Positions 1 to 64,000 of a stretch of 64,000 nucleotides of DNA are shown here, in pieces. Positions within the stretch are counted from its first letter, which is position 1, and the number at the start of each line of letters is the position of its first letter. The notes beneath the pieces were generated by a model. That model was not told the DNA's origin, made no database searches, and worked only from the letters and a program-made list of their open reading frames with translations. The translations under genes and the position numbers were made by a program. Source of the DNA: an uncultured Clostridia bacterium (lineage in GTDB: Bacteria; Acidobacteriota; Blastocatellia; UBA7656; JADIYM01); the NCBI GenBank assembly GCA_964591515.1, contig CAZQBW010000001.1, positions 36,316-100,315 on the forward strand, written 5' to 3'.

Positions 1-768
1 CCGGCGCGCATCTTCTACGACCTCGATCCGTGGCAGACACTGCAGGGCCTCGATGCGACGGGCTCCGCCCCATGGCTTCGCGCCGACCAGATCCCGTATT
101 TCGACCTGGTCTTCTCGATTGCCGGCGGTCCGGCCATCGAGCCGTACACATCGCGCTACGGTGCGAAGGAAGCGGTGACGCTCTACGAATCGATCGACAC
201 CGCCACGTTCCATCCGCGTTCGCCGGAGGACGACCTGTCGTGCGACCTCGCGCTCGTCGCCGACCGATATCCGGCGTCGGAGGCGGTCCTCGAGAACTAC
301 CTGCTGGTGGCGGCACGCGCAGTGCCATCGCACCGGTTCATCGTGTTCGGCGACGGCTGGGAAGGCTTCGACTCGTGGCCTGACAACGTCGAGCTGATGC
401 AGGCGGGGAATGCCTCAACGCGAGCCGCCATCTATTCGTCGGCCCGCATCGTGCTCGTCCCTCCAGGCCAGCACCCGATCGATTTCGCGATGCCGTACGA
501 GGTGCTCGAGCCTGCCGCGTGTGGAGCGGCGTGCGCCGTTATCGACCGGCCCGGGCTTTCGGACGTCTTCGAGCCGGGAGTCGAGATCATCGTGCCCGAA
601 AGCGGAGCTGACATCGTTCCGTTCCTTACGCACGTCGGCGACGACCACCTGCACGACTTCGCGACGAACGCGGAGAAACGCGTGCTCAACGATTACGTGA
701 AGCTGCGACAGTCGACGAAGTTCGAACAGCGGGTCGCGCGGAAGTACTACGTTGGCCACAACGGATAA
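1..768 (+). CDS. Glycosyltransferase (GT1/CgeB-like), 5'-truncated by window start
   Basis: Frame continuous from base 1 through the ORF-track 175..768 protein. C-terminal GT-B-like region (IVFGDGWEGF...EPAACGAACAVIDRPG). Motif-level only. Confidence 0.55.
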   Translation, partial: PARIFYDLDPWQTLQGLDATGSAPWLRADQIPYFDLVFSIAGGPAIEPYTSRYGAKEAVTLYESIDTATFHPRSPEDDLSCDLALVADRYPASEAVLENYLLVAARAVPSHRFIVFGDGWEGFDSWPDNVELMQAGNASTRAAIYSSARIVLVPPGQHPIDFAMPYEVLEPAACGAACAVIDRPGLSDVFEPGVEIIVPESGADIVPFLTHVGDDHLHDFATNAEKRVLNDYVKLRQSTKFEQRVARKYYVGHNG

Positions 769-1027
769 GGCCTGCTACCTCGTCACGTGGAAGCCGGATT
801 ACGCGGCCCTGATCGGCGCTCCCGAGGGAAGCGTCGAACGGATCGTCGTGTTCCTCGCGCAGGGCGGGTTCGCGCAGGACGTTACTGACTTCGAGCGGCA
901 GGTGAAGGAGCGGTTCCTGGACGCCGAGTTCGATTACCAGGGCATCGAGCTCGACCGGACGGAAGAAGTCTTCGACACGTATTTCACCCTCGAGGAACCC
1001 GAGCAGGTGATCGATCTCGACGAGTAG
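752..1027 (+). CDS. Small acidic hypothetical protein (91 aa), overlaps the upstream glycosyltransferase stop by 17 nt
   Basis: ORF track. Composition is non-repetitive and protein-like, acidic C-terminus. No recognisable family. Confidence 0.35.
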   Translation: MATTDKACYLVTWKPDYAALIGAPEGSVERIVVFLAQGGFAQDVTDFERQVKERFLDAEFDYQGIELDRTEEVFDTYFTLEEPEQVIDLDE

Positions 1028-1144
1028 GAGCCGAGAGAAGAACATCGCGGATCGGGCGGATTGAGTGGATCAGGCGGATCTGAACTGCAATTCAGGCCGC
1101 CGCTTGATCCGCATCGTCCGCACAATCCGCGATGCACTTCTGCT

Positions 1145-1675
1145 TTACGCCTTCTTGTACTGAGTGAGCTTCTGCTTGAGCTCGCCGACAATCGACGTGA
1201 TGAGCTGGGTCATCCGGGAAATGCTCTCCTCGCCCTTGAGGATGTAGTCGTCGATGTCGATCATCACTCGCTTAGTCGCGAAGACCGAGTTCATCTGGTG
1301 ATCGAGCTTCACGTCGCCGAGCATCGGCATCTTGAAGATGTTCGCCAGATCCGTTCGGTACATCGCCACGAGGTCATCCGGATCGGAAAGGTAGTTCTTC
1401 ACTTCGGCCTGGATCTGGATCGTGGCTTTGGAACCGATCACCGCCTGCTGGATCATCGACCCGCCGGTCTTGCGATCGACGATGATCACAATCGAGTTCA
1501 GGATCGGATCACCAATCGGCTTGAAGTGGATCATCTGTGCGCCGGTATTCGCGTTGAATCCGATTGCAGGAGATTTCAGGCGCGCCATCGCCCGGACGAG
1601 CTCTCCGACGAGGATCTCGTCCTTGCTTTCGCGCATTTCCTGGCCGTGCTTGAACTGGTTGATAAAGGACAGCAT
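1145..1675 (-). CDS. Hypothetical protein (176 aa), cysteine-free, predicted cytoplasmic
   Basis: Clean ORF. Stop 14 bp after the upstream 202-aa ORF on the same strand. No family recognised. Confidence 0.5.
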   Translation of the reverse strand: MLSFINQFKHGQEMRESKDEILVGELVRAMARLKSPAIGFNANTGAQMIHFKPIGDPILNSIVIIVDRKTGGSMIQQAVIGSKATIQIQAEVKNYLSDPDDLVAMYRTDLANIFKMPMLGDVKLDHQMNSVFATKRVMIDIDDYILKGEESISRMTQLITSIVGELKQKLTQYKKA

Positions 1676-1688
1676 TGATCTCCTCCGT

Positions 1689-2297
1689 TCAGGCGCCGAG
1701 CCGGCCGGACAGGTACTTGGACAACGAGTGAACGGTCGCGCCGATGTGCTGTTGCAGCAACGGGTAGTTCACCTCGTAGTTTGACGAGAAATACGTGTCG
1801 AGATCGATGATCAGGGGCACCTGCACGTAGATGTACCCGCTCGCGAGATCCGCGTCGCACGTGATGACGCCCGGTTCGGCGGCGTCGAGGAATCCGCTCT
1901 TGAATTCGGATTTGAGCGCCTGCCAGATGGCGGTCGGATTCTGGACCATCTGACCGTAGCCGATGACGACGCGCGCGAGACGCCCGAGAACCTTGGCGGT
2001 CACGAGGTCCTCGCTCTGGTTCGTCAGCTGGAAGATCAGTCGCGTCTTGGAAGGGAGGTGCTCGAATCGCAGGTAGTGGTTCACACCGTCAGAGTTCAGA
2101 TCGATGAGCGAGTACCCCTGCTCGACGGTCGAGGCAATCACGGCGCCGAGCAGCAGCTCGTCCATGTGGGTGTTGTGCTGGCGCTCGTTGTACTTCTTCC
2201 AACTGAAGTCGACGAGCGAGACGAAGACCTTCTCGAGTTCCTCGGCGGACATCTGGCCTCCTGACAATGGCAAGTAAGGATGGGATTGTGTTGCCAC
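1689..2297 (-). CDS. Hypothetical protein (202 aa), downstream of the aminotransferase
   Basis: Clean ORF, 48-bp gap to the aminotransferase stop. Weak pattern resemblance to the 176-aa neighbour (possible distant paralogs). Confidence 0.5.
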   Translation of the reverse strand: MATQSHPYLPLSGGQMSAEELEKVFVSLVDFSWKKYNERQHNTHMDELLLGAVIASTVEQGYSLIDLNSDGVNHYLRFEHLPSKTRLIFQLTNQSEDLVTAKVLGRLARVVIGYGQMVQNPTAIWQALKSEFKSGFLDAAEPGVITCDADLASGYIYVQVPLIIDLDTYFSSNYEVNYPLLQQHIGATVHSLSKYLSGRLGA

Positions 2298-2344
2298 GGC
2301 GAGCGCCCAGGTTTCCGGGGCGCCCGCCGTAAGGCGTCAGCGAT

Positions 2345-3496
2345 TCAGGCGAGGGCCCGTTCGATTCGGGCAAGCGCTCCGTCGAGCAAACCGTCTCCTC
2401 GGGCTATACAGAGCCGCATCCACTGGTTCCAGGTCGGGTCATCAGCGAAAGCGCTTCCAGGAACGCCCGCAACGCCTTCACGCTCGAGTAGTTGTGCATT
2501 GAGCTGCATCGCATCGCCGAACCCCTGGGGAATTCGGACCCAGAGGTAGAAGGACGATGCGGAGGGATAGACACGGAAGCCCAAGCGCTCGAGGGATGCG
2601 GTGGCGCGTTCCCGTTTCGCCCGAAATTCCTCGCGTTGGGCGTCGTAGTACGACGGCTCGGCCATCAACACCTTGGACAGCGCGTGCTGAAGCGGTGTCG
2701 GCGCACAGACGTAGAACACGTTGCCAGGTCCGTGCAATCGGCTGACGAGCGGACCGTAGCCGACCGCGAAGCCGAGCCGCCAGCCCGAGATTCGCCACGA
2801 CTTGGAGAACGAGTTGCACGTGACCGTGCGTTCGAACATTCCGGGCAAAGTTGCTATTGAGAGGTGGTCGCCGGGGTTCACCACGAAATGTTCGTAGACC
2901 TCGTCGCTGATGCAGATCAAGTCGAGCTCCTGGCAGACGCTCGCGACGAGGTCCAGTTCGGCGCGCGTCATCGACTTGCCGGTCGGATTCGATGGCGAGC
3001 AGACGACAATGGCCTTCAACGGATAATCCGGACGGCGCGCGGCGGTTCTACAACGGGCCCGCAGCTCCTCCGGATCGATCTCGAGCTGGTCACCGCGAAG
3101 CGGAAAGATCTCGGCGCGAGCTCCGGCGGACTCGAGAATTCGCTGGTGATAGGGGTAGTAGGGCTCGAAGAGGAGGGCCGACGCGCCCTTCAGGAATGCG
3201 TTGGCCGCCGAGACAAGAGCGCCCGTGGCGCCAGGCGTGATCATGACCTCTACCGGAGATGCAGTAGGGTCGACCGTAATGCCGTTGTGCTCGAGCACTT
3301 TTTGGGCGAGGACCTTCCGGAGCTCCGGGATACCTTCGAAGAACGTGTAGTGATTGTGTCCTTCGGCGATGGCGTCGGCGGCCGCACGAGCGAGCGCCGG
3401 CGGAAGCGGCAACTCGGACTGGCCCTGTACCAGGTTGCCTTCGGGGGCAACGAGGCGGGCAATCATCCGGATGTCGGGCTTGGCTGGAGCGGTCAT
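2345..3496 (-). CDS. PLP-dependent aminotransferase, class I/II fold
   Basis: Motifs SNPTGKSMT, NSFSKSWRISGWRLGFAVG (PLP-lysine region), 383 aa. Confidence 0.85.
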   Translation of the reverse strand: MTAPAKPDIRMIARLVAPEGNLVQGQSELPLPPALARAAADAIAEGHNHYTFFEGIPELRKVLAQKVLEHNGITVDPTASPVEVMITPGATGALVSAANAFLKGASALLFEPYYPYHQRILESAGARAEIFPLRGDQLEIDPEELRARCRTAARRPDYPLKAIVVCSPSNPTGKSMTRAELDLVASVCQELDLICISDEVYEHFVVNPGDHLSIATLPGMFERTVTCNSFSKSWRISGWRLGFAVGYGPLVSRLHGPGNVFYVCAPTPLQHALSKVLMAEPSYYDAQREEFRAKRERATASLERLGFRVYPSASSFYLWVRIPQGFGDAMQLNAQLLEREGVAGVPGSAFADDPTWNQWMRLCIARGDGLLDGALARIERALA

Positions 3497-3765
3497 TTGA
3501 AGGTCCTCCAGAGGTCAGTATTGCAGGACCGGCAGTCTACCAGAGGGATCCGGCGGGGCGCGAGAGAGCGCGGTGAAGTGATTGCTGAAAAAGAACTTAT
3601 CGGCAATTTCGGCGCACCTTCCCTTTAGTGCGCGGTAACGAATGGTCTGTTGCGTTTGGGGCGCAGACTCCTAGCGCCCAGGCGCCTCTGCGATTCCGGT
3701 TTCTCGCAGCGGCGCCTGGGCGCTAGGTCACCCTTGTCGTGACGACAGGCTCATTCCGACGCGGT

Positions 3766-6675
3766 CTATGCGCCGTTCCAGTTCCCCCGCACTGGCAGGA
3801 CTCCCGACGTCGGTCCGTAAGAAAAGGCGTAATCCGCCGGGCCGTTGGTGTTGCCATTGCGAAGGAAGAACGTACCTGTAGACGGCACGTAGAGTCCGAC
3901 CGAATCGACCGCGTCGGCGTTCCAGTCACCGGCAATCGGAGTCCACGCCATCCCCCCGGGACCGAACGTGAACACGATGTCAGCAGGGCCCGGGGTCGCC
4001 GTGTTCCTGAGGAAGAAGGCTCCGCTCGACGCGATGTAGATTCCGATGGAGTCCTCTCCGTCGCCGTTCCAGTCGCCGGCCAGTGGCATGGCTCCTGCCG
4101 GTCCGAACGTGAAGACGAGGTCGGCGCCGCCCGGCAAATTGAGATTTCGTAGAAAGAACGTGCCGGTTGCCGGTGAGTAGATTCCTACCGTGTCGCGACC
4201 GTCGTTGTCCCAGTCGCCGACGATCGGCACGAATCCCGCGTTTCCGGGACCGAACGAGAAGACGATGTCGGCAGGGCCGGGTGTGGACGTGTTCCGCAGG
4301 AAGAACGTGCCGGTCGTCGGGGCGTAGAAGCCCGGCGTGTCGTAGCCGTCGCCATCCCAGTCGCCGGCGAGCGGAGTCCATCCCGAGCCACCCGGACCGT
4401 ATCCGAACACCAGGTCCGCACCGCCGCCACTGTGCGCATTGCGGAGGAAGAACGCCGAAGTCGATGGCGCATACACGCCGACCGTATCGCCGACGGTCCC
4501 TCCAGCCGAATTGTCGCGCCACCAGCGCACGAGATCGCGGAAGGCCTGCGGCGGGTTCGTCGGAGCGGGCTGCCCGAGCACCGTGTCGGTCGAGTTGATG
4601 CCGTGGCAGTTGGCACACGACCGGATCTCGCCCGAGGCGAAAGTCACCCAGTAGCGCTCGCGGATGACCGGTACGCCCGCCGGCGTCGTCAGCTGCCACG
4701 ACAGCGCCCGGCGGGCAGGCACGATCGCGGCCATGCTGCCGTCGAGGCCAAGCTGCGTGCTGCCGGGTGGAGCTCCGATCAGCGCCGGATTCCGGCCCTC
4801 ATGCATGACTTGCGCGATTGGTCTGCGGCCGCCTTCGTTGATGACCGTGTAACCGCGAACGAGGTCTCCCTGGTAGAACTGCGCATAGAGCATGTCCGTC
4901 AGCGTCGAGCCCGGAAGCGCAGTCTGGACACCTCCACCGGCGATCCGCAGATTGAATGGCTGCTGCCGGTCCGCGCGCCGTGTCACGTTTCGCGAAGTGA
5001 TGAGCGCGACGTTGTGAGACGTGAGCCAGGACTTCAGCCGGTCGACTCCGGGCTGTCCGCCGAGCTCGTCGAGGAGGATCTGGTTTTCGATGGACGGAAG
5101 GGGATTCTGGTGAGTTGACGGCCGCGTCCGCGAACGGACTTCAACCGGATCGAGCTCCCACAGCGGGCCACTGTAGTTGAGCTGCGAGTAGGAGTAGTTG
5201 TCCCAGTAACTGATCGTCTTCGAGATGGGTGTCGCGAGCAGCCGGGTTCCCGGCGTGAAGTAGGGAGATCCAGGCGTCAGCCTGACGAGATGAAAGTCGT
5301 AAATCGACGACAGCGGCGATCCGGTCTGGTTGTCGTCGTATGCGGCTGTCGTCCGGACAGCGATCAGGGTTCCATCCGACAACGGTGTCGGATTCCGGAA
5401 GTGTCCGGCGTAGTTCGGTGGCGGCGTCTGGCCGTCCGGAATCGGATTGGCGGTATTCGGATCCGTTATGTAGTCGAACTGCATGTTGTCGGGGTTGACC
5501 GACTCGCCACCCGAGATCGCGACGATCTGTCCCGCAGCGTGCGTGCCGAACTCAGGAGCGCGCGTCGCGTAGAACCTGCCCGGAACGAGCGGATCTTCCT
5601 TGTAGTGGAAGGTATTAGTCGCGGTGCGCCGGTTCTGCGGAGCAATGAATTCCGGAAGGTCGTCGTTCGAAGAGTCGAAATAGCTGAGCAGCTCGTGGCG
5701 CCCGACGTGGTTGAGCGTCTCGAGAGCAGTTCCGTCCTCGTTGACCTGCCACGGAAAGAACTGGTTGATCGTGTGTCCGTGGTTGTACTCCGAGGCGGGC
5801 ATGACGCGCAGCTCCGGGTAGATCTCTGCAGTGCTGCCGGTGTTGAGTGCAGAAGACTCAGACGCATAATTGAACGCGCCGTAGTCGTTCGTGCCCTCGT
5901 CGTTCTGCTGGTCGCGCTGCAGGTGATCCCATCGCGTGAAGATGACGCGACCGTCGCTTGCGATGATCGGCGTGAACGAGCCCGAGATGGAGTGATCGAG
6001 CAGCTTGAGGTCCGAGCCGTCCGGATTCATCGACCAGATGCCGGTGTTGGTCGGCTGCGATTCGTATTCGTCGAGTTGCGGATAGCTCGACCGCTTGCCG
6101 TTTCGCGGCCGATCGGATGTGAACAGGATCCGGTCGTCGGTCCCGTAGATCGGCGAGACATTGTTGTAGTTGTCGGGCTGGGCGATCTTGCGGAACTGGA
6201 CCGTCTGTCCCTGACCTATACCGGTCACTTCATAGATCTGCCAGTAGACGGGCGTCAGCACGTCCTTCGTAGTGCCGCCTATCACCATGGAGACCAGCGC
6301 CTTGGTGCCGTCCCAATGGATGGACGGCTCGCGCACCGCAATGTCCTGCAGGGGAGTCGTACCGAAACCGGCCTGCTGCGTCAGGTTTCGCAGCGTGCCA
6401 TCCATGTAGCGGATCCAGAGATCTCCGCCACGGGGCGTCGAACCGGTGTTGGCCTCGTGGTTGCCGAATGTGGCGTTCGTGCTCGTGAAGTCGGCGCCGA
6501 ATGGCGCCTGGGTGCAGAACATCACGGCCGGCGTCATCATCGTTTCGGCAGAGCTTCGTGCTGCCGGAAGTGCGACGACCGAAAGAGTCGCGAGCAATGC
6601 TGCAGAGACGAGCTTCGCGACAGAATTCAGGCGCGCTCGCCGGGGCGACGGGTGAAAGCGCATGGCGTGCTCCAT
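3766..6675 (-). CDS. Secreted multidomain protein: TolB/PD40-like beta-propeller N-terminal region, single CxxCH heme motif (CANCH), C-terminal array of about six 44-aa FG-GAP-like repeats
   Basis: N-terminal signal peptide (KLVSAALLATLSVVALPA). Repeats of type TGTFFLRN..PG.ADIVF.FGPG...P.GDWDGDG.DT.GIY. Motif SCANCHG. Confidence 0.75.
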   Translation of the reverse strand: MEHAMRFHPSPRRARLNSVAKLVSAALLATLSVVALPAARSSAETMMTPAVMFCTQAPFGADFTSTNATFGNHEANTGSTPRGGDLWIRYMDGTLRNLTQQAGFGTTPLQDIAVREPSIHWDGTKALVSMVIGGTTKDVLTPVYWQIYEVTGIGQGQTVQFRKIAQPDNYNNVSPIYGTDDRILFTSDRPRNGKRSSYPQLDEYESQPTNTGIWSMNPDGSDLKLLDHSISGSFTPIIASDGRVIFTRWDHLQRDQQNDEGTNDYGAFNYASESSALNTGSTAEIYPELRVMPASEYNHGHTINQFFPWQVNEDGTALETLNHVGRHELLSYFDSSNDDLPEFIAPQNRRTATNTFHYKEDPLVPGRFYATRAPEFGTHAAGQIVAISGGESVNPDNMQFDYITDPNTANPIPDGQTPPPNYAGHFRNPTPLSDGTLIAVRTTAAYDDNQTGSPLSSIYDFHLVRLTPGSPYFTPGTRLLATPISKTISYWDNYSYSQLNYSGPLWELDPVEVRSRTRPSTHQNPLPSIENQILLDELGGQPGVDRLKSWLTSHNVALITSRNVTRRADRQQPFNLRIAGGGVQTALPGSTLTDMLYAQFYQGDLVRGYTVINEGGRRPIAQVMHEGRNPALIGAPPGSTQLGLDGSMAAIVPARRALSWQLTTPAGVPVIRERYWVTFASGEIRSCANCHGINSTDTVLGQPAPTNPPQAFRDLVRWWRDNSAGGTVGDTVGVYAPSTSAFFLRNAHSGGGADLVFGYGPGGSGWTPLAGDWDGDGYDTPGFYAPTTGTFFLRNTSTPGPADIVFSFGPGNAGFVPIVGDWDNDGRDTVGIYSPATGTFFLRNLNLPGGADLVFTFGPAGAMPLAGDWNGDGEDSIGIYIASSGAFFLRNTATPGPADIVFTFGPGGMAWTPIAGDWNADAVDSVGLYVPSTGTFFLRNGNTNGPADYAFSYGPTSGVLPVRGNWNGA

Positions 6676-6797
6676 TCCGGGGGCGGACGGAAAGAAGTTG
6701 ATGTGGGTTCCGCGTTAGCGGGGGACCGAACTTCGCGATTGTCGGCCATGACCTACGGATCGTCAACACGGGGGGAGGGATTGAAGTTGGAGATGCC

Positions 6798-6900
6798 GGC
6801 GTTGCCGTACAGAGAACACAGAGGCACGGAGAGCACAGAGAAATCTGTTCATCAGGACTCTGTGTTCCCCGTGCCTCTGTGCTCTCTGTACGGCAACGCC
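6798..6900. repeat. CACAGAG-family palindromic intergenic element (about 103 bp, 32-bp arms with 31/32 complementarity)
   Basis: ggcgttgccgtacagagaacacagaggcacgg ... ccgtgcctctgtgctctctgtacggcaacgcc, read directly in sequence. Sits in a divergent promoter region. Confidence 0.6.
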
Positions 6901-6998
6901 TCCTCAGTCTCAGTCGGCGAGACACTCGACTTGAGGTTCCGGCGTCGCAACCATAGAATTGCCCCACCTCCCATTACTTCGAAGCCAGAGGGTTACCA

Positions 6999-9125
6999 AT
7001 GATCCGGATCCACCGTTCGTTGCCGTCCGCCGTCCTGCTGTGCCTCCTGCTCGCCAACGTCGTGTTCGGGTCTTCGGCGCTCGTTCGAAAGGACCAGCAG
7101 TCGGCCCCGGCGCTCGCCGTCGTCACGATCGACAAGATCGGGTACGAGCGTTGGTCCGCGTTGACGTCGAGCCCGGCTCTCGCGTGGTGGGTCGAGGTCG
7201 ACACGCACCTGCTTGTTGCAGGCGATCGGGCGGCGCTGTCAGCGCTTCTCGGCGGTCGCTTCGTTTTCCGATTCCTCGACGGCAGTCCGTCGACGGAGGG
7301 TCTCTACTTCACGAATCGATTCCCGGCGAACGAGATCGAGTCAGTTGGCGCGACCATCCTCGTCTCGGATGGCGGATCCAGCGTCATCCGGGCCACCCCT
7401 ACGCAAGTTGCCTCGCTCGAGGATCTCCACGCGGGCGACGACGAGGACGGCTGCCGCGGGCATGCGACGATCCGGCCATTCCAGCCGAACATGCAGCTCT
7501 CGCATCAGGCAGCCAACAGCAACGTTCCGACCTCGGCCCAGTTCAATGCGGCTATTCAGGGGCTCGTGGATCAGGTCAATGGATCGCGCTGGTTCGCTGA
7601 CGATCAGTCGCTCGCGACTTTCAACCGATGGACGCGTGGCGGGTCGATCATCAACGCACGGGAATGGCTCATCACGCAATTCCAGTCGATGCCTGGCCTG
7701 ACGGTCACGACGCAGTCGTTCACCGTACCGGCGAGCGGAGGAAATCCCGCCGTGACGGCCTACAACGTCATTGCGACGTTGCCCGGCACGACGCGCCCCA
7801 ACGACTGGTACATCGTCGGTGCGCACTATGACGCGATCTCCAACGACGATGGACACGCCACGGCAAGGGGAGCGGAAGACAACGGTTCGGGCTCTACCGG
7901 AGTTCTCGAGCTTGCCCGCATCTTCACCGCAAACCCTCCCGACGCCACGATGAAGTTCATCTGTTATGCGGGGGAGGAGCAGGGTCTGTACGGCTCGATC
8001 GCGCACGCCCAGTCGCTGGTGACATCGGGCGACAACGCGAAAGTCCGCGGGATGTTCAACCTCGACATGATCGGGTACACCGGCGACACGGACCTGGACT
8101 GCCGGCTTGAAACGCGGGCAATCGGACAGGGCCTGATGGATGCTTGCTCGGCCGCGGCGGCGCAGTACACGACGCTGCGAATCGTCACGTCTCTGAACCC
8201 ATGCTGTTCTGATCACCAGCCTTACCTGGACCGTTCGATGCCGGCAATTCTCGCCATCGAGAACGACTATGGAACGTATCCCGGCTATCACCAGTCTTCG
8301 GATCTATCGAACAACCTGACGATCGAAATGGCCGTGCAGATCCTCAAGATGTACGTGGCGACGATCGCGCAAATGGTCGGCACGAGTCCCGCCGGTCTCG
8401 GCCTCGAGACAGCAGGCGTCTATTCCCAATCAACGGGCACATTTTTCCTCAGGAACTCTAATTCGCCGGGCGGCGCCGACGCTGCCTTCCAGTTCGGTGC
8501 GGCTGCTGCTGGCTTCACGCCGCTGGCAGGCGACTGGAACGGTGATGGCGTCGACACGATTGGCCTCTACCGTGGAAACACGTCGACGTTCTTCCTTAGG
8601 AACTCGAACACGCCCGGAGCTGCCGACGTGGTTGTCTCGTTCGGCGCCGGTGGTGCCGGGTACCTGCCGCTCGTCGGCGACTGGGACGGCAACGGCACTG
8701 ACACCGTCGGGTTGTATCAGCCCTCAACCGGAGCGTTCTTCCTTCGCAACTCGAACACTCCGGGTGGCGCCGACGTCGTCTTCACATACGGACCCGCGAA
8801 CGCGACGCCGGTCGTCGGAGACTGGGACGGCAGCGGTACCACCACGATCGGGATCTTCATTGGTTCGACCTCGACCTGGTTCCTCCGCAACTCGAATACG
8901 CCGGGCGGTGCCGACATCGTGTTCGGGTACGGACCTGCCGGTTCTGGCTGGCTTCCGGTTGTCGGAGACTGGAACAACGACAACGCCCAGACTGTCGGAC
9001 TTTATGATCCGGTCGGTGGCAACTGGTTCCTCCGAGACTCGAACAGCGCGGGGCCAGGCACGAACGTCTTCGGATACGGTCCGACGGGCCTGATCCCGGT
9101 TCGCGGCGACTGGGACGGGCTGTAA
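6999..9125 (+). CDS. Secreted M28-family Zn aminopeptidase with C-terminal array of six 44-aa FG-GAP-like repeats
   Basis: Signal peptide. M28 motifs (HYDAISNDDGHATARGAEDNGSGSTGVLELARIF, CYAGEEQGLYGS, FNLDMIGY). C-terminal repeats FFLRNSNTPGGADVVF.YGP...GDWDGDG.DT.GLY, same type as in 3766..6675. Confidence 0.8.
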   Translation: MIRIHRSLPSAVLLCLLLANVVFGSSALVRKDQQSAPALAVVTIDKIGYERWSALTSSPALAWWVEVDTHLLVAGDRAALSALLGGRFVFRFLDGSPSTEGLYFTNRFPANEIESVGATILVSDGGSSVIRATPTQVASLEDLHAGDDEDGCRGHATIRPFQPNMQLSHQAANSNVPTSAQFNAAIQGLVDQVNGSRWFADDQSLATFNRWTRGGSIINAREWLITQFQSMPGLTVTTQSFTVPASGGNPAVTAYNVIATLPGTTRPNDWYIVGAHYDAISNDDGHATARGAEDNGSGSTGVLELARIFTANPPDATMKFICYAGEEQGLYGSIAHAQSLVTSGDNAKVRGMFNLDMIGYTGDTDLDCRLETRAIGQGLMDACSAAAAQYTTLRIVTSLNPCCSDHQPYLDRSMPAILAIENDYGTYPGYHQSSDLSNNLTIEMAVQILKMYVATIAQMVGTSPAGLGLETAGVYSQSTGTFFLRNSNSPGGADAAFQFGAAAAGFTPLAGDWNGDGVDTIGLYRGNTSTFFLRNSNTPGAADVVVSFGAGGAGYLPLVGDWDGNGTDTVGLYQPSTGAFFLRNSNTPGGADVVFTYGPANATPVVGDWDGSGTTTIGIFIGSTSTWFLRNSNTPGGADIVFGYGPAGSGWLPVVGDWNNDNAQTVGLYDPVGGNWFLRDSNSAGPGTNVFGYGPTGLIPVRGDWDGL

Positions 9126-9128
9126 TCC

Positions 9129-9998
9129 GTGAATCGGAGGGCGTTTGTAGCCGCGACAATAGCGGTGTCAGGCGCCCTCCTGCTTTCCGCTTGCACGAAC
9201 CCTGCTCCGACGTCTCCCGCGAGCCGCCACGAACTGACCGGACGTATCGTATCGATCGACGCGTCGTCCGGTCGTGTCACCGTCGCGCACAGGGCAATTC
9301 CGGGGTTCATGGATGCAATGACGATGGAGATGGCCGTCGAACCTCCGTCGTCGGTGGCGACGCTAATTCCCGGCGACAGGATTCGCGCGACTCTCGTCAT
9401 CGACGACGAAAAGACCTGGATCGAGAACGTCGAAAGGCTTGAAGGCGAGGCCGCCGGGTTCGACGTCGATGACGCCAGGGATCCCGATCTCGGCGCACCG
9501 GTCCCGCCATTCGAGCTCACTGATCAGAACGGTCAGCGATTCGGCTGGGAGCGGTTCCGAGGCCAGGCCGTGCTCGTGTCGTTCATCTACACTCGATGCC
9601 CGCTTCCGGATTACTGCGCCCGTATGACGGCGAACTTCGACGAGATCGCGCGCACGCTCGAATCCCGGCCGTCCGGTCGCCGGACCAGGTGGGCACTTCT
9701 GAGCATATCGATCGACCCGGATCACGACTCGCCGGCCGTGCTTCGGGACTACGCAGCGCTTCAGGCGCCGACCGCCGGCAACTTCGAGCGGTGGACCTTC
9801 GCGACTGGCTCTCCGGACGAGGTCAGAGCCGTTGCCCGGTTCTTCGGCCTGTCTTATGAAACCCAGTCCGGACAGATCGTCCACTCGCTGCGGACTGTTC
9901 TGGTCGGTCCTGACGGGCGGGTCGCGAAGCTCTTCCGCGGGAATACCTGGACGACCGACGAGGCAATCCGGGCTCTCGAGTCTGCTGACGCACGCTGA
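9129..9998 (+). CDS. SCO1/SenC-family lipoprotein (thioredoxin-like CxxxC copper chaperone) with N-terminal metal-binding-like extension
   Basis: Lipobox LLSAC. SCO1 motif FIYTRCPLPDYC with downstream His. Confidence 0.7.
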   Translation: MNRRAFVAATIAVSGALLLSACTNPAPTSPASRHELTGRIVSIDASSGRVTVAHRAIPGFMDAMTMEMAVEPPSSVATLIPGDRIRATLVIDDEKTWIENVERLEGEAAGFDVDDARDPDLGAPVPPFELTDQNGQRFGWERFRGQAVLVSFIYTRCPLPDYCARMTANFDEIARTLESRPSGRRTRWALLSISIDPDHDSPAVLRDYAALQAPTAGNFERWTFATGSPDEVRAVARFFGLSYETQSGQIVHSLRTVLVGPDGRVAKLFRGNTWTTDEAIRALESADAR

Positions 9999-10038
9999 CG
10001 ATCACACCTCGGTGATCGCCAGCGTTCATCCGTTGACG

Positions 10039-11577
10039 CTACCGCTGAAAGAGGAATTCCGGTGACGATGCTCCGTCCGGGTTGAGAACACGGACCGAGA
10101 CCGTCTCACCGGCGGGAATCGCCGTCGCCCAGGCGTTTTTCGACAGAGCCTTGTGGCGTGACTTCACCTTCGTATCGCGAACCAGCTCGCCGTTCACCAT
10201 GATCAGACTGCCGGCGCGGATGTCATCGCCTTCGACGATGAGCTTCGAGCCCTGGACTCGAATACCGGAAACGACCGGCGTCGAAGGTTCGCGGTGCTCG
10301 GCATCGATGGTCAGACCGAGGAAGCCGATGCACATCTCGTCCGTAGTCTTCTCGCCCCACGAGACGTCGACCGGCGGAATCGTCGGCTGATTGTGGTTCA
10401 GCTCAGAATTGTCGTACCGGGCCGTGAGCTCGACCCTCGTCGCACCTGGAATTGCCAGAGGCTGCCGGTATTTGTACGAGCCTTGCCAGTGGAAGTCCCA
10501 GTTGTCGATGAAGATGAGACACTGGCGCTCGCCCGTGACGAGGTTCTGGGCCGTCAGCTGCATCTCGCGTCCGAGCAGGTGCATATGCGGCGAGATGTAC
10601 TCAACCTTGACGTTCACCAAGGGCGGAAACGTGAACGACGCCGTAACCGGATAGTCACGCGCGTTGGCGGGAATCGTGAAGTTCTGATTGATAACCGGAA
10701 GGATGATCACGTCCTGGTATACCGGCGACCTCGCGAACTTGAGCGCGATCGACGTCGTGTCGACCTCATCCTGACCGTTCGGCTTGTAATGCACCTGAGC
10801 GACGATGCGAGCGCCCTTCGGCACGAGATAGCCAGTTCCATCACGGAGCACCTGTGGCGGAGCACCCGGTGCCCATCCGCCAAGCGTTCCTACAGTGGCG
10901 AAGCCCGGACCGCCGAAACTCGTGTAGCCGGGACCCGGATCCTGCTGATCGAGAGTAACGGAGATTCCGGTTGCGTCGATGTAGAGGATGACGTGGTGCA
11001 CGATCTTCCGATTGCTCGGGCTCACCTCGACGGCCGTGATGAATCGGTCCGCATCGAAGTTCGTCGGTATCGTGAAGCAGCGATAGATGTCGGCCGTAGC
11101 CGATGCCGGAACCCGGTAACCGCTCGGGACCGTCTGAAGTTCGATGTCAGGCACGCCGAGTTTCCACCCGTTGTCGAATACGAGCGACTCGGGCAGATCG
11201 ACTGGATTGCCCTCGGGAGCACCAGCATCCGCCCACTCCGCGAGCGTCGCGATTTCTTCATCCGTCAGGCCACGCTTGTTGGCGAAGTCGCCGCATCCGT
11301 CGACCGGCTTCCAGGGCGGCATCGCGCGAGATTGCGTCTCGGTCCGGATCGCTTCGGCCCACGGCGCGGCATCCTCGTACGTCATCAGACTGAAAGGAGC
11401 GATGTCACCCGGGTGGTGGCACGTCTGGCAGTTCTGCTGGAAGATCCGCACGACCTGATTCGAGAACGTTGCCGGCTCTGCAGGTGCTGCAGCCTGCGAA
11501 GTGGAGCGATCGGAAACGGCATACGCGCCCGCGGCGAGCGCCAACGCGAACGTGAGCAGACCGAGCGAACGTTTCAT
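10039..11577 (-). CDS. Secreted cytochrome c (PSCyt-like CQTCHH) fused to a copper type-II monooxygenase-like (PHM/DBH-like) domain
   Basis: Start placed at internal MKRSLGLLTFALALAAGAYA signal peptide. CxxCH plus MPPW motif. Motifs HHVILY and SPHMHLLGREM resemble Cu-monooxygenase His clusters. Confidence 0.6.
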   Translation of the reverse strand: MKRSLGLLTFALALAAGAYAVSDRSTSQAAAPAEPATFSNQVVRIFQQNCQTCHHPGDIAPFSLMTYEDAAPWAEAIRTETQSRAMPPWKPVDGCGDFANKRGLTDEEIATLAEWADAGAPEGNPVDLPESLVFDNGWKLGVPDIELQTVPSGYRVPASATADIYRCFTIPTNFDADRFITAVEVSPSNRKIVHHVILYIDATGISVTLDQQDPGPGYTSFGGPGFATVGTLGGWAPGAPPQVLRDGTGYLVPKGARIVAQVHYKPNGQDEVDTTSIALKFARSPVYQDVIILPVINQNFTIPANARDYPVTASFTFPPLVNVKVEYISPHMHLLGREMQLTAQNLVTGERQCLIFIDNWDFHWQGSYKYRQPLAIPGATRVELTARYDNSELNHNQPTIPPVDVSWGEKTTDEMCIGFLGLTIDAEHREPSTPVVSGIRVQGSKLIVEGDDIRAGSLIMVNGELVRDTKVKSRHKALSKNAWATAIPAGETVSVRVLNPDGASSPEFLFQR

Positions 11578-11817
11578 TACGAAAACCCTGTATCGGCGTG
11601 GGATGAGCGCGCGAACCGCGGCGCCCGAACTATACTCCGGACCCGACTCCTGGCTCAACGCCCGGGCCACCCCAATCCGATTTGTCTGGTGAATGCGTAG
11701 ACGGGTCGTTCAACCGACTGAGAACGACCCTGCAACTTCGGAATCTTCATGAGGAACTCCTGTCGCCGGTCGTGACTCAATCGCGTCCTCACCGCGAATG
11801 GAGGCGTCACGCAGGTC

Positions 11818-12015
11818 ATGAACGCGTTCTTCCGTGGGACGTCGCCCACCGTGTATGTCGACAATGCGACCGACAAGCGCTACTTCGAGACCCAGAACTA
11901 TTTCGAGTCCAGGCTCCGGCCGGGAGATCCGGTGAGCTCGCGCATCCACGGAACGCCGGGGTACCCGGTCACGATCACCGCCGGCTTGACGTTCCGGCTT
12001 TTCGCCAATAACTGA
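11818..12015 (+). pseudogene. Probable remnant of the C-terminus of a TonB-dependent outer-membrane receptor
   Basis: Translation VYVDNATDKRYFETQNYFESRLRPGDPVSSRIHGTPGYPVTITAGLTFRLF matches the TBDR C-terminal beta-barrel consensus. No upstream in-frame body. Confidence 0.4.
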
Positions 12016-12156
12016 CGAAGGCTATACTTCGGCCGCCCCAACGCTCTCGATCCAGACATTCAATTCACGCACTGCGAACGCGGCTCGGTGTCTCGCGACC
12101 CGACGCCGCGGTTTGCACGTTGAGGTTGGTCCATTGGGAATCCGCCGAGGTCGTTA

Positions 12157-13290
12157 ATGCAGCCAGAGCAGCCGTCGAGTCCGTCCGGCAAGGTGCCCGC
12201 GACGCTCCAGAAGGAGGTCCGTGCAAAACTAGCATCGCTCAACATCAAGCTCACGCTTGCGGCAGAGGAGCTCAAGAAGGAGACGAATCCGGACCGCATC
12301 CGGGAGTTACGAGACCTCTTGTACGAGCTGAAGGCCGAAGCGCAGACGGCAGTCGAAAAGTACCGATGGGCGCAGAAGCTCTATGCGGAGGACTCAGGCG
12401 GAGCGGGGTCTGCAACTGAAGCCGACAACTCCGTCGACGCCGCTTTCGATGGAGTCCTGGTTTTCGGCGATCTCGACCTGTTGTCGCCTCCGCCCCAGGA
12501 TCTCATCAGCGCTGCAGCCGGAAAGTCGACTGACCCGTTGAAACGGCGTGAGACTGACATCGACGACGACGTGGCTGTTGTCTTCGACATCGAGGCAGTA
12601 CAGGACCAGCCGGGTGCGGCCGCCAGGGCATTCGACGACCTCGACGCCTCGGCAGACGTGTTCGATTCGCTGACCTATTCAATCGAGCTCGACGCACCGG
12701 TCGAGGAGGCCGGTGGCGCTCGATCCTCCGTGGCGGGTCGCGGCGGTCGCATCGGCCAGGCTCTTGCGTATGCCGTGTCCGCGTCCCAGGCAGCGGGTGT
12801 TGCGCTGGCAGCGCCGTTGGCGGCAGCATCGCTTGCGATCGAGGGCGGTGCGGACGAGAACGCGACAATCGCGGCGGCGCTCCACGACGTCTGCGAAGGA
12901 CCGGGTGGCGGAGAGCGGCAGCAGGAAGTCATTGACGAGTTCGGGCCTGCCGTTGGCGGCCTGCTCGAGTGGTGCGGGTGGATGAAGTCGATCGATCCGT
13001 GGGAACAGCGCGACCGCGCCTGGTTCACACACTTGCAAACCGCGCCTCCCGATGCGTTCCTCGTCTCGATCTGTTACCGGATCGCAACGTTGTCGGCGAT
13101 CGAGCGTGCGCGTCGCGCGCTCGGCGTCGAGGCGCTTGGCGAATCGGACAAACACCGCGAGCGGTTCTTCTGGAGCCAGCGCGCAATGCTCAAGGCCTAC
13201 AAGTCGAAGGCTCGTGGTCCGCTCGTCGACGAATGGCAGCGTCTCGTCGACGAGCTCGAGACCGGATCTGCCGGGAAGCCCGCCGTTTAA
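12157..13290 (+). CDS. Hypothetical protein: coiled-coil N-terminus plus C-terminal HD-like phosphohydrolase domain
   Basis: ALHDVCEG (HD-like) and surrounding helical region. Weak. Confidence 0.45.
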   Translation: MQPEQPSSPSGKVPATLQKEVRAKLASLNIKLTLAAEELKKETNPDRIRELRDLLYELKAEAQTAVEKYRWAQKLYAEDSGGAGSATEADNSVDAAFDGVLVFGDLDLLSPPPQDLISAAAGKSTDPLKRRETDIDDDVAVVFDIEAVQDQPGAAARAFDDLDASADVFDSLTYSIELDAPVEEAGGARSSVAGRGGRIGQALAYAVSASQAAGVALAAPLAAASLAIEGGADENATIAAALHDVCEGPGGGERQQEVIDEFGPAVGGLLEWCGWMKSIDPWEQRDRAWFTHLQTAPPDAFLVSICYRIATLSAIERARRALGVEALGESDKHRERFFWSQRAMLKAYKSKARGPLVDEWQRLVDELETGSAGKPAV

Positions 13291-13351
13291 TGGTCAGAAC
13301 ATGGGTCAGGTCCTGATCGGAACCGCGAGCGACCGGGTGGATGGGGCAGAA

Positions 13352-13514
13352 GGCGTTGCCGTACAGTGTTCACAGAGGCACAGAGCACGCAGCGAGACAA
13401 TCATCAGAACTCAGAGTTCTCGGTGACTCCGTGCTCTCCGGACGGCGACGCCTTCTGCAGAGGTGTGCTGAAACGCCAGAGAGCACAGAGCCTATGACGA
13501 CTCTGTGCTCTCTG
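13352..13514. repeat. CACAGAG-family palindromic element (degenerate about 100-bp copy plus a perfect 14-bp-stem hairpin cagagagcacagag/ctctgtgctctctg)
   Basis: Read in sequence. Lies between convergent genes, so may act as a bidirectional terminator. Confidence 0.55.
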
Positions 13515-13554
13515 TGAGCGGAGCGTGCCGCTGTCTGAAGCGCCTTGCCTCGAC

Positions 13555-14361
13555 CTACTTGAAGCCAAGCTTCGTTCGCAGCTTGTCCTTGACGATGACA
13601 CCCTTGGCGAATGCCGCGTCAGCAGTCTCACGCACTCCCACGAGAGTGAACGTATGCCACTTCGCCTTCGCGTCGGCGAGCATCGCCTTGACGGCGGCGA
13701 GCTCTGCTTCTTCCGCAGCCACATTCACCTTTCTTTCCTTCGCGGCGTCCATCAATCCGGTTGCCCAGACAACGATTCCGTTGGCGCGATCGATCGCTTC
13801 CATGGCCGTCAGCGCGGAGGCCTCGATGTCCTTGCGATTCGGCAGGAGGTTCCGTTCGATGCCGTGGCACTGGGCGCACAGATTCGCTGCTTCAGGCGGG
13901 AACGAGGCGACGGTTGACGCCATGTGCTGATGGCACGTCGCGCACGTCGGTCCGAGGCCGGCGGCCTTCAACTTCTGGTAATGCGTGCTGCCGGTGAATG
14001 CCGTCGTAATCGGCTCGTGGCAGGCGCCGCAGGTCTGCGGGAGGTTGAGGGAATTGGTCTTGCTCTGCGCTTCTACTGACTTGAGTACGCCGACGTGGGA
14101 CTTTTCCTTGCGGTCCGTGGTCGGGTCCCCGCCGTGGCATTTGTCGCAACTCACGGCCGTCTGCATGTGCCGCGAGAGGTGCCACTCGAGATAGTGGTTG
14201 GTCATTCCCTCGAACTTGAGGTCTCTGGAATGACACGAAACGCACGAGTTGCCCTTGAAAGCCGCGAGTTCGTCCTGAGGCGAGTCGGTGACAGGTCTCG
14301 CGAACGCGATGACTCCGAGGAACAATGCGGCGAAGGCGACGACGACAAAGGTCTTGAACAT
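13555..14361 (-). CDS. Pentaheme c-type cytochrome (secreted or membrane-anchored)
   Basis: Five CxxCH motifs (CVSCH, CDKCH, CGACH, CATCH, CAQCH). Start placed at MFKTFVVVAFAALFLGVIAFA. Confidence 0.8.
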   Translation of the reverse strand: MFKTFVVVAFAALFLGVIAFARPVTDSPQDELAAFKGNSCVSCHSRDLKFEGMTNHYLEWHLSRHMQTAVSCDKCHGGDPTTDRKEKSHVGVLKSVEAQSKTNSLNLPQTCGACHEPITTAFTGSTHYQKLKAAGLGPTCATCHQHMASTVASFPPEAANLCAQCHGIERNLLPNRKDIEASALTAMEAIDRANGIVVWATGLMDAAKERKVNVAAEEAELAAVKAMLADAKAKWHTFTLVGVRETADAAFAKGVIVKDKLRTKLGFK

Positions 14362-14793
14362 GGCGCTTCTCCCATCGAGCGGCTCGACGCCTGCGCCGTG
14401 GCTACTCAGATGTGGCGCCGATTCCTGCCGAGCCTGCGCGATGGAAGGTGCAACCTGCGTGCCAAGTTGACGATTTGAACGCCCCAGACTGGGGCAGCCC
14501 GAAATCGCCGCGTTCCCCCGCATCCCGCCGTCCTTCAGGTATTTCGCTCTGATCGAATCTGCGCCATATGACGAGCCCACGTGCGGAAATGCACCCGGCT
14601 CGACGCTTCATTTCTGAAGGCGTCCGGTGCCTGGCATCCGGCCACCGCGGGCGGACGGCGCCGGCGACCCGACTTCCACCATCTTGAAAGGATCTCAGTG
14701 GAGAATGCGAACGATCCGCTAGTCCATGGCGCAGAGATCCCCCGGGCCGTCAGAGTTTCCGCGATGTCGATCGTTAGTTCCCTCTGACTGAGA

Positions 14794-17064
14794 TCACGGA
14801 ATCGTCGCCACGACGGCTGCCGAGTATGCGGGACCGGGATTGGCGATCCGCACTTCCACTTGTGTTCCTGCCGGCACTGCCGCCCGTTCGATTCGTACGC
14901 GGAAGCTCTTCTTGCTCGTCCGCTCAACCGACATCAATGGAACGGCAGTGCCCGAGCCGTCCGCGAGCCTCACATCGACCGTCGCGTCGTCGAGTACGTA
15001 CTTTCCGCGCACTGTCAGCGTGATGTTCGATCCGTCAGCCACGGTTACTTTCTTGACGAGCGGTCCGATCAGCAGCAGCGGAACGACCGCAACGGATGGA
15101 TCCGTCCCCGGATTCCGGACCTGTACAACCACGCTGCCAGGCGTGTTGCGAACCTCCGGAATGTCATCGAGCGCAACTCTCAGCGTCCGCATGTCGACGA
15201 ACTCAGTCGGCGCGTCGATCCCGTTCAGGACCGCTACTGACCCCGCGACGAACAGCCGCGATGCGTCCGTCGATGCGTTGTTCAGAGTCAGGACGATACC
15301 GGGCTCGCCAGCGTAGATCTTCTTCCTGTCGGGAGCGACAGTCACCGACGTAAGGAGCGGTGAGCTCTGAGCTCCGCGACCGGCGCGCTGGCTGAACCAC
15401 TTTCCAGAGATGATGTACGACTCGCCAGCCGCGTCCAGTCTGTTCCCGGCGCCATCGCCGCCCATTGCATTCGGAACCAGGTCGATGAATCCGTCTCCGT
15501 CGACGTCACCGGTCGCGAGTGAGTACGTGAACATGTCGCCCGCATCAGGCGCCACGATCTGGAAGATCGGCACCGACGGCGGATTGTTCGCCGTGTCGAC
15601 GATCGCCGGAAATGGCTGCTCCGAGCCGAAGATGACTTTCAGGTCGCCGGCGGATTCGCGTCCTGCGCCAGCGTTGATCGGACTTCCGAAGAGAATGTCG
15701 TCGAGACCGTCGTCGTCGATGTCGGCGATACGTAGCGAATCCGCGCCAATGTCGCCGGCGTTCTCACCGTAAATTGTCAGCGCCTTCGCGTTTGCCGCGT
15801 TCCTGAGATCGATCCGGTCTCCGCGTCCGAAACGGCTCCCCCAGACGATGTAGCCGATACCCGCTGCATTCCTGCCCGGCGCATCCGCAACGAGGGCGCC
15901 GATCGCCAGTTCATCGCGCCCGTCGCCGTCGATGTCGCCGGCATCGACGTCTTCCCCAAAGTACCCGTTCGCCTGATCGCCATACACGATGGTGGTGTCG
16001 TTCGGCGGATTCGAAAGCTGAATGGCGGATGGCCACGCCGCGCGACCGTAGAGCACAGTCACCTCGCCAGCGTTCTGCCGGTCGTTGTTCGGGCCGTCGC
16101 CGCCGCCCTGGCCGATGCCGTTGTTCACCTGGCCGTAGCCGGTATACGCAGCCCCCGCGCGCGAGACTCCGGCCGAGCAGGCGATGTCTCCGAAACCGTC
16201 GCCATCGAAATCGCCGGTGGAGATGCACGAGCCGAAGTGATCCTGGTCATCGAGTCCATAGACTGCGGTCACGTCGAGACTGCTCAGATCGGAACCTCGG
16301 GAAAGGTCTATCCGGGCCGGAAAATCCTGACCGCCTGGAATCATGTAAAGGATGCCCCGGGCGGCGCCGGCCCCGCTGCTGCTCTTCGCAAGGTCCGCCG
16401 AGACGAGAATATCGGCGATATCGTCACCGGTGACGTCGCCGGCGTGAACCCAGAATCCCAGCCGGTCGCCCGGGTTCGCTCCGAGAATCTGAATGACGGA
16501 GGGTCCCGGATTGACGAGGTCGATCGTTGGAGGAAACTCGGGCCGGCCGATCACGACATATGCCACGCCTGCCTGCGACCGATTCGAGTCGTTGTCGAAT
16601 CCGTCTCCGTTCTGCGCACCAGTCAGGATATCGGCGATCCCGTCACCGGTGACGTCGCCGAGCGAGATCTCGGTTCCGAGAAAGTCGTCCGGGCGAGCGC
16701 CGAAGATCGAGCACGTGCCCGCAGGAGCCTGGGCCATGTCCACAACCGACCCGGTCAGCGCATCCGCGGATCCGAAGGCCACGTTGATCTGACCGGCAGC
16801 ACGGCGCCCGCCGGACGGTCCCGACGGTCCGTAGAACGCGGCAAGCGCAACGTCATCGAAACCGTCGCCGTTGACATCGCCAGAGCCGACCGGCATTCCG
16901 AGGAGCGATCCTTCGGAGTAGCCGTTGTAGACCGTCATCTGTCCCATCTGGCTGGTGTCACGAGTGTCCCAGATCCGAGTGTAGATGGCGGATGCCGGAA
17001 TTGCCGGAATGGACCAGAGAACGATGGCGGGCAGGACGAGGCTTGCAATGTAGCGTCGGTTCAC
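14794..17064 (-). CDS. Secreted FG-GAP (integrin-alpha-like) beta-propeller protein with C-terminal Ig-like (IPT/TIG-like) domains
   Basis: Signal peptide. Repeated GDVNGDGFDDV, GDVTGDGIADIL, GDFDGDGFGDI, GDIDGDGRDEL, GDVDGDGFIDLV motifs. Confidence 0.8.
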   Translation of the reverse strand: MNRRYIASLVLPAIVLWSIPAIPASAIYTRIWDTRDTSQMGQMTVYNGYSEGSLLGMPVGSGDVNGDGFDDVALAAFYGPSGPSGGRRAAGQINVAFGSADALTGSVVDMAQAPAGTCSIFGARPDDFLGTEISLGDVTGDGIADILTGAQNGDGFDNDSNRSQAGVAYVVIGRPEFPPTIDLVNPGPSVIQILGANPGDRLGFWVHAGDVTGDDIADILVSADLAKSSSGAGAARGILYMIPGGQDFPARIDLSRGSDLSSLDVTAVYGLDDQDHFGSCISTGDFDGDGFGDIACSAGVSRAGAAYTGYGQVNNGIGQGGGDGPNNDRQNAGEVTVLYGRAAWPSAIQLSNPPNDTTIVYGDQANGYFGEDVDAGDIDGDGRDELAIGALVADAPGRNAAGIGYIVWGSRFGRGDRIDLRNAANAKALTIYGENAGDIGADSLRIADIDDDGLDDILFGSPINAGAGRESAGDLKVIFGSEQPFPAIVDTANNPPSVPIFQIVAPDAGDMFTYSLATGDVDGDGFIDLVPNAMGGDGAGNRLDAAGESYIISGKWFSQRAGRGAQSSPLLTSVTVAPDRKKIYAGEPGIVLTLNNASTDASRLFVAGSVAVLNGIDAPTEFVDMRTLRVALDDIPEVRNTPGSVVVQVRNPGTDPSVAVVPLLLIGPLVKKVTVADGSNITLTVRGKYVLDDATVDVRLADGSGTAVPLMSVERTSKKSFRVRIERAAVPAGTQVEVRIANPGPAYSAAVVATIP

Positions 17065-17170
17065 GAGGTGCGAGTCTCCTTACAAGGTGTATCCGGGATG
17101 ATAGCAGCTTGCCGAAGGACGGCTTCACGACCGTATCCGCAGGAGACAAAAGGGCCTTCGGCCGGCTTGG

Positions 17171-17198
17171 TTGACAAAGTCCAGAATGACCGTATACT
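17171..17198 (+). promoter_or_regulatory. Near-consensus sigma70 promoter TTGACA-N16-TATACT upstream of yceD-rpmF-plsX-fabD-acpP-fabF
   Basis: ttgacaaagtccagaatgaccgtatact, read directly. Confidence 0.45.
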
Positions 17199-17218
17199 TC
17201 TCGCTTTTTGGCAGGCAG

Positions 17219-17746
17219 ATGGAAATCGATCTTATTCACCTTGAACCGGATGGTCAGCATCTTCGAATTGCGTTCGGGGCCCTCGAGTTCGGCGCGCAAC
17301 GGAAGAGGGAGCTGCTTCGTCCGCTTCGGGCCGAGATTACGGCGTGGGTGAGGCCTGAGGGTGGAGTTGTTCGGGTGACGGGTGAGATCGAAGCCACGGC
17401 CAGTGCCGAATGCGATCGTTGTTTGAAACCGCTTGAACTTGCCCTGGTCGGAACCTTCGACCAGCGCTACGTCCACGAAGCCGCCCCGAGTGGCGTCGAC
17501 GTCGACGAGACCGAGCTCGACCCGACCGAGCTCGACATCGAAGAGCTGCCTTCGGGTGTGCTCGACGTCCGCGAGGTGGCCCGGGAGCAGGTCGCACTCC
17601 TCGCCCCGATGCACGTGCTCTGTTCCGAGTCTTGTGCGGGACTTTGTCCGACGTGCGGTGGGGACCTGAACGTGACGACCTGCGGATGTGAATCCGAGCA
17701 GATCGATCCGCGCTGGGAAGCGCTAAAGCGGTTGCAGAATTCCTGA
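17219..17746 (+). CDS. yceD: YceD/DUF177-family protein (23S rRNA accumulation protein)
   Basis: C-terminal Cys cluster CSESCAGLCPTCG...CGC. Position immediately upstream of rpmF. Start moved to internal ATG to clear the promoter. Confidence 0.7.
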   Translation: MEIDLIHLEPDGQHLRIAFGALEFGAQRKRELLRPLRAEITAWVRPEGGVVRVTGEIEATASAECDRCLKPLELALVGTFDQRYVHEAAPSGVDVDETELDPTELDIEELPSGVLDVREVAREQVALLAPMHVLCSESCAGLCPTCGGDLNVTTCGCESEQIDPRWEALKRLQNS

Positions 17747-17778
17747 AATCAGAGATTTCGACGAGAAGGTGACTCACA

Positions 17779-17964
17779 ATGCCGAATCCGAAACGACGCC
17801 ATTCCAAGTCGCGACGCAACATGCGCCGCGCCCATGATGCCATCGACGCGCCGCAGACTGTCGCGTGCAAGACCTGCGGTCAGCCGTCGATGCCGCACCG
17901 CATGTGCCCGAGCTGCGGGCACTACGACGGAAAACTGATCAAGAAGATCGAAGACGAGGCATAG
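17779..17964 (+). CDS. rpmF: 50S ribosomal protein L32
   Basis: MPNPKRRHSKSRRNMRRAHDA plus zinc-ribbon cysteines. Confidence 0.9.
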   Translation: MPNPKRRHSKSRRNMRRAHDAIDAPQTVACKTCGQPSMPHRMCPSCGHYDGKLIKKIEDEA

Positions 17965-17992
17965 CCTCCGTTTCCGCCTGCGCCCGCGCCTG

Positions 17993-19009
17993 ATGATCAG
18001 AATTGCCGTCGACGCGATGGGGGGCGATCACGCCCCGGGTCCCGAAGTCGAAGGATCCATCCAGGCCGCCAACGAACTCGGCGTCGAAGTCGTGCTCGTC
18101 GGTGCGGCGGCGCGTCTTCGGGAAGAGCTTCGGCGAAAGGGCTGGCACGGCGGACGAGGCATTGACGTCCTCGATGCAACGGAAGTCATCACGATGTCAG
18201 ACCCGGTTGCGCAGGCGATTCGTCGCAAGCGCAACAGTTCGTTGCACGTTGCTGCGCAAGAGGTTGCGGACGGACGTGCCGACGGATTGGTGTCTGCCGG
18301 AAACACCGGCGCCGTGATGGGCGTTGCGATGATCAAGCTGGGAACGCTCCAGACGGTCGACCGCCCGGCACTCGCCACGGTACTGCCGACGGTAACCGGA
18401 CGCGGTGCGCTTCTTCTCGACGTCGGCGCAAACGCCGAGTGCAAGCCCGAACAGCTCATGCAGTTCGGAGTGATGGGCTCGATCTACGCGCGGGCCATCT
18501 TCCACATCGACGATCCGAAGGTGGCAATTCTGTCTATTGGCGAAGAAGAGATGAAGGGGAACGACCTGACGAAGGAAGCCCATCAGCTCCTCAAGACGGC
18601 GCCGATCCGCTTCGTCGGAAACATCGAGGGACGTGCGATCTTCAGCGGAGACGTGGACGTCATTGTCTGCGACGGGTTTACGGGCAACGTGACGCTCAAG
18701 GTCAGCGAAGGCATCATCGAGACGGTGATCCGGATGCTTCGTGAAGAGCTGCAGCGTTCGTTTCAGGGAATGGCTGGCGCCTTCCTCTCGCGCCCGGCGT
18801 TCCAGGCCTTCAAGAAGAGACTCGACTATGCAGAGTACGGGGGTGCTCCTCTGCTCGGCGTGACCCGCCCGACAGTCATTTGCCACGGACGTTCAAACAG
18901 CCGCGCGATACGAAACGCCATCCGCGTCGCCAAGGAATTCAGCGAGAGCGGGCTCAACCACCGTATCGACACGGATCTGGCCCGTACCAAGGAGCACGCA
19001 AGCGCCTGA
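17993..19009 (+). CDS. plsX: Phosphate acyltransferase PlsX
   Basis: MIRIAVDAMGGDHAP, 338 aa. Confidence 0.9.
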   Translation: MIRIAVDAMGGDHAPGPEVEGSIQAANELGVEVVLVGAAARLREELRRKGWHGGRGIDVLDATEVITMSDPVAQAIRRKRNSSLHVAAQEVADGRADGLVSAGNTGAVMGVAMIKLGTLQTVDRPALATVLPTVTGRGALLLDVGANAECKPEQLMQFGVMGSIYARAIFHIDDPKVAILSIGEEEMKGNDLTKEAHQLLKTAPIRFVGNIEGRAIFSGDVDVIVCDGFTGNVTLKVSEGIIETVIRMLREELQRSFQGMAGAFLSRPAFQAFKKRLDYAEYGGAPLLGVTRPTVICHGRSNSRAIRNAIRVAKEFSESGLNHRIDTDLARTKEHASA

Positions 19010-19028
19010 CCGGGTGCGGACCACATTC

Positions 19029-19985
19029 ATGACAACGGCATACATATTTCCCGGACAAGGATCGCAGGCCGTCGGCATGGGGCGGGCGCTCTACGACTCC
19101 AGTCCTGCTGCGCGTGACGTTTTCGCCGTGGCAGATGAGGCTCTCGGCCTTTCGATATCGAGCCTCTGTTTCGACGGTCCCGAAGACGACCTGAAGCTGA
19201 CGGCGAACACCCAGCCGGCAATCCTCACCGTCTCCGTTGCCGTTTACCGGGCAGCAATCGAGGCCGGAGCGCCGGAGCCGCAGTACGCGGCCGGGCACTC
19301 TCTGGGCGAGTATTCGGCGCTCGTGGCCGCAGGGGTTCTCGAATTGTCGGACGCAGTACGGCTCGTACGCGCTCGCGGAACGTTCATGCAGGAAGCCGTA
19401 CCTGTCGGCGTCGGCGCGATGGAAGTCGTGCTGGGCCTCGAGGACGAGAAGGTCGAGGAAGCGTGCCGCGAGGCCGCCCAGGGAGACGTCTGCGCGCCGG
19501 CCAACTACAACGGTGCCGGCCAGGTGGTCATCGCGGGAACTGCGGCCGCGGTTGCGCGGGCTGGCGAGATCGCCAAACGGCTCGGTGCAAAGCGCGTCAT
19601 AGCCATTCCGGTAAGCGCGCCGTTTCATACGGCGCTGATGCAACCAGCAGCTGAGCGAATGGTCGAGTTGCTCGAGGCAACATCGTTTCGCGACCCCAAG
19701 TTTCCGGTCGTGGCCAACTCGACGGCCGAGCTCGATTACACCGGGGAAAAGGCGCGGGAACTGCTCGAGAAGCAGATTGCGTCGCCCGTGCTCTGGGAGC
19801 AGTCGGTCATCAAGCTCGATGCCCTTGGCGTAAAGAATTGGGTTGAGATGGGACCCGGCCGTGTACTGGCCGGACTCGTTCGGAAGACGGTAAAGGGGGC
19901 GACGTGCCATTCGGTCGAGCGCCCGGACGACATCGTGGCTCTGTTTTCGGCCCCGGCGGCGGGCGCCGAGCCCGCTTCCGTGTAA
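19029..19985 (+). CDS. fabD: Malonyl-CoA:ACP transacylase
   Basis: [16 protein letters not shown]. Alternative GTG start at 19014. Confidence 0.9.
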
Positions 19986-20014
19986 GGTATTTCAAACGTT
20001 CTCAGGAGGATCCC

Positions 20015-20263
20015 ATGGCGGATATCAGTGTTGAGGAAAAGGTCAAGCAGATCATCGTGGAAGAGCTTGGCGTCGATGAGCCGGAAGTCACGGCCAACGC
20101 GCGGTTCATCGAGGACCTTGGTGCGGACTCGCTCGATACGGTCGAGCTGGTGATGCGTTTCGAGGAAGAGTTCGACATCGAGATCCCGGACGAAGACGCC
20201 GAGAAGATCCAGAGCGTGCGCGACGCGGTCTCGTACATCGAGCAGTACAAGAAGGACAAGTAG
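20015..20263 (+). CDS. acpP: Acyl carrier protein
   Basis: [13 protein letters not shown] motif. RBS AGGAGGA precedes the ATG at 20015. Confidence 0.9.
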
Positions 20264-20269
20264 TCGTCG

Positions 20270-20318
20270 ACGCCGTCCGGCCGAGCGGCCGGAAACGATG
20301 TACTGCTGGTTTTTCCCT
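20270..20318 (+). terminator. GC hairpin (tccggcc-gagc-ggccgga) followed by a distal T-run between acpP and fabF; attenuator or terminator-like
   Basis: Read in sequence. The T5 run lies about 16 nt from the stem, so weak. Confidence 0.3.
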
Positions 20319-20326
20319 CAAGGAGT

Positions 20327-21574
20327 GTGGTCGTGAATCGACGTGTCGTCGTGACGGGGATCGGCCTCGTCAGCTGCGTCGGCCTGACGGCCGAAGAGAC
20401 GTGGGCGTCGCTCGTGGCGGGTCGCGGCGGTATCGGTCCCATTACGCGCTTTGACGCGGGTGCGTTCCGATGCCGTTTTGCCGGCGAGGTCAAGGGATTC
20501 GAACCCGAGAAGTTCATCCCGAAGAAGGAGATCAAGAAGTTCGATACGTTCATCCACTACGCGGTTGCGGCCGCGAAGGAGGCGATCGAAGCTTCGGGTC
20601 TCCAGGTGACCGATGAGAATGCCGAACGGTTCGGCACCTACATCGGATCCGGCATCGGCGGGTTTGCCATTATCGAGCGCGAGCACGAGGCGTTCCTCAA
20701 GGGAGGACCGAACCGGATCTCGCCTTTCTTCATTCCCGCCGCCATTATCAACCTGGCGAGCGGGTATGTCTCGATCACTTTCGGGCTGAAGGGCCCGAAC
20801 TCGGCAACGGCGACGGCCTGCTCGTCCGGCGCGCACGCGGTAGGCGACAGCTTCAAGATCGTCCAGCGAGGCGATGCCGACGTCATGGTCTGCGGAGGCG
20901 CCGAAGCGGCCATTACACCGATGGGTGTCGGTGGGTTTGCCGCGATGCGCGCGCTGTCGTTCCGCAACGACGAGCCTGGACTCGCGAGCCGCCCGTTCGA
21001 CAAGGACCGCGACGGCTTTGTGATCGGCGAGGGCGCAGGCATTCTCGTCCTCGAGGAACTCGAGCACGCGAAGGCGCGCGGCGCGAAGATCATCGCCGAG
21101 GTCGTCGGTTACGGCATGACGGGCGATGCGTTCCACATTACCCAGCCGTCGGAAAACGCCGACGGTGCTCGCCGGGTGATGGAAGCGGCAATCCGCGACG
21201 CTGGCATCCAGCCCGAGGACGTCGACTACATCAATGCCCATGGCACTTCGACTCCCTACAACGACAAGCTCGAGACGCTTGCCATCAAGAGGGTCTTTGG
21301 AGAGCACGCCAAGAGCATTCCGGTGAGCTCGACCAAGTCGATGACCGGGCATCTGCTCGGCGCGGCGGGCGGAGTCGAAGCCGGAATCCTTGCTCTTGCG
21401 ATCGAACGCGGTACGATTCCACCGACGATAAACTACATGACGCCCGACGAGGACTGTGATCTCGATTACGTCCCGAACGAGGCGCGGCACCAGAGCATCA
21501 CGTACGGCCTCTCGAACAGTTTCGGCTTTGGCGGCACCAATGCGGCGCTGCTCATGAAGCGATACGAGGAGTAG
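20327..21574 (+). CDS. fabF: 3-oxoacyl-ACP synthase II
   Basis: GTG start after AAGGAG. KAS active-site region ([28 protein letters not shown]). Confidence 0.9.
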
Positions 21575-21670
21575 CCGGACGAATGGAGCGCAGGGGACAA
21601 CAGCCGGGAGACTCGAAGAGCTGCCGGCTCCCTCCGCTTCGTTCGACGGCGTCGATCAAGGAGTGAACCA

Positions 21671-22453
21671 GTGAAGATCGTCGTCTGTATCAAACAGGTC
21701 CCCCGGCGGGACGACCTGCTCCGCATCAATGCGGACAAGACGTGGGTCGATCAGTCGAGCCTCAGTTTCGAGGCCAACGAGTCGGACGCGTACGCCCTTG
21801 AAGAGGCGCTTCGCCTCAAGGAAAAACACGGCGGCGAAGTCATCGTCGCAACTCTCGGGCCCGCAGATGCGAGCAAGACCATCAAGGAAGGTCTTGCAAA
21901 GGGCGCGGACCGCGCCATCCATCTCTGTGACGCCGCGTTCGAGGGGCTCGACGCAGTGGCTACGGCGAAAGCGCTTGCTGCGGCGATCGGGCCCGAGTCA
22001 CCGGATCTTATCTTCACGGGGCTACAGTCGGACGACCTGGGATACGGTCAGACCGGCGTGCTGCTCGCGGAGATGCTCGGCCTTCCGCATGCGTCTATTG
22101 TCATCGCGCTCGAATCGAGCGAAGACGGCGCGACGATGAGAGCGAAGCGCGAGCTCGAGAACGGTTGGTTCCAGTGGGTCTCAATGCAGACACCCGCGCT
22201 GCTGACGATTCAGTCCGGCATCAACAAGCCGCGCTACGCCAGTCTCAAGGGCATCATGGGTGCCAAGAAGAAGCCCGTTGACCAGAAGACGGCTGCGGAC
22301 CTGGGACTCGGCGCGGAGGCGATGGCGCCGCGCGAAGTCATCGGCACGCTCTATATCCCCGTGCGCGAGAAGCAGACGGAGATGCTTGAAGGCGATGCCG
22401 AGACCGTGGCGGCTGCGCTCGTGTCGCGACTACGGGGCAACGGAATCATCTAG
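21671..22453 (+). CDS. etfB: Electron transfer flavoprotein beta subunit
   Basis: MKIVVCIKQVP..., 260 aa. Confidence 0.85.
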   Translation: MKIVVCIKQVPRRDDLLRINADKTWVDQSSLSFEANESDAYALEEALRLKEKHGGEVIVATLGPADASKTIKEGLAKGADRAIHLCDAAFEGLDAVATAKALAAAIGPESPDLIFTGLQSDDLGYGQTGVLLAEMLGLPHASIVIALESSEDGATMRAKRELENGWFQWVSMQTPALLTIQSGINKPRYASLKGIMGAKKKPVDQKTAADLGLGAEAMAPREVIGTLYIPVREKQTEMLEGDAETVAAALVSRLRGNGII

Positions 22454-22492
22454 CGGCGTCGATCGCGCGTCGCGCGATCCGCGGGAGGCATT

Positions 22493-23467
22493 ATGGCGAA
22501 TGGAGTACTGATTTACGCGGAGATTCGCGGGGGCGAGTTGACGAACGCCACGTGGGAATCGATTGCGGCTGGACAGGCGCTCGCGTCGGCACTCGGCACC
22601 ACGGCGAAGGCGGTTCTGATCGGGAGCGGAGTCGGCGAACACGCGGCGAAGGTTGCGACAAAGGACCTCGCCGAGGTGCTGACGATAGAGCACGAGAAGC
22701 TGGCGATGTACACGCCGGACGGATTCGCGGCGGCGATGATCGAGGCTATTCGGGATGTGGACCCGGAGTGGGTGGTGTTCAGCCACTCGTACCAGGTTCG
22801 CGACTTCGCCCCGCGCGTTGCCGCGAGGCTCGACCGGGCGCTCGTTGGCGACGTGATCAAGTTGAAGACCGACGGCGGCAAGGTGACGCTCGTGCGGCAG
22901 ATCTTCCAGGGGAAGATCAATGCTGACGTGACGTGCAGGACTGAGGCGCCTCGGATGATCAGCTTCCAGTCCGGCGCATACCGGACTGACGCAGCGAAGG
23001 ACGGCTCGGCTGCGATTCGGGCGCTTGCGACCGAGGTTGGCTCGGTCGAGATTCGGTGGACCGCCGAAGAACGATTCAAGGAAGTGAAGGGTGCAGTGGA
23101 TCTGTCGGCGGCGCCGCGGATCGTCTCGGTCGGTCGGGGTATCAAGGGCGAAGAGAACCTTGGACTCGTTCGGGATCTGGCCGAAGCACTCGACGCCGAA
23201 GTTGCTGCCTCTAGGCCGATCTGCGACAACGGGTGGCTGCCGATGGATCGGCAGATCGGCAGTTCGGGTCAGACGGTGACGCCGCAACTGTATGTTGCCG
23301 TTGGCATTTCGGGTGCAATTCAGCACGTCGTGGGTATGAAGAATTCGGGAACGATCGTCGCGATCAACAAGGACAAGGAAGCGCCGATTTTCGACCTTGC
23401 GGACTTCGGAGTGGTTGGCGATTTGTTCGAGGTCGTGCCGGCGATCATCAAGAAGCTGAAGGAGTAG
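22493..23467 (+). CDS. etfA: Electron transfer flavoprotein alpha subunit
   Basis: FAD-binding C-terminal region (PQLYVAVGISGAIQHVVGM). Confidence 0.85.
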   Translation: MANGVLIYAEIRGGELTNATWESIAAGQALASALGTTAKAVLIGSGVGEHAAKVATKDLAEVLTIEHEKLAMYTPDGFAAAMIEAIRDVDPEWVVFSHSYQVRDFAPRVAARLDRALVGDVIKLKTDGGKVTLVRQIFQGKINADVTCRTEAPRMISFQSGAYRTDAAKDGSAAIRALATEVGSVEIRWTAEERFKEVKGAVDLSAAPRIVSVGRGIKGEENLGLVRDLAEALDAEVAASRPICDNGWLPMDRQIGSSGQTVTPQLYVAVGISGAIQHVVGMKNSGTIVAINKDKEAPIFDLADFGVVGDLFEVVPAIIKKLKE

Positions 23468-23478
23468 GTCGCGCTCAA

Positions 23479-23571
23479 GGCGTCCCCTTGTCTCTGTGAC
23501 TCTGTGTCTCAGTGCCTCTGTGTGCGAAGCGTCAGAAGAAAGCTGCGCATACAGAGAGCACAGAGGCACAG
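23479..23571. repeat. CACAGAG-family palindromic element
   Basis: tgactctgtgtctcagtgcctctgtg ... cacagaggcacagagtca. Confidence 0.55.
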
Positions 23572-23603
23572 AGTCAATTTTCGCGTGATCGAGAACCTTC
23601 TCA

Positions 23604-24317
23604 ATGCGCATTGTTCTCGTCCGTCCCCGCGATCCCAATAATGTCGGCGCGGCCGCGCGCGCGATGGCGAACTTCGGATTCGAGGACCTTGTCGTCGTAG
23701 ATCCCTGGGAGCCGACGTGGCGCGAGGCGAAGTCCGCAGTTGGCGCTTCGCACGTTCTAGAGTCGGCCAGGTCGGTCTCGACGCTCGAAGAGGCGATCGG
23801 CGACTGCCACCACGTCATCGCGACGACGGCCGCGACAGGTCGACAGCTCTCAGAAGCGCTGGACCCGGTTGTCGCATTCGCCTCGATGCGGGAGCAGGGA
23901 ATCGAGCCCTCCCGGGCTGCGATTCTGTTTGGGAACGAGAAACACGGACTGACGTCCGAGGAGCTCGATCGCGCCCACGCCGTTGTCGTTGTCCCGACGA
24001 GTGCGCGACAGCCATCGATGAACCTCTCGCACGCTGTAACGGTGATTGTGTGGGAGGCTTCGCGTGCATTCGGCGCCGCCACGGGAGCCTCCGAGCCAGC
24101 CGGGCGTGGAGTGAAACAGCGCGCTACCATCGCCCAGATCGAGCGTCTCGTCGAAGCCGCTACCGGCACGAAACCCGGCGCGGTCGAGTTGGCGAGGCCC
24201 GTCGCCGCGGCCGACCGCTTCCGCCGCCTCCTGCTTAGATCGAACCCCAGCGCTGAAGACATCCAGCTTCTTCACGCTCTCCTGAACCGTCAGTCTGATA
24301 ACGATTCAGCATCGTAA
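23604..24317 (+). CDS. SpoU/TrmH-family RNA 2'-O-methyltransferase (TrmJ-like)
   Basis: MRIVLVRPRDPNNVGAAARAMANFG, LFGNEKHGLT. Confidence 0.75.
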   Translation: MRIVLVRPRDPNNVGAAARAMANFGFEDLVVVDPWEPTWREAKSAVGASHVLESARSVSTLEEAIGDCHHVIATTAATGRQLSEALDPVVAFASMREQGIEPSRAAILFGNEKHGLTSEELDRAHAVVVVPTSARQPSMNLSHAVTVIVWEASRAFGAATGASEPAGRGVKQRATIAQIERLVEAATGTKPGAVELARPVAAADRFRRLLLRSNPSAEDIQLLHALLNRQSDNDSAS

Positions 24318-24442
24318 CTATCTGATCTGTGCCATCTGTTTCAGTCTGTGAGATCTGTGGACCGTCTTGACAACCCCGCGCGTCGGCAGTGATGCTGACC
24401 GGTCCGCGGCAGCGGCAATTCAATCGGAGCAATCGTCACCTT

Positions 24443-26113
24443 ATGTCACAAATCGAGCGCGAGGAGCTGCCCTTTGATGTTGTCTTCGTCGGCGCCGGTC
24501 CGGCGAGTCTCGCCGGGGCGCTCCATCTTGCCAACCTCATCAAGAAGCACAATGCCGGAGGCGGAAAGCTCGGCGAGATCGAGATTGCCGTCATCGAGAA
24601 GGGCGCGGAGGTGGGCGCACACGGTTTGTCCGGCGCAGTGATGGATCCCAAGGCGCTCGCGGAGCTGATGCCGGACTTCCTCGAGCGCGGCTGTCCGATC
24701 GAGGCCCCGGTTGGCGAAGATGCCGTGATGTACCTGACCGGGTCGTCCAAGTTCACACTGCCGGTTACGCCGCCTCCACTCGTCAATCACGGCTACTACG
24801 TGGTGAGCCTCTCGCGATTGCTTCGATGGATGGCTCCGATCTGCGAAGAGGCGGGAGTGAACATATTTCCGGAGTTTCCGGGACAGTCGCTACTGTACGA
24901 CGGGGACCAGGTGGTCGGCGTCCGCACTGGCGACAAGGGAATCGACAAGCACGGGCAACCGAAGGAGAACTTCGAGCCCGGGGTGGATCTGCAGGCGAAG
25001 GTCGTGGTGCTCGGCGAGGGTCCACGCGGAACGTTGACGAAGGAGCTCACCGCCCGAATGAACCTGGACCGCAGGAGCGATCCTCAGGTTTATGCGCTCG
25101 GAGTGAAGGAAATCTGGGAGCTGCCTGACGACCGTCTGGCGGCTGGGACGGTCTACCACACTCTCGGATTCCCGCACTCGAGTGAGACTTTCGGTGGTGG
25201 ATTCCTCTACATGATGAAGGACCGGCTTCTGGACATCGGTCTCGTGACCGGCCTCGATTGCCTGGATCCCCAGATCGACCCCCATCACGAGTTCCAGCGC
25301 TTCAAGACTCATCCGTGGATTGCCAGGCTGCTCGAGGGCGGAAAAATGATCGGCTACGGAGCCAAGGCCATTCCGGAAGGCGGTTACTACTGCATTCCAC
25401 GGCTTCACACCGGCGGGGCGCTCATCGTGGGGGATTCGGGCAGTCTGCTGAACGGTCAGCGGTTGAAGGGGCTCCACACGGCGATGAAGTCGGGAATGCT
25501 CGCGGCTGAGACGATCTTCGACGCGCTCCTGGCGGATGACTTCTCGGCGGACGCGATGTTGCGATACTCGCAGAAGGTCAAATCGAGCTGGATCGAGAAG
25601 GAGCTCTACGAGGTCCGGAATTTCCACCAGGGCTTTGAAAAGGGGCGGATGGCGGGCGTCGTGACGACCGGTATCTCATTCATGACGCGCGGAGTATTTC
25701 CGAAGCGGCTTCCGGTCCACGCTGGCCACCTGAGAATGAAGACGCTGACCGAGTACTACGGCCGAACGGACGTGAAGAAGTACGACATCAAGTTCGACGG
25801 CAAGCTGACCTTCGACAAGGTCACCGACGTCTATCACTCGGGTGCCGCCCACGACGAAGACCAGCCGTGCCACCTGAAGGTCGTCGACACGACCATCTGC
25901 ACGGATCGATGCACCAGGGAGTTCGGCAACCCGTGCGAGCGCTTCTGTCCGGCTGCTGTGTACGAGATGGTCGGAGCGAACGAAGAGCGTCGCCTGCAGA
26001 TCAACTTCTCGAATTGCGTCCACTGCAAGACCTGCGACATTCTGGACCCGTACCAGATCATCAACTGGACGCCGCCTGAAGGTGGCGGGGGACCGAACTA
26101 CAAGCGGATGTAG
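24443..26113 (+). CDS. Electron-transferring-flavoprotein dehydrogenase (ETF:quinone oxidoreductase)
   Basis: FAD motif FDVVFVGAGPASLAGA. C-terminal 4Fe-4S cysteines (CTDRCTREFGNPCERFCP...CVHCKTCDI). Start at internal ATG 24443. Confidence 0.85.
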   Translation: MSQIEREELPFDVVFVGAGPASLAGALHLANLIKKHNAGGGKLGEIEIAVIEKGAEVGAHGLSGAVMDPKALAELMPDFLERGCPIEAPVGEDAVMYLTGSSKFTLPVTPPPLVNHGYYVVSLSRLLRWMAPICEEAGVNIFPEFPGQSLLYDGDQVVGVRTGDKGIDKHGQPKENFEPGVDLQAKVVVLGEGPRGTLTKELTARMNLDRRSDPQVYALGVKEIWELPDDRLAAGTVYHTLGFPHSSETFGGGFLYMMKDRLLDIGLVTGLDCLDPQIDPHHEFQRFKTHPWIARLLEGGKMIGYGAKAIPEGGYYCIPRLHTGGALIVGDSGSLLNGQRLKGLHTAMKSGMLAAETIFDALLADDFSADAMLRYSQKVKSSWIEKELYEVRNFHQGFEKGRMAGVVTTGISFMTRGVFPKRLPVHAGHLRMKTLTEYYGRTDVKKYDIKFDGKLTFDKVTDVYHSGAAHDEDQPCHLKVVDTTICTDRCTREFGNPCERFCPAAVYEMVGANEERRLQINFSNCVHCKTCDILDPYQIINWTPPEGGGGPNYKRM

Positions 26114-26147
26114 GACTTCCGCCGGCGCAGGGAGGAAGGTGATCGGA

Positions 26148-26630
26148 ATGCCCGGTTTCGCACGCGCCGACGCCGAATCGATCGCCGATATTGAGCAGTT
26201 TCTTTGCAGGGCGACCGGGGAGCCGGTCGCCCTCGGTACAGTGTGGATTGCGGACGGCCTGCTCGGACGCACCGTCGCAAGGGTCGCGCGAGCCCGGGCA
26301 ATCACGTTCGGGTCGCTGATCTTCTTCGCCGAAGGGCCGGATCGACCTCGTGCGGAACCTGAGGTTCAGACGTCACTTGAACGATTCGAGAGCCTGCTTG
26401 TCCACGAATGCGTGCATGTTTGGCAGTACCGGCGGGAAGGTTGGATGTTTTTCCTAAGACAATACTTGAAATCCTATTTCTCAGGTATTTGGGTGCGAGG
26501 ATCGATGAGTCGCCTGGCTCGCCACGCCGCGTATGTCGCGATCCCTCTGGAGCAGGAAGCGTTCCGACTCGAGTTGTCCTGGAGCGAAGCGAGGTCGAGC
26601 GGGCGGAGGGGCAGTCGACGGGACGGCTGA
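26148..26630 (+). CDS. Small DUF4157-like protein with HExxH (HECVHVWQY) motif
   Basis: ITFGSLIFFAEG ... LLVHECVHVWQY resembles the DUF4157 metallopeptidase-like signature. Good RBS GGGAGGAAGG. Confidence 0.5.
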   Translation: MPGFARADAESIADIEQFLCRATGEPVALGTVWIADGLLGRTVARVARARAITFGSLIFFAEGPDRPRAEPEVQTSLERFESLLVHECVHVWQYRREGWMFFLRQYLKSYFSGIWVRGSMSRLARHAAYVAIPLEQEAFRLELSWSEARSSGRRGSRRDG

Positions 26631-26821
26631 CCGCCGGATCGCATTCGTTCGCCCGCGTTCCGGGCCAGTCGTAATGGGTTTGGCCGCGCTCGTGTCCACG
26701 AACTGAGCCGGAAGGGCGGGAGCCCTGCTCGGCCCGAAGCTCGCGCTTGGTTCTAATTACTAATTCACTAGATATATCAGTTTTATGTGTGCTGATATTC
26801 GGACTCGAAGGCGCTTGAAAG

Positions 26822-26948
26822 CTGACCGCCGGTCACAATCTCCGGTGCTTTCAAGGCCAGGGGTCAGCCGTCGCGATGCGAATTGGCCGTGACTGCAGAC
26901 GTGACCGTCGGTCAGTCGGCGCGCCGACTTTGTGCTGACTGCCGGTCA
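26822..26948. promoter_or_regulatory. Three copies of the 13-bp palindrome TGAC(C/T)G(C/T)CGGTCA in an ORF-free region; operator-like
   Basis: tgaccgccggtca (26822), tgaccgtcggtca (26902), tgactgccggtca (26936). Confidence 0.35.
26914..26929. repeat. AGTCGGCGCGCCGACT perfect 16-bp palindrome (variant of the GTCGGCGCGCCGAC family)
   Basis: Read in sequence. Confidence 0.7.
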
Positions 26949-27501
26949 GCTTGGACCGGTAGCTCGTATTCGCACAGTGTCAGACGAACAATCCGCCAGA
27001 CCGAACCCGGAGCGAAGCGACGGGCCGGCGATCCAATTGCGTTCAGTTCGGGGAGATCGATCCATGCCGGGGCCGCGACGACTTTCAACTGTCGGATTGT
27101 CAGGCTGGCCGGTCCCAAAGCCGCTACCCGCACGAATTCTTCTTGGCGTCGGCGCGGGCCGCCACTGAAAAGGCGCCAGCCCCGTCGCTACTGCCCGAAG
27201 ATCCAGCCCTTGAACCCGCGACCGACGCGGCCGCGTAACTCGTCTGATCGCAAGCACTTAGCGAACAGGCATCTCATCAGCCGCGGCCGCCCCGCCGTCG
27301 CCTCGCCGCGACGTAACATCTCTAAATACAGCAATTTAGCGTGAACGCATACCTGTGGTTGGGACGGCGTGAAGATACGCGCTGACTGTGCCATAACGTT
27401 CATTATCAGACGCGCTTTATCTCGTGTTCCGCTCGTGATACTCCGGTCAGTCGCCCGTCTACAGCCATGAACTCTGACATCCGATCAGGAGACGCCTCTG
27501 G

Positions 27502-28224
27502 ATGCGAAATGCAACACCTGCCGTTGAAGCAGTCAAAATCACCCGATCGCTCCCTCTTGGATCCGAGACCATCTCGATCCTCCGGGGCCTTTCCTTCACG
27601 ATCGAACACGGAGAATGGGTGGCTCTGACGGGTCCGTCCGGCTCCGGCAAGTCAACGCTTCTCGGGATTCTCGCAGGACTCGACACTCCTACCTCGGGGA
27701 TGATTCGCATCGATGGAACGGACATCGCGCATCTCTCCGAATCCCGTCTCGCACGCCTGCGCAACTCTACGATCGGTGTGGTCTTCCAGTCCTTCAACCT
27801 GATCGCCGCATTGACAGCGCTCGAGAACGTCGAAGCGCCACTTCACGTCCACTCCAGCCGCCGGAGCGCCCGCTCCGCTGCTCGCGAAATGCTCGACCGG
27901 GTCGGACTCTCCGATCGACTCAACCATCGCCCGCACCAGCTTTCCGGAGGTCAACAGCAGCGCGTCGCCATCGCTCGCGCCCTCGTCACGAAACCCGCGC
28001 TGCTCGTAGCCGACGAGCCCACGGGCAACCTCGACACCTCCTCCGGGGCGCTTGTGCTCGACCTGATAGCCGAGTTGAGGCGCGAGCTCTCGATTACCGT
28101 GGTAGTAGCGACCCACGATCCGGACGTCGCGTCGCGGGCCGACCGAATCCTGCACATTGTCGACGGGCGTATCACCCCGTCATTCCCCGAGCTTGTGGCC
28201 GAAGAACTCGTGGAGGTCCGATGA
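27502..28224 (+). CDS. ABC transporter ATP-binding protein (LolD/MacB-type)
   Basis: Walker A GPSGSGKSTLL. Signature LSGGQQQRVAIARAL. Confidence 0.85.
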   Translation: MRNATPAVEAVKITRSLPLGSETISILRGLSFTIEHGEWVALTGPSGSGKSTLLGILAGLDTPTSGMIRIDGTDIAHLSESRLARLRNSTIGVVFQSFNLIAALTALENVEAPLHVHSSRRSARSAAREMLDRVGLSDRLNHRPHQLSGGQQQRVAIARALVTKPALLVADEPTGNLDTSSGALVLDLIAELRRELSITVVVATHDPDVASRADRILHIVDGRITPSFPELVAEELVEVR

Positions 28225-30692
28225 CCCCCACGTTTGTAGTCCGTCACGCTGTGCGCAGCCTCGTGAGGGGCGGTCAACGCAGCCTTCTCGCCATCGTCTG
28301 CGTTGCGACCGGCGTCGCGTCGCTCGTTTCGCTGCAACTGCTTGCGACAATGATCGGTGCGTCCATCGGCGTCGACGGTCGTGCCGTCGTCGGAGGCGAT
28401 GCTTCCCTTTCGCCACAGAGCGGCCGCTTCGACGGTCCGGCCCGCGAAGCGCTCAATCGCCTCGTTTCAGACGGATCCGCGACTGCCGTCACACTTCTGT
28501 CGGAACGTCCCTCAGCACTCCTCACCCACTCGCGCGGCGGGCGAGCCCATTTTCTGAACCGGCTCGTCGGAATCGATCCGACGACGTTCCCTCTGGTCGG
28601 CACAGTCGAGCTTCGTGACTCGTCAGGCACTCATCTCCAAACTCTCCTCGAGCAGCCTCAGTCTGCCATCGTAACTCGTGATATTGCCGATCGAATCGGA
28701 GTCTCTACCGGCGATGAGGTCATTGTCGGCGGCGGCCCCGACGGGCCTCCGGCTTCCCTCTACATCACAGCCATCGCCGAGTTGACGCCGGATCGCCGTG
28801 GAAACACGGTCTATGTCAGCCTCGACACGGCTCGTCTGCTTGCCGCGCGCGAGGACGTCATTACAAGCGTTTCGGTCCTGTGGAGCGACACTCCGCCAAG
28901 CGCCGAGCAACTTGCCTCGGAAGGCTGGGATGTCACGACGCCAGTCGGAGTCGACCAAGAGCGCCAGGACGTCGTGAAGCTATTCGGCACGATGCTCAAG
29001 GGCGCCGGCATCCTCGGACTCCTGCTCGGCGGCATCGGAGTAACGAACACGATGAACGTCCTGCTGGTTCGGCGTCGCGGCGAGATCGCAACGCTGAAGG
29101 CAATTGGGTACGAACGTCGCCATCTGCTCGTGCTTTTCGGACTCGAGGCGGGATTCCTTGGCCTGGCCGGCGGCATTGTCGGATCGACCGTCGGCGTCGT
29201 CCTGTCGGCGTGGCTTCGAGTGCTGCTCGGCCGCACCGGGCCGATCCTCCTCGAGCAATCCTTCAGTCCAGCCACAGTCGCAGGTGGAGTGGCGATCGGC
29301 GTGGCCACGGCCGTGATATTCGGGCTCCACGCCATCATCAGGGCGAGCGCCGTCCGCCCGTCAACGCTGTTTCGAGATCTACCCACCCCGATACGCTGGC
29401 CCGAGACCGTTGCACTCGGAATTGCTCTCGGCGGAGCCTTCGCTTCTCTTGCCTCCATTGTTCTCGGCTCGGTGCTCTATGGCGCCGCAGTAGTCGCCAT
29501 CGGATTCGTCGGGCTCGGCCTGTTGCTCGCCGCGCTCGGAGCCCTGTTCTTCGGCGTGGTGTCCGTTCCGGTCCCGCTTCCGGGACTAGTGGCAATGGCC
29601 CACGCCAACCTGCGTCGAACGCCGGGACGGGCCCTGGTTGCGCTCGTGGCGCTCTTCTGCGGTGTCTTCACGATCGGATTCGCGGCGGGAACACTTCAGA
29701 ACGCAGCAGACAGATTCGCGAGCCGCTCACTGCCCAGCGATGGGATCAACCTCGTTGCATATTCTTCGGCGGATCACTCCGAATCCATCGCCGACGCGAT
29801 TGCCAAGGAGAGTCCCGTCGCTGTCGAACGAACGGTGACGGCGTCCGGGGCGGTCGAGGACCACGACCATCGGTTCACGGGCATCCGCACGCTCACCGGG
29901 ATCGGCGCCGAGCTGCCGTCGGCGGTGGCGCTGAAAGAAGGAGATTGGAAGCCCGACAAAGGACTTGCGCTCCTTCCGGATCGTTATCAGCGTTCCCCAT
30001 TTCCCGCCGCCGTAGGGGACACCCTGTCGGTGCGGGGTTCCTCCGGCGTCTCCGTGGAGGTGCGAATCGGTGGCTTTTACGGAGTCCAGCCCTCGTCGCC
30101 CGTCGAGCCGAGACCATCAGGAGCAATCGTGGATGCTTCGGTAGTCGAGCGTGTGGGCGGAGCAGGTGTGCAGCACGTGTTCGCCGCGAAAGTTGCAGCG
30201 GACGATCTCGACCGCTCGTCGACGGCCGTGGCCTCGGTTTCCCCTGGTTCGATCGTTCTCAGCCGCCGAGACTTCAACGAGATGCTCATCGGCGCCATCC
30301 GCAGTCTCTTTGGCTTCGTTGTAGCAGTGGCGGGATTTGCACTGGCGGCTGGCGCCGTGCTGATCGCCAACGCCGCCGCACTGGTGATGGTCGAGAGACG
30401 GCGCGAGATCGGAGTGCTCAAGGCAATCGGCTTTTCGAGTCGTCGAGTCCTCGCAACCGTCGCAGTCGAATTCGCGACGCTCGGACTCGTCGCAGGTGCT
30501 TCCGGAATCGCGGCGGTTGCGCTGGCTTTCGTGGTCCTGAACAGGGTGCAGCCGAACGCCCACCTCTCGCTCGGTCCGTGGATGTCGGCGGCGATGATCG
30601 GCATCTCGGCGGCGATTGCGCTCGTAAGCTCCATCGCCGCGAGTTGGGCGCCGGCGCGCTGTCGTCCCCTGGACGTCCTGCGACAGGATTAG
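28221..30692 (+). CDS. ABC transporter permease with two FtsX-like domains (MacB/YbbP-like)
   Basis: ATGA overlap with the upstream ATPase. Multiple transmembrane segments. Conserved RRREIATLKAIGY and RRREIGVLKAIGF FtsX motifs. Confidence 0.8.
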   Translation: MTPTFVVRHAVRSLVRGGQRSLLAIVCVATGVASLVSLQLLATMIGASIGVDGRAVVGGDASLSPQSGRFDGPAREALNRLVSDGSATAVTLLSERPSALLTHSRGGRAHFLNRLVGIDPTTFPLVGTVELRDSSGTHLQTLLEQPQSAIVTRDIADRIGVSTGDEVIVGGGPDGPPASLYITAIAELTPDRRGNTVYVSLDTARLLAAREDVITSVSVLWSDTPPSAEQLASEGWDVTTPVGVDQERQDVVKLFGTMLKGAGILGLLLGGIGVTNTMNVLLVRRRGEIATLKAIGYERRHLLVLFGLEAGFLGLAGGIVGSTVGVVLSAWLRVLLGRTGPILLEQSFSPATVAGGVAIGVATAVIFGLHAIIRASAVRPSTLFRDLPTPIRWPETVALGIALGGAFASLASIVLGSVLYGAAVVAIGFVGLGLLLAALGALFFGVVSVPVPLPGLVAMAHANLRRTPGRALVALVALFCGVFTIGFAAGTLQNAADRFASRSLPSDGINLVAYSSADHSESIADAIAKESPVAVERTVTASGAVEDHDHRFTGIRTLTGIGAELPSAVALKEGDWKPDKGLALLPDRYQRSPFPAAVGDTLSVRGSSGVSVEVRIGGFYGVQPSSPVEPRPSGAIVDASVVERVGGAGVQHVFAAKVAADDLDRSSTAVASVSPGSIVLSRRDFNEMLIGAIRSLFGFVVAVAGFALAAGAVLIANAAALVMVERRREIGVLKAIGFSSRRVLATVAVEFATLGLVAGASGIAAVALAFVVLNRVQPNAHLSLGPWMSAAMIGISAAIALVSSIAASWAPARCRPLDVLRQD

Positions 30693-30878
30693 CCGAGATA
30701 TCAGGCGACTCGATGCATTCGGTGTTGATTCTCGGGACGGATCGTCATTTGATGCGTGTGGACATTGCGATCGGGACCGAACCTCGATTCCCGCGCAGAA
30801 GTCCGTACCGCTGCCGGCACCCTGCTGGCTGAGCCGCTGACGACATCCGATACCGACCCGATCTCTGGAGGAACCGAA

Positions 30879-31367
30879 ATGCAACGAGCCCTGTCGTCCC
30901 TGTTGGTAGTCCTGCTTGCAGCGCTGAGTGTGAGCGCTCAGGACGTCGCGAAACCGAGTCAGGAAAGCCGCCCCGCCGATCCGCGGCCGGCCGTCACGGA
31001 ACTCAACCTCAACGTGAATCCGGACACACAGTTCTACAAGTTGTCGTCCGGGAGCCGCATGGAAAACAACGCCACGAGCAGCTGGACCCTGAACACGCTC
31101 GGATTCCGCGAGTTGCGCCTCGTGGTCTCCATGGGCGCAGATTCAAAGAAAGACAATCGGGCGACGGGATCGTCCCTGATGGTGAACATGTATGTGAACG
31201 AGGGCGATAACGAAGTGGAGATCGGCGAAATGGAAGTTCCGATCTCGGCCGGAAAGACCAGCGGTCGCGCCTTCGTCTGGAACGTCTTCAACAGCAAGAC
31301 GACGATTCGTGTGACGGCGAAGAACATTGCCGGATCGGCTACGGTGACGGCTTACGTGGTCAAGTAG
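30879..31367 (+). CDS. Small secreted hypothetical protein (162 aa)
   Basis: RBS GGAGG. Signal peptide MQRALSSLLVVLLAALSVSA. Confidence 0.5.
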   Translation: MQRALSSLLVVLLAALSVSAQDVAKPSQESRPADPRPAVTELNLNVNPDTQFYKLSSGSRMENNATSSWTLNTLGFRELRLVVSMGADSKKDNRATGSSLMVNMYVNEGDNEVEIGEMEVPISAGKTSGRAFVWNVFNSKTTIRVTAKNIAGSATVTAYVVK

Positions 31368-31395
31368 GAGTCTTCCAGTCTTCTCTCCGTTCCTT

Positions 31396-31470
31396 CGTGA
31401 CTCTGTGGCTCAGTGTGCGGAGCTCTTCGGGAATCCTGAAATCGCTTCGCACACAGAGCCAAAGAGTCGC
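31396..31470. repeat. CACAGAG-family palindromic element
   Basis: gtgactctgtggctcagtgtgcg ... cgcacacagagccaaagagtc. Confidence 0.5.
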
Positions 31471-31490
31471 CGAGATACGAAGGAGCAGTT

Positions 31491-33161
31491 TTGCACGGCA
31501 TCCAACCTGTCTCGTCCGCTGGGACCGAAGGCGCCTGCTTGCCGCAGGTCATTGAATACAGTAGAGTTGCGGACCTGATGTCGATCGCAGACGTTCATCC
31601 GGAGCCCGTTGACGCGGAGACGCTCGCCCGTTTGCGGGAGCGCTCCGACCGGTGCGAGCTTGCGCGTGAGCTTCCGATGCTCCTTACCGCCGACGCGCCG
31701 CCAGGGTCGTCCAGAATGGCAGTTCGATTCAAATCCGAAGCCGGAACGAGTCTCGCCGCATTCTGGAGTCCGGACTCTCCCCCAGTCGCAACGACCGTCC
31801 GCATCGGAATGGTGGCGCTCGACCGCGATGGCGAGCCGTCGCCGGCGACGGCCTCGGCACTTCGATCTGCCATTGCCTTCATCTTTCGAACTACGGCCGC
31901 GTGCAGGGTCGAACGCGTCGTTCACGCGGACGACGCGGTCGCGGTGCGCGCCTGCCGTCGCGCCGGATTCACGGACGAAGGCCGGCGCCGTCAGGCGATC
32001 CTCGTTGGCGGCCGTCCGGGCGACGCGAGGGCATTCTCGACGACAAGGGCTACGTTCGTTACCGGACCACCGCCGGAGATCCGGCGCATCGCGCTCGTAA
32101 CCGGTGGAGGCGACGCGCCAGGCCTGAACGCGGTGATAAGGGCGGTCGTCAAGACCGCGAACATAGACCGGAAGTGGGAGGTGGTCGGCGTGGAGGGAGG
32201 CTTCGACGGCCTGCTCGGCGAGCCACGCACGCGTCTCCTGACCCCGAACGACGTTGGCGGACTGCTTCCGCGCGGTGGCACCATCCTTGGCACATCGAAT
32301 CGCGGCAAGTTCAATCGAAAGCACATGCCGGATGGAACGGCGATAGTACCCGACCCGCCAGTCGACGAGGCTTCGGCCGCGCTTCGCAAACTCGGCGCAG
32401 ACGCGCTCATCGTCATCGGAGGCGACGGATCCCAGGCGATAGCGGAGGCATTTGCGCGCCGGGGCATCCGCGTCGTTGGCGTGCCCAAGACAATCGACAA
32501 CGACCTTGGCGGAACGGACGGCACGTTCGGGTTCAGCTCTGCAGTCGAAGTAGCGACCGACGCCATCGACCGCCTGCACACGACTGCCGAGAGCCACGGT
32601 CGCGTCATGGTTCTCGAGGTCATGGGACGAACGGCAGGTTGGATCGCCGTGCACGCCGCTATTGCCGGCGGCGCCGACGCATGTCTTATTCCCGAAATTC
32701 CCTTCGATCTTGGACGAGTTGCCGCTGCCGTCGATCGGCGCAGCAGGCTGGGACATCATTTCTCGATCGTTGTGGTCGCCGAGGGAGCAGCTCCCGTTGG
32801 TGGATCACCGTCTTACCAGGGTCGCGAGATCGAGGGGAAGCGCCGACGTCTGGGCGGCATTGGCGAGCACGTTGCCGCCGAGCTCGAGGTTGCGACGGGC
32901 AAGGAGTGCAGGACAGTCGTTCTCGGACACCTGCAGCGCGGCGGCACGCCTTCGGCCTTCGATCGTCTGCTGGCAACCGCATTTGGAACTGCGGCGGTTG
33001 CGGCGCTTGCCGAAGGGCGATCCGGGTGCGTCGTCGCGCTGAACGGAAACGACGTCGTGACCGTGCCAATTTCGGAGGTCGCGGGACGCGTCCGCCGTGT
33101 CTCGCTCGATGCTCCCCTGCTCGCGCTCGCCAGAGCGCTCGGCATAGAGCTCGGCGGTTGA
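31491..33161 (+). CDS. pfkA: ATP-dependent 6-phosphofructokinase with about 190-aa N-terminal GNAT-like acetyltransferase extension (or translationally fused genes)
   Basis: PFK motifs RIALVTGGGDAPGLNAVIRAVV, GGDGSQ, PKTIDNDL, MGRTAGWIA. No in-frame start codon found near the domain junction. Confidence 0.7.
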   Translation: MHGIQPVSSAGTEGACLPQVIEYSRVADLMSIADVHPEPVDAETLARLRERSDRCELARELPMLLTADAPPGSSRMAVRFKSEAGTSLAAFWSPDSPPVATTVRIGMVALDRDGEPSPATASALRSAIAFIFRTTAACRVERVVHADDAVAVRACRRAGFTDEGRRRQAILVGGRPGDARAFSTTRATFVTGPPPEIRRIALVTGGGDAPGLNAVIRAVVKTANIDRKWEVVGVEGGFDGLLGEPRTRLLTPNDVGGLLPRGGTILGTSNRGKFNRKHMPDGTAIVPDPPVDEASAALRKLGADALIVIGGDGSQAIAEAFARRGIRVVGVPKTIDNDLGGTDGTFGFSSAVEVATDAIDRLHTTAESHGRVMVLEVMGRTAGWIAVHAAIAGGADACLIPEIPFDLGRVAAAVDRRSRLGHHFSIVVVAEGAAPVGGSPSYQGREIEGKRRRLGGIGEHVAAELEVATGKECRTVVLGHLQRGGTPSAFDRLLATAFGTAAVAALAEGRSGCVVALNGNDVVTVPISEVAGRVRRVSLDAPLLALARALGIELGG

Positions 33162-33295
33162 CTCGCGTGCGGCTCGGGCGGCGTTCGAGGCGTTTTTCGC
33201 AGACACGGCAATCGCTCGCGACGCCGAGTCGATTTCAATAAGACTCGGCGCCGCGAGCGACAGCACGCGAACTCAGCGTTGACGTCGCCGAGGTT

Positions 33296-33907
33296 CTAGA
33301 ATCGAACTCGTTCGACCGTTGCGCCTTCGTACCAGGTCGGACAGTCTTCCGGCTTGGCGTACCTTGCGGCTTCGAAATCGATAAGACTGTAAACCGGCAA
33401 CGAGCTCGGAAGGTCGAACTTCGCGGTCGAGAGCCGCACCAGCACGGCAACGGCAAGAACCTCGCCGCCGGCGTTCGTGATGAGATCATAGACCTTCTTC
33501 ACGGCGTCGCCGGAACGCGCTATGTCGTCGACGATGACGCACTTCTGACCGGGCTTGATCTCGTTGTACTGGCGAAAGCGGAACTCGCCGGACTCCCGCT
33601 CTGTCCAGAAGATCTGCTCGGCGCGAAGGGCCTGTCGGACCTCGAACGCCACCGGAACACCGCCGGCTCCAGGCGCAACGATCGAGACGTTGGGCAGCGA
33701 GGAAATGAGCTCGCGCGACCGCCGCAGAATCCTGCTCAGGCTGACGCTGAGCCGGCGATTGTTGTCGGCATAGCGAAGCGACAGCGGGATCTGGAAATAG
33801 AAGGACGTGAAGTACCCGGCAGGATGCTCGAAGATGCCTTCGCGATAGGCTCCCGTCTTCTTGAGCACATCCATGACCTGGTCGTTGTCGAGGATCAGAG
33901 ACATCAT
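33296..33907 (-). CDS. Phosphoribosyltransferase-family protein
   Basis: PRPP-binding motif KCVIVDDIARSGDAV. Confidence 0.65.
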   Translation of the reverse strand: MMSLILDNDQVMDVLKKTGAYREGIFEHPAGYFTSFYFQIPLSLRYADNNRRLSVSLSRILRRSRELISSLPNVSIVAPGAGGVPVAFEVRQALRAEQIFWTERESGEFRFRQYNEIKPGQKCVIVDDIARSGDAVKKVYDLITNAGGEVLAVAVLVRLSTAKFDLPSSLPVYSLIDFEAARYAKPEDCPTWYEGATVERVRF

Positions 33908-34079
33908 CCGCCAGCCTCCAGAGCGTGAGGTATTGATTACGAAGTTCGGTGGTTATACCACAAGGGGCGCGCGGATCGAGGCCGAAGCGGCGCGGGCTCC
34001 GACGGGCGCACGGTGCCGATGCGCGGCAAGTGCGCCGCCGGCCGTGCCCTGACAGTAACCGGTGCATGCGGTATAAGGC

Positions 34080-35717
34080 TTGGCGATGGCGAACAAGTCA
34101 CGTCGCAATGCACCGAAAAGCCGGCGACCGAACGAGCCCGGCGAACAATCGATTCCATCTGACGCCGAGACCTCGACGGCTACCGTCCAGTCATCAGTAC
34201 AGCAGACTCGATGGCGACCTACTGTCTGGACCTGGTTGGCGATCACCGTCACAGTCGTGGGCACCGTGATTCGATTATGGGATCTCGGCGGCAAGAGCCT
34301 CTGGTTCGACGAAGCGCTCTCGATTGCGGATTCGAGGTCGCTCCAGTCCGGGTTCGGATCGGGATTTCATCCTCCGATCTTCTACTACCTTCTCCACGCA
34401 TGGCTTCCCTTCTCGGAGTCATCAGACTCACTGGTACGACTCGTTGCAGCGGTACCCGGCGCGCTGACGGTACTGGCTGTCTACCTCGCGGGTTGGCGGT
34501 TCTTCAACGAGCGAGCCGGAGTCCTCGCTGCCGCCGTACTCGCCGTCGCGTCACTCCACGTCGAGTACTCGCAGGAAGTTCGAATGTACGCACTCGCAGC
34601 GCTTCTCACGACGCTTGCGACCGTCGCTCTCGCGGAACTGATGCGCAGGTGGCCAACCGCATCGAACGGCACGAAATGGAGGCTGGCCATTTCGTACACG
34701 GTCCTGGCCTACTTCGCAATCGCGACACACTATCTGTCGGTGCTCCCGATCGCCGGCCAGGCACTTGCCCTTCTCCTTTGCTGGAAGCAGACACGCGAAG
34801 TCGTTATCAGACTCGCGGTTCTCCAGATTCCGGCAATGCTGGGTGCGACCGTAGCGATCTTCGGCCTTGGCTACGGACGAAGACTCGGAGTCGCCGCCGA
34901 CTTTCTCGTGAAGATGGGCGGCGTGAACCAGACCATATTCTCCGAGCCTGCGGCGCGACTGATCGCGCTCCCGAAAGACCTGCTGCTGCAGGTGCTGCCC
35001 GGGCCCTCGCTCAAGTGGCTCGTCATCGCCTGGTACCGGATTCCGGCAGTCGTCGGATTCGACCTGGTCGCCATCGGCGCGGCAGTCGCACTCTGGCGCT
35101 CCAACCTGGGGATACGCCCGGTTCGCCTTGTCGTAACTTTGGGCGCACTCCTCCCTCTTCCCATTACAGTTCTGATGGTTGGGCCGGATCAGCTCAGGTT
35201 TTACTTGAGCTGCGCGCCGATGCTTGCGCTCCTGATTGGGGCGGGACTTGATGTGATGCCACGCAAGTGGTTGACGGCATTTGGGTTGGCTGTAGTACTG
35301 ATCCCATCGATACTGGCGACATGGTGGTACTTTGCGCCGGGAATGGACAAGCAGCCATGGAGACGCGTTGGGACGCTCCTGAGTGAACAGTGCCGCCCCG
35401 GAGACATCATTCTCGTCAACGAACCGCACCAGACCATAGCCTTCGAGCGCTATTTCAATGAACGGAAAGGCGTTGAGGTGGAGGGGTATCCGGAGATCGG
35501 CGGCGTCCGGATCACGACTGACAACTTCGATCGGTGGTTCCTTCCCCTGGTCCGGAACCGTGAGCGTGTCTGGTTCATCCGCATGTCGGCAACTGCAAGC
35601 ACGTCCGATCCACAAGGACTTGGACTCTCATGGCTCAACGAAAACATGAAGTTGCGCACTAGGGTCAAGGAGCCCGGATACAACGGCGACGTCGAGGTGT
35701 TTCTGTTCGACCGTTAA
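34080..35717 (+). CDS. Membrane glycosyltransferase, GT39/ArnT-PMT-like (about 12 TM segments)
   Basis: RLWDLGGKSLWFDEA motif typical of GT-C ArnT/PMT_2. Multiple TM helices. Confidence 0.7.
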   Translation: MAMANKSRRNAPKSRRPNEPGEQSIPSDAETSTATVQSSVQQTRWRPTVWTWLAITVTVVGTVIRLWDLGGKSLWFDEALSIADSRSLQSGFGSGFHPPIFYYLLHAWLPFSESSDSLVRLVAAVPGALTVLAVYLAGWRFFNERAGVLAAAVLAVASLHVEYSQEVRMYALAALLTTLATVALAELMRRWPTASNGTKWRLAISYTVLAYFAIATHYLSVLPIAGQALALLLCWKQTREVVIRLAVLQIPAMLGATVAIFGLGYGRRLGVAADFLVKMGGVNQTIFSEPAARLIALPKDLLLQVLPGPSLKWLVIAWYRIPAVVGFDLVAIGAAVALWRSNLGIRPVRLVVTLGALLPLPITVLMVGPDQLRFYLSCAPMLALLIGAGLDVMPRKWLTAFGLAVVLIPSILATWWYFAPGMDKQPWRRVGTLLSEQCRPGDIILVNEPHQTIAFERYFNERKGVEVEGYPEIGGVRITTDNFDRWFLPLVRNRERVWFIRMSATASTSDPQGLGLSWLNENMKLRTRVKEPGYNGDVEVFLFDR

Positions 35718-35780
35718 GCCGGCAACTTGCTCATTGGGCGAGCCGAACTACGGTCGGACGAGAACCCAGGTCGTGCGAAC

Positions 35781-35842
35781 AAAAAAAGAGCCGTAGCCCG
35801 GCGTGAATTCCTGAGGAGTTCGTGGAGTGCGCCGGGCTACGG
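35781..35842 (-). terminator. Perfect 14-bp inverted repeat (gccgtagcccggcg/cgccgggctacggc) followed on the minus strand by T7; probable intrinsic terminator of the kinase-regulator operon
   Basis: Read in sequence. aaaaaaag precedes it on the plus strand. Confidence 0.45.
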
Positions 35843-36023
35843 CATTCGCCCCTGTAAGTTCACCTGTCTCTAAGGCAACTTCAGTGCCAAGACGGGGCGA
35901 TTCGGTGCAATTCCCGGCAACCTATTGATTACAGGATACCGTGCGTCAATAGCACAGGCACGGCAATCCTGCGGTAGCCATTACCATTGGACTCAAATGT
36001 CCGGTTAGATTGGGCACGATCGG

Positions 36024-37427
36024 TCATTTTGACATCTCGTACTCACGGAGTTTCCGGTAGAGCGTCTTCGTCGCGATTCCGAGCGCCCTCGCAGTGCGGT
36101 CTCGATGGCCTTCGAATCGCTGGAGCATAGCCTCGATGTGCCGCCGCTCGACCTCCGCGAGCGTCGCCGCTTCGGAAGGGTCTGTCGGACTCGCCTGGCC
36201 GGCTGCGGATTCACCTCCCGGTCTTCCCGCAACAAGGATTCTTCCGGGCAGATCGCGAACCCGAAGCACGTTTCCGTCCGACAGGATGACGGCGCTCTCG
36301 ATGGCGTTCCTCAACTCGCGGACGTTGCCAGGCCATTCATACTCCGAGAGCGCCGCAACCGCAGCCGGCTCGATTGCCGTGACGCGGCACCCGGTCTCGA
36401 GCGCCGCCCGCCGCATGAAGTGCTCTGCCAGCAACGGCACGTCGTCTCTCCGCTCCCGAAGTGACGGCACCTCGAGCGTCACAACTGCGAGTCGAAAAAA
36501 CAGATCGCGCCGAAAGCCGCCACCCTCGATCAGCGATTCCAGCGGCCGGTTCGAGGCGGCTACAACCCGAACGTTTGCAGTAAGTTGAGACACACCGCCG
36601 AGCCTCCGGAACCTGCCGGTCTCGAGGAACCGCAGCAGCTTCACCTGCGACGCGTGAGGCATTTCCGAGACTTCGTCCAGAAAAAGCGTGCCGCCGTCCG
36701 CCGCCTCGACAAGCCCCGACTTTCGACCGGCAGCACCCGTGAACGCTCCCTTCTCATGGCCAAAGAACTCGCTCTCGAAGAGCGTCTCCGGAAGCGCGCC
36801 GCAGTTCACGTCGACGAACGCCTTGTCGGCGCGCCGACTTTTCCTGTGGACGAGCTGTGCAGCGAGCTCCTTGCCGGTGCCCGATTCGCCGAGGAGAAGG
36901 ACATTTGCATCTGTCGGAGCGATCCTGGCGATTCGAACTTCGAGGTCGTGCATCGGGCGACTGCGGCCAATGAGCTCGATCTCGCCTTCCCGGTGCCGCA
37001 GGATCGTGCGAAGCGCCGTGTTCTCGCGCAACAGCTCGCGACGCTCGAGCGCGCGCTCGATGACGGCACGCATCTCGTCAATGTCGCACGGCTTTGTCAG
37101 GTAGTCGTACGCACCTAGCTTCATGGCCTCGATCGCCGTGTCGATCGTCCCGTGCCCCGTTAGCATTACGACCTGTGGACCAAATTCGCCAGTCGCGGCA
37201 ATTCGGCGCAGCACCTCGATTCCACCGAGCCCCGGGAGCCTGATGTCGAGCAGGACGACTGCCGGCGCCGTCGCCTCGACTGCAGCGATGGCAGCGTTTC
37301 CGTCTCCCACGCCTTCGACAGGAAATCCGAAGTCTCCGAGCTCGGCAACGAGGAATCGCCGATAGGCGTCGTCGTCCTCGACCACGAGAAGTCGCGCACG
37401 CTCGGTTCGTTCGGCCGCCTTCGCCAT
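36024..37427 (-). CDS. Sigma-54-dependent response regulator (NtrC family)
   Basis: REC domain. GESGTGKE, GAFTGA. C-terminal Fis-type HTH. Confidence 0.9.
   Translation of the reverse strand: MAKAAERTERARLLVVEDDDAYRRFLVAELGDFGFPVEGVGDGNAAIAAVEATAPAVVLLDIRLPGLGGIEVLRRIAATGEFGPQVVMLTGHGTIDTAIEAMKLGAYDYLTKPCDIDEMRAVIERALERRELLRENTALRTILRHREGEIELIGRSRPMHDLEVRIARIAPTDANVLLLGESGTGKELAAQLVHRKSRRADKAFVDVNCGALPETLFESEFFGHEKGAFTGAAGRKSGLVEAADGGTLFLDEVSEMPHASQVKLLRFLETGRFRRLGGVSQLTANVRVVAASNRPLESLIEGGGFRRDLFFRLAVVTLEVPSLRERRDDVPLLAEHFMRRAALETGCRVTAIEPAAVAALSEYEWPGNVRELRNAIESAVILSDGNVLRVRDLPGRILVAGRPGGESAAGQASPTDPSEAATLAEVERRHIEAMLQRFEGHRDRTARALGIATKTLYRKLREYEMSK
36824..36839. repeat. TGTCGGCGCGCCGACT, 15/16 copy of the palindrome family; inside the sigma-54 regulator CDS
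   Basis: Read in sequence. Confidence 0.7.
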
Positions 37428-40232
37428 TTACGTGGCCTCCTCGGACACTCGGCTTCGCGGGAGCACGAGCGTGAACGTGGCTCCTTTCCCGAGCGTGCTA
37501 ACCGCATCGAGACGGCCACCCAGACGCGAGACGAGGCTCCTGGAGATCGACAATCCGAGGCCCGTTCCTCGCCCCGGCTGCTTGGTAGTGAAGAACGGAT
37601 CGAAAATCCGCTCGAGATCCACGGCCGAAATGCCGGGCCCCGTGTCCTTGACGATTACCCGCGCCCCACGCGCCAGATGGCGAATCTCGATGGAGAGTCG
37701 TCCTCGCGGTCTCGACTCGATGGCATCCAGTCCGTTAGCGATGAGGTTGATCAAGACCTGTGAGACCAGGTCGGGATCCGTATGGAGCGGCATCGCAGTT
37801 CCGGACTCCCGGAGCCGAACCCGCTCGGTATTCCGCTCGCGAGCCACGACGGCAATGGCTCCGGACGCGATGCTCGCAATGTCGCACTCCTGGATCCTCG
37901 GGCGCGTAGGGGCTGCAAAATCCAGCAGATCTCTCGTGATGCGCTTGCAGCGAAACGACTGTTCAACGATAGCGTCTATCCGTTCGCGGATCGACGGCCA
38001 CCGGTCCGAGTTGCGCAACTCCTCGAGCGACGAAAGCTGACGGTCGAGCGACTGCGCCGAACCGGCGATCGTAGCCAAGGGCGTATTTATCTCGTGCGCC
38101 ACTCCGGTTGCGAGCTGCCCTATCGAGGCCATCTTGGAAGACTGGGCGAGGTTCTCGGCGATGGTCCTTTCGTTCGTCACATCCCGAATGGACAGGATGA
38201 ACGAAGGATTCGACGCTGTCTCGAGACGCGACACTGAAAGGGCAAGCCAGCGTCCGAGCGCCGCGTCCTCCACTTCGATCTGGACCGGCCTCCGGCCCGA
38301 ATCGACCCTGGACAAGGCCTCGACGATCGCCGTTCCGGTTTCTTCCGAAACCAGACTAGTAAGGGGCTGACCGACCATCGCGGACGGCTTCGATCGAACC
38401 ATTGCGGCGAATGCGCGATTCGATCGGATCACGAAACTGGATGCGTCAACGACCACGACACCGTCGGGCAACGAGTCGAAAGCGCCTTCCCAGACCCGCT
38501 TGGCATCCGACACGGCCCCCAGCAGCGACGACGCACCGATCGCGAGTCCGACGTGCACGGCGACGGCGTCGAGCAACGCTCTCGTGTCGGGGTCGACCCT
38601 GGCCGTGCGCAAGTGGACCGCAAGAACACCGTCTACCCCATGCCGAGCCGAGAAGAACGACATCGAGAAGGAAGAATCGGCGTCGGTCGGCTCGCCATCC
38701 AGCGCCAGCCGGGCCCGAGCATCGAGACCGGACGATGCCGGGTCGGCTGAGACAATAGCGCCCTCGCCCGTCAGCTTCCAGCACCACGACTGGTAGCGAT
38801 CCGGCTCCGGCCCCCGGCACAGGACCGACACTTCGTCCGATTCCGTTGCGGTCATCAGAAGGTCCGCAACACTAGAAAGCGCCTCCTCACGCGAGGCGGC
38901 CGAGTGAACGGCCACGGCGAGGCGGGCAACCGTGGATTCGTGCTCGACTTGCCTGCGCGCATTCTCGTGAATCTCCCAATGACCAATGGAAAGGCCTACT
39001 TGCGAGGCTATCGAGACGGCGAGCTCGACGTCTCCCTCCGTCCAGGACCGTGCACGATCCGATTGAAGGACGGCAAGCACACCACGAGGCTCGCGACGGA
39101 CAGCGATTGGGGCGACTATGGCCGATGCGGCGCCCGATCGACCGAGCGGGCCGGAATCGGAGCTCGTCAACATGGCACTCGATTGCTCGATCACGACGGG
39201 CTGCAGTGAACGCAGGGCCTCGCTCGTCGCCGGCAGCAGGTCGAACGTCGCCGCAAGCCCTTTCGAGAATTCCTGCGACGCGCGCACGTGCTCGTGCGCG
39301 ATCGTGACATCGCCCATCGGATCGACGAACGCGATCTGGCAGCAGCTCGCACCTAGAAGGCGACCCGTTTCGGCAACTGCCGTCTCGAGGACCGTCTCGA
39401 GGTCGAAGGACTGGTGCAGGAGGCTCGCCGTCTGTTGCACGAGCCGCGAGCGACGGGCGACCTCCTCCGCCTGGGCAGCCTGCCGTCTGAGTTCCGCTTC
39501 TGCCTTGCGGCGCAAGGTAGCGTCCGAGAGCCGAATTATGGCGTCGCACGTCGTGAATCCGCCCGCAATCATTTCCGCTTCAACGAGATGGCGGCCGAGT
39601 TCGAACTCGAAACTCTCGCGAAACGGGGCGTCGATGATCGAGCCCATCCAGGACTGATATTGCTGAAACACCTGGCGAGCGCCCGGTCCGGCGGCAACGT
39701 CTATAAAGAAGTTCCGGCCGATGAGTCCGCTAGGAAACAGCAATTCGATCGGCAGGAAGTGGTTGTGGTCGAGGATTCGGCCGCTCGTGTCGACCTCCAC
39801 CACGCCGAGTCCGAGCGCATCGAGAAGCGTCCGGCGCTCACGTCCAGAGTTTGCAAGGGTTCGCGCGAGCAGCCGGACTCTCGACACGTCCTCTAGAACG
39901 ATCAGGCAGGCAGTGCAGCCGCTAAGGTCGAGGCGATGTGCTCGGGCACGAACTTCAGCCGATGTCCCGTCGATGCGTTCAAAGTACAGGTCGACCGGCT
40001 CGTCGGAGGTCTGCGCCAGCCAGACTGCCCGCTCGACCGCGCGCTCACCGTCCAGGGTGAACAGCGACTCGAGCGCGACCCCGACGAGCGAGCCTCCGTA
40101 GAGGACTTCAGCATGATCATTGGCAGCGACGACACGCCAGCTTACGTCGTCGGCGACCACGAACGGCACCGGAACGATCGTGGCGAGCGCTTCGCCGATC
40201 GAGGCCATCACGGAGACGCCGAGCGCGCTCAT
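37428..40232 (-). CDS. Multidomain sensor histidine kinase (multiple GAF/PAS, HisKA, HATPase_c)
   Basis: HEINTPLATI (H-box), GTGLGLSISRSLV (G2 box). 934 aa. Directly abuts the regulator gene. Confidence 0.85.
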   Translation of the reverse strand: MSALGVSVMASIGEALATIVPVPFVVADDVSWRVVAANDHAEVLYGGSLVGVALESLFTLDGERAVERAVWLAQTSDEPVDLYFERIDGTSAEVRARAHRLDLSGCTACLIVLEDVSRVRLLARTLANSGRERRTLLDALGLGVVEVDTSGRILDHNHFLPIELLFPSGLIGRNFFIDVAAGPGARQVFQQYQSWMGSIIDAPFRESFEFELGRHLVEAEMIAGGFTTCDAIIRLSDATLRRKAEAELRRQAAQAEEVARRSRLVQQTASLLHQSFDLETVLETAVAETGRLLGASCCQIAFVDPMGDVTIAHEHVRASQEFSKGLAATFDLLPATSEALRSLQPVVIEQSSAMLTSSDSGPLGRSGAASAIVAPIAVRREPRGVLAVLQSDRARSWTEGDVELAVSIASQVGLSIGHWEIHENARRQVEHESTVARLAVAVHSAASREEALSSVADLLMTATESDEVSVLCRGPEPDRYQSWCWKLTGEGAIVSADPASSGLDARARLALDGEPTDADSSFSMSFFSARHGVDGVLAVHLRTARVDPDTRALLDAVAVHVGLAIGASSLLGAVSDAKRVWEGAFDSLPDGVVVVDASSFVIRSNRAFAAMVRSKPSAMVGQPLTSLVSEETGTAIVEALSRVDSGRRPVQIEVEDAALGRWLALSVSRLETASNPSFILSIRDVTNERTIAENLAQSSKMASIGQLATGVAHEINTPLATIAGSAQSLDRQLSSLEELRNSDRWPSIRERIDAIVEQSFRCKRITRDLLDFAAPTRPRIQECDIASIASGAIAVVARERNTERVRLRESGTAMPLHTDPDLVSQVLINLIANGLDAIESRPRGRLSIEIRHLARGARVIVKDTGPGISAVDLERIFDPFFTTKQPGRGTGLGLSISRSLVSRLGGRLDAVSTLGKGATFTLVLPRSRVSEEAT

Positions 40233-40238
40233 CGGAGG

Positions 40239-41120
40239 CTAAGCTCGAGGATGGAACTTGCGGTACGCCTCGCGCAGCCGTTCGTTCGTGACGTGGGTGT
40301 AGATCTGGGTCGTGGAGATGTCGCTGTGGCCGAGCATCATCTGGACCGACCGCAAATCTGCACCGTGTTCGAGCAGGTGCGTTGCGAATGTATGACGGAG
40401 CATGTGAGGTGTCACGCGGCCGAGCTTGGCCCGCTCGCCATATTCGACAAGGCGCTTCCAGTAGATCTGCCGCGTAACGGGCGTACCTCGCGACGTCACG
40501 AAGAGGCTGTCGCCATTTCTGTCTCCGGCCATGCGCCTTCGAGCTGGCAGGTAACGGCGGATGGCCTCGATGGCACCACTCCCGACCGGAACACGGCGTT
40601 CCTTCGAGCCCTTCCCCAGACACGTGACGAGTCCGGCGTCGATGTCGACGTCCGAAAGCTTCAACGTGACCATCTCAGACACACGCAGTCCCGACGAATA
40701 CAGGAGCTCGGTCATCGCCCGATCGCGAAGCCCCTCGTCAGTCGTGACATCGGGCTCTTCCATCAATTGGTCGACCTCTTCCCGGGTGAGGAATTTCGGC
40801 AACGTCTGCCAGCTGCGGGGAGTCTCGATATTCACCGTCGGATCGTGATGAATATGTCCGTCGAGGATGAGAAACTTGTAGAGGTTTCGGACTGTAACCA
40901 TTGTGCGCGCACAGGATTGGGGCTCCAGTCCCGATTCCCTCAAGTGACGGATGAAGGAAAGCAGATCGGCGCGCTCGATTGTCAGGATCTCACGCCCGCA
41001 CGACGCAGCATAGCTCACGAGCTTTCGAAGGTCTCGCTCGTAAGCCTCCATCGTATTTGACGAAAGTCCCTTCTCGACGCGAAGGTATCGGAGGAATTCC
41101 TGGCAGAGGTCGCGCGGCAT
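40239..41120 (-). CDS. xerD: Tyrosine site-specific recombinase XerD
   Basis: C-terminus LRHTFATHLLEHGADLRSVQMMLGHSDISTTQIYTHV...HPRA closely resembles XerD. Start at internal ATG. Confidence 0.8.
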   Translation of the reverse strand: MPRDLCQEFLRYLRVEKGLSSNTMEAYERDLRKLVSYAASCGREILTIERADLLSFIRHLRESGLEPQSCARTMVTVRNLYKFLILDGHIHHDPTVNIETPRSWQTLPKFLTREEVDQLMEEPDVTTDEGLRDRAMTELLYSSGLRVSEMVTLKLSDVDIDAGLVTCLGKGSKERRVPVGSGAIEAIRRYLPARRRMAGDRNGDSLFVTSRGTPVTRQIYWKRLVEYGERAKLGRVTPHMLRHTFATHLLEHGADLRSVQMMLGHSDISTTQIYTHVTNERLREAYRKFHPRA

Positions 41121-41249
41121 CGCCTCGGGTGGCTCCTTGTCTCGGTCCGGAAACGGCGTTAGTCTTGCGACGCGTCGCGCCGGTGAATCTGACCGGCGCC
41201 AAACCATTGCGTTATCAGACGATATGTTCGTTTCGGGGAGACGTCAAGA

Positions 41250-42296
41250 ATGAAATTGAGCGAGGTTGCTGCCGCGCTGGGTCTCGAGATGGGAGGCGCC
41301 AGCGAACCGGAGACCGAGATCACATCGCTAGGCAGCCTGATCGACGCGAAAGCTGGACAATTGACCTACATCGCGGAAGCCAAGCACGCACAGGGACTTG
41401 CGACAACGGGAGCATCGGCTGCAATCTGCCGGACCGAACATGCCGAGGGCGCGCGGATTCCCTGCCTCTTGAGCAAACACCCGGGGGCGGACTTTGCAAG
41501 GGCGAGTCGACTTCTGCATCCGAGGCGGCGAATGGCGGCCGGAGTGCACGACACGGCCGTCGTTGCCGAGTCGGCTACGATCGGGCACGGCGTCCACATC
41601 GGTCCGTTCGCTGTGATCGGCGAAGGCGTCATTGTTGGAGACGGCAGCGAGATCCATGCACACTCGGTCCTCTATGACGGAGTCCGCGTCGGCCTCGATA
41701 CGGTTATCTACGGCGGCTGTGTCATCAGAGAAGGCTCGACCATTGGTGACCGCTGCATCCTGCAGCCGGCCGTCGTTCTCGGAAGCGACGGTTTCGGTTT
41801 CGCGCGCGATGGCGACGGACACTACGAGAAGATCGAGCAACTCGGCGTTGTGGTCGTCGAGGACGACGTCGAAATTGGCGCCGCAACCACTGTCGACCGG
41901 GCCACTTTCGGCGAGACGCGAATCCGCCGCGGTGCCAAGATCGACAACCTCGTCCAGATCGGCCACAACGTGGTCGTCGGAGAAGACACGATTCTCTGCG
42001 CACAGGTCGGCCTTGCCGGATCGACGATCGTCGGTCGCGGTGTGACGCTCGCGGGACAGGTCGGAGTGGCAGGACATTGCGAGATTGGCGACGGCGTCAT
42101 AGCGACGGCACAGACCGGCATTCCCAACTCGGTCGAGGCGGGCAAAGTCGTTTCAGGCTACCCGGCTATCGAGAATCGGGCGTGGCTCAAGTCCTCGGCT
42201 GTCTTCAACAAACTGCCGGAGCTGCAGAAGGCGGTGCGAAGACTCGAAAGGGGGCTCGCTGATCGTGCCGGAGACGACGAATCCGGAGTTCTGTGA
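41250..42296 (+). CDS. lpxD: UDP-3-O-acylglucosamine N-acyltransferase
   Basis: Hexapeptide-repeat left-handed beta-helix. LpxD N-terminal region. Confidence 0.85.
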   Translation: MKLSEVAAALGLEMGGASEPETEITSLGSLIDAKAGQLTYIAEAKHAQGLATTGASAAICRTEHAEGARIPCLLSKHPGADFARASRLLHPRRRMAAGVHDTAVVAESATIGHGVHIGPFAVIGEGVIVGDGSEIHAHSVLYDGVRVGLDTVIYGGCVIREGSTIGDRCILQPAVVLGSDGFGFARDGDGHYEKIEQLGVVVVEDDVEIGAATTVDRATFGETRIRRGAKIDNLVQIGHNVVVGEDTILCAQVGLAGSTIVGRGVTLAGQVGVAGHCEIGDGVIATAQTGIPNSVEAGKVVSGYPAIENRAWLKSSAVFNKLPELQKAVRRLERGLADRAGDDESGVL

Positions 42297-42377
42297 TCTC
42301 TGTGTCTCTATGCTCTCTGTATGGCAACGCCTATGCCGTTGGCATACTGAGAGCACGGAGTCACGGAGACCACAGAG
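42291..42377. repeat. CACAGAG-family palindromic element (contains ctctctgtatggcaacgcc, near-identical to the end of the 6798..6900 copy)
   Basis: Read in sequence. Overlaps the lpxD stop. Lies between convergent genes. Confidence 0.55.
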
Positions 42378-42395
42378 CCGAGACGTTCTCGGTCC

Positions 42396-44873
42396 CTACT
42401 GCAATACGACCGGTGCGGTGAAGATGCCAGAGATGAAGACTCGAACAGCAACCGGCTTTGCTTGAAGGAGTTGCGGTAGTCGCGAGTCTTTGCCGACCAG
42501 TCGGCTGCTCGTTCCGTCCGTCCCGACAAAACGCGGCGGAGCTTTCACTGATCCGAGGGCAGTCTCGCCAACGAAGATCTCCCCACCCGTAGCCGGCAAG
42601 CGCAGTCCGTCGACCGTCAGCTTCTTGCCGCTCGTGGCGAACCTGGCGGATCCAAGAACTGGAGCAAACGGATCCAGCGCGTCCACGGCGGCTGACGATG
42701 CTGTCGCCATCGATTCGATTCCCTCTCCATCAACGAAATCGACCCGCACAGTAGCCGATGCGAGCATCAGGCCATTCACGATTGCTGGCGCGGCCGACTG
42801 ACCGAGCACGAAAGCTGACTTGGATCCCGTGGCCCAGTCGCCGTCCCCGTCAAGATCCACTCGGAGCACGGCGCCGATCGCATCGCGATCCGGCTGAGCA
42901 TCTGCCGCGTGTGCGTCTGCGTCGGAATCCGTTCGAGCTCGCAGACGAAGCGTCCCCGTTCCGGAGCGCGGATTCTGCATGATTCCGATCTCGCCAGACG
43001 ACGTCACGCCAAGATCAACGGTGCCGGAACCATCCCGATCCACCCATACCGCCGACGTCAGGTCCGCAGGCAGAGAGAAGCGCGCCGTCGCGTCGTCGAA
43101 TCCGTTCGCACCGCGATTGCGAAGCACGTGGATGCCGTCCTGCCCACCCTCGACGAGCAGGTCCGTATCGCCGTCGGCATCGTAATCCGCCGGCAATACT
43201 CGAGTTCCCCCCGCAAGCCCCCCGATCGCAAGCTCCGACGTAACGTCGAGAAAACGAAGTTCGCCTCCAACACCGGCGAGCACCAGATTCCCTGCCAGAC
43301 GCGTCGCAACGACGTCGAGCCATCCGTCTCCGGTCACGTCCGCCCACGCAACGGCCGACGCGGGAAAGCTCACGGCAGATCCGAACGCCGTCGACTCGTC
43401 AACCATTCTTCCTTCGGTGTAGCTATAGACTCGAAGTCCGGCTCCGGTCGCGACCAGCAGCCGCGGTCCCCCGGCAAGCCCCGTTACCGGCCCCGTTGGC
43501 GCGCTCCACGTCGACGAAGCATCGACGAAGCCGTCCGCCGTGTTCTTCAGTGCGAGCAGTCCCGTCGACCCGCCAGCCACGACATCGAGACGACCGTCCC
43601 GGTCGACGTCCATCCAGACGACCGCGCGCGGGTCCGCGAATCGGGGAAGAGATGTCGGCGCGCCGACACTGGTGAACGAACCGAGCCCATCGTTACGCCA
43701 GATGCTCGTCGCATTGACAGCGAGCACCGCGAGATCCGGAGTCCCGTCGCCATCGGCGTCGCCCCAGGCGAGCGCGCGAACATCGCCGGGAAGCGTCAAT
43801 CCAGAGGCCTCGGTCGATTCGGTGAACGTCCCGTCGGCCTCCTGCAGGTAGAGGAGGACGCCTCCTGCGCTGCGGCCAACCACGACGTCCTGACGGCCGT
43901 CGCCGTCGACATCGGCCCAGGCCTGTCGCTGAAAGTCGCCGCCGAGAGGCGCCTCCGCGATTGGCACCGCCGTGGACAGCCCAAGCGGCGCGATCGTGAG
44001 GTTAGACCGCGACTGATCGGTTCGCTCGGTACCACCAGTGTCCACTACAACGACCCGGATCCGGGCATCGGTCGTGGCGAGGGCCTCGGGAATGGTCCAC
44101 ACGAATGACCGTGCGGTCGCCGGCAGATTGTCTGCCAGGACGGACGGGTAATTCTCGCCGCCGTCCGTCGAGAGCAGAACACGGAAATAGGATGGCGTGG
44201 CAGAGTCGCCATCGGTTGCGCTCCAGCGAATGACTACGCGCTCACCCGATCCGAGCGGACTGCCAGTCGTCGGCGATTCGAGTCGGACGCGAACAAAGCG
44301 TGTTAATCCATCGATAGTTACGCTCGTTGTGTAAATGTAATCGTAGAAGTCCGTGTGGTCACCGTTGGCCGCATTTCCAGCTGCGTAGAACGTCACGGGT
44401 CCGAGGTCGGTCGATGGCGCTTTCCAGACCATTGACCAGGATACTTCTCCGCGTGATCCGTCATAGGTCCCAGTCAAGGTGTGCTGTGCGTAATACCGGC
44501 CAAGACGCTGCGAAGGCCCGAGTGCCGAGACCGAGAGCGTGCTCGACTGGAAGAAGCCCGCGGCGTGACCGAGTTCGTCGATGGCCGTGATCTGGAATCC
44601 CCACTTCTTGGCCAGCGGATCCGAGACCCTAACGGTCACTGGGTACGTCTGGCCGGGTGTGTACTGTGTCGGAAGTCCCTCGATCGCCACACGGCCGGGG
44701 CCGGAATCGAGTGGATAGGTCCGGTGGCACGTATTGCACGCCACCTCGCTGGGCGCACCGGTCCGCTCGAGAAAGGGTCCGGTCGACAGCGCTTCCACCG
44801 ACTCGGACGACGACATCAGTACGACCGCGGCTACCGCAAAGACGAGAAGGGCGAGTGACTTCAGTAGTTTCAT
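42396..44873 (-). CDS. Secreted FG-GAP/VCBS-repeat protein with N-terminal CxxCH motif (CNTCH)
   Basis: Signal peptide MKLLKSLALLVFAVAAVVL. Repeated D.DGDG..D motifs (DVDGDGRQDVVVG, GDADGDGTPDL, DVDRDGRLDVV, DVTGDGWLDVV, DYDADGDTDLL). Confidence 0.75.
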   Translation of the reverse strand: MKLLKSLALLVFAVAAVVLMSSSESVEALSTGPFLERTGAPSEVACNTCHRTYPLDSGPGRVAIEGLPTQYTPGQTYPVTVRVSDPLAKKWGFQITAIDELGHAAGFFQSSTLSVSALGPSQRLGRYYAQHTLTGTYDGSRGEVSWSMVWKAPSTDLGPVTFYAAGNAANGDHTDFYDYIYTTSVTIDGLTRFVRVRLESPTTGSPLGSGERVVIRWSATDGDSATPSYFRVLLSTDGGENYPSVLADNLPATARSFVWTIPEALATTDARIRVVVVDTGGTERTDQSRSNLTIAPLGLSTAVPIAEAPLGGDFQRQAWADVDGDGRQDVVVGRSAGGVLLYLQEADGTFTESTEASGLTLPGDVRALAWGDADGDGTPDLAVLAVNATSIWRNDGLGSFTSVGAPTSLPRFADPRAVVWMDVDRDGRLDVVAGGSTGLLALKNTADGFVDASSTWSAPTGPVTGLAGGPRLLVATGAGLRVYSYTEGRMVDESTAFGSAVSFPASAVAWADVTGDGWLDVVATRLAGNLVLAGVGGELRFLDVTSELAIGGLAGGTRVLPADYDADGDTDLLVEGGQDGIHVLRNRGANGFDDATARFSLPADLTSAVWVDRDGSGTVDLGVTSSGEIGIMQNPRSGTGTLRLRARTDSDADAHAADAQPDRDAIGAVLRVDLDGDGDWATGSKSAFVLGQSAAPAIVNGLMLASATVRVDFVDGEGIESMATASSAAVDALDPFAPVLGSARFATSGKKLTVDGLRLPATGGEIFVGETALGSVKAPPRFVGTDGTSSRLVGKDSRLPQLLQAKPVAVRVFISGIFTAPVVLQ

Positions 44874-44925
44874 GATCGCCGGGAATGGTACCACGACGCG
44901 TCGCGAACGAACCTCGGTGCTCAAG

Positions 44926-44995
44926 GGGACTCTGAGCTCTCTGTATGCCGACGGTAACTCCAGTGGGGTACTTAGAGCACCGAGACCCTGAGTCC
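44926..44995. repeat. Degenerate CACAGAG/CTCTGTA-type inverted repeat upstream of the 42396..44873 gene
   Basis: ggactctgagctctctgta ... tagagcaccgagaccctgagtcc. Confidence 0.35.
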
Positions 44996-45048
44996 GCAGG
45001 GCGCGAATTTGACGGCCTCCGCTGCATACCTGTACCCTTCGCCACCTT

Positions 45049-45597
45049 ATGGCGATAAAGGTTGAACATCAGTCCTCCATCGAAGTGAAAGATCTGGACT
45101 CTCAGGTGCAGGCGGCCATCGAGTGTCTGCCGATCGAGCACCTACGCGGATTCAGTCGTATCCGGTTCGTCGACCGTATCGAGGATTCCCGACTTCCGCA
45201 GGACCTTCTCAAGGGTCTTCCGGCGCTCTACCGTCCAAAGCAGCCAGGGCACGCGTCCGCTTTTGGCGACGTTGCTCTGATGGTGCTCCAGCCGCAGGAC
45301 CTGAACTGGTTCAAGCGGCTGGCGGCGAAGGCACAGTTGAAGGCGCTGATCGCGCAATCGGTGATGTCGCTCGTGGCTCAACATTACCTGGTCACTGTTT
45401 CGAGCAAGAAGAAGAAGGGTCCGGAGATCGAGCGGGCCGTTCGCGAGTACGTCGAGCGATACTTCAAGGTGTGGCGGGGTCGTCAGTCCGGCTGGCGGGC
45501 CCGTCTTTTCCGTCCGCTCGTGCCCTACCTCGAGAAGTGGCAGAAGTCCGCTCGCAAATACCAGCTCGAGCAGGCGCGCAAGAAAGCCGGGAAATAG
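45049..45597 (+). CDS. Hypothetical basic protein (182 aa)
   Basis: ORF only. K/R-rich C-terminus. Confidence 0.4.
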   Translation: MAIKVEHQSSIEVKDLDSQVQAAIECLPIEHLRGFSRIRFVDRIEDSRLPQDLLKGLPALYRPKQPGHASAFGDVALMVLQPQDLNWFKRLAAKAQLKALIAQSVMSLVAQHYLVTVSSKKKKGPEIERAVREYVERYFKVWRGRQSGWRARLFRPLVPYLEKWQKSARKYQLEQARKKAGK

Positions 45598-45742
45598 CAG
45601 AATTGGCAGAGTGAATGGACAGGATTGCAGGTATTTCCGGGGATTAGCAGGATCTGTCTTGGTCCTTTGAACTCACCGCGAAGAACCTAAGGCAGATCCT
45701 GACAAGCCTCGGAAAATCCTGAAATCCTGTCCACTCACTCAC

Positions 45743-47716
45743 TCACACGGCGACGTACTTTGACCCGGCGCGCTGCAGGCGCAGAACCGTGGCGGATCCG
45801 TCCGGATTCGTGACCTGAAGGAACCTCACAGCACCGGAAGGCCAGAATTGGCTGAGCTTTAGCCCTCCAATCTTTCCTTTCTGCGTGAGCTTCATGCCAG
45901 AACCGGCGACCTTCGCCGGCGAGTCGAAAGAGACCCAGGCGCCAGTCGGATCCGTAGCCGAGACCGTGGAGCCCTGCGCAAAGAGCCGGGTTGCCCCAGT
46001 GATGACCCGAAGTCGAAGGCCCTCATTGTTCACGACCTTGTCGCGATTGATCTCCGCGCCGGGAGCCATCACGTCTCGAGCATCGGACGCCATCACCACT
46101 CCGAATGCCGGTCCAATCAGATCGGGATTTGGCCGCCCGTGCCCGGTTGTGATCCATCCCTTCAGGTCGACGAGCTCACGCGGCGCGCGACGGTAGACAA
46201 GCTGCGCAGATATCGATACCGGATCAAAGCCGTCAGGGAGCGCGAAAGCATATTCGCTCCAATCCGTGGCACCTGCGGGAATTCGATTGTCCGAGACGAT
46301 TCGTGTGGCTTCCGTGAAGAAGACTCCTGATTCGTTCTCGTTGCCGAAGATCTTTGCGAACGCCTTGCCGGGCTGCCCTGCATAGTAGCCCTGTGCAGGA
46401 TCTCCAACGCCACCTATCGAAGGAACCGTCTCGGATCCTTCTGCAACGAATTCGAGTCCAGAGCCGAAGGCGTCCGATGCTCTGACGAGCAATATGGCGT
46501 GCCGGATCGCCTGTCCCCCCGGAAGGTCGTGCCCCGTACGGTCGTTCGTCACCGCAATCGAGACGCGAAGTGTTGATCCATCACGTCGTCCAATCGCACG
46601 TAAGGTCGCGGCATTCTGGACAAATTCGACTGTAGTACCCTCGAAATCGTGCGAGTAGACCTGCGACGGATCTCGAGTGACTGGCTGGTACTGCTCGCAC
46701 ATTGCACGATCGCCCTTCGGCGCCATGTGGCAATCCATGCACGTCTTCATCCCGGCTCCCGGGACCGCGTACGGGCTCGCAAGCCACTCGGACCAGGTCT
46801 CTTCGCTGACCACACTGCCTTCATCGAGGTAGTCGAGGTCGAAATCGTGGTCGTTGTTGTCTTCGTGGCACGCAGCACACAGTAGTCCGGTAGTGTGAAT
46901 CTTGCTGTAGGAGGCCCGCATCACGCCCGGGAAGTTCGGCGCTGAATCCGGCAGCGGGCCGAAAATCGTCTCGCGCGACGAGCGAGCCATCATCATTCCC
47001 TGCACGCCCGGCAGCTTGACGTTCGAGATGTCGTAGGTCTTGTGACAGACGTCGCAGGACACGCCGAATTCTCGGGCAAATGGAGTGATCTCGGAGAAGT
47101 CGGTGTTGTCTCCAGGATTCTTCGCGGAGTCCATCGGCGCGTGGCACTCAGCACAGTCTCCCTTGAACCCGGGGTGGACGTCCTTGTAGACGAACCCATT
47201 CCCTCCGGTTCCGGGTGTGCCTTGTCCGTCGTACATGTCGCGAACCCAGGTGTTCTTCGCGGCATTCCTGTGCGCCGAGTCCTGCCAGTACTCGAACAGC
47301 GTACCGTGGCAGAGGCGACAGTCCTGCGGGCTCGTGAACTCGTAAGTCGGGTCGTCGGCAAGCACCGCCGGAGCGAGCGCCAGCTCGAGGCCAGAATCGC
47401 CAACGAGAACCGACAGTTTCGCGTTGTAGTAGCTCGCGTGGGTCGCCTCGCCATTCAGCGCTCCGGCCGCGATCGTGACTGCGGCGCCGGCTTCTCGCGT
47501 GGTACGTAACGTGAACGTGCCATCGGCGCCCGACGTCGTCTGCTCGGTAAGGCTCGCCTGAATGCGGACGTCGGCGTTCGGAATCGGCGTGCGAGTTGCC
47601 GAGTCGATCACCTTCCCGGTGATGGTCTGCTGCGGCGCCGCGAACTCGACGGCCCAAGGCCCGAACATCAGTCCGAGCCAGAGAATGGCGAAGGCAAAGA
47701 ACGAGACTCTCTTCAT
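45743..47716 (-). CDS. Secreted multiheme cytochrome c (five CxxCH) with N-terminal carboxypeptidase-regulatory-like domain
   Basis: Signal peptide. ITGKVIDSATRTPIPNADVRI. Heme motifs CRLCH, CAECH, CDVCH, CAACH, CMDCH. Confidence 0.8.
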   Translation of the reverse strand: MKRVSFFAFAILWLGLMFGPWAVEFAAPQQTITGKVIDSATRTPIPNADVRIQASLTEQTTSGADGTFTLRTTREAGAAVTIAAGALNGEATHASYYNAKLSVLVGDSGLELALAPAVLADDPTYEFTSPQDCRLCHGTLFEYWQDSAHRNAAKNTWVRDMYDGQGTPGTGGNGFVYKDVHPGFKGDCAECHAPMDSAKNPGDNTDFSEITPFAREFGVSCDVCHKTYDISNVKLPGVQGMMMARSSRETIFGPLPDSAPNFPGVMRASYSKIHTTGLLCAACHEDNNDHDFDLDYLDEGSVVSEETWSEWLASPYAVPGAGMKTCMDCHMAPKGDRAMCEQYQPVTRDPSQVYSHDFEGTTVEFVQNAATLRAIGRRDGSTLRVSIAVTNDRTGHDLPGGQAIRHAILLVRASDAFGSGLEFVAEGSETVPSIGGVGDPAQGYYAGQPGKAFAKIFGNENESGVFFTEATRIVSDNRIPAGATDWSEYAFALPDGFDPVSISAQLVYRRAPRELVDLKGWITTGHGRPNPDLIGPAFGVVMASDARDVMAPGAEINRDKVVNNEGLRLRVITGATRLFAQGSTVSATDPTGAWVSFDSPAKVAGSGMKLTQKGKIGGLKLSQFWPSGAVRFLQVTNPDGSATVLRLQRAGSKYVAV

Positions 47717-47725
47717 TGATTGAGG

Positions 47726-50038
47726 CTAGGGAGCGACGGCCATCGCAGGGCTAGAATAGGCCGGACCTGGATTGACGGCCCTGACGGTGAGAACGGCACC
47801 TGACGGTTGACCTGGAATCGTCGCCCGAAGCTTCGTCCCGCTCTTTCGAACGACCGAGATCGTCGGGATTTCCACACCGCTCGCGTTGGCTACCGTGACA
47901 GTGGATCCTGCGAGGAAGTCAGCTCCCTTCACTGTCAGCCTCAGGTTTGCTCCCTTCTTCTGCAGCTTGATGAACGTTATCGACGGACCCCTGAGCGTTA
48001 TCGCCGAAACGCCGATCGACGCATCGGATCCGGGGTTCTTGACCCGAGCCGTCACGAGTCCAGGCGTATTGCGCACCTCGGGTGCGTCATCGAGGCTGAC
48101 ACGCAGTTCCTTGTTGTTGATGAAGGTCGTCTGTACCTCCACGCCGTTCAGTATCGCCTTCGCTCCGGCCACGTACAGACCGTCCGACTGATCGGTTTCG
48201 CAGAGCAGCGTCAACTGAATTCCAGTCTGTCCCGCGTAGTACACCGTCGACGCCGGTGACACCGTCACCCTCGTCAGGCAGGGAGTGCCGGCGGGCCCGC
48301 GACCGGCGCGCAAACTGAATTCCTTTCCCGACAGGATGTACAGCTCGCCCGCATCGCGGCAGCAGTTGCCGAGTCCGTCACCGCCCATTCCATTTGGCAT
48401 GAGATCGGTGAAGCCGTCGCCGTCAAAGTCGCCGACAGTAAATGAGTAGGCGAACATGTCGCCCGGATCCGCGGCGATCACCTGATATACAGACACGGAG
48501 GCCGGCGGATTCGCCAGGTCGACGACCGTCGGCAGCCGGTCAGCATCGCCGAAGATCACCTTGATGTCGCCGGCTTCGGGGCGAGATGCCGGATCGTAGG
48601 TCGGACTCGCGAAGATCATCTCGTCGAGTCCGTCGGCATTGACGTCTGCGAGCGCGATCGTGTCTGACCCGATGTCACCTGCGGCCTCGCCATAGATGCG
48701 CGTCATTCGCGGTTCGGTCGTTCCGAGAGCGCGAGTGTCGACCCGCTCGCCCCGAGATATGAACGTACCCCAGAAGATGTAGCCTACGCCGCTGTCGTTT
48801 CGCGGCGGAACGCCCGGAGTTCCGGACGGCGCGCTTGCCGTGAGTGCTCCGACCGCAAGTTCGATCTGGCCGTCGCCGTCGAAGTCGCCGACGCGCACAT
48901 CCTCGCCGAAGTGATCACCGCCGTTCTGCCCGTAATAGATCGCCACGTCGGCTGTCGGGTTCGACAACTCCATGGTCGCCGGCCAGTTCGTCCGCCCGTA
49001 GATGATGTAGACCTCGCCAGCCTCGGTCCGGTCGTTGCTGGGTCCGCCGCCGCCGCCAAGTCCGTTGGAGCAGAATGCGCCAGCAGGCTCTTCTACCTTT
49101 GCCGTCGGAAACGCGCCGGAGCGGGCCAGGCCGGCGGAACAGACGATGTCGTCGATTCCGTCCCTGTCAAAGTCACCTGAAGTGATACATGAGCCGAAGT
49201 GGTCACAATCATCGACACCATAGATGATCGAAATGTCCAGACTTGCGAGTTGACTTGAGCTTCCGAGGTCGATCTGAGCCGGTAGAGTCGGCCCGCCGGG
49301 AATGATGTAGAGCTTTCCACGTGCTGATCCGATTCCAGCTGAGCTCTTCGCAAGGTCGGCTGAAACGAGGATGTCGTTCGTCCCGTCGCCGTTCACGTCG
49401 CCGTACGACGGCCAGAATCCGCAGCGTTCGCCCGCAACTGCGCCAATGATCTCGGTCACACCCGTCATCGGAGTGCCCGCAAGGTCAATCGTCTCGGGCC
49501 AGGTCGTTCTGCCGTTGATGACGTAGAGCTTGCCGGCCAGCGGACGGCTCGAATCGGTGCCTAGGCCATCGGCGTTCTGCGCCCCGACGAGAATGTCCTC
49601 CAGTCCGTCGCCGGTCACGTCGCCGGTCTCCACCTCGTTTCCAAGAAAATCGCCCGCTCGTGCGCCAAAAATCGTCGTGTGAGTACCGGGGGCCGCCGTC
49701 AAATCGGTCACGGTGCCGGAGATGGAATCCGGGGCGCCGAAATGGACCTGTAGCTCGCCTGCACGCGGTCGCACGTTGCCCGGTCCCGAGGGAGCGAGAA
49801 ATGGAGCGAGGATGGCATCGTCATCGCCGTCGCCGTCGAGATCGCCGGAAGCGCACGGCATCCCGAGGGTCGTGCCGTCCGGGTCGGAGTTGTAGATCGA
49901 CCTCTGACCGGTTTGCGCGGTGGTCTTGATGTCCCAGATCATCGTCGTCGCGCGCTCATCGGCTCGAGCCTGTCGCGCTGGTGCAATGACAGCAAACGCG
50001 AGGCACATCGCAACCGCAATTCCCGCAAGTCTTTTCAT
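47726..50038 (-). CDS. Secreted FG-GAP beta-propeller plus IPT-like protein, paralog of 14794..17064
   Basis: Start at MKRLAGIAVAMCLAFAVIAPA. Co-linear similarity to the 14794..17064 product (IWDIKTTAQTGQRSIYN..GDLDGDGDDDAILA vs IWDTRDTSQMGQMTVYN..GDVNGDGFDDVALA). Confidence 0.8.
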   Translation of the reverse strand: MKRLAGIAVAMCLAFAVIAPARQARADERATTMIWDIKTTAQTGQRSIYNSDPDGTTLGMPCASGDLDGDGDDDAILAPFLAPSGPGNVRPRAGELQVHFGAPDSISGTVTDLTAAPGTHTTIFGARAGDFLGNEVETGDVTGDGLEDILVGAQNADGLGTDSSRPLAGKLYVINGRTTWPETIDLAGTPMTGVTEIIGAVAGERCGFWPSYGDVNGDGTNDILVSADLAKSSAGIGSARGKLYIIPGGPTLPAQIDLGSSSQLASLDISIIYGVDDCDHFGSCITSGDFDRDGIDDIVCSAGLARSGAFPTAKVEEPAGAFCSNGLGGGGGPSNDRTEAGEVYIIYGRTNWPATMELSNPTADVAIYYGQNGGDHFGEDVRVGDFDGDGQIELAVGALTASAPSGTPGVPPRNDSGVGYIFWGTFISRGERVDTRALGTTEPRMTRIYGEAAGDIGSDTIALADVNADGLDEMIFASPTYDPASRPEAGDIKVIFGDADRLPTVVDLANPPASVSVYQVIAADPGDMFAYSFTVGDFDGDGFTDLMPNGMGGDGLGNCCRDAGELYILSGKEFSLRAGRGPAGTPCLTRVTVSPASTVYYAGQTGIQLTLLCETDQSDGLYVAGAKAILNGVEVQTTFINNKELRVSLDDAPEVRNTPGLVTARVKNPGSDASIGVSAITLRGPSITFIKLQKKGANLRLTVKGADFLAGSTVTVANASGVEIPTISVVRKSGTKLRATIPGQPSGAVLTVRAVNPGPAYSSPAMAVAP

Positions 50039-50339
50039 TTGATTCGCATCCCCAGTTGTTTGACCGGCCGAATTGTACCAGTCGGATTCAAGAGGCGGCC
50101 AAGAATGAAAGAGATACGCGGCCCTGTGCCTTCGCGGATGACCTGACACCTGGCGACGGCGAGGGGCGGCACACGCAATTGCGCACGTTGCTTTGCGAAC
50201 TGCGTTCGTCCACAGAGGCACCGCGGGACCGAGAAAGGTATTCTCTGTCGTCGTGCCGCTGCTGCCGCGCGGACTCTGACCAGGGATAGTGTTCGGGAAT
50301 CCCGGTATCCGCCGATAGACGCGGCTGATGCCAACGATT

Positions 50340-51557
50340 CTAGATCTTCGGGCCGACGCCGCTCAGGTTTCCCCGCTTGCTCCAGGGACCGGTCAGACTT
50401 TTTGCAGCCCACACGGCGCCGACTCCGTCGAGGACGAGAACTTCCCCCGGATTAGTCCACACTGGCCTCGAAAGCGGAGCGGGCGCCTGCAGTGCAATCT
50501 TCCAATCAGGTCGACCGGACTGGTTGACCGAAAGGTTTCCCCGGGCGCCCGCGTGTCCGACAACCCACGTGAGTCCACCGTCCGCCGGGCCGATTGCGTC
50601 AAGATCCTGTCCAGCCAGGACCGGGCGTGGCAGCCAAGTCTGTCCACCGTCACGCGATTCGATGACAAGTCCGCCATCCGCGGCTATCCACGCTTGCGTT
50701 GCCGATGCAAAGGCAATGTCATTTAGACTTGCGCCCGAGAGCGTTGCTCCACGCGCGTGGTCCTCACCATTTGCCCCGCCGAGAATCACGGTCGAGCCGA
50801 CGATTGCGGCAAAAATCCGATCCGAGCGCCAAGCCGCGATTGCGGCACCGGCTATCCGAGTGCCAAGTTTCCAACCGGTAGAGTCGCCCACGAGAAGCGC
50901 CGATGACGGCAGCGGCTCGTTCCATCCCCGAATCACCGCCCACGCCCCGGCTGCGCTCACGCCTGCGACTTCCACCGCGCGCGGACCCGAGATGTCGGAC
51001 ATCGGCGCGAGGTCCGCCGTCGTTGTCCAGGTCCGTGCGGAATCCCGTGACTCGGCCACGATCCCGGACCGCAACACGCAGGTCCACGTACCGCCCGGTC
51101 CTACTCCGACTGCTACTGCCTCGTCTCCGTTACTCCCTACCGGGCCCTGCTGAAGCCAGGTGGCTCCACCGTCCCCGCTCGTCATAGCGCGCCCACGAAC
51201 GACCGCCACCAGGAGCTGGCCCGATACGCCGACGATCGGACGCGGTGCCCAGGCCCGCCGGCGGGCTGGCCCACTCTGAGCGACGATATCCGCATACGAC
51301 CGTCCCGTGACCGGAGCGACTCGCGGCGCGTCGGGAGCCTTCGGTCCTCCTTGCTTCTGGCCTCCCTTGTTGTTGGCCTTTTTGGCCTTCGGCTTCTGCA
51401 CGGTCTCGGGACCTTCGGCCCCGGCTGGAGCCGCGAACAGAACGGCCAGCGCCGCGACCATGAACAAGCTCAACGCGAGGTGGAAGGGACGATTTCTCCG
51501 AGAGCAGTTCTGCCGATGCTCGCGGGTTGCCACTTGACTGGATTCCAGGGGTTTCAT
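50340..51557 (-). CDS. BNR/Asp-box repeat beta-propeller protein (Ycf48-like), membrane-anchored
   Basis: Asp-box motifs SGDGGATW, SRDSARTW, SRDGGQTW. N-terminal TM segment. Confidence 0.6.
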   Translation of the reverse strand: MKPLESSQVATREHRQNCSRRNRPFHLALSLFMVAALAVLFAAPAGAEGPETVQKPKAKKANNKGGQKQGGPKAPDAPRVAPVTGRSYADIVAQSGPARRRAWAPRPIVGVSGQLLVAVVRGRAMTSGDGGATWLQQGPVGSNGDEAVAVGVGPGGTWTCVLRSGIVAESRDSARTWTTTADLAPMSDISGPRAVEVAGVSAAGAWAVIRGWNEPLPSSALLVGDSTGWKLGTRIAGAAIAAWRSDRIFAAIVGSTVILGGANGEDHARGATLSGASLNDIAFASATQAWIAADGGLVIESRDGGQTWLPRPVLAGQDLDAIGPADGGLTWVVGHAGARGNLSVNQSGRPDWKIALQAPAPLSRPVWTNPGEVLVLDGVGAVWAAKSLTGPWSKRGNLSGVGPKI

Positions 51558-51735
51558 GGTGTTCGGACTACGCCGGCGGACCTCGCATTGGCCAACTGTG
51601 GCCGCAGCTGAATATCGGCAAAGCTGAGGCTCGACTTCAGCAGGCAGCCGAAAAGCTCTGGAATGACCATCTTCCGGTGATTAGTCAATGCTGCGTCGGA
51701 GGCAACGATAGTAAAACCACTGTGGCGATTGGCAT

Positions 51736-52596
51736 TTACTGTTTCGTGTCCTTCTTGCTGGTTGAGATCCGGGATTCGACCTCCGTAAGGGCGGTCCGTA
51801 GCGCTTCAGCAAGGTCGTGATCGGAAACTTGCGATCGCTTGAAGCGGAGCTGGACCGAAAACTCCTTCGACACCGGCTGGAACCGGAACTCGTAGGGCCG
51901 CGGACGTGAAGACACCTCGGGCTTGCGAGCCGCCCTCGCCTCATCCCGTGTCATTCCCTGGTTTCGAATTCGCTCGACGAATGCACGCTGCTGGTCGGCA
52001 TCCTTCAACCGGACGACCTGAAGCAGCAGTGATTTCGAGGAAATGTCGGCGCGCCGACAAAGATCCTTGACCTCGGCCGGAAGCGTCGCAATCGACAAGG
52101 CCTCGGTGATTGTCGAACGCGATTTCCCTATCCGCTGGGCGATCAACTCGTGAGTGTAGCCATACCTCGTCGCGAGAGCCTCGAGCCCCTCGGCTTCCTC
52201 GAAAGGCGTGAGGTCCTTGCGCTGCAGGTTCTCGATGAGCGCAATTTCGGCAACAGTTCGGTCGTCGACGTGCATTTCGATACACGGCAGCTCTACGAGG
52301 CCGGCCGCCATGCTCGCCCGATATCGACGCTCGCCCGAGATGATCATGAATCGGCCACCGATTTCTGCCGGGCGGACGAGCAGCGGCTCGAGCACGCCGA
52401 CTGATTTGATCGAGGCGACCAGATCCGTGAGATCGCCGATCTCGACGCGTGGCTGGCCAGGATTCGGCTCGAGTCGGTCAATCGGGATGAGCCGGCCGAT
52501 CGGGGCGCCAACCGATCGCGTTGCGAGTTGCTCGACGTAGTGCTGGTCATGGCGGAGCTTGAAATCCGTCGGAAGACCTCGCTTAGACACGTGCAA
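51736..52596 (-). CDS. parB: Chromosome partitioning protein ParB
   Basis: GERRYRA box. [22 protein letters not shown]. Confidence 0.85.
52044..52059. repeat. TGTCGGCGCGCCGACA perfect 16-bp palindrome located inside parB
   Basis: Read in sequence. Confidence 0.75.
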
Positions 52597-53344
52597 TTAC
52601 CTCCTGGCAGAGCCTGGCATACTCGGTCGCTCCCGTGGACGTGGGCGCGAACGTGAAGATGGGTTCCTTGTAAGCCGGACTCTCCTCGAGTCGGACCGAC
52701 TTCGAGATCACGGTGTCGAACACCTTGTCGCCAAAGACTCCGCATATCTGGCGGTAGATGTCGCGGGCGAGGGTCGTACGCTTGTCGTGAAGCGTTATGA
52801 CGACGCCGAGCACCTGCAGATTGGGGTTTGGCCGCTGCTTGACCTTCTCGACGGTCTCGAGCAGGTCCTCTGTTCCCTCGAGCGCGAAATAGCTGGATTG
52901 GATAGGAATGATCAGATGAGATGACGCAACCAGTGCATTGACGGTGATCAGTCCAAGTGTCGGCGGCGTATCGACGATGACGAAATCATAGGTGTGTCGA
53001 ATCGGGTCGATCCGGTCCTTGAGGCGAAACGGAGCGTCGAACTCACCAATGAGCTTGGCCTCGACCTTGGCGAGCGAGATCCGCGAAGGAAGCACGAAAA
53101 GCCCGTCGACCGCCGTCGACAGCAAGCATTCACTGACCGTAACCGATTGATCCGTAAGGAGATCATAGACCGATAGCCCGATCTGGCTGGCTTCGATGAA
53201 GGAAATGGACGAATTCGCCTGCGGATCGAGGTCGACGAGCAGGACACGCTTTCCGAGCAGTGCAAGCCCGGCAGCGACATTTATAGCTGTCGTTGTCTTG
53301 CCGACGCCGCCCTTCTGATTTGCTACCGCTATGACAGGAGTCAC
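52583..53344 (-). CDS. parA: Chromosome partitioning ATPase ParA/Soj
   Basis: [18 protein letters not shown] deviant Walker A. Confidence 0.9.
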
Positions 53345-53362
53345 GAGAATCGGACCTCCACG

Positions 53363-53914
53363 CTACATCTTGTAATCGCTGCTGACGTCGTCGTCGAAGT
53401 CATCCGGCCATTCGGACTCCTCGTCCTCACTGAACGGATCGTCATCGGCGGCGTCGTCATCGTCCTCTTCATCGACGTCATCTTCCTCATCGTCGGCAAT
53501 ATCGCTGGTGGCGATCGTGTTGCGCGACGAGTTGATGACTTCCTCGTTCACGAAAATGGGGCAATCGACGCGCAGCGCGAGCGCGATCGCATCCGATGGG
53601 CGCGCATCCAGCACCAGGCGCTTGCCGTCAAGCGTCATCTCGATCACTGCGAAGAAGGTGTTCTCGATGAGATCCGTAACGACAATCCGGTCTACAGTGG
53701 CACCGATCTGAGCAATCAGGTTCCGGAGCAGGTCGTGAGTCATCGGTCGTTGCGGTGCGCTCTTTTCGATCTCGAGAGCTATCGCATTCGCCTCATATGG
53801 CCCCACCCAGATTGGGAGCATCCGGTCGCTGATGACGTCCTTGAGGATCACTATCGGGGTGTTCGCCGTCGGATCCATCATCAACCCCCGGATCTTCATT
53901 TCTACTTCGACCAT
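53363..53914 (-). CDS. Bifunctional nuclease (DUF151) family protein with acidic C-terminal tail
   Basis: IVILKD...LPIWVGPYEANAIA...THDLL pattern. Poly-D/E tail. Confidence 0.65.
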   Translation of the reverse strand: MVEVEMKIRGLMMDPTANTPIVILKDVISDRMLPIWVGPYEANAIALEIEKSAPQRPMTHDLLRNLIAQIGATVDRIVVTDLIENTFFAVIEMTLDGKRLVLDARPSDAIALALRVDCPIFVNEEVINSSRNTIATSDIADDEEDDVDEEDDDDAADDDPFSEDEESEWPDDFDDDVSSDYKM

Positions 53915-53931
53915 GGCCACGTCCTTGCTGC

Positions 53932-55326
53932 TCAATTGGTTACGGCAGGACAACTAATGTCCCGCACGAGCTCCCCATAGAGACTGTGCGCCTTCACACC
54001 CGTGATTCTTACCGGAACCACCGATCCAGGCCCAATTTCGGTCCCGGATCTGAAGTTCACAACTGCATTGCAGGTGGAATGCCCGGTCAGATCGATTGGA
54101 TTGCGAGCAGACGGGCCATCAACCAATACTTGATGTATTGAGCCTAAATACCTGCCAGCTCGGCGATTTTGGACTTCGGCCTGAAGTAAGAGCAAGCGAT
54201 CGAATCGCTCACGCTTTACATCAGGCGATACGTCATCGATCCACTCGGCGGCCGGCGTATGAGGTCTCGGCGAGTAGTTAAAGGTGTAAAGTGCGTCGAA
54301 TTCGACCTGACGGACCAGATCGAGGGTCTCTTCGAAGTCATCGTCCGTCTCTCCCGGAAATCCGACGATGATGTCGGACGTCAATGTGTAGTCACGCCGG
54401 GCCGCCCTTATCGTGCCGATGAGCTCGAGGTACCGTTCGCGTGTGTAGCCTCGGTACATTCGCTTCAGTGTGCGATTCGAACCGGATTGCACCGGAAGGT
54501 GAATCCAGTCGCACAATTCGGGATTGTCGTCCATTACGCGAACGATGTCTTCGCTGAAGTCGCGTGGGTGTGAAGTGGTGTACTTGATACGGTCGACGCC
54601 AGACTCCCGCGCGACACGCTCGAGCAATGCCGGAAAGGCATTCTCCTCGAATCGCCTACCGGACGAACGCTCGACCCACGCGGAATACGAGTTTACGTTC
54701 TGGCCGAGCAGATGCACTTCCCGGTACCCGGCTTCGCCAAGCTTTCGAACTTCCTCGACGACCGAATCCATCGTCCGGCTTCGCTCGCGCCCTCGCGTGT
54801 AAGGCACGATGCAGTAAGAGCAGTTCTTGTTGCAGCCCTCGATGATGGTAACGAATGCCACGGAACCTGCGCGCCGAGCGCCAGAATCAACGTCGATGAA
54901 ATCGGGACGGTTGTCCTGGCGAAGGTCAATGGCGCGCTCGAATCCGCGATCGAGCTGTCCGACGAGGTCGACCAGTCCGTCCAGCGCCTGTGGGCCGACG
55001 ACGAGCCTCACGGTCGGCGACCGCTCGAAGATCTTCTCGGCTTCGGACTGTGCGACGCAGCCGAGAACCCCTACGATCGGATCGCGCCCCTTCGTCAGGT
55101 GTCGCAACGCCCGAACTCGATGGAAGACCTTCTCCGAGGCTTTCTCGCGGACGCTGCAAGTATTCAAGAGGATCAGGTCGGCTGCTGACGGATCGTCCGT
55201 TTCCGAAAAACCAATCGGACCAAGCAGAGACAGAGCCTTCTCGGAGTCGTGAACGTTCATCTGACAACCGTGTGTCTCAATGAATACGCGTCGCGTAGCT
55301 GCAGGGTCGTGCGACTCTCGCGACAT
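53932..55326 (-). CDS. miaB: tRNA methylthiotransferase MiaB (radical SAM plus TRAM)
   Basis: FIETHGCQMNVHDSE, CNKNCSYCIVP radical-SAM cysteines, C-terminal TRAM. ORF extends in frame to 55455; start chosen at internal ATG. Confidence 0.75.
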   Translation of the reverse strand: MSRESHDPAATRRVFIETHGCQMNVHDSEKALSLLGPIGFSETDDPSAADLILLNTCSVREKASEKVFHRVRALRHLTKGRDPIVGVLGCVAQSEAEKIFERSPTVRLVVGPQALDGLVDLVGQLDRGFERAIDLRQDNRPDFIDVDSGARRAGSVAFVTIIEGCNKNCSYCIVPYTRGRERSRTMDSVVEEVRKLGEAGYREVHLLGQNVNSYSAWVERSSGRRFEENAFPALLERVARESGVDRIKYTTSHPRDFSEDIVRVMDDNPELCDWIHLPVQSGSNRTLKRMYRGYTRERYLELIGTIRAARRDYTLTSDIIVGFPGETDDDFEETLDLVRQVEFDALYTFNYSPRPHTPAAEWIDDVSPDVKRERFDRLLLLQAEVQNRRAGRYLGSIHQVLVDGPSARNPIDLTGHSTCNAVVNFRSGTEIGPGSVVPVRITGVKAHSLYGELVRDISCPAVTN

Positions 55327-55550
55327 TCGGGCGATCGGCGCGGCATCGATCGCAACTGGCGAATCGACGGCCGAATCCGACAAGACTGGAAGTTTGAGGA
55401 CGGGCACGATTATCGGCGATCGGAGGACGTACCTACGAGATGGAGTATGTTCCACGTGACACGGTCACAAGCTGTGGTAGTCGCGTCGAAACGGAGAGGA
55501 GTCTATCACGTGCCAGCGAGCCATGCCAGCAACGTCGTTTCGAGCCATAG

Positions 55551-55566
55551 TGTCGGCGCGCCGACA
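55551..55566. repeat. TGTCGGCGCGCCGACA perfect 16-bp palindrome upstream of miaB
   Basis: Read in sequence. Confidence 0.75.
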
Positions 55567-55929
55567 TAGTGCGCAAGTTACTGACTCAGGACATTTTGCG
55601 GCTTCTCAAACGGCTATAGACCCTGAATGTCTACTAGCAACCGGACCACCGGTATCACGTAAGCGGCCTTAGGCAGTCGTTCCACTGTCAAACGCGCCAC
55701 GGAACCCTACCGTGGAACATTTCGAGCCGGAATATCTACCCTTTCAAAAGCAAGAACTCTGGCCCAGAAGCGGCCCTAAGGGACTTCGAGCCATCGTGAC
55801 CGTCCCCGATCCAGGCTTCCCGAATTGAGAAGCCACGCGTCGGCCTTGTTACAGGGTCAGAACAGTTCGCTGGAACCTCTCGCGCGCTCATTAACTCGAT
55901 CTGACGGGCCAGTTAGGTCTGCGTCGAGC

Positions 55930-57606
55930 TCAGTGCGGGCTTTTCCGGAGTAGTTCCCTGGCGTGGCGTCGAGCCGTCTCGAGAGTTCCGCCGATCATCC
56001 GGGCGATTTCGTCAACCTGGCCCTTTCCGTCCAGCAACTCGATCCTGGTTACGGCGCGGTCGTCAACTGTGTCTTTCCGGGCCGAATAGTGTACGTCCGC
56101 GAATCTCGCAATCTGGGCCTGGTGAGTGACACAAAGCACCTGATTGGCTCGACTCAACCTTGCCAGCCGATGCCCGATCGACTCGGCGACGCGGCCCCCG
56201 ATTCCGACGTCGATCTCATCGAAAATCAGCGTTCGCGGGATCTGCGGCGGCGCAGACACCGTCTTCAGTGCCAGCATCAACCGTGACGTCTCGCCACCCG
56301 ACGCGATCCGGGCGAGCGGTCTCAGCTCATCTCCAGGGTTCGTGGCAACGAGAAACTCGACCTGATCGATTCCGTTCGACTTGAATCCCGCCTGATCGCT
56401 CTCCGCAGAAGACCTGATTTCTACCGAGAAACGAGTCTCCTCCATTGCCAGCTCTCGTAGTTCGGAAAGTACGGATTCCTCAAGTCGCGCAGCAGCGCCT
56501 TTTCGCCGTTTCGATAGCTTATGTGCTACTTCAATAAATCGATCGCAAGCTGCTCTCATTTCTGCAGTGAGAGCATCTCGCCTCTCGGCTGAATCGAAGA
56601 TCCGCGAGCTCTCGGCCGATAGCTCTTCGAGGGTCTCGCGCACTGCCGCGAGCGAGCCGCCGTACTTTCGTTTCAACCGGTCGAGCTCCTGTAGCCTGTC
56701 TTCAACGGCGCTCAGTCGATCTGCTGAAAAATCAATCTCTTGCAGGTAATCCCTGAGGTATTGCGCGAGGTCATCAAGCGTATACTTTACCGTTCTGAGC
56801 TGGTCGACATACGGAACAAGCCGTTCGTCGAATCGGGACAATGACTCGAGCTTGCGATCCACGTGAGCCAGAGTGGCAAGCACCGAACCTTCGGCGTCAT
56901 AAAGGCCGACATATGCTTCGTTTGCGGCGTCAATGATGCGCTCGGCGTTCACCAGCATCTGCCGCTCGCGCTCCAGCTCATCATCTTCGCCAATCTTCAC
57001 GGCAGCTCGTTCGATTTCCGCAAGCTGAAAGGCCAGCACGTCGGCGCGCTGCAGCCTTTCCGCCTCGGACTGATTCAGACTATCGGCTTCGGCCCGGGCC
57101 GCACTCCATTCAGCGTGCCGCCGGGCGACTTCCTCGCGAAGGCCCGATACATCCGCAAACTCGTCGAGGAGCTCGACGTGCGCCCCGGGATCCAGAAGCG
57201 TCTGCTGGTCGCCCTGTCCGTGAATGTCGACGAGAAACGGTCGAAGGTCTCGCAGGAGTGAAGTCGTCACCACAACGTCGTTGGCGAAGGCCCGGCCACG
57301 TCCCTTCTCACTTATCTCTCGACGGAGAATCAGTTCGCCTTCACCTGCCTCTATCCCTGCGTCGGAAAGCAGCGCCAGGGCGGCCAGATTGCCGGAGACG
57401 TCGAAGACACCTTGAACCGTTGCCGATTGCGAACCTGTTCGAATTACGTCCGACGAGGCCCGAGCGCCAAGCAGCAGGGCTATGGCCTCGACGAAGATCG
57501 ACTTGCCCGATCCGGTCTCACCGGTGAGCAGATTCAGGCCGGGGCCAAGCTCGATCGAGGCCTCGGTGACGACTGCAAAGTTCCTGATCCGAACCAGTTT
57601 CAGCAT
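55930..57606 (-). CDS. recN: DNA repair protein RecN
   Basis: MLKLVRIRNFAVV...GETGSGKSI Walker A. Coiled-coil middle. C-terminal signature region. Confidence 0.9.
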   Translation of the reverse strand: MLKLVRIRNFAVVTEASIELGPGLNLLTGETGSGKSIFVEAIALLLGARASSDVIRTGSQSATVQGVFDVSGNLAALALLSDAGIEAGEGELILRREISEKGRGRAFANDVVVTTSLLRDLRPFLVDIHGQGDQQTLLDPGAHVELLDEFADVSGLREEVARRHAEWSAARAEADSLNQSEAERLQRADVLAFQLAEIERAAVKIGEDDELERERQMLVNAERIIDAANEAYVGLYDAEGSVLATLAHVDRKLESLSRFDERLVPYVDQLRTVKYTLDDLAQYLRDYLQEIDFSADRLSAVEDRLQELDRLKRKYGGSLAAVRETLEELSAESSRIFDSAERRDALTAEMRAACDRFIEVAHKLSKRRKGAAARLEESVLSELRELAMEETRFSVEIRSSAESDQAGFKSNGIDQVEFLVATNPGDELRPLARIASGGETSRLMLALKTVSAPPQIPRTLIFDEIDVGIGGRVAESIGHRLARLSRANQVLCVTHQAQIARFADVHYSARKDTVDDRAVTRIELLDGKGQVDEIARMIGGTLETARRHARELLRKSPH

Positions 57607-57712
57607 ACGTGCAGGGAGGGCGCAGTCTACCACAGGCGTCCGTTGGACAGCCTCTGCGATGGTCTGCTAGATTGCCTTTCGAGAGGCGCCACGAAACACT
57701 GCGGAGGAAGAT

Positions 57713-58162
57713 ATGGCTTCGTTTAACAAGATTACTATCGTCGGCTATCTCGGGCGGGATCCCGAGTTGCGATACACGCCGTCCGGAACGGCCGTCTGCG
57801 ATTTTTCGATGGCGACTACCGAGCGAAAAGGACGTCGCGACAGCGGCGAGGGCGAAGACGTCACGACCTGGTTTCGCGTTTCGCTCTGGGCAAAGCAGGC
57901 CGAGCTCGCACACCAGTACCTCGCCAAGGGACGTCTGGTTTACGTCGAGGGTCGACTGACCCTTCGCGAGTACACCGATCGTGAAGGCAACAAACGAACT
58001 AGCCTGGATGTCTTCGGCACCGACATGCAGTTCATCGGTTCGCGCGCTGACGAAATGGCGGCCGGGGCCGGTGGCGGCGGCGGCCGTGCCGCTTCACAGT
58101 CCGGGCCGCGTGAGGCCGCGCCGGCCAGCGAAGCAATCGGGGATGATGATATCCCCTTCTAG
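57713..58162 (+). CDS. ssb: Single-stranded DNA-binding protein
   Basis: OB-fold N-terminus (NKITIVGYLGRDPELRYTPSG). Gly-rich linker. Acidic tail DDDIPF. Confidence 0.9.
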   Translation: MASFNKITIVGYLGRDPELRYTPSGTAVCDFSMATTERKGRRDSGEGEDVTTWFRVSLWAKQAELAHQYLAKGRLVYVEGRLTLREYTDREGNKRTSLDVFGTDMQFIGSRADEMAAGAGGGGGRAASQSGPREAAPASEAIGDDDIPF

Positions 58163-58264
58163 GCAAGAACGTTCCCAATGGGGGCCGGCATCGCTGGCCC
58201 CCAGTTTTGCAGGTACCTCGCGATCCTGACGCGGGGACTGCACTTCAGTTCTCAGGTCGAGCTG

Positions 58265-58282
58265 CCTCTACGTAATGTCGGC
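58265..58282. repeat. ATGTCGGCGCGCCGACAT perfect 18-bp palindrome between ssb and the SDR gene
   Basis: Read in sequence. Confidence 0.75.
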
Positions 58283-58383
58283 GCGCCGACATAACGACTG
58301 TTTCGATGATTTGGTAAGAAATCCGAGTCTCGATCTCTCGGGTTCTACTCTCACAGGGCCAGTTTCAGTCACCATTCGCAGCA

Positions 58384-59160
58384 ATGGACCTTCACCTAGC
58401 GGAGAAAGTGGCGATTGTAACCGGCGCGAGCCGCGGAATCGGTCGATCGATCGCTGAGACGCTCTCGGCCGAGGGTATGCCGGTCGTGTTGGTGGCACGT
58501 TCGCTGGACGACCTCGAATCTGTAGCGTCTTCGCTTACTGCGCCTAGCTTCGTGCTGGCAGTCGACCTTCGCGACGACGGAGCTCCTGAACTCGTAGTTC
58601 GCTCCACCATCGATCGGTTCGGGCGGATAGACCTGCTTGTCAACAATGCCGGCGACACGAAGCGGGGTGACTTTCTCGACCTGACTGATGACGACTGGGC
58701 CCAAGGCTTCTCGCTCAAGTTCCGAAGCGCCATGCGATGCTGCAGAGAAGCCTGGCCCTATCTCAAGGAAAGCAGAGGTTCGATCGTCAACATCGCCGGA
58801 ATCGGAGGAAGAACCGGAAGCGCCGAGTTCACCATTGGTGGTTCCGTCAACGCCGCGCTCCTCAATCTCACGAAGGCGCTTGCGGATCGTGGCGTCCGGG
58901 ACGGTGTTCGGGTCAACGCCGTCAATCCGAGCTCGATTGCCACAGACCGGCTGACCTCACGGGTTCGCCGCGTGGCGGAGGATCGCGGTATTGACGAGAG
59001 TGTGGCCGCAACGGAAATGGCCGGCAGGTTGCGCGTCTCGCGATTCGGCCGTCCGGATGAAGTGGCACACGTCGTGGCTTTTCTCGCATCAGAGGCGGCG
59101 TCGGGCTACTGCAATGGGTCAATAGTTGATGTCGACGGGGGGCAGACGAGGACTCTTTGA
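58384..59160 (+). CDS. SDR-family oxidoreductase
   Basis: TGASRGIGRSIA Rossmann motif, 258 aa. Confidence 0.8.
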   Translation: MDLHLAEKVAIVTGASRGIGRSIAETLSAEGMPVVLVARSLDDLESVASSLTAPSFVLAVDLRDDGAPELVVRSTIDRFGRIDLLVNNAGDTKRGDFLDLTDDDWAQGFSLKFRSAMRCCREAWPYLKESRGSIVNIAGIGGRTGSAEFTIGGSVNAALLNLTKALADRGVRDGVRVNAVNPSSIATDRLTSRVRRVAEDRGIDESVAATEMAGRLRVSRFGRPDEVAHVVAFLASEAASGYCNGSIVDVDGGQTRTL

Positions 59161-59334
59161 ACGATTATGCCCACGAATGCGCTGGGACGTGATGCCGTCA
59201 GTTGATTCAGCTTTTACATTATCATTACGTTCGTAAACATCACCTATCGTGACTGTTTTTGACATCAAGCGATTTATGAGCATCTGCCGGGACTGCTAGC
59301 TGACTTGGTCCACTTGCCCTCGCTGAGCGGCGAT

Positions 59335-60144
59335 TCATCGAAGGATTACCGCGCGAATGAGAGCGTTGAACAGCGAGTCTGGAAGCAGCCGGCGTAACAC
59401 GAGCAGCTGCAGTGAGTTCGCGCTGTACCTGAGCTTCCTGGATCCATCTGTCAGCGCGCGTTGCACAACTTTCGCAACGAGCTCAGGGCCAGGAGCCGTT
59501 TCTCCAGACCTCTGCATGTTCGCCATAGCGCGTTCAACGAACGCATCGTATGCCGTAAGACCTTCTTTTCGAATAACATCCATCGATCTATCGTAGAATT
59601 CAGTGCGTATGGGCCCCGGCTCGACAATCTTCATGTGAATGTTGAACTGACGAAGCTCAAACTGAAGCGACTCTGAGAATCCTTCCACAGCCCACTTTGT
59701 CGCGTGATAGACGCTGTAGAGCGGAAACGTAATTCGTCCGCCGACCGAGGCCACGTTGAGAATCGTCCCTCCACCCTTCTCACGCATATGCGGAACTACT
59801 TCGCGGACTACATTCATTAGTCCGAAGACGTTCGTCGAGAACTGTCGCTCTACCTGCTCGGAAGTCGACGCCTCGAACGGGCCGACGAGTCCGTATCCGG
59901 CGTTGTTCACGACTGCGTCAATCCGGCCGAATCTCACAATTGATTCGCCGATCACGCGCCTGATCGACTCGGTATCCGTGACATCGAGACTGGGCGCTAT
60001 GAAGCGGTCACTCGTCGGCACCCAAGTCGCTTTCTCCGGACTCCGCATCGAGGCAACGACGTTCCAGCCGGCTTCGTGAAGCCGCAGAACAGTTGCCTTT
60101 CCAATTCCGGAAGATGAACCTGTGACAATGAGCGTCTTCGTCAT
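59335..60144 (-). CDS. SDR-family oxidoreductase
   Basis: Start at MTKTLIVTGSSSGIGKA. 1-nt TGATG overlap with the upstream TetR stop. Confidence 0.75.
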   Translation of the reverse strand: MTKTLIVTGSSSGIGKATVLRLHEAGWNVVASMRSPEKATWVPTSDRFIAPSLDVTDTESIRRVIGESIVRFGRIDAVVNNAGYGLVGPFEASTSEQVERQFSTNVFGLMNVVREVVPHMREKGGGTILNVASVGGRITFPLYSVYHATKWAVEGFSESLQFELRQFNIHMKIVEPGPIRTEFYDRSMDVIRKEGLTAYDAFVERAMANMQRSGETAPGPELVAKVVQRALTDGSRKLRYSANSLQLLVLRRLLPDSLFNALIRAVILR

Positions 60145-60875
60145 CAGTTCGAAGCGCCTCCTGCCTCGTAACCGCGAAGGAGAGTTCTGAGGCCTTCCGT
60201 AAACTCCCGGTCGAAATCGAGCGCAAAGATTGAAAGCGATCGATCGTCGGCTATCACACGTTCCACCGCCGGTGACGGAGACGTCATCATCGCGAGACCG
60301 AGAAGGAATGCCCGCAACTGGAAGATGAGCCGCGCTCCATCTCCGGGTCGCAGGAAGGTGATCCTCCGCTCGAGCCGCTGGCCAGTCGCAGCCATTCGAC
60401 CGGCGAGCCATCGCTTGAACACCCGGAGCGTGTCGACGTCCACGTTGTACTCGATCACGGACTCGAGAGCAGTCAGCAGCCTGATGAGAGACCGGCGCCC
60501 TTCGAAAGACAGCGCGATCTCTCGCGCCGCCCGATCGCTGCTCCAGGAGCCGAATGACGAGTCAAGTGCAGCGTCGATCGCCGAGAACCAGGCGTCGAGC
60601 TTCTCTCTGAGGATCTCGAGGAGCAACTGCTCCTTGGTGTCGAAGTAGAGATACACGGTGGCCTTCGAGACTCCTGCGCGCTGACCGATGCCGGCCATTG
60701 TCGTCGACTCATAAGTCCCCAGGTCCCAGAGATCTCGTGCGGCCGCAAGCAGCGCTTCTCGCCTCTCGAGTTTGTGCTCGGTATTGCGGGCCCTCTGTCG
60801 GATCGATACTGCCACCGCGTACCTCACTTTACTGACCGCTGGTCGGAAAATAACCGACCACCGGTCAGTCGTCAA
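60144..60875 (-). CDS. TetR-family transcriptional regulator
   Basis: HTH TMAGIGQRAGVSKATVYLYFDTKEQLL. Confidence 0.8.
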   Translation of the reverse strand: MTTDRWSVIFRPAVSKVRYAVAVSIRQRARNTEHKLERREALLAAARDLWDLGTYESTTMAGIGQRAGVSKATVYLYFDTKEQLLLEILREKLDAWFSAIDAALDSSFGSWSSDRAAREIALSFEGRRSLIRLLTALESVIEYNVDVDTLRVFKRWLAGRMAATGQRLERRITFLRPGDGARLIFQLRAFLLGLAMMTSPSPAVERVIADDRSLSIFALDFDREFTEGLRTLLRGYEAGGASN

Positions 60876-61119
60876 TCGAAAAGTGAGAAGTCAGCACGCG
60901 TCCGTGCAGTTCTGGAAGCAGTTGAAGGCGCGCGTCGTCCGCCTCACGCATCCGTACGGGGCGCGGCAGTGCTCGGGTCGATCTCGGGAGCGTGTTGCCA
61001 CAAAAGGCGCGGGCTACCGGAGAAACTGGCGCGAGCGCTGCCGCGCCCGGTCCTGATGTTTGGACCGCCCGTCTCGCGGGATTGCCGGCAGCCTCCCCGC
61101 TGCGACTGTGTGCCTGTCG

Positions 61120-62091
61120 CTACATAGCGACAGGCTGGCCCAATTCAACCAGCCGCAACGCAATACTCTCGGAAATCGAAGCGGGAAATACGGCGCCGGC
61201 CTGGATGACCCGGGACCCGGAGGCAGCGAGCGCTCCTCGGGGCATTCCACGCTCGACCACGACAACCGCCGGACCCGAGAGGCCTGCCTCCCCGAGCGAC
61301 GGAGCGACGACCCGGGCAACGTTCACGATTCCGGCGTAACCGGAGACGGCGTCGGCAAGCCAGGTGGCGGCGCGTTCATCTCCGGCCACCACTATTACGG
61401 AGCTGCGCGGCTCGATCTCGAGTATCTCGCGGATACAGGCTCGATCGAGAAGCAGCGCGACGTCCAATGTCGGCGCGCCGACAGGAGGCGCTGCAGGGTC
61501 GAGCACACCGAAGAGCGGGCGGACAACGAGATCGCAGCCCTCGATGCCAGCCGGCTCCGAAACGGGCCGCACGCGTCCGGCTCCCATGGCCCGAAGCGAT
61601 TCGGCGAGCTCGCGCGCTCGCCACGCCGGCGACGCCAGGACCCCGATCGTCGGGCCTGCCGGAGCGCGGCCGCCGGCAGACTCGAGCGCTGCCTGTGTCC
61701 GGGCGATGACCTCTGCCGGATCGAGTCCAGCCGAAAGCGCGTGCTCGACCGCCGCGGAGATCATTGCATCGATGGACTCCGGCACTTCGCCGGTCGCGCT
61801 TCGATAAGCCGTGGCCGATTCCGACTCGGTCCGGAGGATGACGGCTCCCTTTCCGCGCGTGCTCTGGATTATCCCATCGCGCTGGAGTTCCGCGTATGCC
61901 CGCAGCACTGTATTTAAATTCAGTCCGAGTTCATCTGCCACCTGTCGCATCGGCGGCAGGTATTCGCCAACTCGAAATCGCCCCGCAGCAATGAGATACC
62001 GGAGCTGATCGACAACCTGCAAATAAACCGGAAGGCCGCTGCCGCGTCGCAATACGACTCCGGTTGGCTCTGAAGCGATCTGTCTTCGCAT
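61120..62091 (-). CDS. GntR-family transcriptional regulator with about 230-aa C-terminal effector domain
   Basis: N-terminal GntR wHTH (LPPMRQVADELGLNLNTVLRAYAELQRDGII). Confidence 0.65.
   Translation of the reverse strand: MRRQIASEPTGVVLRRGSGLPVYLQVVDQLRYLIAAGRFRVGEYLPPMRQVADELGLNLNTVLRAYAELQRDGIIQSTRGKGAVILRTESESATAYRSATGEVPESIDAMISAAVEHALSAGLDPAEVIARTQAALESAGGRAPAGPTIGVLASPAWRARELAESLRAMGAGRVRPVSEPAGIEGCDLVVRPLFGVLDPAAPPVGAPTLDVALLLDRACIREILEIEPRSSVIVVAGDERAATWLADAVSGYAGIVNVARVVAPSLGEAGLSGPAVVVVERGMPRGALAASGSRVIQAGAVFPASISESIALRLVELGQPVAM
61468..61483. repeat. TGTCGGCGCGCCGACA perfect 16-bp palindrome inside the GntR-family gene
   Basis: Read in sequence. Confidence 0.75.
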
Positions 62092-62160
62092 CTTCCTCGA
62101 TTAGAACAGATTCGCTGCTATTTTCAATATTTACTATTTAACTAGGTATATAAGTATTTA
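62092..62160 (-). promoter_or_regulatory. AT-rich putative promoter region of the GntR-family gene (TTGAAA-N16-TCTAAT on the minus strand, very short leader)
   Basis: AT-rich island in otherwise high-GC DNA, read directly. Confidence 0.25.
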
Positions 62161-62528
62161 GTGAACCCCTGCCAGGGAGCATCCTTTCACCTGGCGCGTC
62201 TCCTATGCAGGATCTGCAGCTCCTTGCCAACGGCACTTTGCATTCTCCCTTGCCCGCCATTGTGACTGTCGTCGGGAAAATGGCGCAGCACGGGTGAAAC
62301 GTGACGGAGACCGACTGCAAATCTCGCGAGTCGCAAGACTGAGCAATTGCGATCGCGTGCGGTCTGACCGTATCCGTCGCCTGCACTGTTGATCGAACAG
62401 CGATCTGAGTGATCGCCGACGTGAGAATCGACGAATCCTGCGCCGCAGACCGCTCTAGTTCAGGGCCCCGATACTTCGACAGCGAGCCGGATTCCGACGG
62501 CCAATCGAAACTGAAGGGCGTGCACTGT

Positions 62529-63311
62529 TCAGCTCGCCTCGGCCTCGTCGATGTCCAGAGGCCACTCCCCGTCCTGAAATTCCAGGTGGATCCGGGCGAT
62601 GTTGTCTTCTCCCGTGCGACAGCGGAGCACGACTGCATTGGTCGCGAACTCAGTCTGCTGGGAGGTGACCCTGACGACGCTTCCAGGTGTCGGCTTCATG
62701 GACGTGTAGCAGCTTGCGCCGTGCCGGCTGATGTTCTCGGTTACGGTCACCTCCGACCCAACCGATCGTCCACGATCATCCAGTAGATCCAGCTGCACCA
62801 TTAGCGCCGCCAGGATGCGTCCTTCACGGCGCTCGTCTACTCCGTCCCGGGACGGCGGCTGGGGTATGTTCTCGTCGTCAACCTTGGAAGTACCATAGAT
62901 CCGGGAAGGATCGTGAATCCAACTTGCCGGCGGGTTCTTTCCAACGAACGCGACGCCAACAGCGTACCCACCGTCGTCACGCGGACGCACCCACCGAACG
63001 AGCGCATAGATTCGGTACAGCTCTTCGGAATGGTCGTACTGACGCAGCCTCCAGGGCAACGGGAGGCTCATGTGGAGGATCCGGCCCTGCTCGATCTTTC
63101 CTTCGAGAGTGAAAGAAGCTCCAATCTGCGTCACATCGAGGATGTGGGTGAGTTCGCCCCACTCCTGCCCGTCTGTCTCCTTGACACGTACACGAACCGG
63201 TATATGCAACTCGAGCCGGCCACGTTTCCGAAAGTCGCCTGGTCCGCTAGTCATGCCACGCCTCGCATTACTGGGATTGTTCGCCGTCCGCCTCCGAATC
63301 GCATTACTCAA
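62529..63311 (-). CDS. Hypothetical protein with two PilZ-like regions (RxxxR ... D.S.GG-like)
   Basis: RKRGRLELHIPVRV...DVTQIGASF and a second degenerate repeat. Weak. Confidence 0.4.
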   Translation of the reverse strand: MSNAIRRRTANNPSNARRGMTSGPGDFRKRGRLELHIPVRVRVKETDGQEWGELTHILDVTQIGASFTLEGKIEQGRILHMSLPLPWRLRQYDHSEELYRIYALVRWVRPRDDGGYAVGVAFVGKNPPASWIHDPSRIYGTSKVDDENIPQPPSRDGVDERREGRILAALMVQLDLLDDRGRSVGSEVTVTENISRHGASCYTSMKPTPGSVVRVTSQQTEFATNAVVLRCRTGEDNIARIHLEFQDGEWPLDIDEAEAS

Positions 63312-63760
63312 CGCAACTTCCGAGCCGCAACTGAGTCATTTCGACTCAAAATGCAGTTCGATGGAAATTGTTCGCAAATATCTATTAACTTTAGGTTTGC
63401 TGGAATGCGGCGGCAGGACTCGCGGAATCAGCGGATCTGTTTGGTCACCGTTGTGACAAAAATTGTCAGTGCGAACGTCCCACAAATTGTGAAGCGCGAT
63501 AGTCACAGACAGCTGAAGGTCTCCCTTAGCGCACGAAATCGCCTACGACGCACGTCGTCCATGGGACTGACGATGCGACCGCTCCGCGGTCGGACCGAGG
63601 TGGGCGGCGGTACCGCGGGTCTCGTGTGCTCGTTGCACTCACTCCCGCGACCCATGGCTATTTCCTTCGACCGCTCCGCGGTCGAATAGCGAAGGACTCC
63701 CTTCTTGAGGGAGACCTTCGCTGATTGATGATCCAGGGCTCGCGGTCGACGATGTCCCGA

Positions 63761-64000
63761 CTACAACCGGATACGTCGCGCAGAGAGCAGGTCCGGCAGC
63801 CCGGAAATCGCGTCGATCTGAGCGTCTTCGACGGGACCATCCACCTGTATCAGTGCCATTGCTTCATGTCCCGCCGCCTTGCGGCCCAGGTAGAAGTGAC
63901 CGATGTTGATGCCCGCATCGCCAAGTAACGTGGCGATGCGCCCGATCACTCCCGGCACGTCCCGGCTTCGAGTCATGACGAGGTGACCTTCCGGCAGAGC
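63761..64000 (-). CDS. ACT-domain C-terminus, probably of D-3-phosphoglycerate dehydrogenase; 5' part lies beyond the window
   Basis: RDVPGVIGRIATLLGDAGINIGHFYLGR...ALIQVD is the classic SerA ACT region. ORF runs off the window edge. Confidence 0.55.
   Translation of the reverse strand, partial: ALPEGHLVMTRSRDVPGVIGRIATLLGDAGINIGHFYLGRKAAGHEAMALIQVDGPVEDAQIDAISGLPDLLSARRIRL

Follow-up and report, generated by a model that had tools for sequence, protein, structure and literature searches.

The window analyzed here, a stretch of DNA of 64,000 nucleotides, contains two multiheme open reading frames (ORFs), cyt1 and cyt2, each with exactly five CxxCH motifs. As the earlier note had described, both lie on the minus strand and follow a secreted FG-GAP propeller encoded on the same strand, and no further multiheme ORF was found in the window. 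The flagged pair (13555-17064) is referred to below as cassette 1 and the second pair (45743-50038) as cassette 2. The following features were distinguished:

13477..13514, minus strand: hairpin with a perfect 14-bp stem and a 10-nt loop, ∼40 nt past the cyt1 stop
13555..14361, minus strand: cytochrome 1 (cyt1), 268 aa, with a signal peptide, five CxxCH motifs and a C-terminal helical region
14362..14793, minus strand: spacer of 432 nt between propeller 1 and cyt1
14794..17064, minus strand: propeller 1 (clade A), 756 aa, with a signal peptide, an FG-GAP beta-propeller and two C-terminal Ig-like domains
42396..44924, minus strand: third secreted propeller protein, ∼825 to 842 aa, last member of the conserved cassette 2 block
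45049..45597, plus strand: conserved basic protein of 182 aa, found in the same place in three related loci (L050, L051 and L052)
45743..47716, minus strand: cytochrome 2 (cyt2), 657 aa, starting 9 nt past the propeller 2 stop
47726..50038, minus strand: propeller 2 (clade B), 770 aa, with the same domain order as propeller 1
50340..51557, minus strand: BNR/Ycf48-like secreted propeller gene, conserved just upstream of propeller 2 in every related locus

Architecture and paralogy of the propellers

Signal peptides, Pfam and NCBIfam, and for propeller 1 also AF2/Foldseek, confirmed that the two proteins are secreted FG-GAP propellers with C-terminal Ig-like domains. In propeller 1, the Pfam FG-GAP profile matched 6 stretches (E 6e-30), and the C terminus consisted of NCBIfam choice-of-anchor-Z Ig-like repeats. 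Its AF2 model was confident and all-beta (pLDDT 88.5), with integrin alpha ectodomains as the best Foldseek matches (E 6e-22). Both propellers scored above the cut-off of 30 bits for choice-of-anchor Z (NCBIfam NF058597; 31.7 bits for propeller 1 and 39.4 bits for propeller 2), and a 543-aa protein of the window scored under it (21.6 bits). An independent HMM built from the propeller-family domains indicated homology for this 543-aa protein only (E 2e-8) and gave no homology support for cyt2 or the 842-aa protein. The idea of one C-terminal domain common to all five secreted proteins, suggested by visual comparison and by an HMM trained on all five, was dropped, since such an HMM is circular. 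The start codon of propeller 2 is probably the ATG at 50038 and not the GTG at 50221.

Like integrin alpha subunits and bacterial integrin-like FG-GAP proteins, the window propellers combine a propeller bearing DxDxDG loops with subsequent "thigh-like" Ig domains (profile E 5e-11). In contrast to integrin alpha, to which they are 12 to 16% identical, they lack a transmembrane tail and end in choice-of-anchor-Z domains. Moreover, integrin alpha has a beta-subunit partner, whereas no Pfam match to an integrin-beta family was found among the neighboring ORFs scanned. In the family alignment, the Asp and Gly residues of the DxDxDG Ca2+-type loops were invariant; the many invariant residues other than Gly and Asp included W32, R201, W205, R302, E334, E371, R398, R469, K476 and Y514.

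The two propellers were 51% identical over 743 aligned residues and are clearly paralogous, as had been claimed. A neighbor-joining tree set clade A apart from clade B, with an outgroup clade (P0038/P0140) that is linked only via contigs of equal size. Clade-B propellers always had cyt2 downstream. When contigs were scanned with the propeller alignment, generic FG-GAP peptide patterns were matched, and the hits were limited to distant FG-GAP proteins (from Streptomyces and others), which are uninformative about the gene context of the family.

Cytochrome 1 and its variable surroundings

The start of cyt1 is most likely at 14361, an ATG that opens the signal peptide MFKTFVVVAFAALFLGVIAFA, rather than at 14580; the resulting 268 aa equal the length of its homologues. 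These form a family of compact, ∼268-aa proteins, with a single named member from an Acidobacteria MAG. The likeness of cyt1 to the NrfB and DmsE-MtrA families is generic heme-packing similarity only, with 34 bits versus 192 for TIGR03508 and 24 bits versus a cut-off of 184 for NrfB (PRK11659). Its composition gave no sign of recent foreign origin (GC content of 0.608 versus 0.618 for the window). A search for Rfam families found no match in 13000-17500, and scans of both cassettes for consensus promoters and terminators gave no useful hits from which transcription units could be drawn. The hairpin at 13477..13514, the one clear signal, is a candidate terminator, with no T-run after it.

The earlier note had both propellers "immediately followed" by a cytochrome gene, which is true of cassette 2, with its 9-nt same-strand spacer, and not of cassette 1. 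The distal 329 nt of the cassette 1 spacer had no counterpart by blastn in a relative at 89% identity, and the ∼100 nt nearest to cyt1 travel together with it. In that relative (L004), a 186-aa gene on the opposite strand lies between propeller and cytochrome. At 75% identity, the cytochrome was absent from a locus that is otherwise syntenic with cassette 1 (L005), as it was from the clade-A orthologues at 52 to 58% identity (L001 to L003), which had no constant neighbor. Conversely, homologues of cyt1 (75% and 42% identity) lay in unrelated contexts without propellers. In species-level relatives (clusters of at least 90% identity), propeller 1 and cyt1 were found on equal-sized contigs. These comparisons show that the adjacency in cassette 1 is young.

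The proposal that the cassette had been duplicated as a pair did not hold. The best BLASTP segment between cyt1 and cyt2 covered 120 aa at 28% identity (E 4e-4), and the two proteins belong to different families. Since the cytochromes are not paralogous, the propeller gene was duplicated and the cassette was not. By a post hoc estimate, itself inferential, the chance that, among ∼55 genes, both multiheme genes come right after the two propeller paralogues is ∼7e-4.

Cytochrome 2 and the cassette 2 block

Each of the five related loci recovered had retained the pair of propeller 2 and cyt2, at identities from 79% down to ∼61 to 64%. In four of them (L006, L007, L050 and L051) the propeller was followed by a cytochrome of 655 to 666 aa at a gap of ∼9 to 30 nt; in the fifth (L052) the gap was 79 nt and the cytochrome was split into two ORFs. 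Adjacency in related genomes, by which the earlier note proposed that its idea be judged, was therefore found for cassette 2 (L006, L007 and L050 to L052) but not for cassette 1 (L001 to L005). The neighbors seen around the cassettes were BNR, FG-GAP, the 182-aa protein and an HD_4 protein. The BNR/Ycf48-like gene may be a separate transcript because of the ∼300-nt gap to propeller 2. The 182-aa basic protein had no family match, and the protein encoded at 42396..44924 begins with a choice-of-anchor-V domain that has a conserved CxxCH motif and continues with an FG-GAP_3/VCBS propeller. In L050 and L051, the whole region from SSB to lpxD was syntenic, and so was the 18-kb neighborhood, including the housekeeping genes parA, parB, miaB and lpxD, so that the adjacency at 61 to 64% identity could be inherited gene order instead of a mark of selection for coupling.

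Cyt2 comprises, in order, a signal peptide, a CarboxypepD_reg/transthyretin-like domain, a five-heme helical domain, an Ig-like beta-sandwich and an extra C-terminal Ig-like domain. Its CxxCH motifs (at C133, C188, C221, C280 and C326) were invariant in 23 homologues. The Ig-like beta-sandwich directly follows the heme domain and carries a TGHxxPxG loop, as in the "PHC" fold of c552 and ExtKL, and the overall fold matched that of Thermochromatium tepidum c552 (PDB 5ZE8), although the identity was only 19%. The "PHC" family has been proposed for cable bacteria and Geobacter ExtKL/Gsu2801, with the archaeal nanowire AvECN as a relative (PMC11976967). Unlike c552 and other PHC proteins, cyt2 has the additional N-terminal CarboxypepD_reg and C-terminal Ig-like domains, and linkage to an FG-GAP propeller in a predicted operon occurs in no described PHC member. 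The assertion that this is not a described system thus stands for the pairing, as no published link between an FG-GAP propeller and this type of cytochrome was found in the literature searched, but not for cyt2 itself, whose fold family has been described (5ZE8; PMC11976967).

MccSep is the ExtKL of Geobacter, a pentaheme selenoprotein polysulfide reductase (PDB 9WT8; bioRxiv 10.1101/2025.11.18.688581), and has a cap-and-stem layout like that of cyt2. An alignment of the two proteins runs from the first heme motif up to the Ig-domain loop (profile E 7.5e-4). On the NCBIfam ExtKL model (NF040886), cyt2 reached an E value of 1e-13, but 50.5 bits versus a cut-off of 250. In the HMM alignment, the selenocysteine U325 of MccSep (loop D-G-U-P) was aligned to Gln in cyt2 (GHDLPGG-Q) and to Val in the family consensus. 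For C239, the distal ligand of heme 2 in MccSep, cyt2 had no Cys in the aligned stretch (S-V-I/V-S-E), where the alignment is of low confidence; the heme-ligating Cys is not conserved, and apart from those in the five CxxCH motifs, neither of the alignments A2 and A3 had an invariant Cys. With the Sec/Cys site absent and the score under the cut-off, cyt2 was ruled out as an MccSep/ExtKL proper. No genes for an ExtI-type porin or for ExtM/N were found near cyt2.

As in the MtrCAB and ExtHIJKL conduits, the multiheme cytochromes of the window are predicted to be exported, and cyt1 is weakly DmsE/MtrA-like and cyt2 weakly ExtK-like. In contrast to these conduits, in which a periplasmic multiheme cytochrome is encoded with an outer-membrane beta-barrel and a surface multiheme lipoprotein, the window cytochromes are accompanied by a soluble-type propeller. 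Neither cassette contained a gene for a beta-barrel porin or a decaheme lipoprotein, and a porin-cytochrome conduit of the Mtr or Ext type was rejected since there is no porin gene. Propellers are also coupled, genetically or covalently, to c-type heme in quinohemoprotein alcohol dehydrogenase, cd1 nitrite reductase and hydrazine synthase, but these propellers belong to superfamilies other than FG-GAP.

Propeller-cytochrome associations and their interpretation

Modest independent support for a functional link between this type of propeller and c-type cytochromes came from domain fusions, from neighboring genes and from the conserved CxxCH motif of the VCBS propeller protein. A fused cytochrome c or PSCyt1 domain was present in about one in five (15/77) of the homologues listed outside the full-length propeller family. 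Directly after the propeller, homologues from Chloroflexota had a class-I cytochrome c domain in place of the Ig-like domains, and propeller homologues from Binatia carried a PSCyt1 domain. Around distant cyt2 homologues, FG-GAP-type genes occupied 6 of 115 adjacent slots versus 2 of 218 nonadjacent ones (p = 0.02), a rough test that relies on home-made gene calls and in which a few loci probably come from related lineages. These genes occurred in both orders relative to the cytochrome and belonged to different FG-GAP subfamilies. Outside the Blastocatellia-like clade, ∼95% of the slots adjacent to cyt2 homologues were free of FG-GAP genes, and one Planctomycetota homologue stood alone; therefore, the cytochrome does not need the propeller. 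The signal peptides, together with MYXO-CTERM-like C-terminal tails and T9SS sorting-domain annotations of cyt2 homologues in other phyla, suggest an extracytoplasmic or surface location.

We consider it somewhat probable (roughly 55%) that propeller 2 and cyt2 are a real two-gene unit, in which cyt2 would be an electron carrier docked by the propeller, and that cassette 1 is a juxtaposition of unrelated genes. In this reading, taken as a whole, the two propeller clades would go back to one old duplication of a secreted, integrin-alpha-like FG-GAP gene with Ca2+-type loops. Propeller 2 and cyt2 would be transcribed together and exported, and cyt2 would serve as an extracytoplasmic electron carrier that lacks the Sec/Cys catalytic site of MccSep/ExtKL. 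Propeller 2 may act as its Ca2+-dependent docking or scaffold partner and place it at the envelope or at a redox substrate that is polymeric or insoluble. In cassette 1, a clade-A propeller would merely happen to sit 432 nt upstream of an unrelated, self-contained NrfB/DmsE-like cytochrome gene, with cyt1 an accessory gene in a variable spot and a recent arrival there. The cassette 2 pair is most likely lineage specific, probably cotranscribed and acting outside the cytoplasm; from sequence, we infer its cotranscription, physical interaction, localization and role in electron transfer.

The original proposal, one dedicated module of propeller and multiheme cytochrome duplicated as a unit for extracellular electron transfer or mineral interaction, is very improbable. 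It would account for the position of both multiheme ORFs of the window downstream of the two propeller paralogues, for the equal-sized contigs with propeller 1 and cyt1 in species-level relatives and for the related propellers fused to cytochrome domains in other phyla. It conflicts, however, with cytochromes that differ in family and size, with the loss and interruption of the cassette 1 adjacency, with the 432-nt spacer and with the occurrence of clade-A orthologues and cyt1 homologues without each other; for cassette 1 it is largely refuted. A stronger rival, if still an unlikely one, is that there is no functional coupling: the propellers would be secreted adhesins or lectins of an ordinary, Ca2+-dependent kind, the cytochromes independent periplasmic electron carriers, and their adjacency a product of conserved gene order near parAB. 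The syntenic 18-kb neighborhood weakens the support for coupling that comes from the adjacency in cassette 2, and the absence of FG-GAP neighbors from most of the distant cyt2 homologues and the clade-A propellers without a constant neighbor likewise fit independent genes. Against this stand the short same-strand gap kept in four loci and the pair in L052, the enrichment of FG-GAP genes next to cyt2 homologues in other lineages, and the frequency of cytochrome c fusions.

The propeller might instead perform catalysis or bind the substrate as a subunit of a redox enzyme, with the cytochrome as its dedicated electron donor or acceptor, much as in quinohemoprotein dehydrogenases, cd1 nitrite reductase and hydrazine synthase; we regard this as quite unlikely. 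The Chloroflexota and Binatia fusions are consistent with this, as are CRTAC1-type FG-GAP genes inside hydrazine-synthase-homologue clusters (PMC12758564), and the invariant non-Gly/Asp residues could line a pocket. On the other hand, the structural matches are ligand-binding integrin heads, and cofactor-biosynthesis genes were not found nearby. Furthermore, we know of no FG-GAP propeller with a redox cofactor or catalytic activity. A further extension of our preferred reading, a docked electron carrier in cassette 2, is rather unlikely. The clade-B propeller, the PHC-fold cytochrome and the heme-tagged VCBS propeller may form an undescribed, porin-free surface redox complex in Blastocatellia-like Acidobacteriota, with the propellers as obligate docking partners. 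These would keep the cytochrome attached to an electron acceptor or donor that is insoluble or polymeric, and the propeller-cytochrome fusions of Chloroflexota and Binatia would be one-chain forms of such a device.

Acidobacteriota, which are plentiful in soil and in activated sludge, carry many genes for multiheme cytochromes with unknown substrates (PMC8100337). Relatives were met in activated sludge or wastewater. The main result at present is a correction, in that only one of the two "cassettes" appears to be a real unit, with a predicted function. If this is true, the pair would be a concrete candidate for how Acidobacteriota pass electrons to substrates that are external or polymeric while using no porin of the Mtr or Ext type, and, taken with the cytochrome-fused propellers of other phyla, would provide the first redox-linked role for bacterial FG-GAP propellers.

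Propeller proteins and their cytochrome neighbors

An earlier note had described two minus-strand regions of the window, cassette 1 (13555-17064) and cassette 2 (45743-50038), as a duplicated pairing of a secreted propeller gene with a multiheme cytochrome gene. The genes concerned are as follows:

14794..17064, minus strand: propeller 1, 756 aa, with signal peptide MNRRYIASLVLPAIVLWSIPAIPASA
13555..14580, minus strand: cytochrome 1 (cyt1), ORF as listed, downstream of propeller 1, five CxxCH motifs
47726..50038, minus strand: propeller 2, 770 aa counted from the ATG ahead of the signal peptide
45743..47716, minus strand: cytochrome 2 (cyt2), 657 aa, five CxxCH motifs, starting 9 nt past the propeller 2 TAG

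Each propeller gene indeed has a downstream, same-strand ORF with five CxxCH motifs, and only these two ORFs in the window carry more than one such motif. Signal peptide, Pfam and NCBIfam matches confirmed secreted FG-GAP propellers with C-terminal Ig-like domains: propeller 1 matched FG-GAP repeats in six stretches (Pfam, E = 6e-30) and scored over the cut-off for the choice-of-anchor-Z repeating Ig-like domain (NCBIfam). The propeller-family profile matched integrin alpha propellers (E = 5e-11), and a confident AlphaFold model of propeller 1 (pLDDT 88.5, pTM 0.83) had integrin alpha ectodomains as its top PDB matches (Foldseek, E = 6e-22). The propellers are paralogous, as claimed (51% identity over 743 aligned residues). 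Neighbor joining placed the family, about 40 full-length members, in three groups: clade A (with propeller 1), clade B (with propeller 2) and an outgroup. Genome GCA_902826415.1 holds four family members in total; at its locus L003 (10001-14639), two clade A genes stand in tandem, and genes for an exosortase (EpsH) and a VIT-domain protein lie close by.

Duplication of the cassette as a pair was not borne out, as cyt1 and cyt2 share only a 120-residue segment at 28% identity (E = 4e-4).

Conservation of the two cassettes

Adjacency of propeller and cytochrome in relatives was seen for cassette 2 but not for cassette 1. In 5/5 clade B loci (L006 and L007, 79% identical to propeller 2; L050, L051 and L052, about 61-64%), the propeller is followed by a same-strand cyt2 orthologue of 655-666 aa, with a gap of about 9-30 nt in all but L052, where the cytochrome lies in two ORFs, 79 nt past the propeller, and is probably split by a frameshift. 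Where flanks exist, the block comprises ParA, ParB, a BNR/Ycf48-like gene, propeller, cytochrome, an oppositely oriented 182-aa gene, an ~800-aa FG-GAP_3 gene and lpxD. Five further propeller/cytochrome pairs, in each of which the two genes come from contigs matching in length (35817, 15452, 10666, 8450 and 10912 nt), are circumstantial. No cytochrome accompanies the clade A loci L001, L002 and L003 of the same two genomes, where the following gene has the opposite orientation. Cassette 2 is a genuine, lineage-conserved and previously undescribed propeller-cytochrome pair.

In the window, the opposite-strand gene (45049-45597, plus strand), between cyt2 and the gene for an 842-aa FG-GAP_3 protein (42396..44924, minus strand), encodes a basic 182-aa protein without a family match and is kept in every relative examined. 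The 842-aa protein has a choice-of-anchor-V domain, and its CxxCH is kept in orthologues.

The cytochrome was said to follow the propeller immediately, which applies to cassette 2 (9 nt) but not to cassette 1: the cyt1 signal peptide starts at ATG 14361, giving 268 aa, the size of all cyt1 homologues, and hence a spacer of 432 nt (14362-14793). By blastn, cyt1 and the ~100 nt upstream of it travel together, and the remaining 329 nt of the spacer were found in the window alone. Cassette 1-syntenic loci have yceD-rpmF-plsX as one flank and, as the other, an HD_4 gene and a cytochrome c/Cu-monooxygenase-like gene. In L004 (89% identity), a 186-aa opposite-strand gene separates the propeller from cyt1, which is followed by an M14 peptidase gene; L005 (75% identity) has the M14 peptidase gene alone, without a cytochrome. 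The cyt1 homologues at L055 (75%) and L053 (42%) lie in unrelated contexts without propellers, and, judged from contigs of equal size, the arrangement is common only to species-level relatives (clusters at ≥90% identity). This lack of conservation across L004, L005, clade A, L053 and L055 indicates that propeller 1 and cyt1 came together recently, at a variable spot, and that cassette 1 is not a conserved unit. The flagged region combines an ordinary secreted FG-GAP gene with a pentaheme cytochrome gene that is unrelated to it and moves independently; the original observation was real but over-read.

The variable spot, which reaches from propeller 1 to the HD_4 gene, covers 13269-13545 and 14465-14793 in the window, 4723-5726 and 6647-8725 in L004 and 10352-12151 in L005. 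The M14 peptidase and 186-aa genes of relatives are missing from it in the window, and relatives differ in whether they carry cyt1. A perfect 14-bp hairpin lies 3' of cyt1. The cyt1 family is compact (about 268 aa), its sole named member being an Acidobacteria MAG protein; cyt1 itself matched the DmsE-family decaheme and NrfB pentaheme models weakly, under the family cut-offs. At L053 (5067-6801), the distant homologue lies 40 nt past the gene for a universal stress protein, with an HSP20 gene close by, a hint that the family may be linked to stress. Nearby in the window (10039-11670, minus strand) is encoded a secreted 543-aa protein with monoheme cytochrome c, copper type II monooxygenase-like and C-terminal Ig-like domains, the last homologous to the propellers' last domain (E = 2e-8); its gene adjoins a SCO1/CusF copper-chaperone gene in relatives (L004).

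Fold and active-site region of cyt2

In cyt2, a CarboxypepD_reg domain is followed by the five-heme region, a beta-sandwich and an extra C-terminal Ig-like domain. Its core profile matched 5ZE8 (E = 3.4e-7), MccA (1.4e-5) and MccSep (9WT8; 7.5e-4); the match to the NCBIfam ExtKL model had an E value of 1e-13 but scored only 50 bits, where the cut-off is 250. One "PHC" family, with a heme cap plus Ig-like stem, unites c552, Geobacter ExtKL/Gsu2801 and cable-bacteria cytochromes (PMC11976967). While the pairing is undescribed in the literature searched, the cassette 2 cytochrome is a member of a known fold family, and the earlier view of an undescribed system stands only for the former.

ExtKL, i.e., MccSep, was recently shown to have polysulfide reductase activity, with an active site built on Cys239, which ligates a heme, and on Sec325, part of a D-G-U-P loop (bioRxiv 10.1101/2025.11.18.688581). 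In the HMM alignment, MccSep AGHSIPDG-U-P is aligned with cyt2 TGHDLPGG-Q, the Q being V in the cyt2-family consensus; apart from those in the heme motifs, the family alignment has no invariant Cys. Therefore, cyt2 has the PHC fold without the MccSep catalytic site, and by default would be an electron carrier.

One cyt2 homologue (84% identity) is named from a Blastocatellia-type acidobacterium MAG, and the window most likely derives from a bacterium of this type; relatives are known from wastewater metagenomes. Members of the core family, about 40% identical across residues 30-545, also occur in Planctomycetota, Myxococcota, Gemmatimonadota and Proteobacteria. C-terminal tails are lineage dependent: MYXO-CTERM-like (Cys/Arg-rich), FlgD-Ig or dockerin-like repeats in the cyt2-family alignment (A2, columns about 600-768), annotated T9SS sorting domains on other members, and an Ig-like domain with a terminal NPDG motif in the Blastocatellia-like clade. 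Such lineage-specific tails argue for a surface or extracytoplasmic location. PHC-type cores also occur within ORFs of about 1500-1800 aa on metagenome contigs (L059, 4024-8562; L062, 4000-9321; L074, 2533-8013), suggesting large multidomain fusion proteins.

FG-GAP propellers and c-type heme

A metagenome scan yielded 79 loci with distant cyt2 homologues. The propeller-family HMM found an FG-GAP neighbor in 2/79, and less strict criteria, either motif counts or phmmer with the 842-aa protein, picked out 8/79; Pfam confirmed 7/8 of these neighbors as FG-GAP, FG-GAP_3 or ASPIC. At 6/7 confirmed loci, the FG-GAP gene lies right beside a multiheme gene on the same strand, upstream or downstream. 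With crude gene calls, FG-GAP-type genes occupied 6/115 adjacent versus 2/218 non-adjacent slots (Fisher p = 0.022). The proposed co-occurrence thus recurs but is by no means obligatory, and one Planctomycetota cyt2-family member stands alone, without an FG-GAP neighbor.

Of the 77 propeller homologues listed that fall outside the full-length family, 13 are fused to a cytochrome c domain and 2 to PSCyt1. Fusion propellers of this kind (P0094 and P0102-P0117, Chloroflexota/Anaerolineae; P0059 and P0067, Binatia) are 33-40% identical to those of the window, bear only generic names, and have class-I cytochrome c at the C-terminus or PSCyt1 past the propeller. In three scanned Chloroflexota-type fusions, cytochrome c (residues ~620-720) takes the place of the Ig-like domains of the window's propellers; in two Binatia proteins, PSCyt1 follows the propeller. 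Nothing in the literature searched linked FG-GAP proteins to multiheme or c-type cytochromes, save a note of CRTAC1-like FG-GAP genes inside clusters of hydrazine-synthase homologues (PMC12758564).

For cassette 2, both proteins have signal peptides, the genes lie 9 nt apart on one strand, and the pair is retained across clade B. The most likely reading is that the genes are co-transcribed and that propeller 2 and cyt2 form a complex outside the cytoplasm, in which the PHC cytochrome would be the electron carrier and the Ca2+-loop propeller, Ig-like stalk included, the binding or scaffold partner. One rival, simple inherited synteny, is credible because the entire neighborhood is syntenic; a second makes the propeller catalytic and the cytochrome its servant; the duplicated module proposed earlier is contradicted by the cassette 1 data. 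The distant adjacency, the fusions and the conserved CxxCH of the 842-aa protein hint, independently of this pair, that propellers of this kind may work with c-type heme.

What the first reader, a model, noticed from the sequence alone, without database searches (positions are those of the whole stretch)
45743..50038. Paralogous cassette 2: FG-GAP/IPT propeller plus pentaheme cytochrome c with carboxypeptidase-regulatory-like N-domain
This is the second copy of the architecture described for 13555..17064. The cytochrome here is larger (657 aa, five CxxCH) and begins with a CarbopepD_reg-like beta-sandwich. The cassette lies in the same strand block as a BNR beta-propeller, parAB and other housekeeping genes, which suggests it is core rather than a mobile acquisition.
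Basis: inference. Interest (0 to 1): 0.6.

Follow-up and report, generated by a model that had tools for sequence, protein, structure and literature searches.

The report
Integrin-like propeller plus pentaheme cytochrome operon
A soil or wastewater acidobacterium carries a tightly linked, conserved gene pair for a secreted integrin-like calcium-binding propeller and a five-heme electron-transfer protein; the pairing is undescribed, but both parts belong to known families and the function is inferred only.

Summary
At 47726..50038(-) there is a 770-aa secreted seven-bladed FG-GAP propeller with two C-terminal Ig/IPT-like domains. Nine nt downstream, at 45743..47716(-), lies a 657-aa secreted cytochrome with five conserved CxxCH motifs and an N-terminal CarboxypepD_reg/transthyretin-like domain.

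The 'paralogous cassette' reading is only partly right. The two propellers are true paralogs (50% identity over 745 aa). The two cytochromes are unrelated beyond their heme motifs. Cassette 1 has a 432-nt gap, and its cytochrome is missing in one positional ortholog. So the propeller gene was duplicated, not the pair.

Cassette 2 is core chromosome. The block ParA-ParB-BNR-propeller-cytochrome keeps a 9-10 nt junction in Blastocatellia relatives down to 46%/57% identity.

The pairing is lineage-restricted: 0 of about 70 cytochrome loci in other phyla have it. It recurs once in a distant lineage, with a 4-nt overlap. Four of the 120 listed propeller-family homologs (two lineages) are fused to monoheme cytochrome c domains.

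Most likely this is an extracytoplasmic electron-transfer module with a non-catalytic docking propeller. Interest is moderate.

The parts
47726..50038 (-). Propeller gene (770 aa plus stop): a secreted integrin-alpha-like FG-GAP protein
   Evidence: Pfam FG-GAP 94.9 bits. AF2 pLDDT 89.6. All top 50 Foldseek PDB hits are integrin alpha chains, E about 1e-21. A 100%-identical 770-aa protein exists, P0121.
49958..50038 (-). Sec-type signal peptide of the propeller (residues 1-27, MKRLAGIAVAMCLAFAVIAPARQARA|D)
   Evidence: Read from the sequence. The model shows an N-terminal helix followed by a low-confidence linker. The cleavage site is inferred.
48299..49951 (-). Seven-bladed FG-GAP beta-propeller (about residues 30-580), with seven DxDxDG Ca2+-type loops at residues 66, 140, 214, 289, 385, 465 and 537
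   Evidence: One search finds six of the loops by pattern; the D140 loop ('DVTGDG') is read from the translation. Searches give the fold. The D/G columns are invariant in 22 homologs.
47729..48286 (-). Two C-terminal Ig/IPT-like beta-sandwich domains (residues 585-770)
   Evidence: AF2 strands, pLDDT above 90. NCBIfam CoaZ_rpt_PGGG E 4.8e-10. The last domain is weakly related to the C-terminus of ORF 10039..11670 (E 2.5e-5).
47717..47725 (-). 9-nt intergenic spacer (CCTCAATCA) between the propeller stop TAG and the cytochrome ATG
   Evidence: A spacer of the same size (9-10 nt) is found in L001-L006 and L009 and in the P0156 contig.
45743..47716 (-). Pentaheme c-type cytochrome gene (657 aa plus stop), PHC/c552-like family
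47639..47716 (-). Sec-type signal peptide of the cytochrome (residues 1-26). It has no lipobox cysteine.
   Evidence: Sequence and the N-terminal helix in the model.
47375..47629 (-). CarboxypepD_reg / transthyretin-like beta-sandwich (residues 30-114)
46637..47344 (-). Five-heme domain (residues 125-360). CxxCH motifs lie at 47306-47320, 47141-47155, 47042-47056, 46865-46879 and 46727-46741.
   Evidence: verifies the coordinates. All ten Cys and five His are invariant in 25 homologs. The region aligns to 5ze8 and MccA.
46067..46609 (-). Ig-like beta-sandwich of the PHC fold (residues 370-550). It carries the invariant NDRTGH396xxPxG loop.
45746..46054 (-). Lineage-specific C-terminal beta-domain (residues 555-657). 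In other phyla this position holds MYXO-CTERM, T9SS and other C-terminal modules.
   Evidence: Alignment A1, columns 600-766. Source names of homologs. No detectable homology to other window proteins.
50340..51557 (-). Conserved upstream neighbour: a BNR/Ycf48-like propeller protein with an N-terminal hydrophobic segment (context; possibly the same transcription unit)
   Evidence: Weak Pfam PSII_BNR. It always sits between ParB and the propeller in relatives.
14794..17064 (-). Paralogous propeller of 'cassette 1' (756 aa)
   Evidence: 50% identity over 745 aa. It falls in a separate clade in the NJ tree.

Best explanation
This is a conserved two-gene operon on the core chromosome of a Blastocatellia (Acidobacteriota) bacterium. 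Gene 1 encodes a Sec-exported protein built like an integrin alpha ectodomain: a seven-bladed FG-GAP propeller with seven Ca2+-type loops, followed by two Ig/IPT-like 'leg' domains. Gene 2 starts 9 nt later and encodes a Sec-exported pentaheme c-type cytochrome. Its core (heme domain plus Ig-like domain) has the fold of T. tepidum cytochrome c552, the PHC family that also holds ExtKL/MccSep and Gsu2801. That core is flanked by a transthyretin-like N-domain and a lineage-specific C-terminal beta-domain. Proposed mechanism (inferred): the two proteins work together outside the cytoplasmic membrane. The five-heme chain acts as an electron wire. The non-catalytic propeller docks, anchors or positions the cytochrome on an envelope component, a surface or a partner. 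Shown: sequences, folds, heme motifs, paralogy, synteny and spacing. Inferred: co-translation, physical association, cellular location, and direction and partner of electron flow.
Against: The pairing is not general. None of about 70 cytochrome-family loci from Planctomycetota, Myxococcota, Gemmatimonadota and other phyla has this propeller within 10 kb. There the recurrent neighbours are NapH/CcoG-like polyferredoxins (13 loci) and NarGH-like molybdoenzymes (9 loci). A 52%-identical cytochrome paralog in a related MAG stands alone (L008). Propeller relatives P0160, P0165, P0145 and P0148/P0150 have no cytochrome neighbour. Of 52 distant propeller loci only L084 has one. Within Blastocatellia the whole neighbourhood is syntenic, so conserved adjacency alone is weak evidence there. 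No promoter, terminator or RNA element was found to delimit the operon. No complex prediction could be run.
Confidence: 0.5

Rival explanations
1. The adjacency is inherited synteny without functional coupling. The cytochrome is a stand-alone periplasmic electron carrier, and the propeller is an unrelated adhesin or envelope protein.
For: The pairing is absent in about 70 loci of the cytochrome family outside this clade. The cytochrome paralog stands alone in L008. Propeller paralogs and relatives lack cytochromes. The whole 20-kb block is syntenic anyway.
Against: The 9-10 nt junction is kept while the proteins diverge to 46% (propeller) and 57% (cytochrome) identity. The order propeller-then-PHC recurs independently with a 4-nt overlap in L084. 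The propeller is fused to cytochrome c domains in two other lineages.
Confidence: 0.25
2. The propeller is the catalytic or substrate-oxidising subunit, and the pentaheme cytochrome is its electron acceptor. This would parallel propeller-plus-cytochrome-c enzymes such as PQQ quinohemoprotein dehydrogenases or cd1 nitrite reductase.
For: C-terminal monoheme cytochrome c fusions of the propeller family (P0159/P0163, P0188/P0190) resemble quinohemoprotein architecture. Two relatives are fused to a GSDH (PF07995) domain (P0161, P0170). Non-Ca residues are invariant in the family (R90, R205, W209, E379, Y531, N549).
Against: There is no PQQ or other cofactor-family hit. Structural neighbours are exclusively integrin alpha chains. 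All seven blades carry Ca-type loops, typical of binding propellers. I know of no redox-active FG-GAP propeller (own knowledge).
Confidence: 0.12
3. The cytochrome is itself an enzyme, for example a polysulfide/selenite reductase like MccSep (ExtKL) or a sulfite reductase like MccA, and the propeller is accessory.
For: The best NCBIfam hit is ExtKL (E 1.2e-13), and ExtKL was shown to be the pentaheme polysulfide reductase MccSep (bioRxiv 10.1101/2025.11.18.688581). The profile also hits MccA. There is a semi-conserved Cys at residue 340 (21 of 25 sequences).
Against: The score is 50.5 bits against a family cut-off of 250. MccSep requires a strictly conserved distal Cys on heme 2 and a Sec/Cys. 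Here no non-CxxCH Cys is invariant, C340 is lost in 3 of the 8 aligned Blastocatellia-type sequences (the window protein keeps it), and there is no in-frame TGA. The invariant residues H356, H396, H526, M266, M331 and M542 could supply six-coordinate ligation for all hemes (inference).
Confidence: 0.1

Closest known systems
Thermochromatium tepidum pentaheme cytochrome c552 (PDB 5ZE8) and the 'PHC' family (ExtKL/MccSep, Gsu2801, cable-bacteria sPHC/lPHC)
   Different: Only 17-19% identity. The window protein adds an N-terminal transthyretin-like domain and a C-terminal beta-domain. It is encoded behind an FG-GAP propeller. c552 itself has no established function.
MccSep (ExtKL, GSU2937-2936), the periplasmic pentaheme selenoprotein polysulfide reductase of Geobacter sulfurreducens
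   Same: Homologous pentaheme core with a C-terminal Ig-like domain (NCBIfam E 1.2e-13).
   Different: No Sec, no invariant catalytic Cys pair, far below the family cut-off, and no extHIJ-type porin or rhodanese neighbours.
Integrin alpha-chain ectodomain (for example alphaV, alpha5, alphaIIb)
   Same: A seven-bladed FG-GAP propeller with Ca2+-type hairpin loops, followed by Ig-like domains (Foldseek E about 1e-21).
   Different: 12-14% identity. Bacterial, with no transmembrane tail and no beta-subunit gene. All seven blades carry DxDxDG loops (my recollection, not checked here, is that integrins have three or four).
Porin-cytochrome outer-membrane conduits (MtrCAB, Geobacter Ext/Omb clusters)
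   Same: Exported multiheme cytochrome with weak Pfam matches to MtrC/MtrF domains II/IV. Orthologs in other phyla carry surface-sorting tags.
   Different: No beta-barrel porin gene, no lipoprotein cytochrome and no deca- or higher-heme partner in the block.
HZS-homolog gene clusters that contain a CRTAC1-type FG-GAP gene (PMC12758564)
   Same: A precedent for an FG-GAP repeat protein gene embedded among heme-protein genes. The window also has an FG-GAP_3 protein with one CxxCH motif 0.8 kb downstream.
   Different: Different FG-GAP subfamily and unrelated heme proteins. No HZS homologs here.

Membership tests
PHC / c552-like pentaheme cytochromes | Five CxxCH heme-binding motifs in conserved order | tested here: met
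   Residues 133, 188, 221, 280 and 326. All are invariant in 25 homologs.
PHC / c552-like pentaheme cytochromes | Heme domain plus C-terminal Ig-like domain with the fold of PDB 5ZE8 | tested here: met
PHC / c552-like pentaheme cytochromes | Covalent binding of five hemes; redox properties | not testable with these tools
   Needs heme staining, mass spectrometry and potentiometry.
MccSep / ExtKL (NCBIfam NF040886) | Score above the curated equivalog cut-off | tested here: not met
   50.5 bits against 250.
MccSep / ExtKL (NCBIfam NF040886) | Strictly conserved distal Cys ligand of heme 2 and a catalytic Sec/Cys from the Ig-like domain | tested here: not met
   There is no invariant Cys outside the CxxCH motifs. 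The only candidate, C340, is absent in 4 of 25 sequences. There is no in-frame TGA. A direct alignment to the MccSep sequence was not possible.
FG-GAP / integrin-alpha-like propellers | FG-GAP repeats above the Pfam gathering score | tested here: met
   PF01839: 94.9 bits against 22.1, five stretches.
FG-GAP / integrin-alpha-like propellers | Seven-bladed propeller with Ca2+-type loops, followed by Ig-like domains | tested here: met
   AF2 pLDDT 89.6. Seven loops (six by pattern, the D140 loop from the translation). Integrin alpha chains are the top hits. Actual Ca2+ binding was not tested.
Porin-cytochrome extracellular electron conduit | Adjacent outer-membrane beta-barrel gene and a lipoprotein surface cytochrome | tested here: not met
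   The neighbours are ParB, BNR, a 182-aa protein with no family, FG-GAP_3 and LpxD. The cytochrome signal peptide has no lipobox Cys.
Quinohemoprotein-type propeller dehydrogenase plus cytochrome c | PQQ-type propeller or other cofactor-binding signature | tested here: not met
   No PQQ or GSDH Pfam/NCBIfam hit in the window propeller. The fold neighbours are integrins only.
   The propellers are paralogous (50% identity). The cytochromes are not (different families). Cassette 1's adjacency is not conserved in L140.

The most novel reading that the evidence does not exclude
The integrin-like propeller and the PHC pentaheme cytochrome form a previously unrecognised two-component surface module. 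The propeller binds a solid or polymeric substrate (mineral, humic matter, another cell or matrix) and holds the heme wire against it. If so, Blastocatellia from activated sludge, which have no described extracellular electron-transfer system, would have a porin-independent form of contact-dependent extracellular electron exchange. The clade-specific His-for-Met swap at residue 149 would tune this module to a lower potential.
Probability: 0.15. Interest if true: 0.65.

Novelty: new variant of a known kind. Interest (0 to 1): 0.35.

Why it matters
Blastocatellia are abundant in soils and activated sludge. Their multiheme cytochromes have no assigned substrates (PMC8100337). A conserved, translationally tight pairing of a PHC-family cytochrome with an integrin-like binding propeller gives a concrete, testable hypothesis for how one of these cytochromes is positioned or targeted. 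The hypothesis is backed by independent gene-order and gene-fusion evidence in other phyla.

The work also defines a family of CarboxypepD_reg-PHC cytochromes with no specific name in the source annotations. It has about 1,300 representatives at 50% clustering. Its interchangeable C-terminal sorting domains point to an extracytoplasmic or surface location.

Both parts are nonetheless members of known families, and no experiment yet links them, so the finding is a useful lead rather than a surprise.

Tried and rejected
- Promoter and terminator scan of 44800-51700: no promoter-like sites, and terminator-like sites below the shuffle expectation.
- Rfam on 42-52 kb: nothing.
- HMM of the cytochrome's C-terminal domain against all window ORFs: no significant relative, so a shared-anchor-domain idea is not supported. 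Only the propeller's last domain weakly matches ORF 10039..11670.
- Direct sequence search of the PDB: only 5ze8, at E 0.005. The MccSep structure is not in the PDB copy, so the catalytic residues could not be aligned directly.
- FG-GAP_3/ASPIC-type neighbours of the cytochrome family in other phyla (4 of about 70 loci, two of them adjacent: L023, L049). I judged this to be near the rate expected by chance, because I recall such genes being numerous in Planctomycetota and Myxococcota genomes. That background rate is my own rough estimate, not a tool result.
- P0339, a fusion of an L084-type cytochrome with FG-GAP_3 repeats. The repeats are only generically similar to the window propeller, and they are one of many variable C-terminal modules, so this is weak evidence.
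- Metagenome scan with the propeller profile: mostly very distant FG-GAP proteins (24-35% identity) with no cytochrome neighbours.
Full report
**1. Observation**

The region holds two same-strand ORFs.

- The upstream ORF runs 47726..50221(-). The ATG at 50038 gives 770 aa, the length of a 100%-identical database protein (P0121) and of its orthologs.
- The downstream ORF, 45743..47716(-), is 657 aa. It has CxxCH at residues 133, 188, 221, 280 and 326.
- The two genes are separated by 9 nt, TAG-CCTCAATCA-ATG.
- Pfam finds FG-GAP (94.9 bits) in the first protein. In the second it finds CarboxypepD_reg (residues 31-84) plus weak Cytochrome_C7/C554/MtrC-II-IV matches.

**2. The cytochrome**

*Fold and family*
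- NCBIfam's best hit is the ExtKL model: E 1.2e-13, residues 131-416, 50.5 bits against a cut-off of 250.
- A direct PDB sequence search finds only T. tepidum pentaheme c552, 5ZE8.
- A profile of 25 homologs also reaches MccA. It aligns the invariant NDRTGHxxPxG loop to 'PHAMPTG' of c552.
- The AF2 model has mean pLDDT 79. The heme core is low, as expected without hemes; the beta domains are above 90.

*Domain order*
- Signal peptide, residues 1-26.
- Transthyretin-like domain, 30-114.
- Five-heme domain, 125-360.
- Ig-like domain, 370-550.
- Extra beta-domain, 555-657.

*Literature*
- c552, ExtKL, Gsu2801 and cable-bacteria cytochromes are grouped in a 'PHC' family, which has been suggested to be related to archaeal cytochrome nanowires (PMC11976967).
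- ExtKL was recently shown to be MccSep, a periplasmic polysulfide reductase. It uses a strictly conserved heme-ligating Cys and a Sec/Cys (bioRxiv 10.1101/2025.11.18.688581).
- In the window family no Cys outside the CxxCH motifs is invariant. C340 is present in 21 of 25 sequences.
- So this protein is not an MccSep-type enzyme. An electron-carrier role is more likely.

*Family size and C-termini*
- The family has 1,320 representatives at 50% clustering with E <= 1e-3, and 157 with E <= 1e-30.
- It occurs in Planctomycetota, Myxococcota, Gemmatimonadota, Eisenbacteria and other phyla.
- The first roughly 545 residues are shared. The C-terminus varies: MYXO-CTERM, T9SS sorting domains and others. 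This argues for an extracytoplasmic or surface location.
- Blastocatellia-type members have their own C-terminal beta-domain. It has no detectable relative in the window.

**3. The propeller**

- The AF2 model (pLDDT 89.6) shows a seven-bladed propeller plus two beta-sandwich domains.
- All top PDB matches are integrin alpha chains, E about 1e-21.
- Seven DxDxDG-type loops occur about every 75 residues. One search finds six by pattern; the D140 loop is read from the translation.
- No cofactor family is detected.
- The structural picture is that of a Ca2+-dependent binding scaffold, not an enzyme.

**4. Paralogy and the 'cassette' idea**

*What is paralogous*
- Propeller 2 and propeller 1 (14794..17064) are 50% identical over 745 aa.
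- In a neighbour-joining tree they fall in two separate multi-member clades, so the duplication is old within the lineage. This is an NJ tree only and was not bootstrapped.
- The two cytochromes are not homologous beyond their heme motifs. Cytochrome 1 is a 268-aa NrfB/DmsE/NapC-like pentaheme.

*How cassette 1 behaves*
- Its likely start (M74, position 14361) leaves a 432-nt gap after propeller 1.
- The positional ortholog L140 shares the YceD-L32-PlsX-FabD flank but has no cytochrome.
- L141 has the cytochrome 1.1 kb away, with an opposite-strand gene call between.
- Three members of the propeller-1 clade in GCA_902826415.1 have no cytochrome neighbour.

So the propeller gene was duplicated, not a two-gene unit.

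**5. Is the adjacency in cassette 2 meaningful?**

*For*
- The block SSB-SMC-MiaB-BFN-ParA-ParB-BNR-propeller-cytochrome-(182 aa, opposite strand)-FG-GAP_3-LpxD-XerC is conserved in MAGs whose cytochromes are 81% and 69% identical.
- The core MiaB-BFN-ParA-ParB-BNR-propeller-cytochrome-(178 aa, opposite strand) is still present on the 10.9-kb P0156 contig. There the propeller is 46% identical and the cytochrome is probably P0020, 57% identical (the identification rests on matching contig length). The gap is 10 nt.
- The junction is 9-10 nt in every locus with DNA.
- Locus L084 comes from a distant, unnamed lineage. It has two tandem propellers (38% identity) followed by a pentaheme protein so diverged that phmmer misses it. 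hhalign against the A1 profile still gives 98.6% probability, E 9e-16, including the NHTGHKLPTG loop. Its GTG start overlaps the propeller stop by 4 nt.
- Four of the 120 listed propeller-family proteins carry C-terminal monoheme cytochrome c domains of two different families. These are Binatia P0159/P0163 (PSCyt1) and Phototrophicaceae P0188/P0190 (class I), plus metagenome loci L091/L092.

*Against*
- None of about 70 cytochrome-family loci from other phyla has this propeller within 10 kb. There the recurrent neighbours are a NapH/CcoG-like membrane polyferredoxin (13 loci) and a NarGH-like molybdoenzyme set (9 loci).
- A 52%-identical paralog of the cytochrome in MAG DTUACD2 stands alone among glycosyltransferase and methyltransferase genes.
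- Most propeller relatives have no cytochrome neighbour.

The coupling is therefore real but facultative and lineage-specific. This is what one expects of an accessory docking partner rather than an obligatory subunit.

**6. Core or mobile**

- GC is flat at 0.60-0.64 across the window.
- The flanks are chromosome-partition and housekeeping genes.
- The synteny is deep.

**7. Mechanism and rivals**

- Best reading (confidence 0.5): a co-translated extracytoplasmic pair. The PHC five-heme chain conducts electrons, and the integrin-like propeller docks or positions it.
- Rival, inherited adjacency without coupling (0.25).
- Rival, a catalytic propeller feeding the cytochrome, as in quinohemoproteins (0.12). 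The fusions favour it; the integrin-only fold matches and the lack of a cofactor signature argue against it.
- Rival, an enzymatic cytochrome of MccSep or MccA type (0.10). The missing catalytic residues argue against it.

**8. Novelty and score**

- Both proteins belong to known families.
- The CarboxypepD_reg-PHC subfamily has no specific name in the source annotations.
- A full-text search for 'FG-GAP' together with 'multiheme cytochrome' found one paper. It concerns CRTAC1-type genes in hydrazine-synthase-homolog clusters.
- I rate this a new variant of a known kind, with interest 0.35.

Noticed in passing
window 47270-47272 (cytochrome residue 149); alignment A1: Residue 149 is His in all 8 Blastocatellia-type sequences and Met in all 17 sequences from other phyla. 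Further clade-specific His/Met columns are 181 and 241 (Blastocatellia only) and 217, 432 and 540 (others only). This looks like a swap of axial heme ligands that would shift redox potential.
   Followed up: partly
window 42396..44924 (-): An 842-aa secreted protein, always found downstream in the syntenic block. It has an NCBIfam 'choice-of-anchor V' N-domain that carries a single CNTCH motif, followed by an FG-GAP_3 (VCBS/ASPIC-like) propeller. The CxxCH motif is kept in all Blastocatellia orthologs. It may be a monoheme protein belonging to the same surface gene neighbourhood.
   Followed up: partly
window 45049..45597 (+): A 182-aa ORF with no Pfam or NCBIfam family and no signal peptide. 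It converges on the cytochrome gene. It is conserved at this position in all relatives, including the most distant one (178 aa).
   Followed up: no
window 10039..11670 (-): A 543-aa secreted protein with a cytochrome c (CBB3-type) domain and a weak Cu2_monooxygen (PHM/DBH-like) match. Its C-terminal domain is related to the last Ig-like domain of the propellers.
   Followed up: no
L084 7176-14217 (JGI Ga0187892_10003124): Two tandem propellers followed by a 700-aa pentaheme protein (P0241). That protein belongs to a very large, highly conserved family: 5,876 hits, 55-63% identity across Myxococcota, Planctomycetota, Armatimonadota and Verrucomicrobia. The family has variable C-terminal modules (MYXO-CTERM, Dicty repeats, fn3, Calx-beta), and one member has FG-GAP_3 repeats (P0339).
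   Followed up: partly
L012-L082 (cytochrome-family loci of other phyla): Outside Blastocatellia the CarboxypepD_reg-PHC cytochrome is often next to a NapH/CcoG-like membrane polyferredoxin with a TPR tail (13 loci). In 9 loci it is next to a TAT-type NarG/NarH-like molybdoenzyme cluster. These are candidate electron donors or partners for the family.
   Followed up: partly
L008 9884-11860 (MAG DTUACD2, contig 29): A second cytochrome of the same architecture, 52% identical, in a related MAG. It has no propeller and sits among polysaccharide-biosynthesis genes. So the cytochrome, too, has paralogs in this lineage.
   Followed up: partly
window 50340..51557 (-): A BNR/Ycf48-like propeller protein with a Lys/Gly-rich low-complexity linker after its N-terminal hydrophobic segment. 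It lies between ParB and the FG-GAP propeller in every relative examined and may belong to the same unit.
   Followed up: no

Follow-up and report, generated by a model that had tools for sequence, protein, structure and literature searches.

A rare palindrome around parAB as the probable parS of a divergent ParB in Acidobacteriota

Palindromic sites around parAB in the window

The window, which is the whole 64-kb stretch of DNA analysed here, belongs to a Blastocatellia-class acidobacterium with a genome of 62% G+C. It contains the parA-parB pair of chromosome-partition genes and a set of short perfect palindromes. The genes and sites are as follows (window coordinates; the palindromic sites are given without strand).

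26914..26929, variant AGTCGGCGCGCCGACT with the 14-bp core intact; no confidently called gene there; about 25 kb from parB
36024-37427, minus strand, sigma-54-dependent response-regulator (NtrC-like) gene, host of the 36824 variant
36824..36839, variant TGTCGGCGCGCCGACT with the 14-bp core intact, inside the NtrC-like gene, read S-R-R-A-D
42396-44924, minus strand, FG-GAP repeat protein gene, host of the 43653 site
43653..43668, perfect 16-mer inside the FG-GAP repeat protein gene, read V-G-A-P-T
51736..52596, minus strand, parB: ParB_N CTPase domain, helix-turn-helix (HTH) with divergent recognition helix, C-terminal domain; translation probably starts at the GTG two codons further in
52044..52059, perfect 16-mer TGTCGGCGCGCCGACA inside parB, where it encodes C180-R-R-A-D184 directly behind the HTH
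52583..53344, minus strand, parA, Soj-type ATPase with deviant Walker A KGGVGKT; overlaps the parB start
55448..55463, canonical-like half parS, TGTTCCACGTGACACG on the plus strand and CGTGTCACGTGGAACA on the minus strand, some 100 bp away from the 55551 site
55551..55566, perfect 16-mer between the genes recN and miaB, upstream of the string miaB-BFN-parA-parB
57713-58162, plus strand, ssb, left neighbour of the 58276 site
58276..58291, perfect 16-mer between ssb and an SDR gene, within a perfect 18-mer at 58275-58292
58384-59160, plus strand, SDR gene, right neighbour of the 58276 site
61120-62091, minus strand, GntR-family regulator gene, host of the 61468 site
61468..61483, perfect 16-mer inside the GntR-family regulator gene, read V-G-A-P-T in a frame unlike that of parB

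The 14-mer GTCGGCGCGCCGAC matches the window seven times, with starts at 26915, 36825, 43654, 52045, 55552, 58277 and 61469. The expectation from dinucleotide-preserving shuffles is 0.00, and none of 100 shuffles contains any match. A reading made from the sequence alone had counted six copies, having overlooked 43653-43668, and its estimate of a chance expectation far below one is borne out. The perfect 16-mer accounts for five copies (43653, 52044, 55551, 58276 and 61468) rather than the four reported. Three of those four, 52044, 55551 and 61468, were placed correctly, and the copy given as 58265 lies at 58276-58291, inside the 18-mer ATGTCGGCGCGCCGACAT. The two distant copies, 26914 (A..T) and 36824 (T..T), deviate at the outermost bases only, as had been stated, and the copy said to lie inside parB indeed spans codons C180-D184.

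All seven copies fall within 26.9-61.5 kb (35 kb) around parAB, and the 14-mer count gives no site in the first 26.9 kb of the window. The flanks of the seven copies show no relation to each other; therefore, the palindrome is a discrete site and not part of a longer repeat. The half-site TGTCGGC is not enriched in the window after the full sites are removed (21 left versus about 17 expected). Four of the seven copies lie within coding sequences, in two reading frames. The window sites were also considered as intrinsic terminators and rejected, as none is terminator-like and four are inside coding sequences; the hairpin energies of the intergenic perfect sites are ordinary (z = -0.5 to -1.2).

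The divergent ParB and its partner ParA

According to Pfam, the N-terminal domain of the window ParB matches PF02195 at 3e-23, and PF17762 is also matched. The protein scores 141 bits against a cut-off of 58 on NCBIfam TIGR00180 and passes this ParB family model. The CTPase motifs GERRYRA and ENLQRKDL are present in the translation and invariant in the clade alignment. Judged from its sequence, the protein is a bona fide CTPase-type ParB. Its N- and C-terminal 35-60 residues or so can be aligned within its own clade only. The adjacent ParA matches AAA_31 and CbiA, and is a standard Soj-type ATPase. Identity of the ParB as Noc was rejected, because it reaches 145 bits against a cut-off of 315 on TIGR04285; the Noc signature Q173/K179/K184/R201 is absent, with R at 173, A at 179 and T at 184.

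In Caulobacter ParB, the residues R173, N178, G201 and R204 contact parS (Jalal et al., 2020, PMC7383237). The window ParB was aligned to solved ParB and Noc structures and within its clade. R160, which corresponds to R173 in Caulobacter numbering, is retained. E165 stands for N178, S168 for R181 and SSKSLLL for AGHARAL, so that GHAR is exchanged for KSLL, within the stretch SSKSLLLQ; the alignment of this second helix is ambiguous by ±2 residues. The comparison of HTH recognition residues, proposed as a check on the parS reading, finds R173 alone clearly kept among the four parS-reading residues. As the residues for reading canonical parS are missing from its DNA-binding domain, this ParB would need a different site.

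Occurrence and conservation in other genomes

Eighty ParB loci were sampled without regard to the motif, 50 with a ParB of the TExL type and 30 with a canonical ParB. TGTCGGCNNGCCGACA is present at 24 of the 50 TExL-type loci, and its 27 sites compare with 0.0035 expected in 399 kb. The core of canonical parS, for which a search of the genome had been recommended, occurs at none of these 50 loci. Of the 30 canonical-ParB loci, 15 carry canonical parS (26 sites) and none carries TGTCGGC-NN-GCCGACA. The new motif and canonical parS are mutually exclusive; Fisher tests on ParB type give p = 1.5e-6 for the new motif and p = 2.3e-8 for canonical parS, with ParB type confounded with phylogeny. The new motif co-occurs only with ParBs that have an S-(I/V)-T-E-x-L recognition helix and SKSxLL instead of GHARAL. 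A perfect site occurs at least once in each of the eight motif-blind Blastocatellia parAB loci (±10 kb), and each parAB locus in the close clade of the window has three to five sites at orthologous places.

The 16-mer was also searched in a 596-Gb collection, from which 120 arbitrary 8-kb chunks among the matches listed were inspected. About 80 of these 120 are from Acidobacteriota of many classes, and acidobacterial matches are about twice as frequent as chance-like ones among the matches listed. Forty of the 120 listed chunks contain parA or parB, as against about 0.2% expected if the sites were random in a genome of about 5 Mb. The site lies inside parB at the same codons (amino acids about 178-181) in 23 listed chunks, which are independent loci, and outside parB in 17 listed parAB chunks, at distances such as 30-93 bp behind parB or about 80-900 bp upstream of parA. 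Among the Blastocatellia-type matches listed, 13 of 17 are in a parAB chunk, and two more adjoin recN. The classes that share the parAB-linked site have ParB identities down to about 41%. According to these matches, the motif is linked to parAB across the whole phylum at shifting positions, namely inside parB, just after parB and just before parA. The sharing of the motif by related genomes, which had been left as a question, extends from close relatives, with the 16-mer at orthologous places, widely into Acidobacteriota.

The 55551 site is unchanged in the window and in the relatives L121, L207, L123 and L208, although its flanks cannot be aligned. The orthologous copy of 43653 is kept in the same four relatives, while the neighbouring codons and even amino acids diverge. 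The motif is found at the parB position equivalent to 52044 in these four and in L209 and L127, and the last also has an outer variant A..T 5.4 kb from parB. Sites adjacent to ssb occur in L121, L207 and the distant L125. The peptide CRRAD is found in parB only where the site is present. In 13 parB genes encoding CRLAD, the codons TGT-CGG-CTG-GCC-GAC are frozen and the adjoining codons vary synonymously. At loci that have the site outside parB, variable peptides occupy this spot (VSWASG, RALELG, KLEGAG, CREAG, CRQAS). The 16-mer occupies different reading frames in different genes. These alignments indicate that the palindrome is under purifying selection on the DNA itself. The 7-bp arms are conserved, and the centre differs by lineage (GC, TG, CG, AT, AC, GT, AG), being GC in the window genome.

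The variable centre bears on a restriction-modification or compositional artefact, according to which the count would reflect the GGCGCGCC or GCGC contained in the centre. The AscI-type 8-mer in the core and the G+C content of the genome would fit this explanation. The lack of copies in the shuffles, the conservation of the arms and the linkage to parAB, which is unexpected under such pressure, reduce it to a negligible chance, and the bias proposed earlier is effectively refuted.

Another protein specific to the phylum (nucleoid-associated, occlusion-type or regulatory) might bind the motif, with ParB binding elsewhere and the surroundings of parAB being among the targets of that protein by coincidence. 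The TExL-type ParBs all fall in one clade, and therefore such a protein could yield the same two-by-two table of ParB type and motif. Some sites are in promoter-proximal intergenic DNA, Terriglobia-type sites lie away from parAB, and a canonical-like parS remnant adjoins the new motif in two lineages. On the other hand, the site follows parAB at changing positions across classes, which is the habit of parS rather than of an operator. The majority of the window copies fall within coding regions, the ParB is without the residues that read canonical parS, and the motif-blind loci of this ParB lack the canonical core. We therefore regard this explanation as unlikely.

The Terriglobia/Acidoferrales-type genomes show a different arrangement. 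Among the matches listed, none of their 25 sites is in a parAB chunk, and in one ParB sub-clade the ±10 kb around parAB are free of sites. The sites are dispersed; one contig, for example, has them at 0.54, 0.89 and 2.98 Mb. Copies lie between convergent genes with A4/T4 flanks, one of them (L012) folds like a terminator (z = -3.5), and copies in unrelated gene contexts are joined to TTCGAA repeats or to repeated units of 19 nt. These features would suit a dispersed structural or repeat element (HIP-like, a REP/MITE component or a bidirectional terminator hairpin) without a centromere role and with incidental enrichment at parAB. The window does not share them: its flanks are unrelated, its sites are not terminator-like, and its copies sit in genes in two frames. 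The perfect 16-mer is rare overall; among the matches listed, about half of its acidobacterial copies are within a few kilobases of parAB. With this evidence a repeat element is very improbable as an explanation, and the earlier suggestion of a HIP1-like palindrome is disfavoured on the same rough test. HIP1 occurs about once per kilobase, genome-wide. The new motif resembles HIP1 and REP as a short, G+C-rich perfect palindrome over-represented relative to composition; unlike HIP1, it is rare, tied to parAB and tracks a variant of the DNA-binding domain, and a likeness to REP, as a motif on dispersed composite repeats, is seen in Terriglobia-type genomes only.

The statement that the window has no canonical parS stands at strict stringency. 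However, the half parS at 55448-55463 is two mismatches from TGTTNCACGTGNAACA, which is not significant alone, and is partly conserved in relatives. CACGTGGAACA is invariant in five relatives within the diverged recN-miaB intergenic region, L208 has TGTTACACGTGGAACA, a full consensus match to canonical parS, and L082 carries GGTTTCACGTGAAACC, a perfect palindrome, at a distance of 44 bp from the new motif. Seven other matches to GTTTCACGTG were rejected as parS, as they fall in the metK coding sequence. The real centromere might be of this canonical type, served by a second, canonical ParB elsewhere, and the new motif might then be secondary, for instance a Noc-like or regulatory target of the paralogue encoded at parAB. 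The conserved half site and its orthologues speak for this possibility. Against it, canonical-like parS occurs independently only twice in 1.26 Mb of acidobacterial DNA, no gene for a canonical-type ParB was found in this DNA, ParA has the divergent ParB as its partner, and the left arm of the window copy is decayed. We consider this arrangement improbable to a high degree; the half parS at 55448 may not belong to the system of the new motif.

Proposed parS function and comparison with known systems

All the computational tests, on the linkage to parAB, the tracking of the ParB clade and the selection on the DNA, favour the leading idea of the sequence-only reading, a non-canonical parS-like site of the adjacent ParB. 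TGTCGGC-NN-GCCGACA is very likely the parS, or centromere-like loading site, of a divergent clade of chromosomal ParBs that occurs throughout Acidobacteriota and in a few neighbouring lineages. The literature searched holds no description of this parS variant in Acidobacteriota. If the assignment is true, this soil phylum has an undescribed exception to the near-universal bacterial parS.

By analogy with studied systems, ParB dimers would read the two 7-bp arms through the altered HTH. The conserved Arg (R173 in Caulobacter) would continue to read the G kept in the outer TGT, and N178E, G201 to K/S and R204 to L may read the new inner bases CGGC. Position 6 of the site is C, as in the Noc site, where this C is read by a basic residue at 201. 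With CTP bound at its intact GERRxRA/ENLQR N-domain, ParB would close to form a sliding clamp, which would spread from the seven or more sites. The adjacent ParA ATPase would move the resulting nucleoprotein complex, which probably also loads SMC. Autoregulation dependent on ParB may come from the site immediately upstream of the string miaB-BFN-parA-parB. Neither dnaA nor oriC is found in the window or in the acidobacterial loci examined.

A wider scenario is possible, though we hold it as doubtful. A major phylum would have switched the centromere of its primary chromosome, exchanging G201, N178 and R204, which are regarded as invariant, and replacing parS by TGTCGGC-NN-GCCGACA. The Terriglobia sites would have left parAB, gained flanking A/T runs between convergent genes and been spread by composite repeats, doubling as bidirectional terminators or mobile 'centromere cassettes'. 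The relic canonical parS would be fossils of the switch.

Canonical ParABS consists of Spo0J/ParB with parS TGTTNCACGTGAAACA, as in Bacillus, Caulobacter, Thermus, Myxococcus and Pseudomonas. The window system shares with it the parA-parB operon with a Soj-type ParA, a ParB with CTPase N-domain (GERRxRA, ENLQR), central HTH and C-terminal domain, and several 16-bp palindromes around parAB, including a copy within parB that has its counterpart in B. subtilis spo0J. Both the outer TGT...ACA of parS and the Arg reading its G are kept. In contrast, the ten central positions are CGGC-NN-GCCG instead of the T(T/C)CAC-GTG(A/G)A of TGTTNCACGTGAAACA, the central 2 bp are free, and the ParB has the helix (I/V)TExL(S/A)(I/L) for (V/I)ANxLRLL and KSxL for GHAR.

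Noc and its site NBS (ATTTCCCGGGAAAT) in Firmicutes are a precedent for a specificity switch in the ParB family by few changes in this helix region (173, 179, 184 and 201). The present system resembles them in having C at position 6 of the site and a basic residue at 201 or close to it. Noc, however, is a paralogue which occurs alongside ParB, lacks a ParA partner and retains N178 and R204, whereas here the parA-linked ParB itself is altered, and the site differs from NBS at positions 1 and 3-5. Non-canonical palindromic centromeres are also found in secondary-replicon and plasmid systems (Vibrio cholerae ParB2-parS2, Burkholderia cenocepacia chrII gTTTATGCGCATAAAc, repABC, KorB-OB), where they are replicon-specific and co-evolved with ParB. 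Those systems accompany a canonical primary system, whereas the context here is that of a primary chromosome (miaB, recN, ssb, lpxD, xerD, plsX-fabDF), and unlike those variants the new one is fixed across the whole phylum.

The palindrome and its surroundings in the window

The window belongs to the chromosome of a Blastocatellia-class acidobacterium; the closest relatives of its ParB (92–98% identity) carry this label, and an exact look-up of the protein gave no match. Seven copies of the 14-mer GTCGGCGCGCCGAC are present in the 64 kb (26915, 36825, 43654, 52045, 55552, 58277 and 61469), against an expectation of 0.00 according to dinucleotide-preserving shuffles of the window. Five of the seven copies (43653, 52044, 55551, 58276 and 61468) are the perfect 16-mer TGTCGGCGCGCCGACA; the copies at 26914 (A..T) and 36824 (T..T) deviate from it at the outermost bases only. 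The first 26.9 kb of the window contain no copy of the 14-mer. The sequence-only reading described the palindrome correctly, except that it overlooked the copy at 43653 and placed the one at 58276 wrongly at 58265.

Genes of the window around the sites
plsX, fabD, fabF, ETF genes and pfk: present in the window
NtrC-like regulator gene: host of site 36824; a sensor kinase gene is also present in the window
40239–41207, minus strand: xerD, passes the XerD model
41250–42296, plus strand: lpxD
FG-GAP protein gene: host of site 43653
51736–52596, minus strand: parB, host of site 52044
52583–53344, minus strand: parA
53363–53953, minus strand: BFN gene (bifunctional-nuclease domain, PF02577), without NCBIfam match
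miaB and recN, minus strand: the interval between them holds site 55551
57713–58162: ssb; site 58276 lies just 3' of it
two SDR genes: present in the window, listed with ssb
GntR regulator gene: host of site 61468

Site 52044 codes for the ParB residues C180-R-R-A-D184, directly past the helix-turn-helix. The 40-bp flanks on both sides of each copy show no mutual relation among the seven copies. Thus, the palindrome is a discrete site, which rules out that the window copies belong to a longer repeat or a mobile element. An RNA element was also rejected, as neither the window nor the surroundings of the sites in 15 related loci gave an Rfam match. None of the window sites is terminator-like, and their hairpins are ordinary; those of the two intergenic perfect sites gave z = -0.5 and -1.2, a stability not above that of shuffled sequence. 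Half-sites are not enriched as in Pseudomonas, since 21 copies of the 7-mer arm are left against ~17 expected when the full sites are subtracted.

Several features of the neighbourhood recur in other genomes (L-numbers denote homologous or motif-bearing loci from other genomes or metagenomes). The BFN gene directly adjoins parA in several Acidobacteriota classes (window, L121, L123, L125, L207–L210 and ~26 genome loci), usually in the order miaB-BFN-parA-parB; in L209, BFN is divergent from parA. A tyrosine-recombinase gene is also located a few kb from parAB in the distant Blastocatellia L125, L208, L209 and L210, where it is recognised by Pfam integrase domains only, and lpxD is found a few kb from parAB in three of these distant relatives (L125, L208 and L209). 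Large high-GC3 ORFs without Pfam match are present in the window at 3766–6675, 10039–11670 and 1145–2297, all on the minus strand (969, 543 and 176 + 202 aa). In a tblastn search with E. coli DnaA as the query, no acidobacterial locus gave a hit; dnaA was detected only in three loci with canonical-type ParB.

Linkage of the motif to parAB and selection on the site

The exact 16-mer was searched in 185,579 species genomes, and at least 120 matching eight-kb chunks were obtained, an arbitrary set that was not picked by parAB. Among the matches listed, ~80 of 120 chunks belong to Acidobacteriota (Blastocatellia, Thermoanaerobaculia, Terriglobia/Acidoferrales, Vicinamibacteria, Holophagales, Aminicenantes and Polarisedimenticolia), and the non-acidobacterial chunks come from scattered G+C-rich genomes with G+C-rich flanks, in line with chance. 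A parA and/or parB homologous to that of the window was detected by tblastn in 40 of the 120 chunks listed (ParB identity 39–70%); the chance that a random site shares an eight-kb chunk with parAB is ~0.2%. In 23 of the chunks listed, the 16-mer lies within parB at identical codons (residues ~178–181), and in the other 17 it lies elsewhere in the parAB chunk, often 30–93 bp past the stop codon of parB or immediately 5' of parA. Blastocatellia-type matches listed fall in a parAB chunk in 13 of 17 cases, and two more are beside recN. A Binatia locus (L059) and a Cloacimonadota locus (L048) show the same arrangement of motif and parAB. The sequence-only reading had raised the question of whether related genomes share the motif; it is common to many acidobacterial classes and linked to parAB.

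Two samples were chosen blind to the motif. Eight Blastocatellia parAB loci were picked by protein identity alone, with a flank of ±10 kb each, and all eight contain at least one perfect site. In the close clade of the window (ParB 80–92% identical), three to five sites occur at orthologous places: beside ssb, in the recN-miaB interval and inside the parB and FG-GAP genes. In the second sample, 80 metagenomic loci were fetched via conserved ParB N-domain peptides. Fifty of them encode a full-length ParB with the S-(I/V)-T-E-x-L recognition helix of the window protein (TExL-type), and 30 encode a canonical ParB (ANxLRLL ... GHAR). As inspection of the TExL-type loci showed, their conserved element consists of two 7-bp arms, TGTCGGC and GCCGACA, and a free 2-bp centre (search form TGTCGGCNNGCCGACA); the centres observed are GC, TG, CG, AT, AC, GT and AG.

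Motifs in loci of the two ParB types
TExL-type ParB, 50 loci: new motif in 24 (27 sites; 0.0035 expected in 399 kb); canonical core GTTNCACGTGNAAC in 0
Canonical-type ParB, 30 loci: new motif in 0; canonical core GTTNCACGTGNAAC in 15 (26 sites)

Fisher tests on the two groups gave p = 1.5e-6 and 2.3e-8, where the co-variation of ParB type and motif is confounded with phylogeny. No substitute palindrome common to the ParB loci without the new motif was found. A profile search for cultured representatives of the window-type ParB returned only Blastocatellia proteins, either from MAGs or unnamed.

The peptide at the in-parB position is always CR(R/L/H/Q)AD where the site is inside parB. Where the site lies outside parB, the peptide at that position is variable (VSWASG, RALELG, KLEGAG, CREAG, CRQAS). 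In 13 parB genes of the 'CRLAD' lineage, which also has TGTCGGCCGGCCGACA upstream of parA, the codons TGT-CGG-CTG-GCC-GAC are invariant, whereas neighbouring Leu, Ile, Ser and Lys codons show synonymous changes. The reading frame of the site differs by gene (CRRAD or SRRAD versus VGAPT), and in the FG-GAP gene the 16-mer is kept while flanking codons and even amino acids diverge. Protein-coding constraint is therefore rejected as the origin of the in-parB copy: the peptide is free without the site, synonymous positions are frozen with it, and copies are present in further genes and in different frames. Between recN and miaB and next to ssb, the intergenic sequence around the 16-mer cannot be aligned, but the 16-mer itself is perfectly identical. 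These alignments show that selection acts on the DNA of the site itself.

The ParB and canonical-like elements

The window protein has ParB_N and HTH_ParB domains with the GERRYRA and ENLQRKDL motifs, and scores above the TIGR00180 cut-off and far below the Noc cut-off. Its ParA partner is of the Soj type with KGGVGKT. By its sequence features, the protein is a genuine ParB. Residue correspondences were taken from the alignment to solved ParB/Noc structures and from the alignment A1 of the window-type ParB clade (window number = Caulobacter number - 13).

Corresponding residues of Caulobacter ParB and the window ParB
R173: R160, kept
N178: E165
T179: A166
R181: S168
A184: T171
'AGHARAL' helix: 'SSKSLLL'; Gly, His and Arg all gone, register uncertain by ~2 residues

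Residues T164, E165 and L167 are invariant throughout the window-type clade. In ParB, the parS contacts are made by Q162, G170, K171, S172, N178 and R204, in addition to R173 and G201, which are described as absolutely conserved among ParB orthologues; R173 forms a hydrogen bond to G1, and Noc R201 reads C6:G-6 (Jalal et al. 2020, PMC7383237). Compared with canonical parS, the new site retains T0-G1-T2 and is altered at positions 3–7. Its position 6 is C, as in NBS, the binding site of the ParB-family nucleoid occlusion protein Noc, and a Lys is located at or near ParB position 201. The retained T0-G1-T2 is consistent with the retained Arg. We infer these residue-to-base correspondences from the alignments rather than demonstrate them. 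The inspection of recognition residues proposed in the sequence-only reading found an altered DNA-binding domain: R173 is kept, and N178, R181 and the AGHARAL helix are replaced.

A canonical-like element, CGTGTCACGTGGAACA, is present at 55448–55463 of the window, ~100 bp from site 55551. Five relatives share the half site CACGTGGAACA (Pseudomonas/Myxococcus-type parS) without change between recN and miaB, in the intergenic region or 5' UTR (L121 7122, L207 7127, L123 7134, L208 7124); L208 matches the full consensus (TGTTACACGTGGAACA). A perfect GGTTTCACGTGAAACC is present at 6671–6686 of an unrelated acidobacterial MAG (L082), 44 bp from the new motif. Canonical-like elements near the new motif amount to two independent cases only, and 1.26 Mb of acidobacterial DNA yielded no gene for a canonical-type ParB. 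Even so, the element is possibly a relic of an ancestral parS, the target of a second ParB paralogue or an unrelated operator.

Seven matches to GTTTCACGTG, half of canonical parS, were discarded (L042 3331, L051 5081, L073 3772, L084 718, L095 5175, L103 3634, L129 3289). The sequence recurs ~1.4–1.6 kb from the in-parB site, and according to the MetK motif (…VARET…) it is presumably metK coding sequence (..VARETIREIGYT..), a pitfall for consensus-based parS searches.

The parS reading and dispersed copies

The palindrome is very probably the parS of the window-type ParB. The system has the protein architecture, ParA partner and site clustering of a chromosomal ParABS. It deviates from the canonical form in its parS sequence and in the ParB residues that read parS; in function, it looks like an ordinary chromosomal ParABS. 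From established ParABS biology, we infer binding, spreading and segregation as follows. ParB dimers would nucleate on the 7+ palindromes, and CTP binding would convert them to clamps that slide off and form a partition complex across the parAB region. ParA-ATP would move this complex, and SMC would probably be loaded there. Downstream of the recN-miaB site, the conserved islands GCTGGC and CGTGnTAnAnT precede the miaB-BFN-parA-parB string; because the site lies upstream of them, ParB may autoregulate the string as well.

Chromosomal parS is usually portrayed as one of the most conserved bacterial cis-acting sequences. The closest precedents of a re-specified ParB-family protein are Noc/NBS and the ParB/parS pairs found on plasmids and secondary replicons; Noc is a paralogue that has no ParA partner, and neither precedent concerns the primary chromosome of a whole phylum. 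The ParB-to-Noc specificity switch has been studied through mutagenesis, and ParB/parS DNA-labelling tools currently depend on few orthogonal pairs. A phylum-wide exception, if true, would be a natural deep case of ParB-parS co-evolution on a primary chromosome, which complements that switch, and a probably orthogonal pair for labelling. It would also explain why consensus-based searches would miss parS in Acidobacteriota, a very abundant soil phylum, permit centromere and origin-domain annotation there, and make concrete predictions on one 16-mer and ParB residues 178, 181, 201 and 204. Reviews give TGTTNCACGTGAAACA as parS in 'the vast majority' of chromosomes (PMC7022226). A full-text literature search, with Livny et al. 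2007 outside its scope, returned no account of the 14-mer or of parS/ParB in Acidobacteria/Acidobacteriota.

Among the matches listed, none of the 25 Terriglobia/Acidoferrales sites is in a parAB chunk. One ParB sub-clade, whose recognition helix is the same, lacks sites up to 10 kb on either side of parAB. The Terriglobia/Acidoferrales 16-mer is located between convergent genes, has A4/T4 runs on its two sides and resembles a bidirectional terminator in its fold. It is often joined, in unrelated gene contexts, to one to four copies of a 19-nt unit (39-bp spacing) or to TTCGAA repeats. The 19-nt unit TTTGCGTATGTAGGGGAAA, often 39 bp apart, and a G-rich hairpin occur 45–250 bp from the A4/T4-flanked 16-mer in L012, L028, L039, L041, L047, L053, L066, L078, L079, L083, L085, L094 and L119. 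This combination is a dispersed composite intergenic repeat that is absent from the window.

In a second flank family (L001, L016, L036, L037, L054, L088, L118 and L082), TTTAAAGTAA..TTGAAGG and several (G/A)TTCGAA(T/C) motifs come after the 16-mer. Its neighbours were checked in three loci (L001, L016 and L082) and are convergent, unrelated genes; the position is terminator-like. Some MAGs of this family bear the labels Dongiaceae, Eisenbacteria or Limnocylindrales; these may be acidobacterial contigs that were mis-binned. Of 15 Terriglobia-type loci scanned, three contain Acido-Lenti-1 RNA motifs (RF01687) at a distance of 1–4 kb from the 16-mer (L028 7309–7354, L085 198–243, L054 5121–5166). 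Two Acidoferrales genomes have three to four perfect sites around recO-glyQ-glyS-ppdK (L044 1934–4234; L098 4582–7657) in a chunk without parAB, and this cluster may be the Terriglobia centromere region.
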